Shown piece after piece: positions 1 through 59,324 of a DNA stretch of 59,324 nucleotides. The stretch's first letter is position 1. Each line of letters opens with the position of its first letter. The notes under the pieces are model-generated. The model was not told the origin of the DNA. It made no database searches and worked only from the letters and a program-made list of their open reading frames with translations. Source of the DNA: Psammoneis japonica (lineage: Eukaryota); the NCBI GenBank assembly GCA_008632985.1, contig QPGO01000206.1, positions 62,001 through 121,324 of the forward strand, written 5' to 3'. Position numbers and translations under genes: made by a program.

Positions 1-458
1 ACATGAGCCCACACCAACCATTGGTCAGTTCCCAGTGCTCGATCCAACACAGAAGCGCCGCCAGGGCTCAAAGCGGAAAAACATTTCAAACGGGGCACTT
101 TGCAATGCTCCAGAAGTGTGGACAGAGCCACCACGGCCACGTCGTCAAGCCGTGCATTATCGCCACTGTGTTCGCGCAGGTCGATCGTGACAATTGTTTT
201 GGGGGTCGCATCGCTGTGGACAATGTCCACCATGTCGCAGAGCACTTTCGTGGTTTCCTGGATTTGGTCCTGAGGGTTGTCTCCGAGGGCAATCCAAATG
301 GTGCCGAAACAACGCGCGTTTCTGAAGGCATCAAGAAACACTTCTTTGCCATCTGGACGACGCAACACCAAATCCCATTTGCTCGCGTCATCCTCTGTTT
401 GATGAATCTCAAAAGAGGGAGGATCGGGCCCGAAAAAGTGTCTCACCAAATGAGTCAT
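1..458 (-). pseudogene. Host-like ORF (152 codons, runs off window) inside a TpA-depleted island; function unknown
   Basis: ATG at 458 opens MTHLVRHFFGPDPPSFEIHQTEDDASKWDLVLRRPDGKEVFLDAFRNARCFG... with no stop to position 1 (absent from the ORF track because it has no stop). No Tyr codons; one TpA in 1-485. Confidence 0.45.
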
Positions 459-819
459 GTTTGCAAAGTGACGGAACTGAAGCAGTAACAACTGGGGGAA
501 CGACGACGGTCTAAAGTGAACGACTAACTTCAAACTGTATGTCGATAGCTTCGAAGGTACAGCACAGGGCGCCGCCGTAATGTTACCGGTGCTACCGGGA
601 CTACCGGTAGGTGCAGCGCGCTGTGCTGCTGTCCGCTAGCTGAAGATTTTTGATGAACGCTGGACAGACACGTCTTCTTTTGCAGCAGGCCAGCGCGCTG
701 GCTGGAGACTTCCCAGTCTTCTTCCGTACCACTTACAGACCTCCCAGAAGGGAGTGGAGATCTCGAGACGCTTTACTTCCCCAATTCCATACCGGTACAT
801 CCAACAAACTTTCACCACC

Positions 820-3236
820 ATGACGCCGAGACTTGTGTATTCGTCGACGTTGCAACGATTGGCACGTAGTATCCATGTTTCTCGCTCTCGTAGCGTGAAT
901 GTGAGAGCACTGAGTGCAGTTAGTCCGAGTTTCAGTTTCACGGGCCAAGAAACGAACTCCGTGCTTGAGGATGCAACCTACCGCTACTATGCGAAGCAGT
1001 GTTTCTCGACCGCAAAGGACGACAAGAACGAGCAGACGGAAGCAAAACCCGATAAGGAGGTAGCCCCCAACACCAACACGACATCCATGGAGTTCCAGGC
1101 AGAAACTCGACAGCTCTTGGATATTGTGACTCATTCTCTCTACACGGAGAAGGAAGTTTTTCTACGTGAATTGGTGAGCAACGCGAGCGATGCTCTGGAG
1201 AAACTCCGACACCTCCAATCAGGAGACCAAAGCACCATTGAGGCAGACTTGCCACTGGAGATTCATATTGAAACCGATGAAGTGAACGGAACTGTCACCA
1301 TTCGTGATACAGGAATTGGATTGACTCGCGACGAAATGATGACGAATCTGGGAACAATTGCAAAGTCAGGTTCAAAACAGTTTGTGCAGGATATGGCGCA
1401 ACAAGATACCGACATGCTGGGTGGAGGCATTATTGGAAAATTTGGTGTGGGCTTTTATTCTGCATTTATGGTCGGAGATTCAGTTGAAGTACGTTCCAAA
1501 TCGGCTCTTGCAGAGAACAATGACGAAACAACCGTGCCGCAAGTGTGGACGTCCACGGGCCACGGAAAATACGATGTTTCAGACTTGTCACCTGATATCC
1601 GCCAAGACCGCGGATCTTCTGTTGTGATTCATCTCAAGGATGATCAGCTTCAATACAGTGACGAGAAAACAATCGAGAACATCTTGAAGAAGTACTCAAA
1701 CTTTGTCGGCTTTCCAATATTCCTTAATGGGAAACGCGTCAACACCATGGAGGCAATCTGGACGAAAATGCCATCCGAAGTCAAGGATGAAACATACACA
1801 GACTTTTACAAATTTGTCGCTCACGCCTATGATGAGCCGCTGGACAGGCTGCATTTCCGTGCAGACGCTCCTTTGGAAATTCAAGCACTGCTCTTTATCC
1901 CATCGTTTCATTCGGAAAAGTATGGAATGAACCGTATGGAACCGGGGGTTTCGTTGTACAGTCGCAAAGTGCTGATTGAATCCAAAAGTCCGGATATTTT
2001 ACCTGAATGGATGCGATTCGTAAAGGGTGTTGTAGACTCGGAAGACTTGCCGCTTTCGATTTCTCGCGAGAAAGCACAAGATTCGGCTCTCATTCAGAAA
2101 CTTCGAAAGGTACTCACTCGAAAGTTCATTTCTCACCTTTCCAACATGGCCAAGTAAGTACTACTACTCTCTGGATTGTTTTGATTGCATCCACGGTAGC
2201 GTCGACACGAAACTAACTCCTGTTGTACTTGTGTGTTTGCAGAAAAAACAACGAGAAGTATCGCGACGAATTCTACCGAGAATACAACTTTTTCCTCAAG
2301 GAAGGGATTTGTCAAGATTTTGATTTTCAAGAACCGTTGGCCAAGTTATTGTACTTTGAAACCTCCAAGACTATGAACCAAGAGTTAAGTTCATTGGATG
2401 AGTACATTTCCCGTTGCAAACCAGAACAGAAAGATATTTACTACCTGTGCGCTCCCACTCGTAACTTGGCGATAGAAAGTCCGTACTTAGAGGCATTTGA
2501 AAAGGCAGGACGAGAAGTCATCTTTGTGTACAGTACGATTGACGACTTTGTCATGGCAAACTTGGAGAAATATCAAGGACGCAATTTGGTTAGTGTTGAA
2601 AAGAGCGGCATTGATTTGGGCGATAGCACCGAGAAAGACAAGAAGGAATCAAAGGAGGAAAAAGACAACGTTGTGGGCCTACCAAACCAAGACGAGTTTT
2701 GTGCATGGTTCCAAACGACTCTCGGTGCAGAACGCGTATCAAACTGTCGAGTCACGAGTCGACTCGAATCTTCTCCAGCCATAATCACCGACAATGAGTC
2801 TGGTGCGATGAGGAGAATGATGAGAATGGTGGACACGCAGAATGGGGCCGGGGGGCGTGATGCTGTTCCACTTCCCAAGCAGCAAGTGGAAATCAATCCA
2901 AACCATGCCATTATTGTTGGGATCGACGCCATTCGAAAAAAGGAACCGGCCCTGGCGAAGGTGTGCGCGGAACAGGTGTTTGACAACTGCCTCGTGGCCG
3001 CTGGATTGCTGGACGACGGAAGATCCATGCTACCTCGTCTCAATGATATACTATTGTGTGTTCTGAAAGATGCCAAGACTGGCGGCCCACCTGAAGAGAC
3101 TGTTTCTCGTGAGGTAGAACCTACTACCGACACCAATAGTGGTGGACCACCTGAAGAGACTGCTTCTGGGAAGGAAGAAACTGCCGACGACTCATCGGAT
3201 GCTGGAGGGGACGGCGAGAAGTCGTCCAAGAATTGA
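820..3236 (+). CDS. TRAP1: Mitochondrial Hsp90 (TRAP1/Hsp75), 2 exons: 820-2153, 2243-3236
   Basis: Motifs FQAETRQLLDIVTHSLY, FLRELVSNASDALEK, NLGTIAKSGS, IGKFGVGFYSAF; Arg/Ser-rich presequence; GT..AG intron 2154-2242 joins the two ORFs in frame; no MEEVD. Confidence 0.93.
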
Positions 3237-3672
3237 TAGGTCTACAATTTAGAAATACTAGAATGTGTTGTCTGTCCTTTCTCTTACTCTCTAGAGTATG
3301 GTAGGTCGAAGCTAGCAAAGTCATCGTTTGACACTTAATCAACTCTTCCTACTTCTACTGTACTCCGATCCTCGCTGTTAATACCGTAAGCCGAGAAAGA
3401 GAGAGAGAGAGCGATAGAGCGAAGAAGATGCACAAGGATACCGGTAGGCCCTACTCTATAGCTAGAGAGTAGAGCTACCGTAGAGTAGAAGTAATAGAGT
3501 GAGTGAGTCGTCGTCGTCAAGCGGGCAACAGGCAACAGCGGCCAGACAGCGCAGACGCACTATCGTCGACGCGCGTCGGGCTTGCGTTGAACTCAGAACG
3601 ATGCACGATCGATGCGCAATCGATGCCGTAGGACCCCCTCTAGCTAGGAGTAGATGAGTGATTATCAGGACG

Positions 3673-4815
3673 ATGTCATCACGAGATCCCCCGTCGTGCC
3701 CGTGTAAGCGGCTTCCTCAATGCCTATCATCGTTTACGGCTGCCGAGTATGGAAGCCTTGACACTCTTGTTCGATTAGGACCATCCGTGGTGGACAAGAT
3801 TGATGCTGCGGGATATTCTCCGTTGCATCTCGCTGCTCAGAATGGACATGTCGCAGCAACATGTCTGTTGCTTAAAATGGGATTGAACGTAGACGGGAAA
3901 ATTCCATCCAATGATGCCAAGAGTTCATGTGGGGCCACACCTCTCCATCGAGCTTCTTTTGCCGGAGCCGTATCAACAATGAAGATTCTGTTGGAGTGGA
4001 GAAAGGGTGAGCGGTGCGATGTCCTGGCCAGGGACACGAGTTTTGGTGACAGAATGACTCCACTGCATAAAGCTGCTGCTGGTGGTAGATATCTGGCCGT
4101 ACAGTTACTTTTGGACTCGATTCGCGAAAGAGATGAGGAAGTTCGAGTGCCAGATATGAATCCTGATGATGAACCGACGTTGCTTTGGAGGGCGTGCACC
4201 GCGAAGGATGCGCAAGGACGTACGCCCCTCATGACAGCTGAGTCCTTATTCGTTGGTCAAATCGAGCATCAACAGGAAGTTAGAAGATGGGATAGGGTTG
4301 CTGGAGGTTCAGCAGATTGGGGGAAATGTATCGAGTTGCTTCGAGCTATCGAACTGGAACTGAAGGAAGAAACTGGGAATGGAGATAAAAATAGGGAAGG
4401 CGGAAGCAGTCGGAAACGCTCACCAGGACGCTGCAGAACTTATTCAATCCCAGACTACCTTATGTCGGGATCTGTTGGCTCTTGTCTAGAATGCAGCGGT
4501 TCAACTGGCGATGGTCGTTGTCCCACTGCCTCGTGGGAAGCTGCTTTCCAGAGTGTTCTTGCCGCATCCGTGGACAAGAGCATTGGAAATCAGGATATAT
4601 TGAAGAACAAGCCATCGATTGAAGCCCCAATTGCCGAGGTGGCTCTCACGAAGAAAGTATGTGAGGATAGAATAGACGACAAAAGTCCAGTCGGACAGCA
4701 CTGCAGTTCGTGCGGTGTTTTATGTTTTGCTCTCTGTCCCAGCATTATTGATAATACGCTTGTGTGTCGAACTTGTGCAAGTCACCAAAAGAGAAGAAAG
4801 ACCATCTATCTATGA
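3673..4815 (+). CDS. Ankyrin-repeat protein (ANKRD39-like) with C-terminal CxxC...CxxC
   Basis: Ankyrin repeats GYSPLHLAAQNGH, GATPLHRASFAG, MTPLHKAAAGG; CSSC...CRTC at the C-terminus. Confidence 0.8.
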   Translation: MSSRDPPSCPCKRLPQCLSSFTAAEYGSLDTLVRLGPSVVDKIDAAGYSPLHLAAQNGHVAATCLLLKMGLNVDGKIPSNDAKSSCGATPLHRASFAGAVSTMKILLEWRKGERCDVLARDTSFGDRMTPLHKAAAGGRYLAVQLLLDSIRERDEEVRVPDMNPDDEPTLLWRACTAKDAQGRTPLMTAESLFVGQIEHQQEVRRWDRVAGGSADWGKCIELLRAIELELKEETGNGDKNREGGSSRKRSPGRCRTYSIPDYLMSGSVGSCLECSGSTGDGRCPTASWEAAFQSVLAASVDKSIGNQDILKNKPSIEAPIAEVALTKKVCEDRIDDKSPVGQHCSSCGVLCFALCPSIIDNTLVCRTCASHQKRRKTIYL

Positions 4816-4984
4816 GCACTTTGCTTTTTTCATCATAACACTTGAAATGCGTTCCATCGACTCTCATCTGTGATGCATCAGTTTCGCAGCCCAGAAGTCG
4901 AAGTGAAGCAAGTCACATGATTGCTCGCGGTCTATCTTAGAATACCCCTATTCTCCTTTCGTCTATTTTCCTACCTGCTTTTAA

Positions 4985-5527
4985 CTACGTCGATGCCCCG
5001 AGAGCTTCCGTCAGGGATTCAAAACCGTGTTCTAACGAGTTTTCTGCGTTCTGACGAAGCGAGCCTTCTTTGAAGCATCGAAGGCAGACAGGGTAACGAG
5101 ACCTAGCTTCATGGTAGTCCAAGACGACCCGAAAAGCATTTGCATAAGCTTGAACCGCCACGCGACGAATTGCATCACTTGTATCCGTTGCTTCCGATAT
5201 CTTCAACTTGACAACGCGGGATGCTTTGTAGGCAGCAGATGCTCTGTCAGCTGGATGGGAATGAGGGACGCCGAAACAAGCATCAATGACGTTTCCATCG
5301 GTCAAGGCGACAAACGACACGGTCAGTGCATCGTCACTTATGTCAAACTCAGATGTAGACTGCGTCTTCTTGCGCAGCCCCGCTGCGCCACCTGTAAGTA
5401 GAATAAGATATCCCTGCGCAACTTCGGGTCTTATTTCCAAAACCTCGTCTGTGTCATACAGCACGAAAGGTAGAGAATTCGCCTGCGTCGTCGTGGCGAG
5501 TGGGCGTTTGCTTGCGGTTATACCCAT
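4985..5527 (-). CDS. Hypothetical protein, possible N-myristoylation
   Basis: 180-aa ATG ORF with protein-like composition; N-terminus MGITASK fits MGxxxS. Confidence 0.6.
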   Translation of the reverse strand: MGITASKRPLATTTQANSLPFVLYDTDEVLEIRPEVAQGYLILLTGGAAGLRKKTQSTSEFDISDDALTVSFVALTDGNVIDACFGVPHSHPADRASAAYKASRVVKLKISEATDTSDAIRRVAVQAYANAFRVVLDYHEARSRYPVCLRCFKEGSLRQNAENSLEHGFESLTEALGAST

Positions 5528-5888
5528 GCTTCCTTGTGATTATTCCTAGAAGAGCAGATCTTGTCCAAGTCGCCTGATATAACACTCGTGTCCTCTTTGA
5601 TCTTGGGTCGTGACAGGCAGTGAAGAGGAGCCAGAGCCTCTTCCGTTCCAGTGAGAAAAGAGCGATATCGCGGTAGCGATGATGCCGCGATTGAATTCTT
5701 CCCTTGTCGTGAGATTCGAAATTTTGGCGAATGCTGGCGTGAAATTTACTTATTTAGACTTTAATACCTAAAAACAAAATAATTACAACGATAAAGAAAT
5801 TGTTTATCTCTACGTCCGAGGAGTATATAAAATCGCACCCAAGTTCGGGGGGAATGGGGCCATACCGGTAATCAAGGTTGCGTTGATA

Positions 5889-6183
5889 CTACGAATTGCA
5901 AGACAATTGCGCGATTCACGTGCCCGAAGGGTGATTGTTGAAATTCGAGCTTCGCGCACGTAGAGCCTGTAGAAAATGTACCAGCCAGCCCGAAGCTCCG
6001 ATTTTCGTAGATCACGTAGGAGAGTACCACAAGGTCATTTGATGAAATGACTGGGACCAAAATGAAAATTTTGATACCACATCATACGTAGAATTGACAT
6101 CTGCGCGAAGGGAGAATGTTGCTTCGGGCAACGATATTCCACCTTCGAGCACGTGAATCGCGCAATTGTCTTGCAATTTGTAG
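5889..6183. mobile_element. MITE, Tc1/mariner-like
   Basis: ~43-bp terminal inverted repeats (CTACGAATTGCAAGACAATTGCGCGATTCACGTGCCCGAAGG ... CCTTCGAGCACGTGAATCGCGCAATTGTCTTGCAATTTGTAG), flanked by TA at 5887-5888 and 6184-6185; no coding capacity. Confidence 0.8.
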
Positions 6184-6260
6184 TAATGCAAAGTGAGTCG
6201 AATGGAATTCATGACTACCGTATTTTTTTATTGCAATAGAAGCAAGTCTTGAGCCTCAGA

Positions 6261-7763
6261 ATGTCATATTTTTTGCAATTATGTGCCACCAACAATCCTC
6301 AAGATGCGGGCTCGCCAACATCACGGTTGTCTTTCGAACGAGAAGATGGAAAAAAGGCTGCATTTTTTGTTGACGCCAAGGGGTTGGAGATTGAAAAGCC
6401 TGCACACTTGGTGATTCAATGTAGTGGTAAATTCGTCGGTGACCAGCAAGAAAAGGTTATCTCGTTTGTTCTTGGTGGTTTGGAGCTAATCAGTAACTCA
6501 CGAAACGTGGAAGTCTACACATCTGATGAAGACGGGAAAGAAACGTACATGAAAACATGTCGTGGCGTTGTCGTTGAGGATATAGAGCAAGAAAAAGACG
6601 AGGAGTGGTACAAGACTGTTATTGTGTGTAACGGGGGACCTCAAACAACATCAAGGTGCCACCTCAAACTGTTGAGTTTAAGACCAGCCAAGAGCAATCT
6701 AGCGAAGCTGCGAACGATCAAACTCAAGGGTAGAATACCCGAGGGTTCTGACGACGAAGAAAAAGCCTTCCCAGCAAATACTGACGGAATTTCACTCACA
6801 GATACTGCTCAGTCGTCTCCTTTGGTTGCAGCTGGAGGGATTAAACAACCGCCGCATCAGAATCAACAGCCACTGGGCCTCTCTCAGGAGGACGTTGGAT
6901 CTGCCATGGCGGCCGTTTCAATGATGGTTCGAACTACAGAAGATCGCCTTGGCCAAAAGTTCCAATCAGGGATCAAAAATATAGAAACTTTGGTAGGACA
7001 AGGTTTCTTGGGTGTCAATCAATCGATTGCGACGCTTGGCTCGATGGTAATATCTCAACGCCAGCAACTTGAGCAACACGAAGCACTGCTCACCGAGCAG
7101 AAACAGACAATCGCTGCGCAGAACGAGCTACTGGCGAAAATGGAGGAAAATCAACTCGTTCTGATTAACGCCGTCAAGGCTTTGCAAGATCGATTGGACG
7201 AGACTAGTGCAGGAGTGCGAACGCAGGAGCAAGGCAGTGAATCGACATGTAGCAACGGTGTTGAGAACGGCCACGTTTCGGAAAGTGGGAAGGAGCTCTC
7301 GCCTTCGACTTCTGCTACTACTGAGGTCGTCACCAATTCGACCAGAATCGTTGATGTTGTTGGAAGTCTCCCGTGCACTGACGATGTGGAAGACAAAGTA
7401 TGTGAATCGCCAATAACAAGCAATGCAGTTCAGTATTACATGTTTTATGAGGATGGAAATGAGACAACAGAATATGACTGTGAGGAATGTGCAACTTGTT
7501 CATTATATGACGCCGAAAGAACTGAAGAAGCAGAATGCGAGACGGATATACGCGATACTGAAGAGGAGAAATCAAGTGTAGGCTCTCCTTCTTGTGACGA
7601 GGTCGAATCCCACGTTAGCAACGACAACAATAGAGGGGAAAGTGACGAGACAGCAAGAACGAACGCCTCAACGAACATTGCCAAACCAAAGGAAATCAAC
7701 GAACGAGTAGGGATGGAAAGTACTGACTCGAACGAGTGTCTCGAGCAAAGGCAAGCAAGGTGA
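6261..7763 (+). CDS. Hypothetical protein; N-terminus resembles PAAT/C10orf88, then coiled coil and acidic tail
   Basis: 500-codon ORF; LELISNSRNVEVY...YMKTCRG recalls the PAAT SSARNMEVY...TSRG motif; Q/E heptads. Confidence 0.65.
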   Translation: MSYFLQLCATNNPQDAGSPTSRLSFEREDGKKAAFFVDAKGLEIEKPAHLVIQCSGKFVGDQQEKVISFVLGGLELISNSRNVEVYTSDEDGKETYMKTCRGVVVEDIEQEKDEEWYKTVIVCNGGPQTTSRCHLKLLSLRPAKSNLAKLRTIKLKGRIPEGSDDEEKAFPANTDGISLTDTAQSSPLVAAGGIKQPPHQNQQPLGLSQEDVGSAMAAVSMMVRTTEDRLGQKFQSGIKNIETLVGQGFLGVNQSIATLGSMVISQRQQLEQHEALLTEQKQTIAAQNELLAKMEENQLVLINAVKALQDRLDETSAGVRTQEQGSESTCSNGVENGHVSESGKELSPSTSATTEVVTNSTRIVDVVGSLPCTDDVEDKVCESPITSNAVQYYMFYEDGNETTEYDCEECATCSLYDAERTEEAECETDIRDTEEEKSSVGSPSCDEVESHVSNDNNRGESDETARTNASTNIAKPKEINERVGMESTDSNECLEQRQAR

Positions 7764-8170
7764 CATTGGAACCCCCCCCCCCCCCCCTTTAGGCTGCTCA
7801 GATTTGTATGCGTGTTCATTTTTCAACGCTGCGCATGAAACCCGCACGAGCGAGCGTATCGCCTAGAGTAAGTAAAATAATGTAGAAGCCCGTCTCCATT
7901 GTCACGTGGAAATGAAACAGCGACCTGACCAGAAGTTTCGAATTATTCGTTCGCTGAAAGTTGGCGGCATGTCGCTCGATCATACGGACAGTGCAATGTC
8001 GTGATGCTGCCCAACGAAAAGCCAAGAGATAATGCGATTGGAATTCGAAAGACATTGACAAAGTCAACACACACCACACCACAAAGCGTCAAAGCACCTG
8101 ATGAAATTAGTTAACGTAAATTTCTTTGGAAGTTTGTTTCGAGTCTGATGCTTCAACAATCGTCTTCTTA

Positions 8171-9207
8171 CAATCCCAGAATCTGAATGCAGAAATCGTT
8201 GAACACAAGGCAAGCCTTGATTTGGTCATCACAATGTTTGCAGTTGCACCTTGCTCTTCTCAAACAGGGAGTTGTTGTCCACTGTTTGGTTAAATGCCAT
8301 TCCACCAGACTTGCCGCATTCTCAGGAGGTGCCATGCTCTTCCACCAGGTCAGCCAGCTCCACTTGGCCAGACTTGTCCTCTCCAGCCAGCTGACTCTCT
8401 GGCTGCTTGTTTTGCAGGTGGGGGCTGAGACAATGAAAGTGTGTGGCTGACAGACAGTTCCTGCATGTGTCTGATGCCATCGAGACTCACCGAGGTTGCG
8501 ATGTGGCTGCCCATTGGCAAAAAATGCCGGCTGATGCACGACAAGCCAACAGCACGCTGATGATGCCAGCGACTTTTGCCAGTGGCAAGCACAGTCATTG
8601 CATCTTGATTAAAACATGTGCTTTGTCTGTGTTCAGGTGGCCAGTCTGCTTGTGGCCAGAGCTCTCTGCAAGATTGCTTTGAGGCCAAAGCTCTTGCAGA
8701 AAAGGCAGGCGCTGCTCTTGAGCTGCGATCCAGAGTGGGTGTCCGCACAAGATCTTGCCAACATCATGCAATCACTTGAGACTGATGAATTGATCTCTCT
8801 TTCTTTGATGAGTGTGCAGAGGATCTTTTTGCACACTCAGCACTCTGAAGGATTTGCAGAAAGGGCCCTCTTTTCTTGCTTTTTTTGAGAAAATCTTTTG
8901 ACTCAAGTGTCTCACACAGTGTGACCATTGGTTCAGAAAAAATGCACATCACAAATCTTTGTCAAGGATCATGGATCATTAAATCTGACAGATGAAAGCA
9001 TTGTGCCAGTTCCAACTGAGGAGTTTGGCACAATGTGATGAGTGGGAAAATGCCCTTGGCACAAGGCGGCAGGCGCAGAGAAGCTTTTCTTCTTGAGCCT
9101 TCTTTCTTGTCTCATCAAGAACACAACACTGCCAGCAGGCATTTGAAGGGCACCAACAGGTCATTTACTTCTGGCTGCTTCCATGTGCCAGCCCCTGGAG
9201 AGATGCT
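8171..9207. other. TpA-depleted degenerate island (TE or gene relic, unclassified)
   Basis: 4 TpA in ~1040 bp (3 are TTAA); overlapping Tyr-free, C/H/W-rich ORFs on both strands. Confidence 0.6.
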
Positions 9208-9560
9208 CTAATGATGTTCACTGTTGCAGCACTGCTGGATGGATGGCAGCTGTGCAGCTGTGTAGCTGCCAGATGGAGAAGTCTCCGAGTGCCCAGTGCC
9301 CAGAACCTGACAATCTCGACGCGAAGGCGACGTCATCACAATGATTTTATATTTTAATACAAATCGGAATACAGAGCATTCAGATTTGTTAAGTGTCAAC
9401 TGTGATTGAGTCGCGGTACACAGTCCCGTGAAACCTACGTGGGTACGGAAGACACACGTACAATTCTACGTGGGGCCAGCCACGCGTTCATTTTTTTGGC
9501 GCCGTTCGCGATCGCAAACAACACAAACTTTCGCGTTCCTCGCATTCATCACTCCCCACC

Positions 9561-10535
9561 ATGAGCAGCCCCTTGCGTCGTTCCACTTCTGACATGATTG
9601 CTGCATCGTTCACAACACCGCTGCGTCAAACGTCTCTCACTCGTCATCGTCGTGCCTTCAGCGACGAGCCGAGTCCTTGTCCCAGTCTCCTCTCCGAATA
9701 TGTTGATGAGGACGTTGAAAAATTCATGACCATTCCATCTCCGGACTCCAAGACTCCTTCTTGTTTCCAGCAGCAACCTATGCTTCCATTATGCTCTCGC
9801 ACTCGTAAGAGACACCAAGATGTCGAGGACTCTCCACTGGCACGTCGTCAGCGCAGTTTCGGTAGTTACGGAGACAAGTGCAACCTGTTCTCTGGTGACG
9901 AGAGTCCCATTCCGCCACCAAAACTTTCAAGAAATGATCCCTTTTCTCAAGGCCCGTTTGAGCGTTGTGACTCACGTAGTAGTCGAGACGAGCAAATCAG
10001 TTTGCTAGCCGAATGCGAGAAGCCAGCTTCGACGCGAAAGCAGTGGCCTCCGAAACAACAAGACAAAGATGCATTCCCCTCTCTTCCGGGTTTTCTTCGT
10101 TCAAAATCTAGCATCGTTGAAGAGCAAAGGGTTTTACTGGAACAGATTCGACGGGAACAAGAGGAAAATAAACGAAGTAAGAACGACGACACCATCAATC
10201 ACGCCATCAGAACGGAAACCTCAAAGAGCCATGCACTCGCCAAGAACGTACAAGCTTACCAAGCACCAATTGCCGTCGGACTTCCATCCGCCAGTAATAT
10301 CAAGAAGAAGAATTGCGTTCAAGTCTGCCCAGGTAAACACGTGAGAATTCTCGATCGTAGCCACGCCATGGCAGCACTGAGGGAAAACAAGGCGGGTCTC
10401 TTCAAGTGCGCCGGCTGCGACACTCTTTTAGTAGCCTCCAAGGACTCCAAGGTATTATTTTGTGCTGGATGCGGTACCTTGACACCGACCAGCATTTCAG
10501 GGAATCTCAATAGCAAGAAACAAATGCACAAATAG
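9561..10535 (+). CDS. Hypothetical protein with C-terminal C4 zinc finger
   Basis: 324-aa ORF; disordered S/P/R-rich N-terminus; CAGC-x14-CAGC. Confidence 0.75.
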   Translation: MSSPLRRSTSDMIAASFTTPLRQTSLTRHRRAFSDEPSPCPSLLSEYVDEDVEKFMTIPSPDSKTPSCFQQQPMLPLCSRTRKRHQDVEDSPLARRQRSFGSYGDKCNLFSGDESPIPPPKLSRNDPFSQGPFERCDSRSSRDEQISLLAECEKPASTRKQWPPKQQDKDAFPSLPGFLRSKSSIVEEQRVLLEQIRREQEENKRSKNDDTINHAIRTETSKSHALAKNVQAYQAPIAVGLPSASNIKKKNCVQVCPGKHVRILDRSHAMAALRENKAGLFKCAGCDTLLVASKDSKVLFCAGCGTLTPTSISGNLNSKKQMHK

Positions 10536-10549
10536 AGTGCTATGCGCCG

Positions 10550-11176
10550 TAAACAATGTTTATACTGAAACATGGTACAAAAGAAGTCGTCATTACGAAT
10601 TCTTTGAGACGCAGCTTTCATAACGTAACAATAGAATGATATTTTTGCATCTGAGCGCAAGTATCCATACTAGATCCTACAAATGAAAGTTCTTGAGCTT
10701 CCTCTCCACTCTTGATGTCTTGAATTGATTGTTTGACGGATGTAACCTCATGCGCTTTCAACTGCTACTTCCGAACTATAGCAACATTCAAAACGAGTCT
10801 CATCAACGAGTCCAGTATCTTCTATTCAAATGGTTTCAACTTTCGGAGCTCAAATACAGCGCAGATATCCCCATAAACAATGTTTATACAGAAACATGGT
10901 ACAAAAGAAGTCGTCGTTAGGAATTCTTAGAGACAGCTTTCATAACGTAACAATAGAATGATATCTTTGAATCAGAACACAAGTACATACTAGATCCTAC
11001 AAATGAAAGTTCTTGAGCTTTGTCTTCAACTCTTAACGGATGCAACCTCATGCGCTTTCAAATCCTACTTCCGAACTAGCAATATTCATAGCGAGTCTCA
11101 TCAACGAGTCGTCCAGTATCTTCTATTCAAATGGTTTTAACCTTCGGTGCTCAAGTACAGCACATATTATATCCCC
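10550..11176. repeat. Diverged tandem duplication (~10550-10873, ~10874-11176) between convergent genes
   Basis: Both copies start TAAACAATGTTTATAC(T/A)GAAACATGGTACAAAAGAAGTCGTC and share CATACTAGATCCTACAAATGAAAGTTCTTGAGCTT and CCAGTATCTTCTATTCAAATGG. Confidence 0.9.
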
Positions 11177-11223
11177 TTATTTATGCTTTCTATTGTTACG
11201 CATCATTCAACTTCAACTCCGCT

Positions 11224-12870
11224 TCAAAGATTGAGTTTATACTTTGGGTTGGGCGGGTTGATCACAGACGACTTGGGTATCTGGTGAACCTCCAAGATCT
11301 CTTTCTGTGCTTCTATAGCGGCTTGTACTTCAAACACAATCTCGTCGTCATGCTCCAAGCCAATACGGGCAAATGCCGGTTTCGCAGGCCGAGACACGCC
11401 TTCGCTGTCTCTTTTCTTGGATTCACGAGCAACTTCCTCGCACGAGGCTTCCCACATGTCGCGCAAATGCCGAAGAGATTTGACTGCTGTGCCGTTGTAG
11501 GTGGTGATACGCCGCCAGGGACGATTGTAGGCGTGTGACAGATTATGAGCAAAAATCTTGGTAAGCATAACCAACTCAATTTTACCATCCCAATCTCCAG
11601 GCCATTTTTCGACCCAAGTGTGGTAGGCCCCAAGAAGCCGAGTTCCGGCTTTCTTTCGCGTCATGAGCGTATGAGACATTGGCAGACAAACTAGCGCACC
11701 TAGAATGAGATAATCTGGTAGAAAGTCGACGTTTGGCCAACGTGGGAAAATGCTTGGAATATCTTGGAGCACACAGGGTTTGCTCTGGACGTGCTTTCCG
11801 TCGCGAAAAACCGTAAAGACTGTCTCTTCGTCAATGTGCTTGCCTCTGATCAAATAGCCATGTTGGATAAGCTCGTCTCCCCTTAATTTGACTTGGCCGT
11901 CGTCTGCAAGGCTCTTATCATCAATCTTGGTCAGTACGTCCCCCTTTTGAAGCGCATCCTTTACCGAAGGTGAGACATTTGTCAATAGAATGCCGTTGAC
12001 GTCTTCAGGTACTTCGTACACCAGACGAAGAGATTCGTTTTCAAGAGAGTGCCACTGGTAAGGAACACTTGGTGAGAGAGTATAGGTATCATTGTTTTCA
12101 CTGCAGCGACCCAGAAAGGCTCGAACAACATCAGCGGGAATGACATATCCGATATTGTCATCCGAACCCTGTGACGACTTGCAAAACGCCACGCCGGTGA
12201 CTTGTCCCTGTATCGATTGAAGGAATGATTGTTGCAGTTAACCCAAATAGAGGCAAGTGTAATATACAGTATGTTAATAGCCACACAATGTACGCACCCT
12301 GCTATTGAAGGCTGGTCCGCCGGAGTTGCCAGCGTTGATCGCCGCGTCAATCTGAATTACAAGACTCGTGTCCCCTACAGACACTAGCATGAGCTCATCG
12401 ATACGAGACACCACTCCTTCCGTCACACAAACTGTTTTTCCTCCAGAGGGAAAACCGACTACAGAAATTCTCTCCTGTAGCGCAGGGATATCATTCGCGA
12501 GTTCAAACGCAAGTGATGAGCCCTTTTCAAAAAACTTTGTCACGTTGTTTTCTCCCACAATTTCCACCAACGCAAGGTCCACGTCTGGACCGTAAACACT
12601 GATTTTGGCTGGAAATCTTTGGCTAGAACCATGCAATCGTACGCGAATATCAATGGCAGAAGCAACCACATGGGCGTTGGTAAGTATGAACAGCCGGCGT
12701 TGGTGCTCAATCACAAAGCCGCTGCCAGTGCACTTGAATTGTTGGCATCGCTGCCACGGCTGATCCCAGCACCACTCGACATAGCTAACTTCTAACAAAC
12801 AGACTCCGTCCTTTCCAGTCAGTGCAGTATTGTTGTAGTTGTCATTGACGTGGTTGAAAGCCGACGCCAT
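11224..12870 (-). CDS. Deg/HtrA serine protease (Do-like 2/9/10 type), 2 exons: 12870-12298, 12207-11224
   Basis: Catalytic triad LTNAHVV, DVDLALV, AINAGNSGGP; PDZ-like GDVLTKIDD; intron 12297-12208 joins NSR|GQVTGVAF in frame. Confidence 0.9.
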
Positions 12871-12952
12871 TTTCTTCAGTTTTTTTTTGTGCGGTAGGCG
12901 GTACCGGTACGGTAGACGGTAGGGCATTAGAGGTCTACAACCATGGTTTTGT

Positions 12953-13094
12953 CTGGACCTCAGACCTCGCAAACGCACGTGCGAGCCACGAGGTCTAATA
13001 ATGCTTTTTTCGCGAGGTCTAATGCTTTTTTCGCGAGGTCCAACGGTTTTTTCGCGAGGTCCAACGGTTTTTTGACTGGACCTCAGACCTCGCA
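12953..13094. repeat. Four ~21-bp tandem units bracketed by a 19-bp direct repeat in a divergent promoter
   Basis: Units CGAGGTC(T/C)AA(TGC/CGG)TTTTTTCG; flanks CTGGACCTCAGACCTCGCA at 12953 and 13076. Confidence 0.85.
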
Positions 13095-13296
13095 GCTCAC
13101 GGTCCTTGCACCACCAGATGACAGGCAGGCCAGTGACCTTTCAGCGCTCGCTCGCTCAGCGCCTTTCACCACCATGCCACCACCAGCAACAGCAATCAGA
13201 GTGAAACATTAACTACCACATACATTTTATTCCAAAACATCGCTTGCGAGCTTCAGGGGATTCATCAGTGAACAGAAAGAAAGCAATACAGTCGGT

Positions 13297-14214
13297 ATGG
13301 TTCGCCGTTCTCGAGAACTATGGGATGACGCAAGGAGACCGGACTCACCAAAGTCGGCTCTGCTTCGAGCGATGCTCTACGAGCTGCAGCCCATAAGAAT
13401 ATCTTCAATTGATGTCTCGTCAGTCAGAGAAATTGCACAATCCACGTCTAAGACCTTGGTATCGTTTGTTACTCAAACTGTACCCTCGATTGCTGCAGGG
13501 AGTTTCAGAATTGTTCGATCTACATCGCTTCGCCAGTGGTCTTGGATTTTAGGAGCTGTTGCATATTTCTACGGAATAAGATATATTCATCGGTGTGTAT
13601 CCAGTAAATGGACGTGGGAAAGCCTGAAAACCTTTTATTCTTGCTTGATTCGTCTAAAATACTTTTGCTGACGTTGACGTTTCGCTCCTGTCTGTTGCAG
13701 AGTTTTGGACGCTGGACCGATTGTGCTAATCATTTCTGCACTGGTTGCACTCTTTACGATTGGCCTTGATGATAATGCAAGTGGAGACGGAGTTTCAGCG
13801 TACTCGGTATTTAATCGAGGCTTTCAACGCTTACTTGGGAGCGTTGACGTCGAATCATTGGTTGCGCAGCATGTGGGGGGCGCAATGGGTGTTGCGCGTG
13901 CCGGACTTCCGGCACATCAGCAAGAGGACGCGGAACACGACAATGAGAATCTACAAGATGACCTTGGAGTTGCGAGGCTTCCACCGGATCGAAATGATGG
14001 AAATGAAGACAATGCCCCGCGAGCAAGATCACGAAAGTCTGGAAAGAAGGCAAGGCGAGGAAACCTTGAGCAACGCCGCGAGGCACAACGACAGCGACAA
14101 GCAGCCATGGACTTGGGTTTTGCGGGAGATGGCGGTCCGGAGGAAATGATGGCGATGCAGAGATTGCTAGAGGAGCAAATAGCGGCTAACGCGGCAAACA
14201 ATGATGAGGACTGA
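13297..14214 (+). CDS. SAYSD1: SAYSvFN-domain protein, 2 exons: 13297-13592, 13701-14214
   Basis: SAYSVFNRG motif after a hydrophobic hairpin; in-frame GT-AG intron 13593-13700. Confidence 0.85.
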
Positions 14215-14311
14215 GTCCCTGATATTGTTGCTTGGTGTTGAAAAAATAGATAATAGCAATTTTTGAGTCTCTGTCTCATTGTTCCATTTCATGCTTAACT
14301 GCAATCCACTT

Positions 14312-15330
14312 TTAATGTAGGGAGCCGACAATCAAAGGTACGTCCAGAGAAAGGCGAACGAAGTCGAGAAGGGTCAAGATCATCATGCCGTAACCACAAC
14401 TCGAGACAAACGTATCCCAAATCGATGTATTTTTTGCACCCGCTTTCGTCGAATCAATTTCATCGTCAAAGTAAAGGAAGGCTGGGAAAGAGACGAGGAA
14501 ATATATTCCATAAAATGCGCTCTGGCGGGGTACAAGGAAACCGTTGGATGATGATCAGCACGTAGTGACAAGTCCGGCAACTCGAAATGTAGCTACGATC
14601 CACTTTTACTTACTCCAATTGTATAAGCCATATCTCGGTCTTCGAAGGAGTAGTACGGGAACGATGAAATGGTAAGGGTCTCCATAAATGCTGTAAAGTA
14701 CGAAAAGAAGACAACCACCCCCACAAACAAAATGGTTCTTGAAATGCCCGATTCGTAGCTTGTCACCACCTTTCTTAACAGCGCATTTGAGAAAACGTGG
14801 TAGGTTGAGAAATAAAAATGTGTTGCAAAGTAAAACGCAATGGGGACATTGTTGAGTCGATGAGCTGGCATGGTGTACTGAGCCTTGAGGACAGAGTAAA
14901 AGTAATGTGTGTACCAGTAGTTGCCGATGAACGAGTAAGTTGCAATCCACAGGTTAGCCTTGGTAGAATATCGCTCCAACAAAGGGCGGTTTCTGTCCGG
15001 GGAAGCGAAAGCAGCAGACGGTAAAAAAATCGGTTGCAGCAATAAAGGTAATGCAAGCCCAACGCAAACAACGTTGTAAGAAGTTGCTGTGAAGTCTTCG
15101 TAGAGTTGACCAACAACAATCACGGCGAATAATGCAATCCAAACGGGTGTATAGCATAATGCATACATTTCATAAGCATACTTAGATGGATGCGTCTTTG
15201 GATCAGGAAAAAATCTGGAAAAGGAGCTCTTATTTGGTGTTTGGATCAGCGTCATTCCTACCAACACCGCCACCATGGTGGCCAAGATACCGCTCATTTT
15301 GATCGCGATTGGAGGTAACATTGAATCCAT
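14312..15330 (-). CDS. CPI1: Cycloeucalenol cycloisomerase, 2 exons: 15330-14614, 14521-14312
   Basis: Motifs FIGNYWYTHYFYSVL, NNVPI, TAFMETLTI; exon 2 continues SAFYGIYFLVSFP after intron 14613-14522. Confidence 0.92.
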
Positions 15331-15722
15331 TTTTGAAATCTCCTTTTCGTCCTTTGCACTTTGAATACGGCCGAGCGGGGCGCCTTGGGTAGTCTTTGTC
15401 TACTCTACTATCAGAAACTCTTCTTACTCTTCGCTCTTCGCCTCAATTGCTCATTGCTGGAGCGAGGATCGAGCCGGAGACACCGGACACCGGACACCGT
15501 ATCGCGCGGTTGGTAGATGATACATACAACAGCTCTTTTTGCCGTCGGTCTTCGTCCGTTGCTCGGGTTCCGAGGTCATCACTTCCCACTTGCTACTACT
15601 AGAAGTAGCTTGACGCTTTCCTACAGTAGAGAGGGCTAACCTAGAGAGTATTTCTTGTCCAAGATTTACAGTCACCAAGGCATGACAACACTGTATGTGC
15701 ATTTAAACATAGGCTCGCTACA

Positions 15723-16610
15723 CTATTCTTCCCTTTTGACTGCGACGCGATATTGGGGAGAAGTCCATCTGAACTCTCGTTTCTCTCGACAACTCTGAAC
15801 AGTCTTTCGCCGCGCTTCCTTTCTAGTCATTTCATAGAACTTTCCATTGGTATCTTTCTTTAGAAAGCGACTACCCTCGGACATGACAAGATCCACTATC
15901 ATCCAACTCATTTTCGTCTTCTCTTGCTTCGTCAAGTTCTCGTCGAGGTACCTGGACTTCCACTTGTTCACAATGTTGCGGTACCGCAGATTCCCCAAGT
16001 GGCGGTTAGTAAACCCGCCTTTTCCGCACAGCACGTCCAAGTCTTGAATTTCGCTTACGTAGATCCTGCCGGGGTGACTCTTCTTGTTTGCAGCGGGAAC
16101 GCTATCTTTTTGCTCGGTCTTCATCAGCTCTCCTGTCATGGGAGCGTCGGTTGCGTCATCCCTGTTAGCTGCAGGGCACGTCGGTTGATTCTTTCGTGTG
16201 GATGAAGCTTTCTCCCAATCTGATTCAATATCTTCCAGCTCAGATTTGGGAATCGCAGGCTTTGTCACGGGAATGCTCGCCGTGCAATGATCCATTGCCG
16301 TTTCCGGACTAGTTGGACGAAATTGCTCTGCCGGCATGTCCTCGAAGTGAAAGTCAAGTTCTAGTGCATGTTTCATCAAATCGTATGTGCTGCTCTCATT
16401 TTCGAAGGTTGGAAACGGGACATCCGTTGGCAAACAGTCTGTGACAGAGGTTGAAATCTCATCGAAAATGGTCTCGTCGATATTCACAGCTGGATCGTAG
16501 GTGCTCTTATGTTCCTGTATCCAAGCAGAACTGGCCGTACGCAGTTCGTACGAGTTATTTATGCTTGTGTACAAGAGTGGTTCATGTGAAAACTGTGTTG
16601 AGATGGGCAT
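15723..16610 (-). CDS. DUF6824-domain protein
   Basis: DVLCGKGG..HLGNLRYR..KTKMSWMIV..GSRFLKK..ARRKTVQSCRE, typical of this diatom-expanded family; start chosen at the first ATG. Confidence 0.8.
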   Translation of the reverse strand: MPISTQFSHEPLLYTSINNSYELRTASSAWIQEHKSTYDPAVNIDETIFDEISTSVTDCLPTDVPFPTFENESSTYDLMKHALELDFHFEDMPAEQFRPTSPETAMDHCTASIPVTKPAIPKSELEDIESDWEKASSTRKNQPTCPAANRDDATDAPMTGELMKTEQKDSVPAANKKSHPGRIYVSEIQDLDVLCGKGGFTNRHLGNLRYRNIVNKWKSRYLDENLTKQEKTKMSWMIVDLVMSEGSRFLKKDTNGKFYEMTRKEARRKTVQSCREKREFRWTSPQYRVAVKREE

Positions 16611-16986
16611 GATGCGTCTCGATGACAGAACGTGTGCCAGAATTCCAAATTGTGCGACTGCCAAAACTCCTGTCGTAGGGCACAAACCAAGAGGGAAAAG
16701 CCATGACTCATCAGTACAAATATCTATTGAATTCTACGTACGACAAAACGTACCGAAATCACGTAACATATCTGTACGTACCAAATTTACATACGACGAT
16801 TCGCGTGGAATAGTACTTCAAGATTAGGGCATTCAAAGGAGCATGCAGACGAGCATGCAAACAGAAAGTGCAATTTTTTCCAAGCTTGTCCAAGAGTTTG
16901 GCGTCGAGAACATAGCATCGCAATGCTAACCTTCATGCCGTCGCACACCTACTGACCGTTCAGCTTTAGTGTGTTCATTCTGACTT

Positions 16987-18861
16987 TCATAGGCTCTTCA
17001 TCAGCGGCGCGGCAGCTGTAATGTTACTCAACAGCACAGATGCTAACGGCGCTTCACGTAGCGGTGACGACTCGCATGCTTGTAGTGCTTGCAAAAGCTC
17101 TAGTTTGCGGGGATGCACATTTTGCTTGTAGTGATCATCAATAGCTCTTTTCGAGACACCCCAAGCGGACTCAATCAAACTGATGCCACGACTCCACGTC
17201 ATTTGCTCCGTCCATGCATCCCACATTCGTCGCATTTCATACTCTATCTTGGCAGTAGGATCGTGTTGAATGGGAGTATGTGAAAAGACATCAAACGCCG
17301 GCGCTGAACCCGTACTACATCGTGACGTTCGTTTGCCAACATTCTCAGTAGCCTCTTGCACATTGTCAGTGTCCCTCTCAGTTTCTGAGTTCAAAACTAC
17401 CGAGAATTGTTTGTCGGCCTTGCATCGTTGTTGTTTCCCCCCGAGGGCTATTCGCTTTCGCTTTCTCGATGTGCTTTTCTTTTCTTGTTGCTGTTGTGCC
17501 TGCAGTGCCAATCGTTGCATCGTATCTCCCGCCAAACACACAAAGTGTGTAAATGACGCACAAATAATAGACAGTTTCGTTCCGTTGCTTGCATTTGACT
17601 CCTTTGATACGAGCAGCCGAATACAGGCCAGCGCCACGGGTGGCAGATCCAACTTACGCGTCGCGTGTTCCACAAATCGATCCGTGTCTTGATTTTGTAT
17701 CGGATTCCCATTGTTATACAAATGGGTCGAAATGGATCGCGCATAGTCCGGAAAAGTCGATTTGATTTCTGCAATAGCTTTGCACGCATGTTTGGTTTTG
17801 ATAATGTTGCCTTTCGTGCTCTCGTCGTCGCAGTCTTTCCCAGCGTTGCACACCTCCTGGAGGGATCGCGTCCATCCAAGGTTTCGTGCAGTCAAAAACA
17901 AGAGCGCGCATACAAGAGACGTTATTTGCTTGCGCTTATTCCATTCTCGTAGTCGCTCTGCGCTCTCCTCTCTTGCTGTTGCAGTACTAGGTTGCTTCTT
18001 GGTTTTCGATATTCGACTCGACACACCCTTGACATGGAATCCATTGCGTCGTGCAGCATATCGACATAACATCGTGGTCGCTTCATGGCTAACACGATGA
18101 GGCAAATGAAGAGATTGACATGCTCGTTGCAACAACGAGTAGGCACAATACAAATCAGCCGCTGCCGTCTTGAGAGGCTTGTCCATCTGTTGAAACAAAT
18201 CCTGTCTTTCTTGATCATCAAAAGGTTGTAGTGACGTCGATTGTTCCTGTGGAGTCCCATGCAGTAAAATAGCCCGTTGAATGGACCACTTTTCAGTCAC
18301 CAGCGCAGCTTGAGTAAGAACTGCATGTTCTTCCTCGTGATCCAGTTGTAAATCGTGATCAGGACGAACATCGGTTGTTGTCATTAGTTCTGTGTTGTCG
18401 TAATGCTTTCGCTGTACCTGTCGTGAGATCTTCGCTTCTTTCAAAGCCTTGGTATACTGACGTACCATCAATGCGTCGACTTGTCGGTTGGTCTTGGTAA
18501 GTCGTTTTCGTATGGCGTCATGCTGAGAATACCCATTGTGATGATTTGCCCCAAACACGTGTTTTGATAGTCGGGTCGGTTCCAAACCCCCAAGAAAACG
18601 TCCTTCATCTACTGGAACCATTCCACACCGAGCCCTGGTCGATATTGCATTTCCCGTTTCGTTTTGGTCTTGTGCAAAGTCTCTCCACTCGGGGCCCGTG
18701 TCACAGACGTGCTCTTCATTCACGACACCGCAGTTCGTACAGACAACGTCTCCCGCTGACCAATCTAAAAGCAGAGACGAAACGTGACAATGGCGACATG
18801 CACGTCGGCCATCATCAGGTTCCTGTTGTTGTTGCTCCTGCATTGCCGGCGCCCTTGTCAT
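16987..18861 (-). CDS. TFIIB-family protein (divergent, long)
   Basis: Zn ribbon CRHC...GDVVCTNCGVV plus B-reader-like DTGPEWRDF; cyclin-fold signatures (ALLFLTARNLGWTRSLQEV, RFVEHATRKLDLP). Confidence 0.8.
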   Translation of the reverse strand: MTRAPAMQEQQQQEPDDGRRACRHCHVSSLLLDWSAGDVVCTNCGVVNEEHVCDTGPEWRDFAQDQNETGNAISTRARCGMVPVDEGRFLGGLEPTRLSKHVFGANHHNGYSQHDAIRKRLTKTNRQVDALMVRQYTKALKEAKISRQVQRKHYDNTELMTTTDVRPDHDLQLDHEEEHAVLTQAALVTEKWSIQRAILLHGTPQEQSTSLQPFDDQERQDLFQQMDKPLKTAAADLYCAYSLLQRACQSLHLPHRVSHEATTMLCRYAARRNGFHVKGVSSRISKTKKQPSTATAREESAERLREWNKRKQITSLVCALLFLTARNLGWTRSLQEVCNAGKDCDDESTKGNIIKTKHACKAIAEIKSTFPDYARSISTHLYNNGNPIQNQDTDRFVEHATRKLDLPPVALACIRLLVSKESNASNGTKLSIICASFTHFVCLAGDTMQRLALQAQQQQEKKSTSRKRKRIALGGKQQRCKADKQFSVVLNSETERDTDNVQEATENVGKRTSRCSTGSAPAFDVFSHTPIQHDPTAKIEYEMRRMWDAWTEQMTWSRGISLIESAWGVSKRAIDDHYKQNVHPRKLELLQALQACESSPLREAPLASVLLSNITAAAPLMKSL

Positions 18862-19275
18862 TGTCAAAAGAGACAGTTCAACACACCTTCTGTCGTATCG
18901 CTGTCGGTATTAGGTCGTGGTGGCTGCAGTTAGTTGCAAATTGAAAAGCTCGCCCAAAGCGCGGGGTTGCTGGGCGGGTGGCGGGAGGAAGCTGGACGCG
19001 CATACATGCGCGATTTCATCGTAACTATTTCAGGAAGGCGGATGAGCTTTTCCGTTCCAGGGCCTGCTCGAGCTCGCGCGCTCGCTCGCTCTAACAACGT
19101 CTGCTTTCGTCCGTCACCACCCACCACCACACAAACAAACCAAAACGCCACCAGCCATGCATGACGGCGACAACTCTCCATTTACTTTATCAAGACGGGC
19201 TCAGAACAGAAAGCCTCTCTCTAGAGAGTAGCTACTAGCACTATCTACTGTACATACTTCCTTGCTCTCTCGAGG

Positions 19276-20916
19276 ATGACATCGATAATATTGCTACTCC
19301 TTTGCCTAGTTTTTCCCGCTGTTGCATTTCAACCTCAATGCCGGTGCACAAGACCTTACCCAATAGCGGGAGAAAGAACAACGTCGCAACGACATGATAC
19401 TTCTCGCTTTATGCGGAATGACCCCTTTGGCGACTTCGATGAGGACGATGAGGAAACTGCAAAGTACCAATTACAGGAACCAGTCTCTCCGTCCCCGAGT
19501 GAGGTCAAGGATTTAGCAATTCCCAAGTCTCATTTTTACAGCAAGAAATCCTTGAACGAGCCGACATTCTCTCTTGACAACAAGAGCCTATTTCAACGAT
19601 TATGCAAGGGCGCAGGTATCACACGTCCATCGAGAATCCAGTCCTTGGCATGGCCGGTCTTGTTGCAAGGCAAGCATGCTCTCGTAGCGGACCAAACAGG
19701 AAGCGGCAAGACCTTGGCATACCTCATCCCTCTATTGCAAAAGGCGTTATCGTCTTTAGAAAAGAACAGACAACCTGGTGCGCCTCGGATTTTAATATTG
19801 GCTCCAACTGCAGAATTGGCAGATCAAATACACAAGGTCTGTGAAAACATTGCAAAGGAACAACCCTTCAAAACCATGGTTATTACAGCAACCGGTGGAT
19901 ACAATACCAACATTCGCGACCAAATTAGGCTACTGCAAAGACAGCCGGTGGACGTGTTGATTTCCACTCCGGGTCGGATTGCTACCATTCTAAGAACCCG
20001 AGATTCTGGTTTAGATTTGACGAAATTACAGTCACTGGTCCTGGATGAAGTCGATGTCTTGTTGATTGACGAAACGTTTGGACCGCAGTTGCGTACAGTA
20101 GGTGTCGCTACGCCAGTCAAGAGGACACAATTTGTGTTTTGTACAGCCACATTGCCGGATGATATCGTCCAGACGGTTGAAAAAGAGTTTGCCCAAGTGG
20201 TGCAGATTCGAGGACCAGGATTGCATCGTGTCGCGCCGACACTCAAGGAACACTTGGTGGATGTCTCTGTTCCATCCGCATCAAATCGTGATGCACAATT
20301 ATGTTTTGAAATCAAGGCTACACAATTACTCAAAGCGTTGAGAACCAACAAATGTCGAAGAACTCTGGTATTTTGCAACACAGTCGAGACGTGTCGAATG
20401 GTGGAAAACGTCTTGTCACGACACGACAAGCGCGGAGTCTTGTATGAGGTTAATGCCTACCATAATGCAATGACGAGTCAAGCAAGAAACAAGAATTTAG
20501 CCAGATTTAGTAATAGCGAACGGCGAGACAGGGACGCTGTGCTTATTTGTACCGACCGGGCAGCGCGAGGCGTCGATTTCGATGCGGCACCCGTCGATCA
20601 TGTTGTGATTTTTGATTTCCCGAACAATCCTGCAGAGTATGTTCGTCGCGTCGGACGAACCGCGAGAGCGGGACGAAAAGGAACTTGCACGGTGCTGGCA
20701 TATGGATGGCAGTTACCGATTGCTAGAAGCATCATGGGGAAAAAGCTAGAGAGCTTTACAATTGCGCGAGACGACGACCAATCGACTGAAGAATTCAGCG
20801 TTCAAAAGAGAAAGGCAAAACAACAGCAAAGGTTGAAACGAAAGATAAAGACAGAAAAGGACAGAATGATCAAAGGAAACATCGAAAGCGGACGAACTTG
20901 GAAAGAGAGAAAGTAG
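19276..20916 (+). CDS. Plastid-targeted DEAD-box RNA helicase (RH50/RH39-like)
   Basis: Motifs [40 protein letters not shown]; signal peptide with AVA-FQP cleavage motif. Confidence 0.92.
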
Positions 20917-21020
20917 TAAACTGCTCTTGGTGACGAATTTACTGTTGCTGTATCGACAGAATCTCTGTACCGAGATATGAAAATCTGAGCTCACTTACAG
21001 ATTCGATTCGTGTGTTATCG

Positions 21021-24000
21021 TTAGTTGAGGCACTTCTTTCCCGAATTGATTTGTCTCACGGTCAGTGCACCCGAGAGCGGAGCATAAAGTATATTATGAA
21101 AGAGTGGCGGGTAGGAGTCGCTTTCGTGATACGTAGACAACATCATTGACTTTGTCTCATTTACACGATTAAGATTGTCCGAGTTTTGTTCTTTTTCGTC
21201 TTGTAATTTGGCGCTCGGCTTTGTACAGCCGCCCATCACGAGATGACAGGTACGAAGGTTAGACACAGCATTCGATTCTCTCGGTGACACGACACAAGCA
21301 GCAGCTTTAAAATGCTGTAGCAACGAACGACTGCGATTGCGGCTCATTCGTTTTCTTTTGAGCTGCGTAACGCATGGAACACGTGGTTGTAGGAGGTCAC
21401 GTCTGGCTCTACCTTCGCGTTCAGCAGAATCGCCTCCTCTTCCATTACTTTCAAGACAAACTACATTATTTTTGACACTGTTCCTCTGCATCCAGATTTC
21501 GCCCAGGCAAACAAAACTTCATTATAGCTACGTCGATCAGCTTTGGCGTCACAGTTCCGTTCTCGGATCCTGTTTTCATCCATTTGACAAGGGCACTTGC
21601 TCGTTCAGGCACATCAGCTTCGTAGCCATGCGACCACGCTCGGATTGCAGAAACGGTATTCGACTTGATGGCACACGAGACGGTCGCTCGAGGTCGCTCG
21701 TTGTTGCGGCTGACACCATTCGTGAATGCGTAGAAACTGAATTGGAGAAGCCTGTAGAAAAGCCTACAGTCAGTCACGCTTTTCAAGTTTTGACAGGAGG
21801 GTGGGCACGTTTGCATTCGGTTCCTCGTAGGCTCTCTAGGCCCCAGGTGAAACAGCAGAGGCCGAGACTATGTTGGATTCATCCATGATGAATATTATCT
21901 ACTTTAGAGCTCTTCTACAATGGCACTCAGTTTATTGGATTCTCGTGCTTGCTCCCGGGCACGTCCCCGAAGATGCCATGCTCAACTGACAATGAAATGA
22001 AGAATTCTTGATCGAAAATGTCGGTAGGGTAAGACTACTCATTCTCTGTCCCCATGATTAAGGAGTAGCCTCACAGGCTGGTTTAACGACACTTCCGTGC
22101 GTACTCGACAGTGCCGGGGGTGTTATGTCAAGCACTGTGGGGATCGGCTTACTGTCACGCGTCATCATTGCACAATATTTAGGGTCAAAATCTCCCGTGC
22201 AGTCTAGGCTACCGGTACCAACCACATGGTCACGCAGAAAATAGCAATCTGCCTATCCACTTTTTTTTTTAGGGTTGAGCATCGTTTTGCCACCTACGTC
22301 AGCACATCAACAATTCAAGTGAGTGACACAAAAGAAATGTTATCTCACAGAGGTCAGCCCGAAAAATACGTACATTGTGCAAAGGGGGCGGTACAAGAGC
22401 TTCTGGTGGAAAAGAGTTTTCTCAAATCTTTTTGATTCCTCGCCCAGTGACCCTTCCTGGTAACAGGAACATTGCGAACCCTCTCTCATCCATCCCTTTT
22501 TGAAAGCACATATGGCATTACGGGGGTTGCACTTCTTTGTCTGATGCCGCATTTTCTTCGAGAAATTTACAAGGCAAGTAGGTCTATTCCTCTCCTGTCA
22601 TAATGCCGTCTGTAGGGAGCACGCATGAATCGCAGAAAACCACAAAGTTAACGCGGCATCGGGTCAAGTTCAAGCCTTCGGGCTCGCATTGGCGGCACAC
22701 CTCGCATCGAACTCCAAGCGACTTAGCCACCAAGAGGCTCTCGAGCAATCCTCTCTCGTAAAGCGGATCTGAAAGGATCTTTCCGCTCATTACCAGTCAT
22801 TTTGTTGAACTTTGGCGGACGCGGCGGGGGGTCTGCTTCAGCTGGTAGCCCTTGCGCAGGCTAACTCGGCAATGGTTGAATGCACCTCGTTTGCTGAGGC
22901 ATGAGTACATTTCGGCCTCGGAGACAAATAGTGAGACGTTTCGCGTAACCATTTCACACTCTCCGCGAGTTTGTCCTCAGCATTGACGAAGCCCATGGCC
23001 TGCCACTGTGCGCAGAGCACATGAACCCACTCGCATCGATTGTGTCACTGTCGTCACCTGCATCTGGCTTTAGTGCGGATGTAAGGTTTAAAGGCCTCCT
23101 TGCTTTCTTGGGCGAAGCTTGCAACGGGCTGGGGGCGGAGAGTTTCGTGTGGATACCGCTGGTGCACGCCGTTCTAGTTGCTTAGCGAGGCCATGCGAAC
23201 CCGCGGATGCAGGTGTCAAGCGCGACAGCTCAGAAGAGGTGCAAATCCAACAAGCGGTCCGTGGTGTCGTCATTGTTTGAATCATCATTGTCCTCGCTAG
23301 AGCGATCGTGACTGCCGCGAACACACCGATCGTACCAGCCTTGACGACTCGGTTCCGGAACTTGGTCCACACCTTGTCTTGAACGAGTTATACCGTGTCC
23401 GGGTCAACTTCCAAAACTTGCTTAGGAGAAACATCAAATCCCAAAAGCCTCGCATAGTACGTCAAGGAAAAGGAATCGGTTCGCGGCTCATACAACCCAC
23501 GTGTACAATTCGGCACCGCTGGGAATACACTCGGTCGTAGGATTTGGATTTAGAGGGAACTGTGGTAAATCCAGCAATGGATTCACAACACGATTGGAAA
23601 AGTCGTTCAGCAATCCTGACCAGCCGTTGTCGTTTTGTCGGCGCAGCCGGCCACAGTCGAGGACGGTTTCTTTCTCGACGGTCGACACGGCTTCCTCTTG
23701 GTCAGTGGGTGACACCACCGAAGATCTGCGTCGCTAACTCTTGGTGGAGCTGCTTCGATTCTTGAATGGAACGCGTGACTTTGATGCCATCTGCAGCTGC
23801 TGTGGTTGTTGCTGTTGTTCAGGCTGCTGTTGTCGTGGCGGCCGCGGATAAGGAGGAGGCATTGGCATGTGCTGCGGCACAACTGGAAAAGCAGGCTGAG
23901 GACCCATGATGGGTGCACGGGAGGATGCGGAAACGTGTTTCACTGCTGCGGTAGAACTTGACCCGGCGTTGCCACATTTCTTACTCTTGGTCATGACTCC

Positions 24001-24905
24001 GTGCGTGTGCATCAATGCAAATGTTGAAATATCATTCACAACTACAGGATTCGATTGAAGTGTATTTTCCAATAACTCCATTTCCCGATATGCCAGCACC
24101 GGGGACGTCGACTATTGGCCCACGCTTGGACAGCGCACGATACGGCAATTGGGATGATTTTACCGTTGCTGTAATGCGTAGAGTAGACAACCTGGTTCAA
24201 AATTGCTTCAGCTTGCTCCGGGGCGCTGTCGCCGCTGTAAGGACTGCATTTGGCCAGTACATCCAAGCATGAAATCCACACTGCTTCTCCGACATGGTTC
24301 TGTGGCTGGTACGACAGTCATTTCTCTATTTGTTCATGAGCAAGTTCTGGGGTGGATGGGACTTGCGGGTGTGAGGCAAGTACATGAATCGCCTTTGCGT
24401 AAGCTTGATCTCCGGATCGAAGCGAAATGAATCGTTGCCGACAAATTCAGAAGGCTGTTCCACGAGAGGTACAACTCTGACGCTTCTTGCGCAGTGAATT
24501 TCCAACAAAAACTTACATCGGTTGCCGTCTTAAAATTCATAAATCCAGCGCCGTGAGACTTTGTTTGACCATTCAGCCACCTGTACGGTCAATGGAGGCT
24601 TGAGTCACTCATCCAGAATATTTCTCCCGCAACAACATGACTTGGTTTCCATTGACCACGCGGTTCGTTCAACAATCGCAGTGATGTCTTGCGCAGTCCG
24701 TTCCCCTCTGGGAACACAGATTTTCTTTACCGTACAGTATAGACAATCTGCTGAAAAGAGGTCTTATTTTTGTTGCATCTTGATCTGAGATAGAGTGCAG
24801 AAGAATCGCGATGCATTTCGAACGAAATGCGACGGGAGCAGCCGTTCCAAATTGCTCCTCGCATTGTGAGCCACCAAACATCGGCGTCATTGGTAATAAT
24901 TGCAC
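21021..24905 (-). pseudogene. Fragmented coding relics, partly resembling diatom PPR proteins
   Basis: Short minus-strand fragments (AIRAWSHG..PERASALVKWM..GTVTP; LDVLAKC..APEQAEAIL) broken by stops and frameshifts, interleaved with other unidentifiable fragments. Confidence 0.35.
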
Positions 24906-25267
24906 ATAAAATCGCGTTTCGAGGTGGTATATATTGCGGTGATTGCAACTTGGATAGGTAGACTACTTGTATGCGACTCGGCTGCCTTTTGTAGCGTACT
25001 GTACAGTAGTGGCGCGTACTGTGTTGCTGTGTGCGGTGTGCGCCCGCGAGTGTTCAGTGCGCGGTGGAGAGTGGTGCCGAGGGCTGCCTGCCAGCACCGC
25101 GGTGCCGCCTGCTACTACATACGGTAGTAGTAGGAATAGCCTGTTGGTTGTTGGATGGTGCGGTGCTTTATTTTGGATTTACCTGGCGCGTCGTGAAAAA
25201 ATTCAGACGCACCCAGAAGTTGTTTACTGTCTTTTCACGCATTTCAGAGCAAGCAGACTGCACCGCC

Positions 25268-26395
25268 ATGGGACGTTTGTCTCGAGACAAGCGCGATGTG
25301 TTTTATCGTCGAGCCAAGGAGACGGGATACCGCGCTCGATCTGCATTCAAGCTTTTGCAGATTGATGCTGAATTTAACTTGTTTGGAGAAACGAAAAAGG
25401 ACGATACTTGCAACGAAGCCGTCTGCCGCGTTGAACGGCTGTGGACCTGTGTGCAGCTCCGGGGAGTTGGTCCCAAGTGTTGAGCGATCGATTACAGCTT
25501 GAACAGAAAACTGATGATTTTCTCAAAGAGAACAAAGCGACGGTCCAAGGGTTGTTGCGGTAGACTTACAGCCCATGGCACCCCTGCCTGGTGTGCATTG
25601 CATTCAAGGAGATATAACTGCGCTATCGACGGCGGAAGAGATTATTCAGCACTTTCGGGGTCGACGAGCAGAGCTTGTAGTTTGTGACGGCGCCCCTGAC
25701 GTTACTGGTAGGTTGCTGCATGTGGATTCAAATTCTTTTGTCTCCTCGATATCTCATCCCTTCCTACCAACTCCCCCGCAGGTTTGCACGACATTGACGA
25801 ATACATTCAGGGTCAGCTCTTACTGAGTGCCATTAATATTACAACACATGTACTCTGTCCTGGCGGATCGTTTGTGGCAAAGATATTCCGTGGAAAGGAC
25901 GTGGGATTGCTGTACGGGCAGTTGCGATTGTTATTTAAACGCGTTAGTGTTTCGAAACCAAGTAGCTCTCGAAATTCATCTATTGAGGCATTTGTCGTAT
26001 GTCAAGGATTCTATGGAGAGCCCTATTTGGACCTTCCTCTTGAAGGTGGATTTGACGTTTGCGCGGACAAGTCTCTGCGAGGGGCAGGTGGACTAGCACA
26101 AAATAATGATGCCGCCGAGTCTATGCATCCCTCCATTGTTCCTTTCGTTGCCTGCGGAGACTTGACTGGATATGAAGCACCGTATGGCTTGGGTCCATTA
26201 GACGCGGACAAGAGTTATCCTCTCGAAGATTCAACAATGGCAGGCGGGACAAAAGAATACATCCCTCCGATTGCCCCGCCAATTAGACCACCGTACGAAG
26301 CCAGCATTGCAAAAGAGAAGGAAGTGAAGGCCAAGCGTGCATCGCCTCAGTCAAATGGTGAGTACGAAATCCACTCTTCTTGTGCATACAAGTAA
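25268..26395 (+). CDS. TRM7: tRNA (C32/G34)-2'-O-methyltransferase, with two apparent 1-nt deletions; intron 25708-25781
   Basis: [31 protein letters not shown], then in a shifted frame [14 protein letters not shown], then in a further shifted frame [45 protein letters not shown] further 3' intron at 26358 is possible. Confidence 0.85.
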
Positions 26396-26964
26396 AGGGT
26401 TGAAGCGCCAAAATACAGCCATGCGACTAGGCTTTCATTCTTTACCGTAGCCTTGTTGTTCTGTAGCTTGAAAAAGACTTGAGCGCAACAAGAACGCGTC
26501 CATTTTGCCCTTGGTCGTTCTGTCTTTGTATGGAGATTGTAGACGAGCAAGCTTCATCATTGGATCCACATTCTATGTATGAAACTCACCAGAGTGTCAT
26601 TTTACCTTCATACTTTTTGCAGTGGCGACGGGAGGAGGAGCCAGCTAGTTCGTGGTCAGTCAACGAGATTCGAGAAGGTGTGATGTCATCGATGCATTAG
26701 AAGTTTCTGCCAGTGAATTGATCACATTGAAATCATTTCCGCTGTCGAAGACCGTCCATTGAGCTCGAGCTGAAGCTTGATGCGATCTAGTTCAAGAAGT
26801 AATCTCCTCTCAGTTGTGCGACCATTGCGGTCCCACACACTAGTAAAACTATTTGAACTCTGATGCCCCATCCGGGCGTGTTGTAGAGGGAGGTTTCTCA
26901 AGCAACTGCCCCCGGCCTCGGCCCGCAGCAGTCCGCAGTCTCCAGCGACATGCCAGAGAACTGA

Positions 26965-27568
26965 AACCCACCATGGCGTTACCGACACCGACGCCTTCTC
27001 TCCACCATGGTGGAGGCGCCATCCCTTCGGGTCTAACCGCTCAGAATCTCTAATTGGATCCTGCGATCCGAGATTGGGTCGTGCTACCTCTGCTCGTCAT
27101 TGTGATTGCTGCTGTTTGTTGCGTCATAAAATCTCGGTATGCTCCTCCGTACCAAAGCCAAGAAGCAGAATTATATTGAAGGTCGGGCCAAGAACTCCTT
27201 GGCACATGCCTCCAGACTCCGTGGTGGCTCGAGCAACTTCAATTTCTTCCTCCAAGTGGGAGGCGCGGCGTCGCTTTCAGACTGCCAAAGTCAACTCCAG
27301 CAACGATGCGGGCGTGCGGTTGATACAGGATATCGTGTGGGTGCAAGAAGAAACCGAGAGCTCTGCAGCGGGCGGAGGAGGTTCTGGAGCTGATTTGTTT
27401 TCTGGGCAAGCATTACTGCACCCTGAACCCAAAGAAGAAGCTTGCAGCTAGGGCCCTGGATGATTTCTTTGGGCAGATGTAGACTGCTATGAGGAATACA
27501 TAAATTATTGTAAGAAGGAAAAGGCGAACCAGAAGTCTATTCTGAAATCTATCTGGGTTTAATCAAAC
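26965..27568 (+). pseudogene. Internally deleted duplicate of the EMC3 gene at 30902
   Basis: Near-identical 5' coding sequence from AAACCCACCATGGCG, with frameshifts and a jump from GCTGATTTG to TTCTGGGCAAG (loss of ~430 bp); includes the matching 3' flank (TCTATCTGGGTTT..ATCAAACT). Confidence 0.9.
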
Positions 27569-27662
27569 TCTCTCTGCTCTCTACTCTCTAGTAGCTAGAG
27601 AGAGCAGAGGGCTCGACTACTAACTCTACTCTAGAGAGTAGCCCAATTGTTTCCATCGGTTC

Positions 27663-27728
27663 GTGTGTCGCCCGAAACTCCCTCCGACAAGGTCTGTGTG
27701 TCGCCCGAAACTCCCTCCGGCACGGTCC
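27663..27728. repeat. 2 x 33-bp tandem repeat
   Basis: GTGTGTCGCCCGAAACTCCCTCCG at 27663 and 27696. Confidence 0.85.
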
Positions 27729-27811
27729 GTCCCGCCCTGCCCTGGCCCTGCCGCCCACCATGAGCCCCACGACAAATCGCAAGGAGAGTTCAGCTTCAAG
27801 CTGTTGAAATA

Positions 27812-30590
27812 AAAATCACACTGGCACCAAGCTCAAAGCAGGCAAGCACTCATCAGTTGTGTGCATGCAATGGACAGAAAACCAATCAAGAGTCAATGAG
27901 TGTGCAAGCACCGCCCCAAATCCTGAGTGCCCCCCCCCGCGAAGAGGAATGGATCCTCCGCTCCACTGCCCCCAATGGCAATCGCAGTCCTGTTGGCTGA
28001 TCATTGCAATTGCATCCCAAATCCATTTTGAAAACACTCGGTGCCAATGACAGATCCCACCTCAGACCAATCTCTTTCTCATCAATCAAAGGCCACCGCC
28101 CCACCCAGCACACTGACCACAGCAATGCCAAGATGTTGACAGCAGCCGCAAAAGATGAAAAAGCCACAATCTTGCATTTTGACTCAATGACATCGTGCAT
28201 CCAAACATCACAGGTTCTTCATGGCCACTCTCCAGGCAGTGTGCCAGGCCTTGCTGATTCCAGGTTGACGAGGAATTTCCAAACGCACCCGCCGCTGCAG
28301 TGCGACCCGCGCAGTCCATGGCAACAGATCTGTCGAGTGTTTGAACACGCAGTTCAGTCATTGCATTTCCCATTTGACCCCCCTTGCTTGGACAAGGAAA
28401 ATTGCATCGGTGCACAAAAATGGCACCAATGCCTTGAACTTTGTTCGCAGCAGGGTCTTGCGATCAACTTCCGACAACTGCTCCAGAATCGCTCAAATGA
28501 ATGGCGGGGCCAGCAAACATGCGCTTGCTTTGCAACCGTCAAGTGCCTGGCCATGTTGCTTCTGTGATTTTGACTTTTGGTGGCATTCAAATGTTTCCAC
28601 ATGCCCGCCACATCCTTGGCCACGAACACATTTTCTGTGTGAAACTGCAAGCTTTTGAGTGCATCGTCCCGCGCGACAACAACGTGCTTTGTTCAATGAA
28701 AAGACCTTTTCCAGCTGCTCCCAACATGACATTGTGTCATTGCCAAATGCCAAAATGTTGCCCTTTCTGTTCAATGCTGTGCCGATCAGTTTTTAACTTG
28801 TTGCCGTGCCTGACAGTTGCTGAGCCAATTGCTCCCACGACTTGCATGCTGTGGCATTCTCAAGGGAACAGCCCACAAGCAGTCGATGCACCCAAACAAG
28901 GCCACCAGAACTGTTAAAAAAAAACAATCTTCATCTCTCTTCCACTTTCATGCCAAAGCTGCTTCTTTTCACCATCCAGCAAAGCTTTCAGAGTTGTCAA
29001 GACTTTGCTCTTGAAAAACATTCGCGGCACGTTGGAGAATTTTGCAAGACTGGCCTTGCAACTGCATTTGTTGCCTTGCACAATTCTGTCTGCCACCACT
29101 TTTCTTGTTTTCTTCACTGCAGACATGGGTGCTTTGCTTTTGACAAGGTCAATCAAAGTTTTGGTGGCCCAGTGAGAGAACTCCATGGTGACAAGAGACA
29201 ACTTCGGCAATGGATTCTGAGTTGGTTCTCAAAAACTGATTCACGGCTCTGGTTGCAAAAGACAGCGAGCCAACAATGTTGCACCACTTGGCTGCCCTGA
29301 TGGCCATGAGCACTTCATTTCAAGACTTGGACAAGTCTGTCTCTGAGTCAAATTGTTGAATGTCATGAATCCAACGCAGTCACCTCCGGAGCAGCTGGTT
29401 TTGATGCCGTGTGACAGCTGGGAGGAGAACAAAAAAGAAAACTCTGACTTTTCGTGATCTCTCCCGAAAGCAATTGTTGTGTGACAAATGTCTGGTGTGC
29501 AGCCACCAGAAAGGTCCCATTCTCCAAAATCTTGATTTTAAAGGCTCAAGCATGCCCAAACATTGCAAACATCATGGTCTTGACAGAACTTTGCATGATT
29601 TGAAAAAATTGGCGGGGTGAGATTCTTGTCAGATTTTCAACAAACAAATGAAGCGCAAACCATTTTCACTGCCAAAGATGCACAGGATCAACTGCAGCTC
29701 AGCAAAGGCTTTCTGCATGCCATGCTTCATTTTCCAACACCTTGATTGAAGGCCAAAGCTTCATCAAACATGCTGGCCATTGATGATTGTTGCGACGTTG
29801 GACGTGTCTCCAGTCCGCTCTCACCACTGTTGAAGGTCTCGGCTGAAAAATTGGAGCTGGGGGCAAACAATGCAGACATGTCTGTCACCAACAAGGTGTT
29901 CCAAGTTGAAACATGACTTCATTTGTCATTGGTGAGTGTCTCATTGGCGAAGCCAATGAGCGGCAGCAGAGTTCAGCGTGACGCATTCCAGCTCTGGGTG
30001 GGACCTCGCGCTGCTGCACTGTGACATCAACAGCTTTTTGGATCGCGTCACATGTCACACATGTGCATTTCTGCGTGCCACATTCTACAAAATTGTTTCA
30101 TGCTCCCTGTTTTGCGAAGCCAAAGGCTTTCCATTTTCAACATTTGCAAGAATGAAAATGCACTGGGCACACTCTTCAATGTCTGAAGAGTGCACCCGGG
30201 CAAACTGTCGATGATGCACTGCAAGCATGGAGGAGGAGATGCATTTGCAAATTGCCTCTTTTTCTGTTGGCAATCATTTGTGCTTTCATTGCAGCACAAA
30301 TTTGCTGTGGAGCTCGTGCGCAGAATTCTCTGCGGGCCCAATGTCACACGGAGCCCCACCTGGGGCTGGAGCCCGTCACGTGCAAGCATGTCTTTTCCGG
30401 GTTCATTTCCAGACTGCTGGGAATCGCTTCTCTGGATTTCCAGCACGACGCATTTTCCAGGTTTCCAGTGAGCCAAAGCTTCCGGGCTTCTTGGGAGACG
30501 CAGCCTCCGGGTTTCTGGGGAGACGCTGTTTCCGGGCTTTCAATGGGGCACAGCTTCTGGGTTTCCAGCACAGCCTCACTTCCAGGTTTT
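27812..30590. mobile_element. TpA-erased unclassified element between the EMC3 copies
   Basis: 4 TpA in ~2.8 kb; many Tyr-free ORFs; shares ~70 bp of homology with 36772-36841, so it is repetitive. Confidence 0.55.
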
Positions 30591-30832
30591 TAGTGGGACT
30601 TTGCTTCCGGGCATCCAGCGAGCCGTTGCTTCCTGGTTTCAGGGGTTCAGGGACACTTTGCTTCGGGTTTCTAGAGGGACTCATTCCGGGTTTCCGGTTT
30701 CCAATGCGGATTGCACTCCGGGTTTCCAGCGCCGATTCTTTTCCGGGTTTCTGACAAGAAATCCTTTCCGGGTTATTTCTGACAAGACGTCGATTCCGGG
30801 TTTCTACTTCTAGCGAGACTTCCGGGTTTCCA
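30396..30832. repeat. ~17-unit array, 25-bp period, core TCCGGGTTTC with variable linkers
   Basis: Cores at 30431, 30456, 30481, 30506, 30531, 30556, 30581, 30606, 30631 (exact 25-bp spacing), then 30662, 30685, 30717, 30742, 30767, 30795, 30821, plus 30396. Confidence 0.85.
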
Positions 30833-30901
30833 ACGCGACGCTGCACGCGGCGGCTGCAGGATGCGAGGACTGGTACTACTTTTATTCAAAGAAAACCCAC
30901 C

Positions 30902-31864
30902 ATGGCGTTACCGACACCGACGCCTTCTCTCGACCATGGTGGAGGCGCCATCCCTTCGGGTCTAACCGCTCAGAATCTCTTATTGGATCCTGCGATCCGA
31001 GATTGGGTCGTGCTACCTCTGCTCGTCATTATGATTGCTGCTGGTTTGTTGCGTCATTATCTCGGTATGCTTCTCCGTACCAAAGCGAAGAAGCAGAATT
31101 ACATTGAAGGTCGGGCCAAGAACTCCTTGGCACATGCCTCCAGACTCCGTGGTGGCTCGAGCAACTTTATTTCTTCCTCCAAGTGGGAGGCGCGGCGTCG
31201 CTTTCAGAGTGCCAAAGGCAGCTCCAGCAACGATACGGGCGGGCGGTTGAGACAGGAGATCGTGTGGGTGCAAGAAGAAACCGAGAGCTCTGCAGCGGGC
31301 GAAGGAGGTTCTGGGGCTGATTTGATGAATCCCGCATCCATGGTGGAGGGACTTCAGGGCAACATGGTGTTTATGGTGCAGAACATGATTATGATGCAGG
31401 GAATCTCGTACTTTTTCAAGGGGTATATTTTGGTTAAAGTGCCGTTCGCGCTGACGAATGGCTTCAAGGGAATGTTTCAACGCGGTCTTGACTTGAACAC
31501 TCTCGACACGTCATATGTATCCAGTGTTTCATGGTACTTCTTGGTCATGTTTGGCTTGCGTGCGTTCTTTCGCTTGGTTATTGGAGATCCGTCCCAAGAA
31601 ATGCAAGAGTCCGTCAAGATTCAGCAGGGCCTCGGAACGTTGACAAACGCACCGGGGGGGCCGCAACAGTTTGACGCTGAATCAGTCTTGAAGTCAGAAG
31701 CTGACAACTTGGAGCTCTTACCGCGGCACAAATCTAACTTGGATACGGTGGAAAAGCGTCTTCTGGGCAAGCGTTACCCAAAGAAGAAGCTTGCCGCTAG
31801 TGCGGGTCAGCATGATTTCTTTGGGCAGATATCCTCCAAGCAAGGTAAAAAGAAAAAGTCCTGA
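30902..31864 (+). CDS. EMC3: ER membrane protein complex subunit 3
   Basis: LLLDPAIRDWVVLP, FFKGYILVKVPFALTNGFKGMFQRG, YVSSVSWYFLVMFGLR; intact 320-aa ORF. Confidence 0.93.
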   Translation: MALPTPTPSLDHGGGAIPSGLTAQNLLLDPAIRDWVVLPLLVIMIAAGLLRHYLGMLLRTKAKKQNYIEGRAKNSLAHASRLRGGSSNFISSSKWEARRRFQSAKGSSSNDTGGRLRQEIVWVQEETESSAAGEGGSGADLMNPASMVEGLQGNMVFMVQNMIMMQGISYFFKGYILVKVPFALTNGFKGMFQRGLDLNTLDTSYVSSVSWYFLVMFGLRAFFRLVIGDPSQEMQESVKIQQGLGTLTNAPGGPQQFDAESVLKSEADNLELLPRHKSNLDTVEKRLLGKRYPKKKLAASAGQHDFFGQISSKQGKKKKS

Positions 31865-32055
31865 TTGAAATAATGTGTTGATGTGTGGTGTGGTTATGTA
31901 TATCGTTCTCATAATGTTATAAGAGGGAAAATGTGAACCAAAAATCTATTCTGTAGTCTATCTGGGTTTGATCAAACTATCATAGTACTCACTCTACGTT
32001 GTGGATATTTACAATGGCTGTGATGGAATCAAAATTGTCTCCCTCCCTCTCCGTC

Positions 32056-32831
32056 TCACTGCACCTTGCAAACCGTAGGGTCGTATTGTGAAGCATGAAA
32101 CGGATTGTGTGTCTCATTCAAAGCCGATACCTGTCGCATCAGCAAGGTTGATAATGGCACTGGCCGGTAGGACGACACCGTGTGTGGTGTCTTGATGTCA
32201 GCTCTTTCGTATTCTCCAAAGACAAAGCGGTCGACACCAATAATGACACTGCCCGCGTAAGGATACATGTGCCACATGTTGTGCCAAAATACAAATAAGT
32301 CGCGATCAATCGCTGCTTGTGCCAATTGTGAATAGTAAAAGGCAACGATCGCTAGTACTGCAGCCAACAGATACAAGTAACTAGTCATCGGTCTTGTTCC
32401 TTTGTGATAGAACATGGCACCAATTTTGCTCAGTTCCAGTACCATCGATGCCGACGCCGAGAAGCGATCAATAACGTGAAATATGGAGTCATTGGTCATG
32501 TTCTTGTAGTCAGCCAAGAAGGAAAGCGGACCTAAACAGAGTTGTGAAAAGCTTCAAGTGAGATTCGACTGCAATCACCCCGAATCAATCCTTTGCTGTC
32601 GTGCTCCTCACCTTGCACGAAAATGAGATAGAGCGCAAAGCCTCTATACGGGAAAAATCGACAATTATCAATCCATTTTGGCTTGGTAAGAAACATCATG
32701 ATGCCCGCAATCGAGTAGCCGAAGCAACCAACCCCAAACCACCACGGCATGTGGAGCTCTTCGAGATAAAAGTTTGTCGTTGACTTGAAAAACCAAGCAA
32801 CCAAGTCTTGCTGTAACAAACACGGACCCAT
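32056..32831 (-). CDS. Multi-pass membrane protein (possibly CREST-like), 2 exons: 32831-32612, 32531-32056
   Basis: Hydrophobic helices; LSFLADY..HVIDR..WHNMWH; in-frame intron 32611-32532. Confidence 0.7.
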
Positions 32832-33176
32832 GTCTCCTTCACAAATTACCACAAAACTCACAGCAGACGACAAGTAAAAGCACTTCTAGCTACTTTCGGG
32901 CTTTACGCATTGACATGATGGTTTGTAGGCATCAGCGCATGCTCGATCGCTTCGTCATCGCATCGGCACTATCGGCACACCTTTTTTCTTTTTGTCGACG
33001 CGACGACGCCGACGTCACCACCGCGTCAGCAAAACGCAAAAGTCCATCCGTCGATCGTATGAGTATCGTAACCAACAACTGTCGCGTTGACACAACATGC
33101 AACCTCCAAACCCGCCATCACAAGCATCGAGCATCGCCCATGGCAAAATTCAAGTGCCGCCAGAAGAAAATACCGG

Positions 33177-35174
33177 ATGCCCATAGATATGTTTTCACGT
33201 TGCTTTGCTACGACACTATGGTTGGTGCTTCCAATGATAACAAGGGTTAATTCTTTCTTTGGTGTTGTGCGTCAGCGCAGTTCTCCCTCTGCTTTGTTGC
33301 CGTTCCCTCCGACGAAAAGTGCAAAGAGAGGCTTTTTGTCGGTCGTTAGCCATGACAGCGAGGTTTCCGACGATGGAGGGGAAAATGCTATTTTTGAAAG
33401 AAACCTCCCTCTGATTCAATCATTTCGTCAGGTATCTCGTTCTATTGAAACGCATCACAACAACTCGTCGACGGTGCAGAAGCGGCTTGTACGAAAAGGG
33501 CTAGAGTATGACTTGTATCGGCGTTCTAAACGGTTCCAGGAAGAGGATATTATCACATCGTCATTTGATCGCGTTCCAGGGTGCGTTGCAACTGTGCACA
33601 TCCAAACTACTCTGGTTCCAATTGGAAACACAGAGAATACCAATGATGCCACTAGATACAGGGTTTGGTTGAACGGTACTTCAGATGCCATGTTGAGTCG
33701 AGGACTTTTGGCATGTTTTTCTGAGGCCGTGTCGGGACTGGACGTTTCCGCAAACGATGTGCTGCAGTTGGAACCGGGATTGGTTTCCAACCAACTTCAT
33801 TTGGATCATGTGCTAAGTCGAGGACGGAATGATGGTCTTGCTAGTATGATGCGCACGGTGCAGCAACAAATTCGAGCCCTTCTGCGTCACAATGATGAGC
33901 AAACTAAAGTCAATTCCACTGACGTAATATCAACTGCAAGCATTGGCAGTCAAAACGCTTCTAACCAAAAGACCGTAGCTATGTTGCTATCGGGTGGTGT
34001 CGACTCTTCCGTAGCGCTCAATCTGCTCAAACGAGATGGATTTAACGTAACTGCATTTTATCTCAAGATTTGGTTGGAAGATGAATTGGCGCACTTAGGT
34101 CAATGTCCGTGGGAAGATGACTATAACATATGCAAACAAGTGTGTCAACAAGCTGGTGTGCCTCTAGAAACCATCTCGCTACAAGAAGAGTACAAGTGCC
34201 GTGTGATTAGCTATACCGTAAATGAAGCAAAACGTGGGAGGACGCCGAATCCGGATATTATGTGCAATTCCCGTGTTAAGTTTGGCTGTTTCTACGATGC
34301 CATTGAGGCAAGAAACTTTGACTACGTAGCATCGGGCCACTATGCGCAACTTGTGTCAGACGACGAGGGAAACAAACCGATTCGGCGCCTATTTCGTGCA
34401 CCGGACCCAATAAAGGATCAGAGCTACTTCTTGTGCGCTCTGACGCAAAAGCAGTTGCAACGTGTCTTGTTTCCGATTGGGCATTTGCAGAAATCTCAAG
34501 TCCGAGAGCTAGCGCAAACCCTAGCCTTGCCAAATCGGCAAAGACCAGACTCTCAAGGCCTTTGCTTCTTAGGCAAGGTCAAGTTCGATGAATTCCTTGC
34601 AGCATACTTGGGNNNNNNNNNNNNNNNNNNNNNNNNNNNNNNNNNNNNNNNNNNNNNNNNNNNNNNNNNNNNNNNNNNNNNNNNNNNNNNNNNNNNNNNN
34701 NNNNNNNNNNNNNNNNNNNNNNNNNNNNNNNNNNNNNNNNNNNNNNNNNNNNNNNNNNNNNNNNNNNNNNNNNNNNNNNNNNNNNNNNNNNNNNNNNNNN
34801 NNNNNNNNNNNNNNNNNNNNNNNNNNNNNNNNNNNNNNNNNNNNNNNNNNNNNNNNNNNNNNNNNNNNNNNNNNNNNNNNNNNNNGTACTTTCAACGACG
34901 AACAACAGCGAACACCGGAACTGTTTTGGTAGGTAGATTCCATTTTAAGATACGACATGGTCCAAAATTGGTAGAGGGGACTCTTACATTGGATAAGAAT
35001 GAAAACGGCGGTGGTGTTCAACTAGATGAAAAAGACGGGGGCCTCGCTCCTGGCCAGTTTGTCGTATTTTACGCCTTAAATGGCAGTGAATGTTTGGGTG
35101 GTGGTGTTATTAGTGAACGGCACTGGACAAAGTTCCTCTTGGACCAAGACTCTGTCCATGAAAGCTTTTCGTGA
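33177..35174 (+). CDS. mnmA: SufE-like domain fused to tRNA 2-thiouridylase MnmA, predicted plastid-targeted; spans an N gap
   Basis: SufE motifs RVPGCVATV, SDAMLSRGL, LSRGRNDGL; MnmA motifs LSGGVDSS, TPNPDIMCN, SGHYA, KDQSYFL, DSQGLCFLG, APGQFVVFY; signal peptide ending VNS-FF. Confidence 0.9.
   Translation: MPIDMFSRCFATTLWLVLPMITRVNSFFGVVRQRSSPSALLPFPPTKSAKRGFLSVVSHDSEVSDDGGENAIFERNLPLIQSFRQVSRSIETHHNNSSTVQKRLVRKGLEYDLYRRSKRFQEEDIITSSFDRVPGCVATVHIQTTLVPIGNTENTNDATRYRVWLNGTSDAMLSRGLLACFSEAVSGLDVSANDVLQLEPGLVSNQLHLDHVLSRGRNDGLASMMRTVQQQIRALLRHNDEQTKVNSTDVISTASIGSQNASNQKTVAMLLSGGVDSSVALNLLKRDGFNVTAFYLKIWLEDELAHLGQCPWEDDYNICKQVCQQAGVPLETISLQEEYKCRVISYTVNEAKRGRTPNPDIMCNSRVKFGCFYDAIEARNFDYVASGHYAQLVSDDEGNKPIRRLFRAPDPIKDQSYFLCALTQKQLQRVLFPIGHLQKSQVRELAQTLALPNRQRPDSQGLCFLGKVKFDEFLAAYLXXXXXXXXXXXXXXXXXXXXXXXXXXXXXXXXXXXXXXXXXXXXXXXXXXXXXXXXXXXXXXXXXXXXXXXXXXXXXXXXXXXXXXXXXXXXYFQRRTTANTGTVLVGRFHFKIRHGPKLVEGTLTLDKNENGGGVQLDEKDGGLAPGQFVVFYALNGSECLGGGVISERHWTKFLLDQDSVHESFS
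34613..34885. other. Assembly gap (273 N)
   Basis: Run of N. Confidence 0.99.
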
Positions 35175-35737
35175 AATTTGTAGGGTTTGACCGCGGAGTC
35201 TAACTATGCCAGAGTCCTTGCCAGACATCCAACGTAGTGGTGGGTATTGCCATTATGACGCAGCTTATACCTTATCATGAGTGTTGATTGCGGACGCAGA
35301 GGTGCTGGGCTTGAGGAACTTGCGAACCAAAAAAATTACACGAACAGCATTTTGAGCGCATATTCGGTCACTATGTCGAGGCGGCATCATCGACCTCTTC
35401 CAACACAGGCAGTCTGTATGGTAGGACCCTGCATTATCGATGCAGTATCCCAGCTGAGTAGGGTACGGCAGTCGATGTCACTCCTTGCGACTGTAGCCGT
35501 CAGTCGTGGAGCGAAACTGCTGGTGCTTTCGACGTTTTCGCATTACAGCACAGCGCATGGCTTTCTAACTTTTCTGTCAGAGGCGATCGAACCTTACTAC
35601 CGTGCTACACAACTCTAGTAGCTACATTTATCTGTCTTTTAAAAAAAAATATTGCAGCCTCTTCTCCGGCATTGCACGATCAAACAAATGGGAAGACACG
35701 ACAAATTTACCAGTAGACAACACCTAATCGCAGCTGT

Positions 35738-36166
35738 CTAGTCCGAATCTTCCTTGGCAGCAGAAGTATCGGAGGTATCACCTCCTTGTAATTCTTTCTT
35801 GATTTCTTTCGCTTGCATCTCTCCCTCCTCTAATCCCTTTTGGAATTCCTTGGGGACTTCCTTGAGCTCGCCGGCAATCTTGCCAGCGTCCTTTCCGAGT
35901 TCGGCAAGTTTCTGGGGGCCAAGCAAAAAGGCCGCGGCAACAAGAATGATAGCCACTTCAGGTGCACCCAAGCCAAAGAGTCCCATTGTTTGCACTTGTG
36001 CCACCGACTTTCTCTGATTGACAAGTGCAGTTGGACGATCGAAGTCTGATGCTGGACCGAAGCTTCGAGACGCCACAAAGGGCGCGGATGCTCGTGGGTA
36101 CTGAATCGGCACGAAAGCGGCAGCTCCAAGTAACATACTCAGTAAAGCGGCAATGATTCCCTTCAT
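35738..36166 (-). CDS. tatA: Plastid twin-arginine translocase TatA/B (Tha4/Hcf106-like)
   Basis: [34 protein letters not shown]; signal peptide with AAA-FVP. Confidence 0.85.
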
Positions 36167-37399
36167 GACTGCAATGTTGGCGTCACAAGTTCACTCAAGA
36201 ATGCAGCTAAGGTGTCGTGTCAACATGAACTGATGTTGTCACACCACACGGAGCGATCGCTTGTACCTTATACAGTATCTTGCTTCCCGCTTTCATCACA
36301 TTGATTGATGTCTTGACTTCTTGACACGTGGTGCGGATTGGATTGTGTGAAAGATACTTCAACCCGATGACGTGCAGACTGCCTGTGTGCCTGCATGGCG
36401 GGCTGCCATGCATGAAAACATGACCCACTGCGTACGACGCGAAATGACCCACACTGACCGTGCGTTGGGTCACCTTTCTTCTGAGCCGTTGAACATTTTG
36501 AACGCGCTCATGCAAGACTAAGAGCCACGGCCGTTTGCTTGCCCCATTGCTCTCCTCATTCCTCCAAAGAGCAACCAAGAGCAACAGCCACAAGCGGGCA
36601 GTTTTGGTGCTCCCACCTCTGCCGCCCTCTGGCCCTGCCGCTCCAGCTTGGGTTTGGGAGCGAGGCCTGCACACCCGCCAGCAAAGTCGCTCCAGTCTGA
36701 CAGTGGAGCCATGGCATCTCTCTGGTTTAAATGTTCCCAAAATTTCATCAAACAAAGCGTCTGGGGTTTTTGCAAAACAGCGAGTCTGGAACAATTTTTT
36801 GGAAGATCACATGCAGAAATCCACGTGCAAAACATGTGACGGATGACAAAAAAAGATTGTGCTGCACATCAGCACCACAAGCTCCCACCTGGGGCTGGAG
36901 TGAATCTGTCATTTGCAGCCAGCAGCCACTTGACTCTTCCACTGCACTGACAAAGCATCCAAAATGTGTGCAAAGCAGCACACCTGCACAAAGCAGCATC
37001 AGCAAGAGCTCAGAGTGGCGCTGACAAAGTGCCAGAGTTGGTGACAACAGCCAAGCCCCCAGGGCCAGCAGCCCCCTGTTTAAAAGAGGAAAAGTGTGAG
37101 CAACAACAAGCAGGCAAGCCAGGGGAAGCAGGGAGAGAAAAAGGTTTGGGCAGGAAGAAGAAAAACAAAACGAGAGACAGAGAGAAGAGAGAGCAGCTCT
37201 CTCTGGGGCGGCACCTGGGAAAAGTGTGCGGCAGCAAGAGTGACAAGCTCAAAAGCTCCCTGCAAACCAGTGACAGCAGGTGACATGTGCGCCAGTGAGA
37301 AAGAGTGAGCAAAGATCTCAGAGAGATCATCTTGTCCATCTAAAAAGAGCCTGACCATCATCCACACACAATCTGCCCATGCACCCTGTGCAGCAGAGC

Positions 37400-38900
37400 A
37401 GGCTGACAACCTCCCCTGATCCAACATGTTGAGAAACCTGATGATGCAGATCACAAATCACAAAGAAAGGGAAAACAATCTCATGCAAAGGGATGCAAAA
37501 CAAACCGGATGACTCTGGTGGGAAGGAGTCGGACATCACAAAATCACAAAAGGCAGCTCAACAGATGCCAGCAACAACAAATCAGCAAAAGTGCCCCATC
37601 ATTTGATGGGCATGACGGACATGGAGTGTCAATCTGAGAGCCTTGGTGAGGCCATTGCTTGGATTGACAATGCCAGGGATGTGTCGTGTGACAATGTGGC
37701 CGGCATCCTTTTCCAGCCCTGAAGAGCAAGCCACTGGACATCAATGTGGCGAGAGCGCTCGGTCGGGGTGCAATTGTTGATGATCATGATGGCCAATTTG
37801 TCGTCAATGTGCAATGGATTGGTGAGTCCTGAGGGGGGAACTGAGCTCTTGAAGAACTGAGTGGAGACACAAAACCAACTTGGCAGTGGCGCCGGCAGCA
37901 TGGAATTCCGCCTCCATTGAGCTGGCGCAGTCACTGTCTGTCTGTGTCTTGCATTGACATGCAACAGCACCAGCCAAAACACAAGCATGCCCAGTGGTCA
38001 AGTGATGGTTGCATGTCCAGTGGTCAAGTGATGGTTGTGAAGGTCATTTCCACAAGCTGCACCCAAAAAAGCCTGCAGTTGAGACAGAGAATCCGGAGTC
38101 AGAAAAGGAGGCAATGAAGCACATCAGGAAAAAATCATTCAAAAGGGTGCGGCAGCAAGGTGTCATCCTTGGATGGCTTGTGACAATTGATGTCCCAGCA
38201 CTTTGCATGACAAGATGCTTGGCAACAACCCCCTTTAAAGCCTGGCAGTGAACAGGTGCTGGGTGTGACGCGAACTTGGAGAGTGTGGTGACAGCATGGC
38301 CAATGTTGAGGCGAGAAATGACACAGGCACACAGCAGCTCCCCAAGGAGAGTTCAATGTCCAAAACCCTGAGCTTCTGCCAAATCCTGACACTTGGGTGC
38401 ACCTTCCACAGGACCTGTGTCCAAGTGCAAGGTGCCAATTGGGAAAGAGAGTCAACGGGAACAGGGGCAACCATGAAATCTGAGTCAGATTCATCATCAG
38501 CAGGTTGCAACCAACCATGCAATCGCAGCACTTGGTCAATGCATCAATGACAAGCAGCTGACACTGAGTCATTGCACTGGCATGTGCCCACACCGTTGAA
38601 CACTGCACAGAGCCCAAACACTTTTAAGGAGACAGAATCCTCACCAGGTGGTTGCAGTGATGAGCCAATTGCATCGAAAGTCTTGAAAGCATGCGGGATC
38701 CCACAGGGCACACAATGGCAAAATCATCAACCTGGCGCAAAAGGAGGATCTGTTTGCCATCGCATGTGCCCAAGCAGGTGCACTTGTCATGGGCGGTGTT
38801 CCAAAAAAGCAACTTGAGATTCATCAAGATGGGGTTGAGATCTGCCTCTCACTTCTTCTCTGCTGGTGCTCGTGTTGTCACAGCCCCAGTGCTTGGGGAG
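37400..38900 (-). mobile_element. Ty1/copia (CoDi-like) pol relic: RT and RNase H, PPT and start of 3' LTR
   Basis: LLRQVDDFAI (RT), LLGELL..IGHAVTTLSKF, SSMEAEF and TERSRHIDVQW (RNase H); minus-strand purine tract AGGGGAGG followed by TGTCAG at 37408. Confidence 0.85.
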
Positions 38901-39499
38901 TCTTTCATGACATCATCCTCATTGCCCTTCGGTGTTCTGTCAGGTTGTGGCCTTGTGCTGTGCCACTGAACTCTGCACCATGCTTTCTGTTTCGATTCAT
39001 TTGTTTTGTGAGCTGATCAAGCAAGCCTCATCTTTGTTCCTGAAACAAATTTTTTTCTTGCTTTCCTGGCATTTTTCACGATCATAGAAACATGCCAGAT
39101 TTCTGTGTGTGCATGACCAGAAATGTTTTCACCAGGCAAAACCATGGTGTCTCCCAACCTTGCAAAGGCTGCTCCCACATTTGTTGCAGGGATCCACTGT
39201 GAATTCTGAGCACATGTGATGACACCACATCTCCACGCGTGCAGCTGCTTGACCCAAGAAGAACATTGTGGACTTGCTCCAAGACTGTCTTGTCACTCAA
39301 GCATTTCCACCTTGCATGATGGATCCTGCAGACATGCAATCCATCAAAGCGATTGTAGATCAAGGAAGCTCCATTTTACGTTGTGGACCCTGACAGGCCT
39401 CATGTGATTCATTTGACACCAGAAGCTCTGTCATCCACGATCAAGCTGAACCTTCAGAATCATGATCAGTCGTTGTTCATTGTCACATCCACGCAACAC

Positions 39500-40900
39500 A
39501 TTCATGCTGATCCTGATGTGATGTGGAATTGCAGGGGCTGGAAAGAGTTTTCTCTTGCTCCCTGCCAGCAGAAGACACTGTCTGCACCCTCGTCCTGACT
39601 GGCACAGGAGCTGCAACTGTTGGTGTGAATGATTTAGCAGCAGCCCTCAATGAGTTTGCATGGAGCCATGCTCCACCTTCAGCTGCTGCTGTCAAAACAT
39701 CAGGAGGTGCCACATCATCCATGACATCGAAGCACCTCTTCAACCCCATCACTCTGCCCATGGATGTGCGTGAATGCTGTGACCATGAGGAACACAGTGC
39801 AGTTGCTCTGAAGAGTTCACTCGTCTCTCATTGTGACCATGGATTCCATCATCACATTGATGCCTCAGACCATGTCATTCTCAATGATGGCATGCACTTT
39901 GTCATGAGCTCCACCCCCAATCAAAAGATGTTGTTTGGGGAACCACCAATGTGTCATGACAACTCTCCTGCTGGGATGCGGGCGTGGCATCAAAATTTCC
40001 AACGTCACTCTTTCGACTCTGGGGATGCTGCATCCATCCCATGTGGTGTTTCACCAAGGATCATGGTGGTGAGAAGGGCTTCATGATCGGAAATGTCAAA
40101 GACGATGACTCACTCTGATGCATGTGTGTTCATTGCAAAGAAGCCCAGAGTTCTCTCCACAAGATTCCATCCAAAGCAGATGTGTTTCCCAAGAACAGCA
40201 GGCATCATTGCATTGTCGCCTTGTGCTGTGGCAATGGACACAAGGCCCTCAAGCAGATTCCACACAAGAGTCATCCAGCATTTGACCATGAAGCAGCTGG
40301 ATCAGTGGATTTGCACCCTGCTCAAGGCAACCCATCATTGACGGACTGCCACATTGTTTTCAAAGATTTCCACAGTTGCGTGCTCACATCTTTGATGTGC
40401 ACTCCACGTTGAATGATCCACGAGAGATGACTGTCTTCATCAAGAACACCAAACACTCCAAGTTCTTGTCCCATGCCATGAGGGATGAACAGAAGTCCCT
40501 GGCTGTGCTCAAGAAATGCATCGACACTCAGATTGTTGAAACCCTGTCTGACTTCCTTCATCAACCTGACAGTCCTTTGGTCACCACCCATGCGAGCCCT
40601 CGCACCTCACACCATGAATGGGGCCAGAATCAGGGAGCAAGACCCTCAATGCACAGCTTTTGATGTCAATGCTTTGTCATCCTGGACGTGCCTCCTGTTG
40701 AGGATGATTCTGATGGGGCACCCAATGATGCAGATGATTCACTGGATGACACCTTTGACACCCTTTGTGACGAATTAGCTGGCATGGATGTGCCACCTGT
40801 GGATGAGGATCGCCTCCTCCATCATGCACACTCGGCTTCTGCACACAGAAAGAATGGCACGTTGGTTGCCAGTTGGACTCATCACATTGTGGAGGAGATC
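39500..40900 (+). mobile_element. Copia gag-like relic, opposite orientation to the pol fragment
   Basis: Fragments MRAWHQNFQRHS, IHPMWCFTKDHGGEKGF and GNGHKALKQI..SHPAF resemble diatom copia Gag; broken by frameshifts. Confidence 0.55.
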
Positions 40901-40958
40901 GGCTGCTGTCTGCTGTGTGTCCCGCTTGCATTCTCTGTCGCCCGTCTGTGTGTCTCAA

Positions 40959-41695
40959 CTGCAGAGCGGGTTTGAAAGCCACCGCAGTCGTCAAGGGCAG
41001 TGGAGCATCTTCCAAGGTCACGAAATCCTTTTGCGTTGCCTCAACTCTGGCGGAATCCATCGTGAATGCGACGGAAGTGCCCACTCTTGGGGTCATGGAT
41101 CCATTTTCTGACTTTTGTGGTTGGACAAACACGGTTTCTGTTGTTTGGGTGCACACCGGACAGTGGAGTGTGTTGGCCACACCAACAACAGGAGGGCGAA
41201 GGCACCAACTTTCACACTGTGGTAATTTCTCTGTCAGTCTGCCAGAGGAGGGCAGGGATTTCATGATGATTCACAATGGCACTGCCATGGAGATCAAAAA
41301 GCAACACAAGACATCTGCACCAAGGCATCCAGGGGCGAGAAACGGAAAGAGAAACACGAGACTGCTCCTGCGTCTTCCGAGAGTGCCAAAAAAATGAAGG
41401 AAGAAATCCAAGGAATCATCTGCCAAGCACCAAGGCACTTGCATCATCCCCGTCTCATTGCACCAAGATGAGCAGCCCCAAGAAGGACAAGAGCGGAAAG
41501 ACTCCCGTGTGCACGCCGAGATCGTTCCATCCCAATCTTCCGGCCATTTCCAAAGAGAGGATCAAGAAGGGAAAAAAGACAAAAGACACCAGAACAAACA
41601 AACATGCCCAAGACAGAAAGGCACATTGACATGGCACAGCAAACATTTCTGCACATTGTTTCATCAAAAGCTGTTGGATGATTGTCGGTTGCCAT
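40959..41695 (-). pseudogene. Host-like multi-pass membrane gene relic, TpA-erased
   Basis: MATDNHPTAFDETM..MCLSVLGMFVCSGVFCLFSLL..SLSALVLLGAAHLG..WQMIPWISSFIF..LVFLFPFLAPG; 2 TGA stops, one frameshift, no Tyr. Confidence 0.4.
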
Positions 41696-43581
41696 CGTGC
41701 ACTTCGTGGCAGGGCAGTGGGATTCTTTCTTCGCTCTTTCGAAAGCATCACACAAGCTAGAAATGCTGCTCTCTCTGCTGCAGCTCTCTAGAAAGTCTTT
41801 TGAGCTACAGTGCTGTAGGGTGTCACCAAGCACAACAAGTTAATCCTTCGGCGTGCTAGGCCCACAGCACCGGCAGCTGTGATGATGGACTCGCACTCTA
41901 TGCAATCCATCCATGCATCAGACACCCTGACACAAGCACACGCAGATTTATTTGATTCTTCATCCCGCTGCTTTGGTCCCAATCCAATTAGGCGTGGCAG
42001 GCGCGCTCCTGATGAGCGTACAGACTATCACCGCGGTGCTATCGCGGGGAATTTGATCAAATCTCGCACCGACGATGGTGATGATTGCGACGCTAAGAAA
42101 GTTATCTAAACCTTCGATTCTGCGAGAACGTATTTGGCATATAATCAATTAGCATCTGTTGGATAGGTATCTAAATACGTTCTTCACGATTTTGATTTTG
42201 TGGCGAGCTATTGATAAACATACCGATTCAGTCGTTCGTGACGCCATGTCACGTGCCGAGTCTTCATCAACCACTCATTCGCCGGATTTTCGACACCCGC
42301 TGAGAGTAAAAGCCGGCGGATATATAAAGGCAAGTAATATAGAATCGAAATGGTGTTGTCATTGTGCCAAAGTCTCACTACTTGTTGTCTCACTCAACTG
42401 TCATGCAGACGCAGCCAATTTTCACAGTGTCAATCGTCGTGTGAGCTCATCGACGAATCCAATGTCGTAGTCCCGTCGTCAAACCCGTTTTAGCAACGCC
42501 AATGACAAGAGGAATATTTTTCAAGACTTTAATAAAGCAACTGCAATGCGATCAGCCAGTGTTTTTGAGTGGGAGAGGGTGGGGCGTGGGGCGGATTTTG
42601 GAGTGAAAATGCAGAGTGAAGTTGGCGTACTGTTTAAAAGAAGCAGTCAAACAACGTTGAAAAAGTTACCTATTGATGATACTCTCCTATAGAAGAATAA
42701 AGTTAGGTAATGGAAGTGCCCCCTTGCTTGTATATTCGCTAGATTGTTGGCAGAGACGCAATTGTCAATTCTGAAAATGGAAAAGTGTGGCTTGTAAATG
42801 TGTTTTCATGGATTGCTTCGTCCATTTAAAGCATGAAATAGGTCAAATAGAGTTGTCACAACGTCAATAATGAATTTTAAAGAAGACTATTGCCATAAAA
42901 TGTGCTTTGTGTTGATGTCATCGGCTATCTGTATCTCTTTGTCGAGAAAGGGTTCATCGACCCCGAGTCACGTGTCTTGAATCCCGCATGACCCGCTCGA
43001 CTCGAAATTTTTTGAAGAACTAGCTAGACTTTGACCCCGGCTAGAGCCACAAAATACCCGAGGTATGAGCATTATCGGTCTCCTACTCTTTAAACTAATG
43101 TCTTGCGAGAATGTAACAGGTATGTATTGTTCATGGTGTTGGGTATTTGGAAATGGAACTAACTTTTCGCGGGGCGCCTTTATTGCACGTGAAAGTACGA
43201 GGGACGATTTTTGGTGATATCTCTATTACTAACCAAACCTAACACTTGCGACCCCAAAACTTGTCGGGAACTTCTTATTAGAATAATATTAGTCGGCTGG
43301 AGTTGCATTTTGGTAAAAAATGGGGGGTTTGTGATTACACGTGGAAGCATGACGTTGGGCCCCATAGCTGCTGATGCGGTAACGTTGAAAGTCTCCAAAA
43401 TCAAGTCTCCGACAACCGGCAACTGCTCCCAATGGCGTTGTCACTTTGTCACCATTGCTCTCTCGGTTTGCGTTCCGTCGCTCTTTAAAGGGCCTCCCAC
43501 GCTTTCTTTGAGTTATTTCAGCGTTTTTCGTTTTTTGGTTAACTAAAGTAGCGTCCTTCACGCTCACGCTCTTGTTGTAAC

Positions 43582-45390
43582 ATGCGCTCGACAAACAACA
43601 ACCTAGACGAAACACTAAACACTGGCACCCCTGTATTGAACGATGCTTATGAGATAAATGTGCTTGTCATGAGCAAAGCTGGGAAGCTAATATTCAGTCG
43701 ATTCGGGGTTGAAGATGACGTCGTCAAGAGCTGCGCAATGATCGCTGCGATACGAAGCTCGCTGGTGGACAACAACATGTTTGGATTAGGCGATCTAGAC
43801 ACGATGAGATCAGAAGAGCTGACGATTGCTTTTATGTCGGTTGGATCTATAACACTTATTGCAACATCTCCGAGGAGTGCAGATAGTGAATATCAATCTG
43901 AAGCTTATTTGCGCCTTTTATTGGAATACATGTACTGCCGCATGCTTTTCACATTGACGGAGCAAGTGCAAACCGTTCTCGAAGATAATCCTGGTTTTGA
44001 TCTTGGTAACTTGCTTGGTTCTACTGAGAGTGACATTCTTGGGATCTTGGATGAGACTGGACAGTTCGGAAAATGGTCTCTCATCTTCACTGGCGGTGTG
44101 GAGATCATCTTTCCAATACAATCTCAAGTTCGCGAAGAGGCCTCAAGGGCTCTGTACACTGTTGGTAAAGCGACAGCCAACACCGTATTCGCTCTTCTTC
44201 TTGTGGATGACAAGCTTCTCACCATAGTACAGCCACACTATCGACCCCACCAAATGCGATCCTCGGACTTACATCTCATTGTCAACTTTATGAAGCACCA
44301 ACCCGGTATCTTGACAAGTGAGTTGTGGGTTCCAATGTGCCTTCCTCGATTCAACTCGAAGGGATTCCTCTACGCGTACTCCACTTGTTTAAATGACAAA
44401 CTGACTTTAATCCTTTTGAGTCAACAAAGTACGACAGATCAGTTCAAACTCTTTCAAAGAGCAGCAGAAAGCATTCGGCAAGAGCTGGGTCTCCCTTCGA
44501 TACCTGGGTCAGTTCTACGTATTGTCGGAAATGAGGACTTGAATGGCCAAGGAAATGATGTCACAGGAGATGATGTTGCTTGGAGGCGCAGCGAGATAGG
44601 CATGGATGAGCACACTTCAGAAGAAGACTATGTTAATGTGTCGGTTGAAGCTGGACCGCAATCTATGATCGCTGCGGAAGATGATCATGTCTTCCCGTTT
44701 CTCGAGGAATTGGAGAAGGCGTCCAAGACCAGCTTTCGTGAAGAGTTGCTGGAAGATTTCTGTACCATCTCCTCGGCAATTCATTTCTGCTTTCGAATTG
44801 ACGTGCCAGTACAAAATGGCGACCACAAGTCGCGACGAAAACACACCGCGACCGCAGGATCCTTGAGTCAGGTCATAAACTCACCCCTGGATTTTCCCTT
44901 TGTAACACCTTTGTCCAAACGGCACGTTTGCAACATGTATCAGAAATTGAATCTGCGGCTACGCCTTGGAGCGTCGACTGCGGAGACCACAATGGAAGCA
45001 CTTGACGCCACGATACATCATCAGACCACTATTGACAAGAGAACTGACAGCAGATCTATCGTTGATGTACATTGTCCTGGCATTTGTATGGCTGAATCTT
45101 TCCCGGATGTTGATGGGATAGCATATATAAAAGATGGCGGGGAGCTGTTTATCGGCTTAAGTGGGGACAGCTTTGAGTTGTAAGTAGTGCGGGTTGATTA
45201 TTTGGTATTTTCGCTGGCCCATTTGAGTTTTTCACTGTGTTCTTCGATCCTTGCCAATGAAACCTATAGGTACATGGCATTACCAAGTACGATCCCGCCA
45301 CACGATGCTACTGCCTTAGGTGGAAAACTAATCAGAACCATCCGAGCGAAAGAGAATGATCTATTTCTTGTTGAGCCCCTTACCTGGTAG
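43582..45390 (+). CDS. MON1: Vacuolar fusion protein Mon1, 2 exons: 43582-45179, 45270-45390
   Basis: SKAGKLIFSRFG, SDLHLIVN, WVPMCLPRFNSKGFLYAY; in-frame intron 45180-45269. Confidence 0.9.
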
Positions 45391-45791
45391 ACATGAGACG
45401 TTAAGTGAGCAGAAGGTACTACTCTGCGGACGACGGGGACACGTTACTCGTCGACTGGACTGACCCGATCAATCGAGAGGGCGAAGGAAACAGCTGGTTT
45501 CGGGTGTTGAGCCAACTTGGGTGGCCACTGCCGTGTTCTTACAATAATCTTGAAGCTATTGATTGCTGTTGGCGTTCGGTACCTGGACCTCCGTGAAACT
45601 TTCGACTGTAGCTGCATAACCCATCGAGGACAAGGAGGCAACAGCAACTGTCACGAATGGTGGCATCATACTGGGGAGCCAGCACGCCGAAGACATCGTG
45701 ACGCTACGTGTACAACATACTATGAACAGCCGGTGTGGCCACTTCGAAGAATCAATTTGTTCTGTCTAAGTACAGTATTTATATTTCTGTT

Positions 45792-45853
45792 CGCTTCGAC
45801 GGCTGCATTTATACTGGATTAACGCTTCGGCGGCTGCATTTATACTGGATTAA
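45792..45853. repeat. 2 x 31-bp tandem repeat
   Basis: CGCTTCG(A/G)CGGCTGCATTTATACTGGATTAA twice. Confidence 0.9.
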
Positions 45854-45899
45854 CTGGAAATTGTGTAGCAGCTTTCAATGGTTGTCTCGAGGGTGTAAA

Positions 45900-48093
45900 C
45901 TATAAATCGTTTTGGCAACATGGAGTAATCCCTTCGGGTACACTGGAGTAAGATACGCGGGAGTCAGATGGTTTGGGCGCGCTCTTTCTATTCTGTTCAA
46001 GCTCTTCGGATGAGGTGTCCCGGTCTTCCAATTGAATTCTTGCTGACTTTCGGATTTCCGGCTTGTCATTGCTCTGCCAGAACAAAGCATCCCTAGCATT
46101 GAACATTACGTGCCCCGCTACGAGACCAAACACAGCGCTCAAGAACAATGGACCGGAATACGTCATGACTGCCAACTGCGCAATGACCGGCAGAGAAAGA
46201 CGGCGAAGCAATAATCAATGTGACAAGAGTATCAAAAGATAGAATCCATCTCTCTTCTCCCTCAGTATAACGCGGAAAACTCACCATGACAAAGTACCCC
46301 ATTGTCAACTGAATTCCATAAACAACGCCAGACGCTGCCAATCTGCGGTAACCTGGCTTCATGTGGGATATAAAGGCACGCCGTTGTCTGATCACCATTT
46401 CAAGCAGAATTCCAAACAAAAGAAGGCCCACACAGGCGGCAGCCAATCGCCCTGGCGAAGTCAGTGTCCATGCTTCAAACAACAAGATCACGCAAGTCGT
46501 ATCAAGCCAATGAAAACCATCCATGTACATACTTGTTCCTCCGTAGCAGAACTGCTCTTGCTTTTGTGGCACTTCCATAGAGAGTTCCGCGGCACTTACA
46601 CCAGGTGCTGTCGGTTGCCAACTACCAAGACAGTTGCTGTTATGGATGAAGCCATTTTCGCAAGGTCCCGTAGCCGCGCTCACCCGATTACCTGATGCTG
46701 CCAGGACAGCAGGATCCAGACAGTACAGTGAGTACCCCTCGGTGATGTAACCGACAGCCTGTTTGTGATTGGGGATATCGAGACACTGCATCCAACAAAA
46801 GAAGTTGGTAGAGTTGTTGCACGCTGAGGGGTCCTGTACGTGTTGCAAGCGCCTTCTTGTATTGCTGCTCGCGACCTTCGTTAAGATGTGATCCCTGTTT
46901 GCATCACCTTCATTACCACAACCAAGAAAGATGGCTTCTTCTTGGTCATCGCCGATGCGCGAAAAGGATTGCTTCATATCAGCGAAGGTTCCGTGTCGAC
47001 TAACCACCGCACTCTCCGGGACCAAGTGCACTGTTGTATCAATCAATTGTAGAGAGAGTGAAACCGAGCAAAGTGTCAATAAATATGAGGAACACAAAGT
47101 CAGCGCCTTGCGTGAAAATCATGTTCGTTTTGGAGGGCGCCGCAACTTACTCATTCCGTACCACGCGCGAGATGACCCTGACTGCATCTTGACGGCGTGC
47201 CTGGTAGCCTGCAACCTGACATCATGTCGAGCAGGGCTTAACCACTGCTCAGCACCTAGTCCCAGCATGATGATGATGCTGTTCATTGGAAATGAAACGG
47301 GTAATCTCTGCTCTGATATTGGGTCCAGCAAGAAGAATGAAGAGTCCAAGTCCCCTCCAGCGCACGAGTGGGCGGGCACGAAACTCAAAAACAAGCCGGC
47401 ATCGGTGTGCATCTGAAGGGTGTCATCGTTTACGCCAGTATCATCATCAAGATTGACGCCATCACGATTGCCGTCCCTGTGATATATATGAAAGTGCTCG
47501 AGATGCGTCGAGCTACGAACAATGTCCTCAACAGAGTGGTATTGTACGCCATGCTTTGTGCGCAGCAGAGGTGCGCTTGCTCCTGCAGGGCCTCCCAGTA
47601 TGCGATCCAGAGCTTGAATGAACGCTGAAGAAGCAAAAGCTGCCTGATCTCTCATCGATTCCATGGCTTTGACAGTCGCTTCTCCACATGCCTCTGATAC
47701 AAGTGTCTCGTCTTCCGCTATAGAGAGAGGATTATCACCGACAGTCGCCGTTGCAAGCGTAGTGCGTCTTGTAGTGTCATCCATTAGCGTAGAAGCGGAA
47801 ATGGATTTGTGTTCATCAGAGAGTGATTCCAGAAGACTTGAACACTGACAAAGCCCCTGCAGCGCAGTCTCCCTGACGAGTTCTTTGTCCTCCCCCAAAT
47901 TAACCGCTAGAAGACCGGTTGAAGACAGGACGGAGACAAGCTCCTTGCTTCGACTTCCCGATTGCAAATCCGCAACGCTGAAGGATGGAGGAACGAAATC
48001 ATTTGCAGCTGCAGCAAGTGTGGACTGCGCCAGACCGAACCCAATCCAAACCAGCACGGTCACAACAGCGCTTCGTGAATTCGTCTTCGTCAT
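45900..48093 (-). CDS. 2OG-Fe(II) oxygenase-like domain + Cys-rich linker + Ctr copper transporter; 3 exons: 48093-47151, 47030-46285, 46175-45900
   Basis: Signal peptide; HTD...H...R (MHTDAGLF, ATRHAV, RAWYG); Ctr motifs SMYMDGF, MLAVM (MxxxM), GLVAG; spliced length 1965 nt, in frame. Confidence 0.85.
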
Positions 48094-48296
48094 CTTCTCA
48101 TTCAACTCCACCTCCACCGCACTCTGCGTCTCTTTTCGACCGCTCTGTGCAGGATTCGACCATTACAGTAGAAAATATATTGGGTCGTACATACACGTGT
48201 TTCAGTACATTTTGGCCGTAAGGTAATCATCAGCGGAATTGTAGAGCTCATGACTTAATTGACAATCTGGTGCAGTGCTGCAGCTTTTCCAAGTTA

Positions 48297-49800
48297 TCAC
48301 AATGTTGTCCATCTCAACCATGGCTGGAGTCATCCTGAAGGTCATTCTTGCTCTTTGTTTTTGGCAATGCAGAGCAAAGCTGAGAACTGCCGCTCAAAAA
48401 ATCAAGATGACAGAGTGCGGGTGAGATGGCCCTTTCTCATTCAAAATTTGGGCGCACGCCATGACTCTGTTGCGCAAGCTGTGAGCGTTCAAACAGCTTG
48501 CAACAGTCCTTGCTCTCATTGTTGTGGCACCAGTGGTGCACACCAAAAGAGCTCTCCACACATGTGACCATTGCGGGGTGCAACAAGGCAGAGCCAACCA
48601 CAATCAATTGTGGTGCCCAGTGCGCAGTGGAGAGCATCGCTTCTGATGCTTGTTTGGCATCTGCTGCATGTGGAGGTGAAGAGCTCCACCAGTCACATCC
48701 CAAGAGCTTTTGCAATGGATGCACAAGGTGTCCAGCTGCACTGACCAAGGCTGTTGCTGTTGCTTCAAGATGCAGACTCAGTTTGTGCCCCTCTGGGCAG
48801 TGTGATGACATCACCTTGTCTGTTGGTTGTTGTCACAAGAGAAAGAGCATGACATCGGCAACTCTTTGTCACCCCAGCCATCCAGCAGTTCCTCTCAGCC
48901 ATCTCTTCTTGTTTTGCACCATTGTTGTTGTTGACATGTTCACACTCAAACCAAATGGCTGTGCTGTTTGAAGAAATGCAGAGATGGCCACACAAGCAAT
49001 GCCAAGGTTAGAAAGAAATGTTGACATTTGTGTGGGGGTTAATTTCAAAAATTTGAGGGACTGTGCTGCATTGCTGCTTTGCAGTCGAATTGTCAACAGC
49101 TCGATTGTCCTCATAGCCCCTGTCTTCAATTTTGTCCTGGTCTGCAGCCTTGAGAGCAACTTGTTGTGATCTTCTTCATCAGGAATGTTGTTGTTGCTGC
49201 TGATGGTGGACTGCACACCACTTGGAAATTCTAGGTTGATGATGCCAGCATCGTCAACCCTGCCAAATGACAACCTGCTGCTTTTGGGTAACACAGCTCA
49301 TTTGCACATGTTGGTGCAATTTTGAGCCACTCAATGCTGGCAGCAGCAATGACAACAACAGCAGCAGCAGTGGCAACAACAGCACTCTCGGCATTTTGCA
49401 AGTGAACACCAACACACATGCACACACTCCATGCATGAAAACATGGTGCAGTTGACAAGCCACTCCAAACCAAACACAAACAAACAAAACCATTGAGAAT
49501 TTGACAGAAATGCTGTGGAGAACACACCCTTGTGATGCATGAGCATCCAGGACACCAACCAAATGCACTGCAGTTAACATTCGAGCAGTGGTGTGGGGCG
49601 CATCATGCTGGCACCACAGCAAAGTCGAGCGAGCAGCGACACCACAGAATCAAATTCGCATGTTGCATTGATGACAGCACATTTATGATTCAGTGCCCTC
49701 AAGCAAACATGACGTTTTTGTTTAACAATGCGATTTGTTCAAAAATGATTGGCGGCAAATCCAGGGCAAAGCTGTCAATGCGAATGACCTGGGTTCCAAA
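48297..49800. other. TpA-depleted island with host-gene-like remnants on the minus strand
   Basis: ~8 TpA in 1.5 kb; Tyr-free ORF fragments (e.g. MLSTAHWAPQLIVVGSALL). Confidence 0.55.
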
Positions 49801-49890
49801 CCTCCTCACTACATGTCCAGAGTTCCTGCCACAAGGAGCCAACGCCAAATTTAAATTTCTTCTTTTATCTACCTTCAGGAGCTACACCAG

Positions 49891-52800
49891 CTAGTGGCAC
49901 AGGGACATTCCTTCATTTCTTGCATAAGATGACGCACTAGCAACACCCCAGAACCATCGTCGAAAACTGGCGTCCACAGATGCATCGTAAAAGCGAAATT
50001 TGTCTCGAAGCGTTTGTAGCTCACGAGGATCAAGAGACGCAAGTGACGGAAAATGAACGAGTTGCTGTTCCGGAGGGTCTGCATGAGACGGTGCTAAACG
50101 CGTCGTGAAGCGCCTACACATGGACTCACCCTCCTTCAAAAGATGAAGTTGCGGCATGGGAAACCTGTTGTGTGACCGATCTTGTAGGAACTGCAAACAC
50201 TGCTTTCGAATCTCGTCGTATTCCGGTCCAAGCGTAGCACGACCCGACCATAAAAACAAACTGTCGTGTTGGTCTGCCGCAATAACGCACTGATATCCAT
50301 GCCGAAATGAAGAGCCAAAAAACTGTTCAGATTGGAATTCCAAACATAGAATTAAATGACGTCAGCTACATACCGTGTCCCAAAGCGCCAGGGTATCTGA
50401 TGGAATTGGTTCAAGTAACACCTCGTTTGATGAACTCCACAGTGATGGTGCCATCATGCAAAGACAATCGTCCAGCGGAAGGCGAAGGAACAAGCTGCGT
50501 GTTTCAGCACGGTCATCCATGGACTGAAGTGGGCCAGGATTAAGCAGAGCACCGCGACGTAAATGGAACAGCCGATGCAAAGCATCGGCCAGCTCCGGAG
50601 GGAAAGCAAAATCAAGCGACGATTGAGACGCGGCCATTCCACCCTCTTCTGTCAGCTCGCCACTATTGCTGATGCACAAAAGGAGAGAGGAGTGAAGATA
50701 AGGTACCCATAGCTAGACTCGTTGCCACCAAGATGTCATTCAGCCCCCTTCTTGACGTACCTCCTAGTTCCTTCTTGCAATCCGAGGAGTCGAAAAGCAC
50801 CAGATATTCTATGAATTGTTGCATCCAAGTCTCTTTGCGCCTCGTTGGCCAGTACTTCCAACCTATCCGTATCAAACGCAACGTCGGCAATTTCTTGTGG
50901 GTCTTCTCTTCCCACAATTGCCCTGTATACCGCTTCCTTTCCGAGAATGACAGGAACTACTTCTTCGTCCATGTCATCGAGAAAGTCGTAGACACTTCGG
51001 GCTACTGATAGTCTATTTGTACACACCCTTGTTACGATGGTTTTTCCATCGGGTTCCACGTAACGAACAATGCACTGAAAGAATGCGTGTTTCTCGCTGG
51101 GATGAAAACTATCATTCACCCGCAACATTGTTGAGAGCGTGGAAAGGGGATCGTAGCGACCCATGCTCAATCGAGTCAACGAAGCAGCAAGCATGTCCAA
51201 GGAAGGGAGATTGTTGGTACGAAATCCACGATTTGCTGCCAAACACGCTCCGAGCGAAAAGGACGAACGCTCGTTTGCAAGCAATCCGTGCTCTCCGTAC
51301 AAAACCTGTGCATTTCCCACAACGTGGGTCGGTGAAACAAAACTAGACGTACAAGAGAGCCATGAGTCACCGGTCGCACAACACGGTATTGACTTTTCAT
51401 TGCGCGTAAGATTCATAATTTGAACATACCTAGACATGCGAAAGTCCACGATACATCCATTCATTTGATTCATGATCGTGGCTGGTTGGCTCTCCATGTC
51501 TAGAGCTTCAGTTCGCGAAATGTGCGTACGTGACAAAGAGTGCTCAAGATTTTTTGCCAAATGTGGCGTCTTGAAGGATTCATGGGGTAAAGCGTAACCC
51601 CCGCTCGGCTCCACAAGAGCTTGGTAGGTCGGCATGCCAAGCGACTCGGCACCTGGAGAGGAACAAATAAATCGTTTTGTAAGATGTATTGACTCACAAT
51701 TTATTGACGAATAAAGTAGACTGTTCTTTACTCACCCGTACAGAAGACATCAATGCCGATTCCATATTCACAGGCATCCTTGGCGAGATTACCAAAGTAT
51801 CGAGTTGCTTTTGAAACGTAGTATGGATCAACAACGTGGGGCTGCGTCATACGAAAAGAAGCATGGACACCAACAGCGTTGGTGGAATCATCGTCCAATG
51901 ATAGGTCTCTAGGCGGCTTGACTACACTGGCCCTCCCAATACTAGGGCAACCATTGGTAAAAAGAAGTATGCGGCATGTTCTCGGCGTCACTGATGATCC
52001 ACATTCCGCCATGTCGATAGCACATTGAATGGCTTCTCCTGTACAACGAACACTGCGGTACTCGTTTCTTTTTTTGACCCACGGAGATTCTTTTAGTGCC
52101 GGAGTAACTTCAGGAGTGCATCCATTTCGTTCTCTGCTCTGTTTTCGAAGCCGTGCTTCTTTTCGCAATCGCAATTGCTCCTTTCTTGACAGCGGCGCTT
52201 TTGTTTGCAAAGACAGATCTGATGGGTTGACGACTTGAGGATTGAGCGGCAATCCATACACGGCGGATAAACATTGCCAAAGAGGATTTAAGTCTGCTTC
52301 TGAATTGATATCGATCAGGTAGGACTGACCTGCCATGCGCGTTCGTCGCTTTGTGTGCTCTTCATCTTCCTTCTCGAAATCCGCTTGGTAGAGAGTGTAC
52401 ACGTCCGCCGCGCACATTCCCAGGAGGCCTAACTGATACATGGACACGGCGTTGCTGAACACAATCAAACCAAGACTGACTTTCTTTCCTGTACCATTTG
52501 CCTTCCGAAAGAATGACTGCATGGACGTCGCGACCGCATGTGCTTCATCACGAGCCAAGTTTCCGTCCAGAACAAGGATGTAGCAACTTGAGTTATTCAC
52601 GGTCGGCGTCGATGCCTCTGTACCACCAGCAGCAACAACATGTTGTCGATATTCCACAATAGGTGACACCATAATGGGTGCTAAGGCTGACGAGGAGTCT
52701 GTGAAAATTTCTTTCGGCGCCACGTTTGTTTCTCCGCAAAGGGGGCACTGCCACTCGCCACTTTCAGAATCGAAGGATGCGTACGGGTTCAAGTATGCCA

Positions 52801-53005
52801 AACAGGTAAGACAAAGAACGGGTGGCATTGCATCCGTCATGGGAATCAGCGTAGCGTCACTGCCTACAGCCATGGGAGTCCAAATAAAACCAAAAGGCAA
52901 CTCACAACTGTGCTTGGGCCCCGACGGGCATTTTGACGACGAAAACACCGCACCTTCGTGTGCGCGACCACGAAAGCTGAGGGACTCTTCCGTTGCCAAT
53001 TCCAT
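49891..53005 (-). CDS. SEC23: Sec23-like COPII protein (plant SEC23A/D-type); 5 exons: 53005-51736, 51652-51430, 51342-50761, 50668-50374, 50289-49891
   Basis: Zn finger CLTCLAYLNPY..WQCPLC; VWA RCTGEAI..GIDVFC; gelsolin-like RFPMP..RLAPSHADPPEQQ; four GT-AG introns give 2769 nt in frame. Confidence 0.85.
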
Positions 53006-54148
53006 TTCGTCCCAGTTTCGAAATTACTCCTGCACACTCGTTTTCTTACAATGAACCATTCACCTGTCGAACTCGTCAGAACGATCTCGACGAAGAATAG
53101 TCTATTTGCAGAAGACAGCTGCTGAATGCTGAACCTCGCGGGGGCTCTTCATCACAGCATCGCCATGATACCGGTAGCCCTACAGTACCATACCGGTACG
53201 AGTACGAGTATTAGGTACAACCATGGTTACCATATAGTCTCGTGTGCTCTTGGAATTGTAGCGTTCGTGCGTGCGTGCGTGAGATTCGTCAAGACAAAGT
53301 TGGCCCTGAATTTCCTAGATAAGGAAAGATAAGGAAACCAGATAAGGAAAAATTAATTATGGTAATTTACTACGTAGTTGCAACTGGCATGGCCCTTTCA
53401 TCTTTCATGTACTGTACCGTATGGTACCGGTAGCGGTTGAGTAGGTCTACTTTAAACACTACATTCAATGAGTAAGGTAGACGCTGTTGGGGACCATATT
53501 CTCGGCGCGATTGCCCCACCTCGCGCTATGCGACTCTAGAGGGAGTCCTGACATGTTTTCTGAGCGCACCACGCTGCTTTATACTGTGCGCCAAGTTGGC
53601 CTTTGCACCAGTGTCAGTTGTACTTGAAAGCAACTCAAAGAGGCAATGCCCGGTGTGGGTAGGGTACGGGTACTGAAAAAGCAGTCGCAAGTTTGCGCGA
53701 TGGGAACGATTTTGCAACGAGACGGAGAAGACGACCGGACTGATAAACGTAGTGTGCATGCTTATATAGAATATGCATCGCTTACGACTCTACTCACCTT
53801 GAATCTTGAACGAGTGAAATCCACAGTAGATCCCAAACTGAGTCACTGTACAGTAGCTTGAGCCAACAAACGGTAGAGATGAATTGTGTCACATGAATAA
53901 ACTCCTTTGCCAGTACCTTTTCTATTTCTGCTCAAGTGGTTTCTGAATACTCTGTACGTAGAAAGAGGTCCAACTGGGTGGACTAGAGATGAGATGGACG
54001 ACGACGCACCCTGCTACTATAACATGACAAAAAAGAGTCTTGGCGATCTCCTTTGGCTTGCTGCTTCGACATGCAGAGGAACAAACAATCAAGTGGCGGA
54101 CACCAAAATCTAGAGCTAACGCAAAAGGCAAAATAATCTGAATGCAGC

Positions 54149-55754
54149 TTAGTATTCTTCCTCTCTTTCAGCCTTTTCCCTCAACGCCTTTTCTTTCTTT
54201 GCATCATTCACTAAGCTGTTGAGATTTTGAACCAAGGTAGCACTTCGAACATTCAAGTCTCTGGTCCGATCCATAACTTGTTCGTATATGCTCTCGTTAT
54301 CAGATCCCATGACAACACATTTGGCCTCCGAGTCAATCTTGGCATCAAGATCTGCATTTCGAATCAAGTCTACAATCCAGCGCTCCGCCTGATCTTGATC
54401 CATGGCTAGCTTGTCACCGAGGGCACTCAAGTCGATCTTATTGTGGATGCGGCAGTAGTTTTCAAATACAAAGACACGCGCTTCCTCCATAAAGAGGTCC
54501 GTTTGTTTGCACAAGAAAAAGTCTGTCGAGAGGACCGCCTCGCACTCGGCCAACTTGGTTTGAGCCGATTCAAAGTCAAACTTGACGCAGAGGCAATTTA
54601 CAAACTCAACAATGGGGTCCGTGTATTCACAGTCAGACATGACATTGATGAGGTTCTTCATGAGACGACGCGCTTCTGCGTTCGCTCCAGCAGCGGCCTT
54701 TTTGGTGATGCGGCGTTTGCACAAGAGCACCGAGGCGGTCAAGTATCTCAACAGATGAGGAGCATTGGTAGTAATGGCTTGTTTGTACTTCTCTGAGAAG
54801 AAGAGATCAACCATGTTTTCAAGCCCTCCCTTGGCAGAATCGTTCCAGAATACAAAGAGAGACCAGTGCAACAACCAAGTCCGTTCCTGGAGTGCCTTGA
54901 GAGGGCTGATTTCGTTCGACGAAACAAGAGACTCCATGGCATGCTTTACAGCCGATACAGCTACGCTGGCAGCCTCCCAATCCTCAACAAGAATTTCGCA
55001 CGCAAGCTTTCCCCAAAGCACTTCCAGGATTTCGGGAGTGACTGTCGTGACATAGTAAATATCGGGATTCCCCACAGTTTCTTGTAAAGGTGCAGTCTTT
55101 GTCGACTTCTCCTGAAGAAAATCATCGTCTTCATCTTTTGCCTTTTCCGCAGGAGGATTGGCAAAGAGAGAAACGTAATTCTCCAACATGTCGCGCGCTG
55201 CCTGGTAGTCTCCACAATCAAAATTGTACTTGGCAAGCTGAGCATAGGTTTCAACCACATCAGGAGTTACTTTGAGTTCCGGAATTTGAGAAAGCGCCGC
55301 AACGGACCACTGCCCGTTCGCCTTTAGCTTGGCCTTGAAATGTAGAAAGAAACGAGTAGACGAAAGCGTAAGACCTGAGATTAGCACAAATCATGCATCT
55401 GACACCCGGTGCTCTTACCCGTTCGCTTTGATTCTGGCAAAGTTCGTCGAACGGTTGGCAGCTCGCTCGAAGCGATTCCAGTCTTTCGTACACCTTCGTT
55501 TTCTGCTCCTCCATCTCGGCAGGAACTGGAGCATCTTTACCATGAAGACCACGGTGAATGTCAATGGCATAGTCAACCATGTGAGTGGGCCGCAATAGCG
55601 AGAGACGTGCCGCCGCGACATCATTGGCGGAGTAAGAGACCGCTTTCGAGTTGATGAGGCTGTCGAGGTATTCCAACAGCGGAAACATCATGTGCCGATC
55701 AAGGTAGGGCGAGACAGCGGCGGTCAAGTCCCATTGCTCGACTCCTTGTGTCAT
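54149..55754 (-). CDS. EIF3E: Translation initiation factor 3 subunit E, 2 exons: 55754-55419, 55333-54149
   Basis: YLDRHMMFPLLEYL, LWGKLACEIL, RTWLLHWSLFVF, AERWIVDLIRNADLDAKID; intron 55418-55334. Confidence 0.95.
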
Positions 55755-56338
55755 GATTTAGCGTGTTGGAGAGCAGGTAATTACAAGAGGATGATCACTG
55801 TTCGCTCAATCTATTGCTGTTTGTTGCTGTTGCTCGTTGCCATCCAAAAATGGAAAATGGAAACAGCACCAAAGCACGAAGCAAAAGTGCTGGGCAGGTG
55901 CCGTCACGGGTGACGGACGGAGGGCAACGCCCTGAGCCGCACGCGCGCACTCATGCGCGTACCAAAGCGCGCACAGAGCGCGCGAAGCGTATGTGCGTCG
56001 TGCTACAGTACTGTATGTATGATATATATGTATGTACAGTAAGATATTTTGCACATCCGTTGGACGTTTCTCCGAACACTAATGCATATTCAAATCTGAG
56101 CATGCTCATTAATTTTTTGAAATATTATTTTAAGATCCATACATGATTTCCTACATTGGGGGAGCACGTGCCGCGAACCCACTTGAAATTTGAAAAACAC
56201 TCAACATCCTCGAAAAATGCTCAACTGCCGTTGCGTTCCCGATGATGATTCTTCCCAATTTTACGATAAACAAAATATAAAATATCGTCGCTGTCTCAAG
56301 TGAAGCACCATTGAAAGAAGTCGCGAACTAACAGCTTC

Positions 56339-58682
56339 ATGGAGGTGACAATGGAAATCCCTGAGTTGATTCGAGATCTGGAAGAATGCACGTGCAGGTC
56401 CTGCTGTCTAACCGAAACGACGCCTTCAAGAACGCTCAACTCGCTGTTTGCTCTTACAGAAAACGAACAAGACATTGAAAATCGCAAAGCCTTGGTGCAA
56501 CAAGAGAATGGGAAATTGGTGCGAATACTGTTTGATTTCATTCGAACATGCAAGCCTGGAAGTCGTGAACAGGCTGTGTCTCTGTTGATTCTCAACAACA
56601 TATCTCTCCCACGCGAAAACAAGCGTTTCATTGCCTTAGAATGCGGGGGAGCCATGCTTTTAGCAGATTTGTTATTCAAGCAACCATCCAATTATTTGCT
56701 TGTGATTATCATGATAAATCTTGTTTTAGCAGATGGTGACTTGCGAGAGGAGGTCTTCGATTCTGATTTCGGTGCTGACTTCGTTGGGTCGATTGCCCAT
56801 GCGTTGAAATCGGCTCTTTGCATCCAAAACGCATATTCTCAAAATAGCGAGGAAGAAATGCAGGAGAGCCAAGTTCCATCTAATGAGCTCTCTTCCGAGA
56901 TAGCGCGATGGTGCCACTTGGCTCTAAAGAATGTGACTCGATCGCAGCTGCCAATCATTGAATTAGAAACTCATGCCTTGGAGGAACTTGTTCCGTTTTT
57001 ACTCCATCTTGTGGAAGTTGAGGACATTGATCTGGAGAATTGTAAGTCTGCAACATTCATGATAGAGTTGGCAACTAAATTCAGTGTACTACATTGCTTA
57101 CATTGACCGGTTTCACCATCTCGCTCTGCCAATTCAAGAGATCAAGAAGTCGCCATTATTCATCCACCAACCTGGAATTCGGACTCGATTCAAGATGCAG
57201 CACTTTTTGTTCTTCTTAATTGTTGTAGCCTTGTGTCACTGCGTGAGTATATGATTGAAGCCGGCGCTGCTCAAGTATTGTTCAATATCACCTGCTACGC
57301 ACCACAAGTCGGTGATGATGACCGACTTCACGACTTTCTAAGTTCCGAACAGCAGCGCACACTGAAATTTCAGCAACTCAAGGCAGTAAGTCTTTTTTCT
57401 TCGGCGGCTAGCTTTATCGACCGTGTAGTTAAGTAGTCGAACACTGGTTGAAACCAAACCTCACATTCGTATTTCTTCTTCGTACACGCAGCGAATGGCG
57501 CTGTCGTTCCTTGTCGGGTCCGTTGGTCACTTTGGTCAGCCTCCTTCACCAGATCCTGGATTGGTCTTTATATCGTCGAAAACAGGGAAACCGGTCATTT
57601 TGACGACCGAATCTGAAACTGAAGAACTTGTGGAGCTATTTGACAACGTGCTTCACGGTCGAGCAAAGCTAGGACATGGAGGGTACAATGCGACTTCATT
57701 CAGTATGGGTTGCGTCAGCCACGCCCTTCGGTGCCTCTTGACACATTCAATGAACCGAGACATGTTTGCTCGGAAGGGTGGAGTGAGATTGAATGTGTTA
57801 CTGATGAAGGCTTTAGCTCTGTATTCCATTAAGTGTGATCCTCTCATCGAACAAGATACTGCGTCGGACATATGTTTCTCTCTGTATCTCCTGTCAAATT
57901 TCGGATTCAAGGTGAGATGGAGTCGTCACAGAATAAAAGACGACGTTGTGCCTTTGAAGCGAGCTTCCTCATGCTGCTTTTTTATGCCGTTAAACACAGT
58001 CATGCTACCTTCCAGCTGACTTTGGTGGTGGAGATAGGCAGAAAAAAATCGCTGCGAAAATATTGTCCAGATATATCAAATCGGAGAAGGACGAATCTGT
58101 GGGTAAACACGCAGCGCAGCAGATTATGCGAAGATTGCCCTGGCTTGTATTTGAAGGATCAGTCATGGACTTGGTAAGCCGTTTTTTTTTTTTTCATTCG
58201 CGCGACAGTTTGATTTGACAACGGAACTGATCACTTTGTCTCCATCTTTCTTCTTTCAACGGGAGACCACTCTACGATGGACTGATTGCAAGTTTGGTAG
58301 TGGTGAAATGGCTGCCATGGAAACCCTTAGTGAATCTGTTGAATTACAAGAAACAAAGCCAATGGATGACATCTTCTGCCGCCCTGTGCTTCGGACACCG
58401 GTGCCAAGCACAGGGTCAGCGGATACTCTCTGGGATAGTGCTGCTGGCTCATCAGTCCGATCGTTTTCGTGCGTTCTAGATGCAGTACCATCTTTTTCTT
58501 TTGGGAGCGTATGCATTCGTCATTCAGGGGAGATCGATGACATTCAAATTGCCAACAACATTGCACGGTGTGCCAACGGAGAGAAGACAGAGTGTTATGG
58601 ATATTTATGGACCTGGCAGGATACAGCGGAGGAGATAAAAGAGAAACTGATGAGATCACAAGATCCGTTTCTTCCTTTGTAG
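56339..58682 (+). CDS. Hypothetical ARM-like helical protein, ~5 exons
   Basis: ORF pieces join in frame through GT-AG introns 57042-57140, 57386-57491, 57912-57999 and 58174-~58265 (last acceptor uncertain); LILNNISLPRENKRFIA is ARM-like. Confidence 0.65.
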
Positions 58683-58888
58683 AAGTCGAGTTGATTCTTT
58701 CTTTGCGGGCGACTCTGATTACAAGCCAACTATTCAGGTCGAGTCAGCTTGCATTTTCTTGTTCGTCGTGGTTTTGAAGAAGTATCAGAGATGATGCATA
58801 ATGTCTCCATTTTTGAAGTACTTCCATATTTGCTCAACCCTTATCAGCAAAAGTTGTGCTAAAATCTAATATATCTCCCTATCTTATG

Positions 58889-59324
58889 CTATGCCGCAGC
58901 CGCGGCTTCCGGATGTACTACTTCAAGTCGGAAAATGTTGCTCCCGTAGACAACGAGGTGATTATCACCCATTCCCGCTCTTCGGTAGATGCGAAGCGCT
59001 TCGGTGTAAGAGGTCATCAACCCAGACAGGTTTCCACGCTGGAGTTCGATGTTTCCAATCTCATTGAGTGTTCGTGCACAGGTAGGGTGGTCGTCTCCGA
59101 AGCAGTTTCTCTCGATGTCAAGGGCGCGGCGAAAGTTCTCCAACGCAAGATTCATATCCCCACACTGGTAATGAATCTGTCCAATGTTGTAGAACGTGAT
59201 AGCAAGGTCTCTATGTGCTTCTCCGAGTGCCGTCATTTCCACTCGCGCTGTCTCGTGGTAGAAGGCTAAGGCTAGCTCGTAGCTACCTTGGTGGTGATGG
59301 ATCATTGCAATGTTGTACAGATTC
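58889..59324 (-). CDS. TPR-repeat protein (kinesin light chain/nephrocystin-3 type), 3' end only
   Basis: 42-aa TPRs: AITFYNIGQIHYQCGDMNLALENFRRALDIER..FGDDHP..ARTLNEIGNI. Confidence 0.85.
   Translation of the reverse strand, partial: NLYNIAMIHHHQGSYELALAFYHETARVEMTALGEAHRDLAITFYNIGQIHYQCGDMNLALENFRRALDIERNCFGDDHPTCARTLNEIGNIELQRGNLSGLMTSYTEALRIYRRAGMGDNHLVVYGSNIFRLEVVHPEAAAAA

Follow-up and report, generated by a model that had tools for sequence, protein, structure and literature searches.

It is highly probable that transposon copies in the genome of Psammoneis japonica come, after insertion, to lie in chromosomal domains where A:T is changed to G:C at TpA, on the two strands independently and with no other change of comparable frequency, and that the flanking bases set the rate, such that YTAR sites are the last to be lost. 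The three TTAA that remain in an island at 8171-9207 of the analysed window are leftovers of this slow YTAR class, of which TTAA is the most visible member and not the only refractory site.

The window, by which we mean the whole stretch of 59,324 nucleotides that was analysed, comprises bases 62001-121324 of its contig in a 91.4-Mb assembly. Ordinary genes (Hsp90, DEAD helicase, Sec23/24, PCI and DUF6824, the last being typical of diatoms) alternate in it with sharply edged islands in which TpA observed/expected (o/e) is 0-0.1 and CpA and TpG each rise to 1.5-2.1, with GC at ~0.5 throughout; the TA o/e of gene-bearing stretches is ~0.3-1.0. Four islands were set by an HMM (8171-9166, 27641-30774, 36278-41758 and 48297-49684), and there is a further end-piece at 1-485. 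The features are listed below, with a strand where one applies.

1-485: end of a TpA-depleted island crossing the window edge, CpG kept (a single TpA, at 158, before 486; in 1-500, TA o/e 0.07 and CG o/e 0.88).
8171-9207: TpA- and CpG-depleted island (HMM: 3 TpA in 996 bases; TA o/e 0.06 in 8501-9000).
8290-8293: remaining TpA, TTAA, in island 8171-9207.
8609-8612: remaining TpA, TTAA, in island 8171-9207.
8979-8982: remaining TpA, TTAA, in island 8171-9207.
9165-9168: remaining TpA, TTAC, in island 8171-9207.
27641-30774: TpA-depleted island with a DUF285 remnant (Pfam E 5e-7) and a 400-base repeat also found elsewhere in the genome (blastn 85% to locus L100); 7 TpA in 3134 bases.
36278-41758, minus strand: TpA-depleted island of nested Copia-type LTR retrotransposon relics; 14 TpA in 5481 bases, 114 genome matches.
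48297-49684: TpA- and CpG-depleted island; 6 TpA in 1388 bases.

One short-read contig, possibly from the same sample as the assembly, spans island 8171-9207 with one substitution and one 8-base gap; since it reproduces the island, the latter is not an assembly error. The CpG loss of this island extends to ~9290. It showed no Pfam match in six frames and no match in the fetched loci, and one of the six frames had no match among 1.84 billion proteins. Genome searches with its DNA and with one read-through frame gave the self-match and no second copy, although a single genome match is no proof of uniqueness. Island 48297-49684 matched neither Pfam nor any of the fetched loci. Pfam also gave no match for island 36278-41758, in whose translation we recognised by eye what we take to be Copia RT/RNase H-like motifs; His or Cys occupies expected Tyr positions there, and all 29 other loci fetched for this island have a TA o/e of 0.00-0.25.

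The original prediction held TTAA to be the refractory context, from the observation that it contains three of the four TpA left in 8171-9207. This count is correct (TTAA at 8291, 8610 and 8980; the fourth TpA is TTAC at 9166). Three more TpA lie just beyond these edges (8169 TTAC, 9209 CTAA and 9263 GTAG), and wider edges bring TTAA to 3/7. Over the four HMM islands, 12 of the 34 survivors are TTAA, where the remainder of the window would predict 1.35. The figures previously given for all islands, 13/28 in TTAA and 23/28 with a 5′ T or a 3′ A, were slightly high but close: with trimmed edges we find 11/29 (1.1 expected from gene background, and 2.0 from the islands' CA/TG contexts, p=2e-6) and 21/29 (13.3 expected), respectively. 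The observed/expected values for NTAN show survival that is not proportional to background, as the prediction required.

The same order is seen in larger samples. Among 665 survivors in 121,510 non-redundant island bases there were 101 TTAA (x2.1), with CTAA/TTAG at x1.8, CTAG at x1.6 and ATAT at x0.06 (2 survivors); these loci came from Copia searches and were de-duplicated, and the sample is not random. Older islands outside the window, likewise a non-random sample from Copia searches, contained 118 survivors, among them 29 TTAA (x3.7), with CTAA/TTAG at x2.3 and no RTAY (28 expected). The most enriched end-state survivor is TTAA. A first pooled NTAN count over raw loci, which put TTAA at just x1.0-1.7, counted related copies with common retained sites repeatedly and was replaced by the de-duplicated one.

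In order to measure rates directly we used graded copies of Copia elements. A search with RVT_2 revealed a young family, family A (L123-L140), of ~6.58 kb with 347-base LTRs, whose copies range from untouched to saturated; each was compared against one real intact copy (reference G000:C37:567998-574573). All rates come from Copia families only, and replication covers eight families. Copies that are ~99.5% identical elsewhere range from 0 to 74% in TA conversion. In one copy (L080), 142 of 193 TA were changed (71 to TG and 71 to CA) compared with 10 of 2033 other A/T and 8 of 268 CpG. L136 was dropped as all of its 87 jointly changed sites are common with L139, and L139 and L140 were excluded from the hot/cold spectrum; the copies are otherwise independent, with a median direction agreement of 0.61 over 66 pairs.

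The LTRs provide the timing. Among 256 LTR site pairs from 19 copies, 105 showed a change, which affected a single LTR in 80, went in opposite directions in 7 and was the same in both LTRs in 18. Strand runs at p<0.05 were found in 1 of 16 copies tested. The differences between LTRs together with the absence of strand runs show that the changes arise in the chromosome after insertion and on both strands independently. These data bear on the idea that an ADAR- or APOBEC-like activity edits the RNA or cDNA of the element in the course of retrotransposition. Such editing would suit the stronger conversion toward the element's 5′ part, and U at -1 is a known preference of A-to-I RNA editing (PMC11156358; this and the other PMC papers are cited from extracts of their text). 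However, within a single copy both strands are changed about equally and strand runs are lacking, LTR partners disagree at 87 of the 105 changed pairs, and the sense-strand term in family A is 0.85 (0.72-0.99). One-strand editing with changes common to both LTRs is not what the copies contain, and we rejected this explanation as hardly credible.

The spectrum in hot zones is extremely narrow. At 1075 A after T there were 783 transitions and 0 transversions, whereas A after A changes ~130-fold more slowly than A after T (0.0055 vs 0.73). CpG decay is six times higher in hot zones (60/2852) than in cold ones (16/4771), whereas non-CpG C>T is flat (16/8936 hot vs 37/16774 cold). As non-CpG C>T is unchanged between the two, hot zones are not older; we infer that they are CpG-methylated. 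In Phaeodactylum, a model diatom, transposable elements are methylated by DNMT5a (PMC9998398). Its onset after insertion and its association with CpG decay suggest that the process acts in silent chromatin, as a counterpart of the genome defence RIP that works in the opposite direction.

In ascomycetes, RIP destroys repeats in the chromosome by targeted, dinucleotide-specific transitions and is tied to methylated chromatin. The process described here shares with RIP its chromosomal, dinucleotide-specific transitions on repeats. RIP, however, generates TpA through C>T transitions, chiefly at CpA, whereas the present process erases TpA, and non-CpG C>T is equal in hot and cold zones. With no excess of non-CpG C>T, we rejected RIP itself as the process. 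The extent may also differ, RIP acting over the duplicated length and conversion here often affecting the 5′ part of a copy only, though the whole copy is repeated.

The conversion domain usually begins in the 5′ part of the element and falls off toward its 3′ end (0.57 at 500-1000 and 0.04 at 5500-6000). Several 99% copies are nearly untouched and others are converted in the 5′ part only, although the whole copy is repeated. This polarity in family A suggests nucleation at a fixed place followed by spreading. In some family A copies the onset lies just inside an untouched 5′ LTR, and the CpG decay gradient is the same. In family G (L142-L161), most full-length copies retain a TA-rich stretch of ~500 bases at one end (34-44 TA), the rest being depleted. 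A 327-base element with terminal inverted repeats lies inside an intact Copia (L032:1078-1404); it has many copies at 93-98% identity and keeps nearly all of its TA (250 of 267 observations). Short repeats seem to escape conversion.

Copia copies that match RVT_2 at a TA o/e of 0.14-0.30 still have open frames of 500-2000 codons, because TA>TG/CA creates no stop codons. This is a warning for annotation: islands have normal GC and lose TAA/TAG stops, so that dead elements show long open frames. No TpA desert was seen in any of the 80 Copia loci from metagenomes (lowest 1-kb o/e 0.29), in a search that was biased to intact copies and so does not show absence.

The strand of the change at TTAB sites was proposed as a means of fixing the motif, and it does so without the need for a dose estimate. 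TTGB outnumbered TCAB at 154 vs 42 sites, with 34 ties among the 230 sites in 8 families (p=3e-16; 942 vs 466 events). By family, TTGB:TCAB was 54:14 in A, 35:9 in G, 19:0 in F, 14:3 in C and 23:6 in I; it was even in B (5:5) and H (4:4), and 0:1 in M. The process is sequence-selective, and by this test the disfavoured event is clearly A>G in TAA (equivalent to T>C in TTA) and not A>G in TTA. The idea that the target excludes TAA stands in so far as this event is disfavoured, but TAA is slowed ~four-fold and not excluded.

A local-dose fit for family A (2656 observations, 1487 changes) gave weights for A>G in T[A], relative to T=1, of 0.23 for A, 0.38 for G and 1.07 for C at +1, and of 0.37, 0.62 and 1.03 at +2. 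Upstream, A at -2 had a weight of 1.96, and A, G and C at -3 had 3.66, 2.83 and 1.69. The directional weights for the base 3′ of the changed A were C 1.64, T 1, G 0.59 and A 0.55 (650 sites, family I partly counted twice), a 3′ G being about as unfavourable as a 3′ A. Pooled duplex rates over 557 sites were 0.44 for CTAA/TTAG, 0.44 for CTAG and 0.57 (0.24-1.19) for TTAA, compared with 0.91 for the GTAA, GTAC and CTAC classes, 1.27 for ATAA, 1.57 for ATAC, 1.68 for ATAG and 3.59 for ATAT. TTAA was the slowest of the ten contexts in 15% of bootstraps, and in the per-site estimate it came first by a margin within error (0.35, 0.42, 0.51; two family I copies counted twice). The refractory class is therefore YTAR (TTAA, CTAA/TTAG and CTAG), equally slow, and the claim that TTAA alone is refractory does not hold. 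An earlier fit with one dose per copy, from which three very diverged copies were excluded, had singled out TTAA as slow (0.40) and, from 3 sites, given CTAG a high rate; conversion varies along the copy, and this fit was replaced by the local-dose fits.

Taken as hexamers, YY-TA-RR has a rate of 0.29 and RR-TA-YY one of 3.03, a difference of ~10-fold (two family I copies counted twice), and the best motif on the strand of the changing A is about R-A-T-[A]-Y-Y. The ±1 and ±2 flanks explain 23% of the variance between sites (again with two family I copies counted twice). Terms for hairpins (p 0.4-0.7), A-tracts, local GC and nearby CpG were not significant in the site-rate fit. The rule also has an echo outside TpA, where rare non-TA A>G is raised in hot zones (after C, 18/3448 hot vs 5/6274 cold). 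Of these non-TA changes, 34 of 39 in hot zones have a 3′ pyrimidine (p=8e-8) vs 10 of 22 in cold zones, which is an independent echo of the +1 rule. Candidate enzymes can be tested against this strand-resolved motif: they should show a ~10-fold higher rate on RR-TA-YY than on YY-TA-RR, a preference for C or T on the 3′ side of the A that changes, and a slight leak at A-Y outside TA.

Survivor enrichment runs inversely to the measured rates, with a Spearman coefficient of -0.89 for the islands of the window, from which no rates had been taken, and one of -0.88 for old islands. The survivor pattern could in principle come from composition or regeneration, with islands rich in T/A runs, new TA from TCAA/TTGA, or selection keeping TA. 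Island contexts do halve the TTAA enrichment in the window (from x10 to x5.4), and some new TA arises in older copies. Yet the intact copy already has 229 of the TA that survive in hot zones and lacks 36 (35 vs 3 for TTAA), the rates measured from intact copies have the same order, and the TA of Tyr codons (codon position 1) is unprotected, survival being 0.12, 0.13 and 0.23 by codon position. We consider such an artefact very improbable.

The base at +2 behaves differently from that at +1. An A at +2 has no unfavourable effect on direction (1.20, 0.96-1.51), yet in families A and G it brings the total rate down to 0.39-0.47. The slowing is equal on both strands, and we take this as a sign that the site is chosen on duplex DNA. 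The original prediction read the preference as enzyme-like; the sequence selectivity is borne out, but the enzyme is a further step of interpretation; the flank effect is partly strand-symmetric, and this part could stem from DNA shape or chromatin access.

One explanation of this kind is that the mutator reads TA alone and that the flank rule arises from nucleosome or DNA-shape shielding, YY-TA-RR facing the histone surface. Such an orientation of YY-TA-RR steps is a rule of nucleosome positioning, YY-TA-RR is the slowest class here, and the ±2 effect is strand-symmetric. A weak 10.75-base period was found in the pooled site residuals (p=0.019 over all periods within 40 bases, family I copies counted twice), but family A on its own does not show it (p=0.25 at 10.25), it weakens at 80 bases (p=0.23), and a WW/SS phasing score had no effect (r 0.02-0.05). 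Shielding also leaves the directional +1 effect and the 3′ pyrimidine of non-TA changes unexplained. As the sole source of the rule it appears improbable, although it may act alongside the preferred reading, a TpA-directed deaminase, and add to the symmetric term.

We lean slightly towards deaminase chemistry at TpA. In the model that we propose, a transposon inserts and part of the element enters a domain, presumably of CpG-methylated silent chromatin, where TA becomes TG by change of one strand and CA by change of the other. The lesion would be deamination of adenine to hypoxanthine by an enzyme of TadA/ADAT fold recruited to silent chromatin, and replication would then turn hypoxanthine into a permanent G. 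That part of the flank effect which is equal on both strands suggests that the site would be selected on duplex DNA through the shape or opening of the TA step, after which the +1 base would determine which A of the TA is converted. More speculatively, and with considerable doubt, the agent may be a natural adenine deaminase of double-stranded chromosomal DNA that is guided to CpG-methylated transposons, nucleates near their 5′ end, spreads and reads RR-TA-YY; this would be an A-to-G counterpart of RIP common to distantly related SAR algae, and might serve as a native A-to-G editor of duplex DNA.

TadA-type enzymes need a single-stranded substrate, which fits poorly with the symmetric flank term, and the engineered TadA editors act on single-stranded DNA. 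The lack of a hairpin term, the lack of strand runs and the symmetric ±2 effect point to a duplex DNA substrate, though one that may open transiently. T at -1 of the edited A, a feature of TadA/ADAT-type enzymes, is found here. Engineered TadA makes A>G changes genome-wide at TA sites (PMC13225742). Adenine base editors of this type (ABE8e off-target) produce A>G / T>C in genomic DNA with TA preferred, as here, but their preference is partial (66-89% for three variants; PMC13225742) compared with ~130-fold in our copies. We found no +1/+2 rule for TadA editors in the literature, and the extracts of PMC10661471, PMC10625715, PMC8525391 and PMC3979402 contained neither a +1 rule for TadA nor a context for Pol iota.

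Fungal mRNA editing by Tad2-Tad3(-Ame1) is a case in which an ADAT has been turned from tRNA towards another substrate, and both it and ADAR favour U/T at -1, as here (PMC11156358). The fungal system acts on RNA, on one strand, in hairpin loops and with A or G at +1 (PMC11156358), whereas the present process acts on DNA, on both strands, with no hairpin effect and with a pyrimidine at +1. This +1 preference, opposite to that of the Fusarium enzyme, the one ADAT2/3-based mRNA editor known (A or G at +1; PMC11156358), counts against a simple ADAT model.

Genes with an HxE-PCxxC motif are present in the genome. The nine deaminase matches include ADAT2-like and TadA-like genes, and there are two ADAR/ADAT1-type loci; these names are our assignments from motifs. 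No dedicated mutator enzyme was found among the nine matches and the two loci, which look like a housekeeping set. An open frame at L166:313-1785 (G000:C79, minus strand) combines a deaminase domain of the zinc type with a 2OG-Fe(II) oxygenase and probably belongs to nucleobase metabolism.

Since A>G and T>C on the complementary strand leave the same record, the attacked base cannot be read from the sequence. The T of TpA in silent chromatin might instead be modified, by O4-alkylation, oxidation to 5-formyluracil or amination, and then pair with G, the motif being R-R-[T]-A. The sequence record would be identical to that of A>G, including the pure transitions (783 to 0), and co-location with CpG decay suits a methylation-linked enzyme. 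O4-alkyl, 5-formyluracil and aminated thymine do mis-code in this manner. We know of no enzyme that modifies T at TpA, however. The genome gave no Tet/JBP match, which carries no weight because the search detected no control either. TadA-type enzymes, by contrast, give TA-biased A>G in genomes (PMC13225742), and we regard thymine-directed chemistry as rather unlikely.

A two-step route would start in silent chromatin with a nick or a base excision specific to TA, followed by gap filling with Pol iota, which inserts G opposite template T. The genome has a Pol iota-like gene (L255; G000:C22:252628-253293, minus strand) whose best PDB match is human Pol iota (E 5e-23 vs 3e-12 for kappa), and a first step on duplex DNA would account for the symmetric flank term. 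Pol iota favours G opposite T (PMC8595933, PMC2194173, PMC3031609), placing dG opposite dT at 3-10 times the frequency of dA, and POLI occurs in some diatoms (PMC8595933). Against this, a fungal Pol iota also puts dT opposite dT more often than dA (PMC8595933), yet the A>T transversions that this T:T misinsertion would leave number 0 beside 783 transitions. The ~130-fold slower change of A after A than of A after T excludes a simple WA-type Pol eta process, and a TA-specific first step would still be required. We judge this route to be improbable. Rev1, Pol kappa and two Pol eta-like genes are also present in the genome, and just upstream of the Pol iota-like gene (~L255:2500-3550) lies a Cys/His-rich stretch that resembles another converted island.

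Hypermutation directed at TpA has so far been described in one preprint on one alga, for which neither an enzyme nor a motif longer than the dinucleotide is given: in Bigelowiella natans, it affects NCLDV and virophage DNA integrated in the genome (Mettrop et al., bioRxiv 10.64898/2026.01.13.699255, 2026 preprint, cited from part of its text). The process in Psammoneis works like it, the spectrum, two-strandedness and targets being matched. Both have TA>TG and TA>CA transitions only, on both strands, in selfish or foreign DNA and with clusters that are TpA-poor and CpA/TpG-rich. The almost exclusive A:T>G:C at TpA in B. natans is mirrored by our 783 transitions and 0 transversions, and TA>TG and TA>CA likewise occur here in one region. 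As in B. natans, change is confined to foreign or selfish DNA and genes are spared, the evidence here being converted Copia copies, with the origin of island 8171-9207 itself unassigned. An A-deaminase has been proposed for B. natans too (bioRxiv 10.64898/2026.01.13.699255).

The two cases differ in that B. natans is of a different SAR lineage and the targets shown here are LTR retrotransposons. Saturation reaches a TA o/e of <0.1 here vs 0.45 in the B. natans NCLDV region. The B. natans rate, ongoing at ~1000 times background in a subset of lines (bioRxiv 10.64898/2026.01.13.699255), comes from mutation-accumulation lines, whereas ours is inferred from copies. In the main text of the preprint, as covered here, a flanking rule and a CpG link are absent ('context', 'flanking' and 'CpG' occur 0 times); the supplements with the mutation list may bear on this. 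The present analysis measured the rate and direction of change by comparing intact and changed copies, its timing from the LTRs, the strand-symmetric flank term and the echo outside TpA. The same motif, if found among the B. natans mutations, would argue for one system across SAR. We found no report of such a process in diatoms in the literature covered, most subscription journals lying outside the search.

Some further features of the window were noted. An EMC3/TMCO1-like gene has a partial duplicate (95%) on the opposite side of island 27641-30774 (26964-27397 and 30893-31324), and the differences between the two are not TA-dominated. At the right edge of the same island lies a degenerate 25-base tandem repeat (30431-30851). 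A 44-base inverted repeat at 5887-6185, 95% complementary and with a spacing of 211 bases, is not TA-depleted and is possibly a small non-autonomous element.

Follow-up and report, generated by a model that had tools for sequence, protein, structure and literature searches.

The closest described system comes from Bigelowiella natans, whose integrated viral DNA undergoes TpA-targeted hypermutation (Mettrop et al., bioRxiv 10.64898/2026.01.13.699255). According to the preprint, mutation-accumulation lines carried 231 mutations in two viral regions, of which 230 were A>G or T>C and all 230 lay on TpA, and the directly measured de novo rate in the region is elevated about 1000-fold. The long-term footprint is described there as TpA depletion with CpA and TpG enrichment in clusters of 1-kb windows, and reverse transcriptase and DDE endonuclease domains are reported as over-represented among coding sequences low in TpA.

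Fungal RIP in ascomycetes is an irreversible, dinucleotide-specific, transition-only mutation of transposons that affects both strands, approaches saturation, leaves sharp domain edges and destroys coding capacity. It changes C to T mainly at CpA, creating TpA, is triggered by duplication and is RID/DNMT4-type-dependent. In animals, retroelements are hypermutated by APOBEC on cDNA (C>U) and by ADAR on dsRNA, which act on single strands with a bias and leave fossil edited copies; ADAR prefers a 5' U and a 3' G. The tRNA adenosine-34 deaminases of the TadA/ADAT2 type naturally target an A that follows U, and the bacterial TadA site is U-A-C. Amphioxus ADAT2 is reportedly active on DNA, but this family has, to our knowledge, no established action on chromatin-bounded double-stranded DNA. 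Pol eta favours A after T or A, and dinoflagellate 5hmU is enriched at TpA.

Here we describe five TpA-erased islands in a 59,324-nucleotide stretch of DNA (the window) from the diatom Psammoneis japonica. Judged by their footprint, they very probably belong to the TpA-only A:T>G:C hypermutation type first reported in 2026 in B. natans. An earlier note on this DNA knew of no description of the phenomenon in diatoms; our literature search found no report of TpA-targeted hypermutation in diatoms, but the B. natans preprint shows the same process. As in that preprint, nearly all changes are A>G or T>C, they occur only at TpA, and the strand decides whether TpG or CpA results. In both, the process is restricted to discrete regions; these are of foreign origin in B. 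natans, and here they include copia relics in island 4 and a DUF285 pseudogene in island 3. Unlike B. natans, a chlorarachniophyte (rhizarian) in which giant-virus and virophage inserts are the described targets, the host is a stramenopile and the targets identified here are LTR-retrotransposon relics and the DUF285 pseudogene. The preprint gives o/e 0.45 for the NCLDV region, whereas erasure in the diatom islands is near-complete (0.02-0.08). CpG decay, unmentioned in the preprint text, coincides with TpA loss in the diatom islands, and neither the 3' context rule nor the sparing of TTAA appears in its main text. Finally, the B. natans rate was measured directly in lines, whereas the diatom process is read here from its sequence footprint.

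Results

The TpA-poor islands are confirmed as a real feature of the window (Table 1). The manual TpA counts of the earlier note proved exact on recounting, as did its 16 TpA in the HSP90/TRAP1 stretch at 2221-2520, where TpA o/e is 0.61; the entire window stands at 0.50. Together, the islands (11,036 dinucleotides) contain 28 TA against 442 expected from the background dinucleotide density of the window. In 300-bp windows the islands begin and end abruptly; normal genes flank them, all on a single contig. Island 4 covers five consecutive kilobases and includes the longest TA-free run (1141 bp, 39636-40775); a TA-free run of 984 bp lies in island 3. The window has one N gap, at 34613-34885.

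Table 1. Features of the window; expected TpA numbers are derived from base composition.
Feature	Position	Strand	TpA found/expected (o/e)	Remarks
Island 1	1..485		1/27.1 (0.04)	TA-erased, CpG-normal (CG o/e 0.90); truncated by window edge
Island 2	8171..9207		4/67.7 (0.06)	TA-erased; CG o/e 0.23
Island 3	27812..30590		4/181.4 (0.02)	TA-erased; CG o/e 0.50
Island 4	36520..41755		11/321.3 (0.03)	Transposon-relic composite; CG o/e 0.34, TG 1.78, CA 1.68
Island 5	48297..49800		8/102.4 (0.08)	TA-erased; CG o/e 0.28
DUF285 (BspA-like repeat) pseudogene fragment, island 3	29730..29918	-		PF03382, E 3.4e-8
Repeat common to islands 4 and 3	36769..36902 / 29984-30118 inverted			blastn 70.8% over 137 bp
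Decayed Ty1/copia reverse transcriptase-RNase H relic	37493..38896	-		Frameshifts and TGA stops
Conserved Tyr codon	38541..38543	-		TGC (Cys) in window, CAC (His) in X1
Copia gag-region relic	39919..40579	+		Orientation opposite to the RT-RNase H relic; tblastx

TG and CA are enriched across the islands, as the note had stated, with o/e of 1.35-1.94 (1.65-1.94 in islands 2-5, where TA o/e is 0.02-0.08); island 1, with CA at 1.50 and TG at 1.35, lies under the 1.52 enrichment cut-off of a B. natans-type test. Only TA and CG are depleted. All dinucleotides other than TA, CG, TG and CA remain at 0.85-1.23 times background, and AA is normal (ratio 1.06). The mass balance fits conversion: about 789 TA+CG were lost and about 775 TG+CA gained over all islands, and about 389 and 370, respectively, in island 4. 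Tyr is absent from 13 of 13 ORFs of at least 140 aa wholly within islands, in agreement with the note's remark that island ORFs are nearly Tyr-free.

A second sequence of island 4 came from an Illumina-like public run, X1, possibly of the same culture as the window. Its contigs cover the island at single-copy depth (54-64) with about 99% identity and small indels, and they are equally TA-free; the TpA loss is therefore not an artefact of one assembly, with the proviso that the culture may be the same. Beside the Tyr codon treated below, one TG/TA difference, at position 36713, is the only hint of de novo change. In the multicopy stretches of island 4 (at least 90% likeness in X1), only three TG/CA alternations occur (36812/3, 37442/3 and 39067/8), which leaves room for some TA-free sequence having been copied once already erased, and not mutated copy by copy.

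The RT-RNase H relic of island 4 matched RVT_2-bearing polyproteins in tblastn with E down to 1e-37 (queries P0025, a Nitzschia inconspicua RT, P0020, P0007, P0024 and P0013) and copia loci on metagenome contigs in tblastx with E down to 8e-66. The gag-region relic matched metagenome locus L005 at 5263-5922 (tblastx E 7e-35) and also L055 at 210-749; the L005 segment lies inside an ORF (4369-6531), directly upstream of the gag_pre-integrase domain of a second copia element. Neither an integrase nor an LTR pair was detected in island 4 beside these fragments, and we read the island as a composite of fragments and not as one element. The repeat common to islands 4 and 3 sits within a multicopy stretch, with an X1 depth of 1755-4398 over 36633-37054 versus about 58-64 for single copy. 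A multicopy flank at 41908-42300 is TA-normal; therefore, not all repeats are affected.

A Pfam search over 109 island ORFs returned DUF285 as the sole family above cut-off (33.7 bits versus 25), with frame breaks in the match; island 2 gave no Pfam match, and island 5 none above cut-off. No content was recognised in islands 1, 2 and 5, which are at most putatively foreign or transposon DNA. As part of the whole explanation, we think it highly probable that the islands are dead insertions, comprising copia fragments, the DUF285 pseudogene and other DNA, in a gene-dense region of a diatom chromosome.

Tyr codons reveal the direction of change. In 67 residue pairs with Tyr in the homologue, the island residue is Cys in 21, His in 12, Phe in 10 and never Tyr. 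At 14 conserved Tyr columns, island 4 has TGY five times, CAY five times and no TAY, while its relatives have TAY in 450 of 530 codons at the same columns; both Tyr>Cys and Tyr>His are present on the coding strand of the relic. At one conserved codon (Table 1), read as TAC/TAT in 29 of 37 relatives, X1 differs from the window by 38542 C>T and 38543 A>G, at depth 64/64; two such products of a conserved TAY codon probably indicate recent activity. Taken together, the aligned sequences argue that the TpA loss is mutational, TA>TG/CA.

The copia relatives used here are loci on metagenome contigs, and only one diatom is among the named clade members. Across 80 related loci, the median TA o/e is 0.66 and the value is at least 0.5 in 73; the nearest relatives (L016, L012, L005, L041 and L008) range from 0.46 to 0.72. 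Judged by these loci, the copia clade is not ancestrally TA-poor, which speaks against the ancestral composition that the note had considered. Six hypermutated copies, chosen after rates were inspected and compared with a consensus of the metagenome family and not of this organism, had lost TA at 42 of 107 sites (L078; TG/CA split 21/21), 27 of 69 (L067; 13/14), 32 of 66 (L057; 19/13), 14 of 32 (L026), 31 of 119 (L064) and 11 of 49 (L011). Reversals from TG/CA to TA amount to 0-4%, and transitions to transversions at consensus TA sites number 34:0, 26:1, 39:3, 14:2, 12:1 and 29:7 in the six copies. The polarity is also seen without a consensus, since a given ancestral site has turned into TG in one copy but into CA in a second. 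L067 and L078 have 12 changes in common and then part ways at the same sites, a pattern that implies more than one round within the genome. The A:T>G:C mutator at TpA suggested by the note is therefore supported by the Tyr codons, the mass balance, the TA-normal relatives and copy-specific transitions on both strands.

The A>G rate depends on the 5' base (TA 0.186, CA 0.050, AA 0.027 and GA 0.027) and on the 3' base (TAC 0.24, TAT 0.215, TAG 0.134 and TAA 0.130). TTAA makes up 13 of the 28 residual island TA, with a retention of 0.75 versus 0-0.18 in the other 15 contexts (binomial p 1e-11), and RTAY makes up 0 of 28. These patterns point to a per-strand preference for T-A-Y over T-A-G, with T-A-A least preferred; the palindrome TTAA would survive because T-A-A is least preferred on each strand.

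The note was right that neither RIP nor 5mC decay causes the TA loss, but it missed that all islands except island 1 also show CpG decay (o/e 0.23-0.50). Deamination of 5mC also feeds TG and CA, accounting for about half of their gain, yet it cannot remove TA and explains none of the TA loss. The two losses are decoupled: island 1, L067 and L026 have lost TA but not CpG, and L056 and L053 have lost CpG but not TA. Transition rates at TA versus CG are 0.206 and 0.041 in L067, and 0.023 and 0.117 in L056. The TpA process thus overlies CpG>TpG/CpA decay, yet the two can be told apart. Homologues were aligned at 17 island stop codons, and five of these are at Arg positions, fitting CGA>TGA. The TGC/CAC pair at the conserved Tyr codon could alternatively come via a CpG intermediate.

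Discussion

We are largely confident that dead insertions in this region have undergone a TpA-specific TA>TG/CA transition process. It would act on DNA in place and on both strands, and the erasure would be confined to sharply bounded domains and driven almost to saturation. Our analysis shows the direction of change, dinucleotide and strand specificity, copy-specificity, the context rule and independence from CpG decay; we infer an enzyme as the cause and its targeting to silenced or foreign chromatin. Fungal RIP shares the general features listed above, but it needs TpA to rise and CpA/TpG to fall, whereas in the islands A:T>G:C change has erased TpA and enriched CpA/TpG. As for the duplication that triggers RIP, at least part and probably much of island 4 is at single-copy depth in X1.

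Our best guess at the agent, to which we give slightly less than an even chance, is a TadA/ADAT2-like polynucleotide adenine deaminase that works on DNA and turns A into I, which is then read as G. TAC, the context with the highest rate here, corresponds to U-A-C, the bacterial TadA site. Alternatively, the same targeted process might use another chemistry and differ in the agent only: the thymine of TpA is oxidised or modified in silenced DNA (TET/JBP-type 5hmU or 5fU) and then pairs wrongly with G, so that T>C results. Because TA is palindromic, a T>C change on either strand is an A>G change on its complement, and the T-A-Y preference can be read just as well as R-T-A for the strand with the thymine, so that sequence alone does not separate the two chemistries; the dinoflagellate enrichment of 5hmU at TpA also fits. 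However, 5hmU pairs well with A, and near-saturation therefore needs a strongly mutagenic derivative. In the preprint, moreover, the B. natans authors favour adenine deamination and report an ADAT2 homologue (10.64898/2026.01.13.699255). We regard thymine modification as unlikely, though as the main alternative.

It is very unlikely that TA erosion is a by-product of CpG deamination, in which T:G mismatches in heavily methylated DNA recruit Pol-eta-like WA>WG repair synthesis; a polymerase of this kind was a candidate in the earlier note. CpG decay in four islands and the liking of Pol eta for A after T or A would agree with it, but AA>AG is no higher than GA and AA is normal in the islands; the separate occurrence of TA and CpG losses is equally at odds with this proposal.

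We give still less weight to editing of retrotransposon RNA or first-strand cDNA, by an ADAR-like or other deaminase, that was fixed at integration so that elements arrived edited. The retroelements in island 4 and the 5' U preference of ADAR accord with such editing, and APOBEC and ADAR likewise hypermutate mobile elements. However, single-strand editing predicts one outcome per element, and the expected one-strand A>G bias is absent: TG and CA are nearly equal within single copies, and Tyr>Cys and Tyr>His occur together on one coding strand. The 3' preference is for pyrimidine and not the G of ADAR, the DUF285 pseudogene is erased too, and L067 and L078 imply successive rounds in the genome. 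In B. natans, mutations are reported to arise in place in resident DNA (10.64898/2026.01.13.699255).

That the elements were always TA-poor, with an ancestral or foreign composition and no mutator, is largely refuted by the sequence comparisons and has only the slightest probability. The multicopy relatives of island 4 do show few TA-bearing variants, but the nearest relatives and the clade are TA-normal, conserved Tyr codons have become one-transition products in broken frames, and the mass balance fits conversion. An assembly, base-calling or library artefact is the least probable reading, as we found nothing in its support (one N gap in the window, small indels in X1), X1 contigs are equally TA-free, the same signature occurs in independent short-read metagenome assemblies, and the islands lie between normal genes within one contig.

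Taken together, a TpA-specific process, perhaps adenine deamination, would irreversibly inactivate its targets, turning Tyr into Cys or His and scrambling reading frames. Diatoms and chlorarachniophytes might even share an active, chromatin-targeted adenine-deaminating system with T-A-B specificity that acts on both strands of dsDNA and spares TTAA, an old SAR-wide or wider immunity that is independent of cytosine methylation and still active here, although we consider this doubtful. If true, it would amount to a "reverse RIP" that defends the genome and naturally edits adenine in DNA.

Results

TpA and CpG in the islands

Pfam searches mark the window as gene-dense and eukaryotic, with HSP90, ankyrin, Deg-type protease, DEAD-box helicase, FtsJ, EMC3, TatA, MON1, Ctr, Sec24 and eIF3e families. 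The best relatives of the DEAD-box helicase are diatom proteins at 61-71% identity (Asterionellopsis, Cylindrotheca, Nitzschia, Mayamaea and Pseudo-nitzschia), which identifies the host as a diatom. The HSP90/TRAP1-like gene occupies two ORFs, 640-2154 and 2217-3233. They correspond to adjoining stretches (80-222 and 223-503) of the HSP90 profile, and an intron or a frame change presumably separates them. A scaffold gap of 273 N (34613-34885) lies between genes upstream of island 4.

Five islands are nearly devoid of TpA (table of features), and our recount reproduced exactly the five manual counts of an earlier note on this DNA. The ratio of observed TpA to that expected from base composition (TA o/e) is 0.50 for the whole window and 0.61 in an HSP90/TRAP1 sample with 16 TpA (2221-2520). 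Island borders are abrupt in 300-bp windows, and the longest TA-free run measures 1141 bp. The enrichment of TG and CA and the near absence of Tyr from island ORFs, both claimed earlier, hold as well: TG and CA o/e are 1.35-1.94, and Tyr is missing from all 13 ORFs of at least 140 aa that lie wholly within islands. A feature missed by the earlier note is that CpG is low in islands 2-5 (o/e 0.23-0.50) and normal in island 1 (0.90).

With the non-island dinucleotide density of the same window as reference, the islands hold 28 TA against 442 expected, 261 CG against 636 and 2383 TG+CA against 1608. The TA+CG deficit of ~789 is matched by a TG+CA surplus of ~775, island by island, and the remaining dinucleotides stay at 0.85-1.23 of background.

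Features in the islands, in window positions, with TpA counts where the feature is an island
Feature	Coordinates	Strand	TpA observed	TpA expected from composition	TA o/e	Remarks
Island 1	1-485		1	27.1	0.04
Island 2	8171-9207		4	67.7	0.06
Island 3	27812-30590		4	181.4	0.02
Island 4	36520-41755		11	321.3	0.03
Island 5	48297-49800		8	102.4	0.08
DUF285 fragment	29730-29918	minus				island 3; sole Pfam family above cut-off among 109 island ORFs
Copia fragment	37493-38896	minus				island 4; extended by tblastx against related metagenome loci
Copia gag-region fragment	39919-40579	plus				island 4; tblastx against related metagenome loci

Island content

The Pfam search of the island ORFs was run at E ≤0.05, and weak matches to SAM_3, DUF6367, MGC-24 and GFO fell below the cut-off and were disregarded. 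A decayed RNase H-like ORF, compared with 1.84 billion representatives, gave 25 weak matches (best E 2e-8) and no close unmutated family member. Its long matches are RVT_2 / gag_pre-integrase / SH3_retrovirus polyproteins, one of them a Nitzschia inconspicua reverse transcriptase, and in tblastn RVT_2-type polyproteins match the minus strand at 37588-38848 (E down to 1e-37). By homology, island 4 reads as a composite in which at least two copia fragments face opposite ways. No integrase was detectable in it and neither blastn nor a repeat finder revealed an LTR pair; a purine/pyrimidine-coded local alignment did no better (score 132 vs shuffle mean 132.7). Islands 1, 2, 3 and 5 gave nothing at E 1e-6 in tblastx against 80 copia loci from metagenome contigs.

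Direction of change at Tyr codons

Tyr residues of five copia homologues form 67 pairs with island residues; 21 of the latter are Cys, 12 are His, 10 are Phe and none is Tyr. We defined conserved Tyr columns as those with at least 10 relatives and at least 60% Tyr. At the 14 such columns the window reads TGY 5, CAY 5, TTY 2, GTG 1, CAA 1 and TAY 0; among the relatives, 450 of 530 codons are TAY, and the 56 that are TGY/CAY are concentrated in a few copies. Tyr-to-Cys changes (A>G on the coding strand) and Tyr-to-His changes (T>C) are both present, which indicates that both strands are hit. Five of the 17 homologue-aligned island stop codons replace Arg, which fits CGA>TGA. These codons argue that the loss of TA in the islands is mutational, in the direction TA>TG/CA.

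Partly mutated relatives

The 80 copia loci were the best of 224 confirmed, reached by alignment of 18 RNase H-region fragments. Their median TA o/e is 0.66, with 73 of the 80 reaching at least 0.5; the copia clade is therefore not ancestrally TA-poor. The earlier note had raised the possibility that the family consensus or active copies are equally TpA-free, and an ancestral TA-poor composition is refuted by this median together with the conserved Tyr codons. Six of the 80 loci contain a 1-kb window with TA o/e below 0.3. The last 1.7 kb of one locus from a microbial-mat metagenome (L026:1000-2757) has TA o/e 0.12-0.17 and CG o/e 0.16-0.56, and resembles the window islands.

Changes were polarised against the majority consensus of two aligned nucleotide families (≥84% identity), one of 36 loci and the other of 7. 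Six hypermutated copies, chosen after inspection of rates, have lost consensus TA to both TG and CA (table of copies), with reverse changes at only 0-4%. Per-base transitions in L067 reach 0.206 at TA vs 0.011 at other A/T sites (Fisher p 7e-15) and in L026 0.233 vs 0.011 (p 6e-10), so that the excess of TA>TG/CA over other changes, which would be expected of the mutator proposed earlier, is present; the siblings L019, L020, L046, L053 and L056 have none.

TA changes in the six hypermutated copies, with per-base transition rates for selected copies
Copy	TA lost / consensus TA	To TG	To CA	Rate at TA	Rate at CG
L078	42/107	21	21
L067	27/69	13	14	0.206	0.041
L057	32/66	19	13
L026	14/32	10	4	0.233	0.042
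L064	31/119	20	11
L011	11/49	2	9
L056				0.023	0.117
L053				0.014	0.123

At several sites one copy has TG and another CA (family 1 consensus 1922, 2175 and 2643; family 2 2236 and 2879). Such alternation implies a TA (or CG) ancestor, and thus the polarity does not come from the consensus alone. L067 and L078 have 12 identical TA changes in common and differ from each other at additional TA sites, a pattern that indicates successive rounds. In L057:1-1431, 28 consecutive consensus TA are intact up to ~960 and almost every later one is converted; the abrupt switch marks either a true domain edge within the element or a chimeric contig.

Two further observations concern these relatives. One metagenome contig holds tandem copia elements (L005:2-3475 and 4369-7787), the second of which begins with a 720-aa ORF of no Pfam family before its gag_pre-integrase domain. 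In an alignment (A1) of short RNase H fragments taken from public assemblies, Tyr and His alternate after HIDIQ (HIDIQ[Y/H]FAIQ), possibly as a result of TA>CA conversion in some of the source copies.

Context rule and CpG decay

Context was tabulated without seven strongly divergent copies (L033, L035, L036, L045, L065, L071 and L075). In the six hypermutated copies, the A>G rate by 5' base is 0.186 for TA (154/826), 0.050 for CA, 0.027 for AA and 0.027 for GA; by 3' base it is 0.24 for TAC, 0.215 for TAT, 0.134 for TAG and 0.130 for TAA. Among the 28 surviving island TA, 13 stand in TTAA, 18 in YTAR and none in RTAY, vs 3.9% TTAA and 31% RTAY in background TA. TTAA is kept at 0.75 of its background density in the islands (13 vs 17.2 expected), and the remaining 15 NTAN contexts range over 0-0.18 (binomial p 1e-11). 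Across those 500-bp windows of the metagenome loci that are depleted in TA, CTAG (0.78), TTAG (0.73) and TTAA (0.66) are best kept and ATAC (0.11) and TTAC (0.15) worst. A per-strand rule, T-A-Y > T-A-G >> T-A-A, accounts for all of these context data; TTAA is the only site whose context is unfavourable on both strands.

TA erasure and CpG decay coincide in four islands, yet they are separable. Island 1 has lost TA with its CpG normal, and the relatives include copies with high transition rates at TA (L067, L026) and others with high rates at CG (L056, L053). A weak correlation of TA and CG depletion over the 80 loci (Spearman 0.22, p 0.048) was set aside.

Comparison with a public sequencing run

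X1 is an Illumina-like public run, its kind guessed as DNA, whose Logan contigs contain 82% of sampled words of 36000-42300. An assembly artefact might be betrayed by TA at the island sites in raw reads, as the earlier note pointed out; the X1 contigs over island 4 (depth 54-64) are equally TA-free, so that the TA loss is not an artefact of this one assembly. None of the public runs in which the island was found is of RNA, which is uninformative about expression. The X1 source culture may be the same as that of the assembly and independence is partial, though the sequence is not identical: a 2024-bp piece differs by 8 substitutions and 6 indels, and a 1266-bp piece by 6 substitutions and 4 indels.

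Seventeen single-depth differences separate the window from X1; 8 are CpG/TpG/CpA changes and one is TG vs TA, at 36713. Adjacent differences at 38542-38543 make the minus-strand codon TGC of the window read CAC in X1, where 29 of 37 relatives have TAC or TAT. Both alternative products of one Tyr codon in ~99%-alike sequences hint at recent activity; it is also possible that the pair arose via a CpG intermediate.

Three sub-stretches of island 4 (36633-37054, 38743-39164 and 40009-40641) have very high summed X1 depth, up to 4398, pointing to abundant related genomic repeats, possibly LTR-derived. A 137-bp repeat common to islands 3 and 4 lies within such a multicopy stretch. Of 536 X1 contigs placed on the island 4 region, 344 are only 90-95% alike, and in the multicopy stretches only three TG/CA alternations reach a share of 10%; part of the TA-free sequence may have multiplied after erasure. 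The likeness threshold was 90% and unmutated progenitors would lie below it, so their absence carries no meaning. To the right of island 4, the flank 41908-42300 is multicopy (depth ~1180-1510 vs ~58-64 for single copy) with normal TA. It has 8 variable sites, and at 5 of them TA in the window stands against TG/CA in other copies, with ambiguous polarity at 42026 and 42210, where the TG/CA form is in the majority. None of the 11 ORFs of the TA-normal flank 41756-43551 matched Pfam.

Discussion

The feature is real and striking. Our data establish, at the level of sequence, a DNA-level, TpA-specific transition process that acts on both strands and is limited to domains. The targeted A:T->G:C mutator at TpA proposed in the earlier note was thus right in substance, as judged from the Tyr codons, the hypermutated relatives and the mass balance.

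A TadA/ADAT2-like adenine deaminase would convert A to I at TpA. The strict requirement for a 5' T and the TAC optimum favour such an enzyme, and the natural site of TadA would match this optimum; we put it forward tentatively, as a candidate whose chances we judge slightly short of even. The main alternative is a modification of thymine instead of A>I, which would leave the same trace in sequence. A Pol-eta-like WA mutator, also among the earlier candidates, is disfavoured since it would act on AA, which is untouched (AA>AG 0.027 vs 0.186 at TA). Editing of one-strand RNA or cDNA is likewise disfavoured by the strand symmetry inside single copies and by the 3' pyrimidine preference. No test favoured a UV TA photoproduct or a general heterochromatic mutation bias, and the sharp edges and near-total specificity are contrary to both.

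The closest known system is that of the chlorarachniophyte Bigelowiella natans. According to the main text of a preprint, two integrated viral regions in mutation-accumulation lines mutate ~1000-fold faster than the rest, and 230 of their 231 mutations are A>G/T>C, all of these on TpA and on both strands; its authors proposed an ADAT2-like DNA adenine deaminase (Mettrop et al., bioRxiv 10.64898/2026.01.13.699255). That main text is silent on diatoms, CpG, 3' context and TTAA. The TpA signature is the same; here it marks retrotransposon relics of a second, distant lineage, has reached saturation and follows a defined context rule. Fungal RIP differs in having the opposite chemistry. The earlier note knew of no description of TpA erasure in diatoms, and we found none in the literature searched: term look-ups in Maumus 2009, Filloramo 2021, Hoguin 2023 and a 2025 diatom TE preprint turned up neither TpA nor dinucleotide bias nor hypermutation, and in Hoguin 2023 they placed RIP only in the DNMT4 discussion. 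The kind of process is therefore not categorically new since the 2026 B. natans preprint; our sequence comparisons appear to extend the phenomenon to diatoms and to sharpen its biochemical signature.

The context rule (TTAA spared, both strands, CpG-independent) provides a concrete biochemical prediction and a simple signature for genome scans. Divergence-based dating of transposon insertions, as practised in diatom genome papers, would be biased in erased regions, and erased elements escape repeat and gene annotation, as the single island ORF in 109 above the Pfam cut-off illustrates. Knock-out could identify the enzyme in diatoms, an ecologically dominant group with some genetically tractable members. 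If the same process operates in diatoms and a chlorarachniophyte, it is not the curiosity of one alga; if true, it would represent a widespread eukaryotic means to put transposons and integrated viruses permanently out of action, with a chemistry that runs counter to fungal RIP.

Follow-up and report, generated by a model that had tools for sequence, protein, structure and literature searches.

Identity and decay of the copia element

The locus analyzed here raises a simple question: why does a reverse transcriptase (RT) relic in a diatom genome read His or Cys where its relatives read Tyr? A previous sequence-only reading of the window (the whole stretch of 59,324 nucleotides from Psammoneis japonica) pointed to six such positions between 38212 and 38367, and its minus-strand translation of that segment is exactly as it was quoted. 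The segment belongs to a region designated island C, in which the following features were recognized.

36520..41757, minus strand, island C, a decayed Ty1/copia-type element nearly free of TpA (dinucleotide counts)
38044..38848, minus strand, RT region, split over three shifted frames and including the RQVDD motif native to the family (tblastn of P0003 and 150 relatives)
37588..38010, minus strand, RNase H region, frameshifted (tblastn with relatives)
40900..41162, minus strand, putative N-terminal part of an integrase, weak colinear matches (at least eight relatives, each with E of 0.03-0.09)
38212..38367, minus strand, segment of the RT domain with five well-supported former Tyr codons and a weak one, now CAT, TGT or TGC (translation and alignment)

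In tblastn searches P0003, an RVT_2 query of the copia lineage (precomputed Pfam entries PF07727, PF13976 and PF25597), matched the minus strand of the window at 37588-38848 with E values of 1e-26 and 9e-15, and the 221 HSPs of the relatives all fell within 37.5-39 kb on the same strand, revealing an RVT_2-type RT followed by RNase H. The weak matches at 40900-41162 are suggestive of an integrase upstream of the RT, which would be the copia gene order. The element, of 5.2 kb, is a dead Ty1/copia-type retrotransposon on a diatom chromosome, with broken reading frames and several frameshifts, and it is old, as judged from these frameshifts and from the 141 of 196 conserved non-Tyr columns that it retains. 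Searches for long terminal repeats (LTRs) and a target-site duplication found no direct repeats of at least 30 nt around island C, and local alignment of its ends after purine/pyrimidine collapse scored 45, against a maximum of 43 for shuffled sequences; the LTRs have either decayed beyond detection or been lost. None of the runs listed as carrying the element is an RNA run.

Loss of tyrosine codons

To establish what the six codons had been, they were aligned by tblastn with relatives from the RVT_2 copia lineage, 62 at most. These sites, all on the minus strand, are listed below together with three in the RNase H region.

38358, former Tyr codon, now CAT; Tyr in 57 of 62 relatives
38331, former Tyr codon, now TGT; Tyr in 46 of 62 relatives
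38325, former Tyr codon, now TGT; Tyr in 39 of 62 relatives
38298, former Tyr codon, now CAT; Tyr in 35 of 62 relatives
38247, former Tyr codon, now TGC; Tyr in 42 of 61 relatives
38217, weak site, now CAT; Tyr in 19 of 51 relatives, Leu in 19 and His in 8
37869, former Tyr codon of the RNase H region, now TGT
37811, former Tyr codon of the RNase H region, now CAC
37863, former Arg codon of the RNase H region, now CAC

Five of the six positions named in the reading are thus well supported, with native His or Cys in 0-3 relatives per site, while 38217 is only weakly a Tyr column. Over the conserved RT-RNase H columns Tyr was retained at 0 of 12, against the 141 of 196 for other residues (Fisher p = 6e-7), where a conserved Tyr column has at least 60% Tyr with n of at least 15; two of the 12 columns were taken from off-frame HSPs, and leaving them out gives p = 6e-6. 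At the 16 majority-Tyr columns the window carries six Cys, four His and no Tyr. These data support the proposed direction of change, from Tyr TAY to CAY or TGY. The examples that had been drawn from RNase H fared less well. The His of PLHIDD does replace a residue that is Tyr in 21 of 36 relatives and the Cys of LCLHSVL a former Tyr (44 of 50), but the His of LCLHSVL was mis-assigned, being a former Arg (47 of 50), and that of EAEFH stands in a variable column (Ile 14, Tyr 10, Val 9 and Leu 8 of 51).

CpG decay superimposed on the Tyr changes, also part of the original proposal, was confirmed at two codons of the minus strand. The stop TGA at 38353-38355 occupies a column with Arg in 61 of 62 relatives, which fits CGA->TGA, and AAC at 38305-38307, preceded by C, occupies a column with Asp in 61 of 62, which fits C|GAC->C|AAC.

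TpA-poor islands in the window

The original proposal treated the Tyr codon as the unit of change. The composition of the window indicates instead that the unit is the TpA dinucleotide, throughout the 5.2-kb element and in three other islands. TpA occurs 1950 times in the window, about once per 30 bp, yet TA-free gaps reach 1141 bp, and island C has 11 TA against 208 expected (Poisson p 3e-73), with losses in all reading frames as well as in non-coding sequence. Tyr codons now read His (CAY) or Cys (TGY) because TpA was turned into CpA or TpG, and the loss of Tyr is a by-product of the loss of TpA. The other three islands are the following.

8170..9165, no strand, island A, TA 3 against 40 expected, CG 14 against 58 expected
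27640..30590, no strand, island B, TA 5 against 117 expected, CG 96 against 171 expected
48296..49574, no strand, island D, TA 5 against 51 expected, CG 14 against 74 expected

The depletion is confined to these four discrete, sharp-edged islands, lying among TpA-normal genes: the ratio of observed to expected TA is 0.01-0.06 in the islands (0.05 over the whole of island C) and 0.4-0.9 in the flanks, a difference for which selection against UpA in RNA would be far too weak. Inside the islands the ratio is 1.7-1.87 for CA+TG and 0.25-0.56 for CpG. The deficit of TA+CG is matched by the excess of CA+TG in island C (389 and 369), island A (80 and 69), island B (187 and 170) and island D (106 and 128). 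As the reading had claimed, both strands are hit: island C contains 613 CA and 520 TG, with 111 CG against 303 expected, and in the other three islands, too, CA and TG are balanced between strands. That both strands are involved makes a DNA-level process likelier than single-strand RNA editing, in agreement with the same reading.

Islands A, B and D are intergenic and unrelated to C. The sole similarity found by blastn among the islands is between B and C (137 bp at 71%), and no retroelement features were found in A, B or D. Pfam searches gave a match to the DUF285 (BspA-like LRR) family in a minus-strand frame of island B (E 3.9e-7), besides a sub-threshold YrhK match; among 21 stop-to-stop ORFs of island C there was none, barring a sub-threshold SAM_3, and islands A, C and D gave no match in read-through frames. 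Island A has no recognizable coding content and island D is single-copy by contig depth. The depleted regions include one copia element and one DUF285 relic, and of the four islands a single one has a demonstrated foreign origin. Not all repeats have been treated, given that the high-copy repeat adjoining island C (about 41.98-43.3 kb) is normal in both TpA and CpG.

Related copia copies in metagenomes

The same TpA signature is present in relatives of the element. Among 80 related copia loci from metagenomes, seven retain just 1-3 of 10-11 conserved Tyr, with 158-201 of 174-216 other conserved columns kept, and the choice between His and Cys at former Tyr columns differs among loci. One of these relatives comes from another diatom, the named homologues of the gene beside locus L049 being all from diatoms. 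No LTRs were found in eight TpA-depleted loci. In five pairs of metagenome DNAs TA changed to CA or TG 516 times (249 CA and 267 TG) and the reverse was seen 53 times, whereas CG->CA/TG was counted 266 times against 262 for the reverse, hence without CpG asymmetry; the near-identical pairs L057/L058, L048/L049 and L053/L077 have too few differences to be informative. The frequency of A->G per site was 0.425 after T and 0.055-0.083 after A, C or G. Gene conversion, including GC-biased conversion, was rejected because the change is TpA-specific, and a processive single-strand deaminase was dropped because no strand-coordinated runs or patches were detected in these pairs.

These copies bear on the alternative that there is no dedicated system but a slow, context-dependent bias of mutation or repair in silenced or methylated heterochromatin, raising TpA->CpA/TpG about 10-fold and CpG changes about 3-fold over others. 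The age of the window element, evident in its non-Tyr columns and frameshifts, and the coincidence of CpG and TpA losses in all four islands would suit such a bias. The depleted metagenome copies, however, have lost 70-90% of their conserved Tyr and kept about 90% of other conserved columns, again with no CpG asymmetry, and in the window the adjoining high-copy repeat is untouched. Moreover, according to the text of a preprint on the alga Bigelowiella natans, the same signature arises there in bursts and in some lines only (bioRxiv 10.64898/2026.01.13.699255). We thus regard a slow bias as unlikely.

Evidence for a probable change in place

A second view of the locus is given by X1, a public DNA run from 2019 possibly derived from the same sample as the window assembly, in which case the contrast would be between haplotypes and not strains. 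Near-identical X1 contigs carry 3, 8, 3, 6 and 5 other letters in 1597, 2024, 631, 1264 and 7159 bp, respectively. Contigs from the same locus reproduce 36870-38893, 40145-40775 and 40747-42010 of island C, with no near-identical piece for 36597-36869 and 38894-40144, and the contig of 2024 bp has a depth of 64, against about 58-61 in single-copy flanks. Eight differences fall in these 2024 bp of island C, compared with three in a flanking piece of 1597 bp; of the five found over 7159 bp, three belong to island D and the other two to about 5.9 kb of flanking sequence, a hint that mutation may be locally elevated in the islands. Among the nine single-contig island positions listed as differing, eight are TA/CG<->CA/TG steps. 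One difference affects a Tyr column.

38541..38543, minus strand, Tyr-column codon; window TGC (Cys), X1 contig of the same locus CAC (His)

Of 67 relatives, 65 have Tyr at this column, which is invariant in a 12-sequence alignment (A1). Because the two sequences read TGC and CAC at a Tyr column, the TpA was probably hit independently in place, and a second CA/TG double difference is found in island D at 49022-49023. The argument for change in place is built on these two double differences, and an ancestral CpG could also have given rise to such CA/TG pairs, with more steps needed for the Tyr codon.

The discordant codon also bears on editing before integration, by an ADAR-like activity on the retrotransposon RNA or by a deaminase on single-stranded cDNA, followed by insertion. 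To our knowledge ADARs are metazoan enzymes, and the family is not known outside animals. The element is indeed a retroelement, and A->G with a preference for 5' U/T agrees with the ADAR neighbor preference as cited in the text of the B. natans preprint (bioRxiv 10.64898/2026.01.13.699255). The strand-biased, shared changes expected of this route were, nevertheless, not what we observed: strands were hit almost equally and without runs, one Tyr codon is discordant between alleles, island D is single-copy, and A, B and D lack retroelement features. Editing before integration is therefore highly improbable.

It might also be argued that the family natively uses His and Cys and avoids TpA, or that the assembly misreads modified bases. 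A few relatives do carry His or Cys at these columns, the very observation that the sequence-only reading had named as evidence against itself, but they do not refute the direction of change because they are TpA-depleted themselves, with discordant choices at the same column. Furthermore, the frames of the element are broken, paralogue contigs of X1 carry a T, and hence TA, at two CA sites of the window (37277 and 40405), and a separate DNA run yields near-identical contigs for the parts covered. Native composition or artefact is hardly credible in view of these data.

Sequence context and the proposed process

No single context rule describes the process. TTAA has hardly been touched in the window (11 observed against 15.4 expected, a count of 11 of 24), a pattern that the metagenome pairs do not repeat, since 13 of their 20 TTAA sites are mutated; in these pairs the 3' neighbor imposes a modest order of change, TAC>TAT>TAG>TAA. 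The window spectrum is not almost solely AT->GC, CpG->TpG/CpA being superimposed. We read the CpG loss in the window as a separate, ordinary process, and a methylation link is hypothetical, since TpA and CpG losses do not correlate across the 80 loci (rho 0.16, p 0.16) and the pairs have no CpG asymmetry.

The sequences themselves show in which direction the steps changed, that both strands took part, that dinucleotide losses and gains balance, that the islands end sharply and that relatives bear the same signature. The most probable explanation of these findings, in our view, is a DNA-level, TpA-targeted hypermutation of silenced mobile DNA in situ, together with ordinary CpG decay, the terms targeted and hypermutation resting on the end-state composition and on a handful of differences between the window and X1. 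After insertion, one A:T pair of the palindromic TpA step would be replaced by G:C, turning TpA into CpA or TpG, with either strand hit independently, site by site and nearly to saturation. TAA and TAG stops would thereby disappear, leaving TGA as the only stop type; CpG->TpG/CpA decay of the sort that methylated, silenced DNA undergoes would come on top, converting Arg to His, Cys or stop, and the three unrelated intergenic relics in the window would have received the same treatment.

By analogy, we infer that a genome-defence activity of the targeted B. natans kind is at work here, one whose targeting would follow silenced or foreign chromatin. As to the chemistry, adenine deamination in the T-A context by a DNA-acting deaminase is a possible, if tentative, candidate. 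The same targeted process might instead modify the T of TpA (oxidation of the hydroxymethyl-uracil or base-J type), which would be read or repaired wrongly as C. In some protists, hypermodification of thymine has a preference for TpA, and at a palindromic step the end products are identical to those of adenine deamination; the data do not discriminate, the TAC>TAT>TAG>TAA order being readable on either base, and we hold the thymine route to be quite improbable. Returning to TpA-targeted hypermutation, one might speculate, though this is less likely than not, that diatoms possess a heritable defence that edits duplex DNA at TpA in silenced mobile or foreign DNA, on a random strand and near saturation, sparing TTAA and erasing Tyr codons without creating new in-frame stops, and that its enzyme is a natural DNA adenine editor; the wider SAR group may be considered because of the chlorarachniophyte precedent.

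Significance

TpA-specific A:T->G:C hypermutation has so far been the subject of one report, a 2026 preprint whose text deals with one rhizarian alga (bioRxiv 10.64898/2026.01.13.699255). Full-text searches, covering the main text of articles outside subscription journals, turned up neither TpA depletion nor hypermutation described for diatoms, and terms for either were not found in the text available of four diatom papers (PMC2806351, PMC4504042, PMC6604790 and PMC8147415). The presence of this footprint, in saturated form, on a diatom chromosome and also in the copia copies of another diatom suggests that the process is widespread in a major group of ocean primary producers, and a considerable share of the repeat DNA of diatoms may be shaped by it, given that about 18% of the 59-kb window lies inside islands. 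Homology-based annotation of transposons would be blinded by it, as illustrated by the decayed copia frames, in which Pfam matched nothing. Since genetic tools for diatoms are well established, the enzyme, potentially a natural DNA adenine editor, would be experimentally approachable, and any candidate would have to account for the sparing of TTAA and for a pattern that arises site by site on either strand.

Comparison with known systems

The islands resemble repeat-induced point mutation (RIP) of ascomycete fungi in that repeated or selfish DNA is inactivated where it lies, through closely spaced, context-specific transitions that affect both strands and stop at sharp borders. Their composition is nonetheless the opposite of the RIP signature: RIP converts CpA to TpA, enriching TpA, depleting CpA/TpG and lowering GC, whereas here TpA is destroyed and CpA/TpG are enriched. 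Moreover, RIP needs duplication, while island D is single-copy and the high-copy repeat next to island C was left alone. APOBEC3 enzymes provide another likeness, a deaminase-style, context-dependent hypermutation that kills the coding capacity of retroelements, but they convert C to U on minus-strand cDNA, so that G->A changes with a strand bias arise ahead of integration; the islands have undergone A:T->G:C changes that are balanced between strands and were probably made in place. ADAR hyper-editing of repeat-derived dsRNA is similar in its A->G changes with 5' U/T preferred, but it acts on RNA, is not inherited in DNA unless reverse-transcribed, and would be expected to leave a one-strand bias in a retroelement. 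Finally, the methylation-driven CpG decay of silenced transposons accounts for the CpG deficit of these islands (0.25-0.56) and for their Arg->His/Cys/Gln/stop changes, yet it cannot remove TpA, and related copies lose TpA without CpG asymmetry.

The closest parallel is B. natans, as described in the text of the preprint (bioRxiv 10.64898/2026.01.13.699255). The host there is a chlorarachniophyte and here a diatom (stramenopile), and the target is a 186-kb giant-virus insert, compared with a copia relic and small single-copy relics. Depletion is near saturation in island C (TA observed/expected 0.05), against a rho of 0.45 in B. natans. CpG decay is superimposed in the window and the word CpG is absent from the preprint text; similarly, TTAA is spared in the window and the main text of the preprint gives no context beyond TpA. 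Mutation rates were measured in B. natans, whereas the process described here is known from end-state sequence. In both organisms TpA is converted to TpG or CpA depending on the strand hit, and the change is AT->GC, counter to the usual bias. According to the same text, integrated viral DNA in mutation-accumulation lines of B. natans is hypermutated A/T->G/C at TpA only, and the changes stay within sharply bounded stretches of foreign or selfish DNA, to which the islands of the window may be likened. The long-term trace is also common to both, in the form of TpA-poor, CpA+TpG-rich clusters, which in the B. natans genome are enriched in RT and DDE domains.

Loss of tyrosine codons and of TpA in the copia relic

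The minus-strand translation of 38212-38367, in the reverse transcriptase (RT) domain of the decayed Ty1/copia-type element (island C, 36520-41757, minus strand), matched exactly the one quoted in the sequence-only reading, which had proposed that conserved Tyr residues became His or Cys by a DNA-level process hitting both strands, with CpG decay on top. Relatives were gathered with the read-through frame as query and then with its best full-length match, P0003, and 150 were kept. By its source label, P0003 (1147 aa, RVT_2 present) belongs to a bacterial MAG (Flammeovirgaceae); being a eukaryotic copia polyprotein, it is most likely a binning contaminant there. When the relatives were compared with the window by tblastn, they matched solely at 37.5-39 kb on the minus strand.

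At the six sites where Tyr had been expected (38358, 38331, 38325, 38298, 38247 and 38217), Tyr was found in 57/62, 46/62, 39/62, 35/62, 42/61 and 19/51 relatives, respectively, making the expectation solid at five sites and weak at the last. Where this segment has its in-frame TGA, 61/62 relatives have Arg, and where it has the Asn, preceded by C, 61/62 have Asp, as the proposed CpG decay requires. Of the RNase H examples, PLHIDD was a fair choice (Tyr in 21/36 relatives), but in LCLHSVL it is the Cys that replaces Tyr while the His replaces Arg, and the EAEFH column is variable among relatives. Over the whole RT-RNase H region, Tyr was retained at none of 12 conserved Tyr columns (two of them derived from off-frame HSPs), whereas the conserved residue was retained at 141 of the 196 remaining conserved columns (Fisher p 6e-7). 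With a looser threshold, the 16 majority-Tyr columns contained Cys (6), His (4), Phe (4), Ser (1) and Leu (1), and no Tyr. Conserved Arg was kept in 5 of 15 columns, the others now being His (6), Cys, Gln, stop or Met.

Tyr loss is a side effect of TpA loss. The dinucleotide is scarce throughout the copia element, in every frame and on both strands. The earlier mechanistic reading was largely right but too narrow in its focus on Tyr codons. The window contains 1950 TpA (one every 30 bp or so), with TA-free gaps reaching 1141 bp, and density falls from roughly 30-60 per kb to 1-4 per kb at 37-41 kb. Relative to counts expected from the remainder of the window, island C has 11 TA (208 expected), 111 CG (303), 613 CA (381) and 520 TG (383), such that the combined deficit of TA and CG (389) equals the excess of CA and TG (369) within error. 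Its frames are interrupted almost solely by TGA, as TAA and TAG need TpA.

Further TpA-poor islands and their neighbourhood

Three other stretches, with sharp borders, show the same dinucleotide bookkeeping; the four islands together cover about 10.5 of the window's 59.3 kb.

TpA-poor islands besides island C (coordinates; TA observed and expected; TA+CG deficit / CA+TG excess)
8170-9165, island A; 3 vs 40; 80/69
27640-30590, island B; 5 vs 117; 187/170
48296-49574, island D; 5 vs 51; 106/128

No island is a copy of another, and their sole similarity is a 137-bp stretch with 71% identity between B (29984-30118) and C (36769-36902), on opposite strands. The minus strand of island B contains a decayed frame of the DUF285 family (BspA-like leucine-rich repeat; E 3.9e-7); this island would thus be a gene relic, rather than a recognisable transposon, that was given the same TpA erasure. 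A unit of about 90 bp occurs twice at its right edge (30431-30520 and 30556-30645, 125 bp apart, 75% identical). A search for recognisable content in islands A and D found none.

The flanking genes are compact and eukaryotic. One of them, a DEAD-box helicase, has named homologues in pennate diatoms alone (60-71% identity), which makes the host a diatom. An Hsp90-family gene lies on the plus strand in two ORFs, 820-2157 (profile 80-222) and 2373-3236 (profile 266-503), separated by an intron or break. The plus-strand ORF 33072-35174, whose product looks by eye like a tRNA 2-thiouridylase, contains 273 N (34613-34885), a scaffolding gap within the gene.

A high-copy repeat (41980-43300) adjoins the TA-free element, with summed contig depth of about 1000-2700 (single-copy DNA, about 60). 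It has neither a long ORF nor a match to the copia relatives. Since its TpA (observed/expected 0.66-0.74) and CpG (1.1-1.24) are normal, repetition alone is not the trigger.

Context of the surviving TpA

Only 24 TpA survive in the four islands, 11 of them in TTAA, 16 in YTAR and none in RTAY. TTAA is thus near background density (11 vs 15.4 expected), whereas about 97% of the remaining TpA are gone (13 left where about 400 would be expected). In this genome the process leaves TTAA, unique among TpA contexts in having an A 3' of the step whichever strand is read, essentially untouched.

TpA-depleted copies in metagenomes

Scanning metagenome contigs with the alignment of intact relatives yielded 80 loci (median whole-locus TA observed/expected 0.64), most of them ordinary, with a Tyr fraction of 3.4-4.4% and Tyr at every conserved column. 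Seven deviated (L057/L058, L080, L073, L039 and L048/L049), keeping conserved Tyr at 1-3 of 10-11 columns, compared with retention at 158-201 of the 174-216 columns where another residue is conserved (Fisher p 1e-6 to 4e-10), and the choice of His or Cys at the same column differed between loci. The pairs L057/L058, L048/L049 and L053/L077 are the same TpA-depleted copies recovered in different metagenome assemblies (99.5-99.96% identity); their diatom hosts are evidently frequent in the microbial mats sampled.

Five of the deviant loci were aligned as DNA, each to a less-affected partner. Opposite TA of the partner, the affected copy had CA 249 times and TG 267 times, vs 53 cases in reverse, while CG to CA/TG was symmetric (266 vs 262 in reverse). 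The A to G rate per site was 0.425 after T and 0.055-0.083 after A, C or G, and varied with the 3' neighbour (C 0.37, T 0.31, G 0.20, A 0.18), an order with which TTAA sparing in the islands agrees. Unlike in the islands, TTAA was mutated at 13/20 sites in these pairs, the lowest contexts being CTAA/TTAG and CTAG (about 0.30); the context rule is only partly shared, or species-dependent. No strand-coordinated runs were found in the pairs, TG and CA outcomes being randomly interspersed, which speaks against a mechanism working processively along a single strand. Over all 80 loci, TA observed/expected correlated with CA+TG (rho -0.45, p 3e-5) and not with CG (rho 0.16, p 0.16).

The gene adjoining L049 has named homologues exclusively in diatoms, and the process therefore occurs in at least one other diatom. 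L049 keeps an open frame of 567 aa despite its Tyr loss; long open frames persist in Tyr-less copies because TA to CA/TG never makes an in-frame stop.

Same-locus contigs and timing

The public DNA run X1 (2019) contains 80% of the element's sampled words, and its contigs of single-copy depth (about 58-64) match the covered stretches with few differences. As X1 is possibly the very sample behind the window assembly, this counts against a gross artefact but is not a fully independent replicate.

Same-locus pieces of X1 (coordinates; letters differing from the window)
36870-38893; 8
40145-40775; 3
40747-42010; 6
43342-50500, island D included; 5

In island C, 36597-36869 and 38894-40144 had no near-identical X1 piece. 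Many more X1 contigs resemble 36.5-43.3 kb at 80-95%, which makes the element one of a multi-copy family; at 37277 and 40405 most covering contigs have T, and hence TA, in place of the window's CA.

The most informative site is 38542-38543, where the plus strand reads CA in the window and TG in the same-locus X1 contig, that is, TGC (Cys) vs CAC (His) on the coding strand, in a column that is Tyr in 65/67 relatives and invariant in a 12-sequence alignment. The most parsimonious account of these alleles is an ancestral TAC that was hit once in each, independently. Island D has another CA/TG double difference (49022-49023), and 8 of the 9 differing single-contig positions listed in islands are TA/CG-CA/TG changes. 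Few as they are, these differences point to a process that acted on the integrated DNA after its insertion, in both lineages (or haplotypes).

Mechanism and comparison with known systems

The change is TpA-specific, A:T to G:C on both strands, near-saturated and confined to discrete relics that also carry ordinary CpG decay. In-place, TpA-targeted DNA hypermutation is the probable explanation, and it would represent a targeted defence. tRNA-type adenosine deaminases favour adenine in a T-A-C setting. Adenine deamination, following the proposal for Bigelowiella natans, is a plausible but tentative candidate for the chemistry; thymine oxidation with misrepair would give the same products.

The closest match is the TpA hypermutation described in a 2026 preprint on B. 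natans (10.64898/2026.01.13.699255). Mutation-accumulation lines there gained 302 new mutations, 231 of them within two integrated viral regions; A to G or T to C at TpA accounted for every one in the virophage region and for 210 of 211 in the giant-virus region. The preprint also reports 124 TpA-poor, CpA+TpG-rich clusters, with RT and DDE domains enriched among TpA-poor genes, and proposes, without test, an ADAT2-like protein as candidate; diatoms, CpG and wider sequence context are absent from its main text. Fungal RIP runs the opposite way, creating the TpA that the islands lose, and APOBEC and ADAR editing differ in base, strand bias and timing. The full-text literature searched, including diatom genome, transposon and mutation papers, held no diatom report of this TpA process. 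The feature extends to a new phylum-level lineage a kind of genome editing that was described only very recently; new in it are the near-saturation, the sparing of TTAA, hits that fall independently of strand and a pair of discordant alleles.
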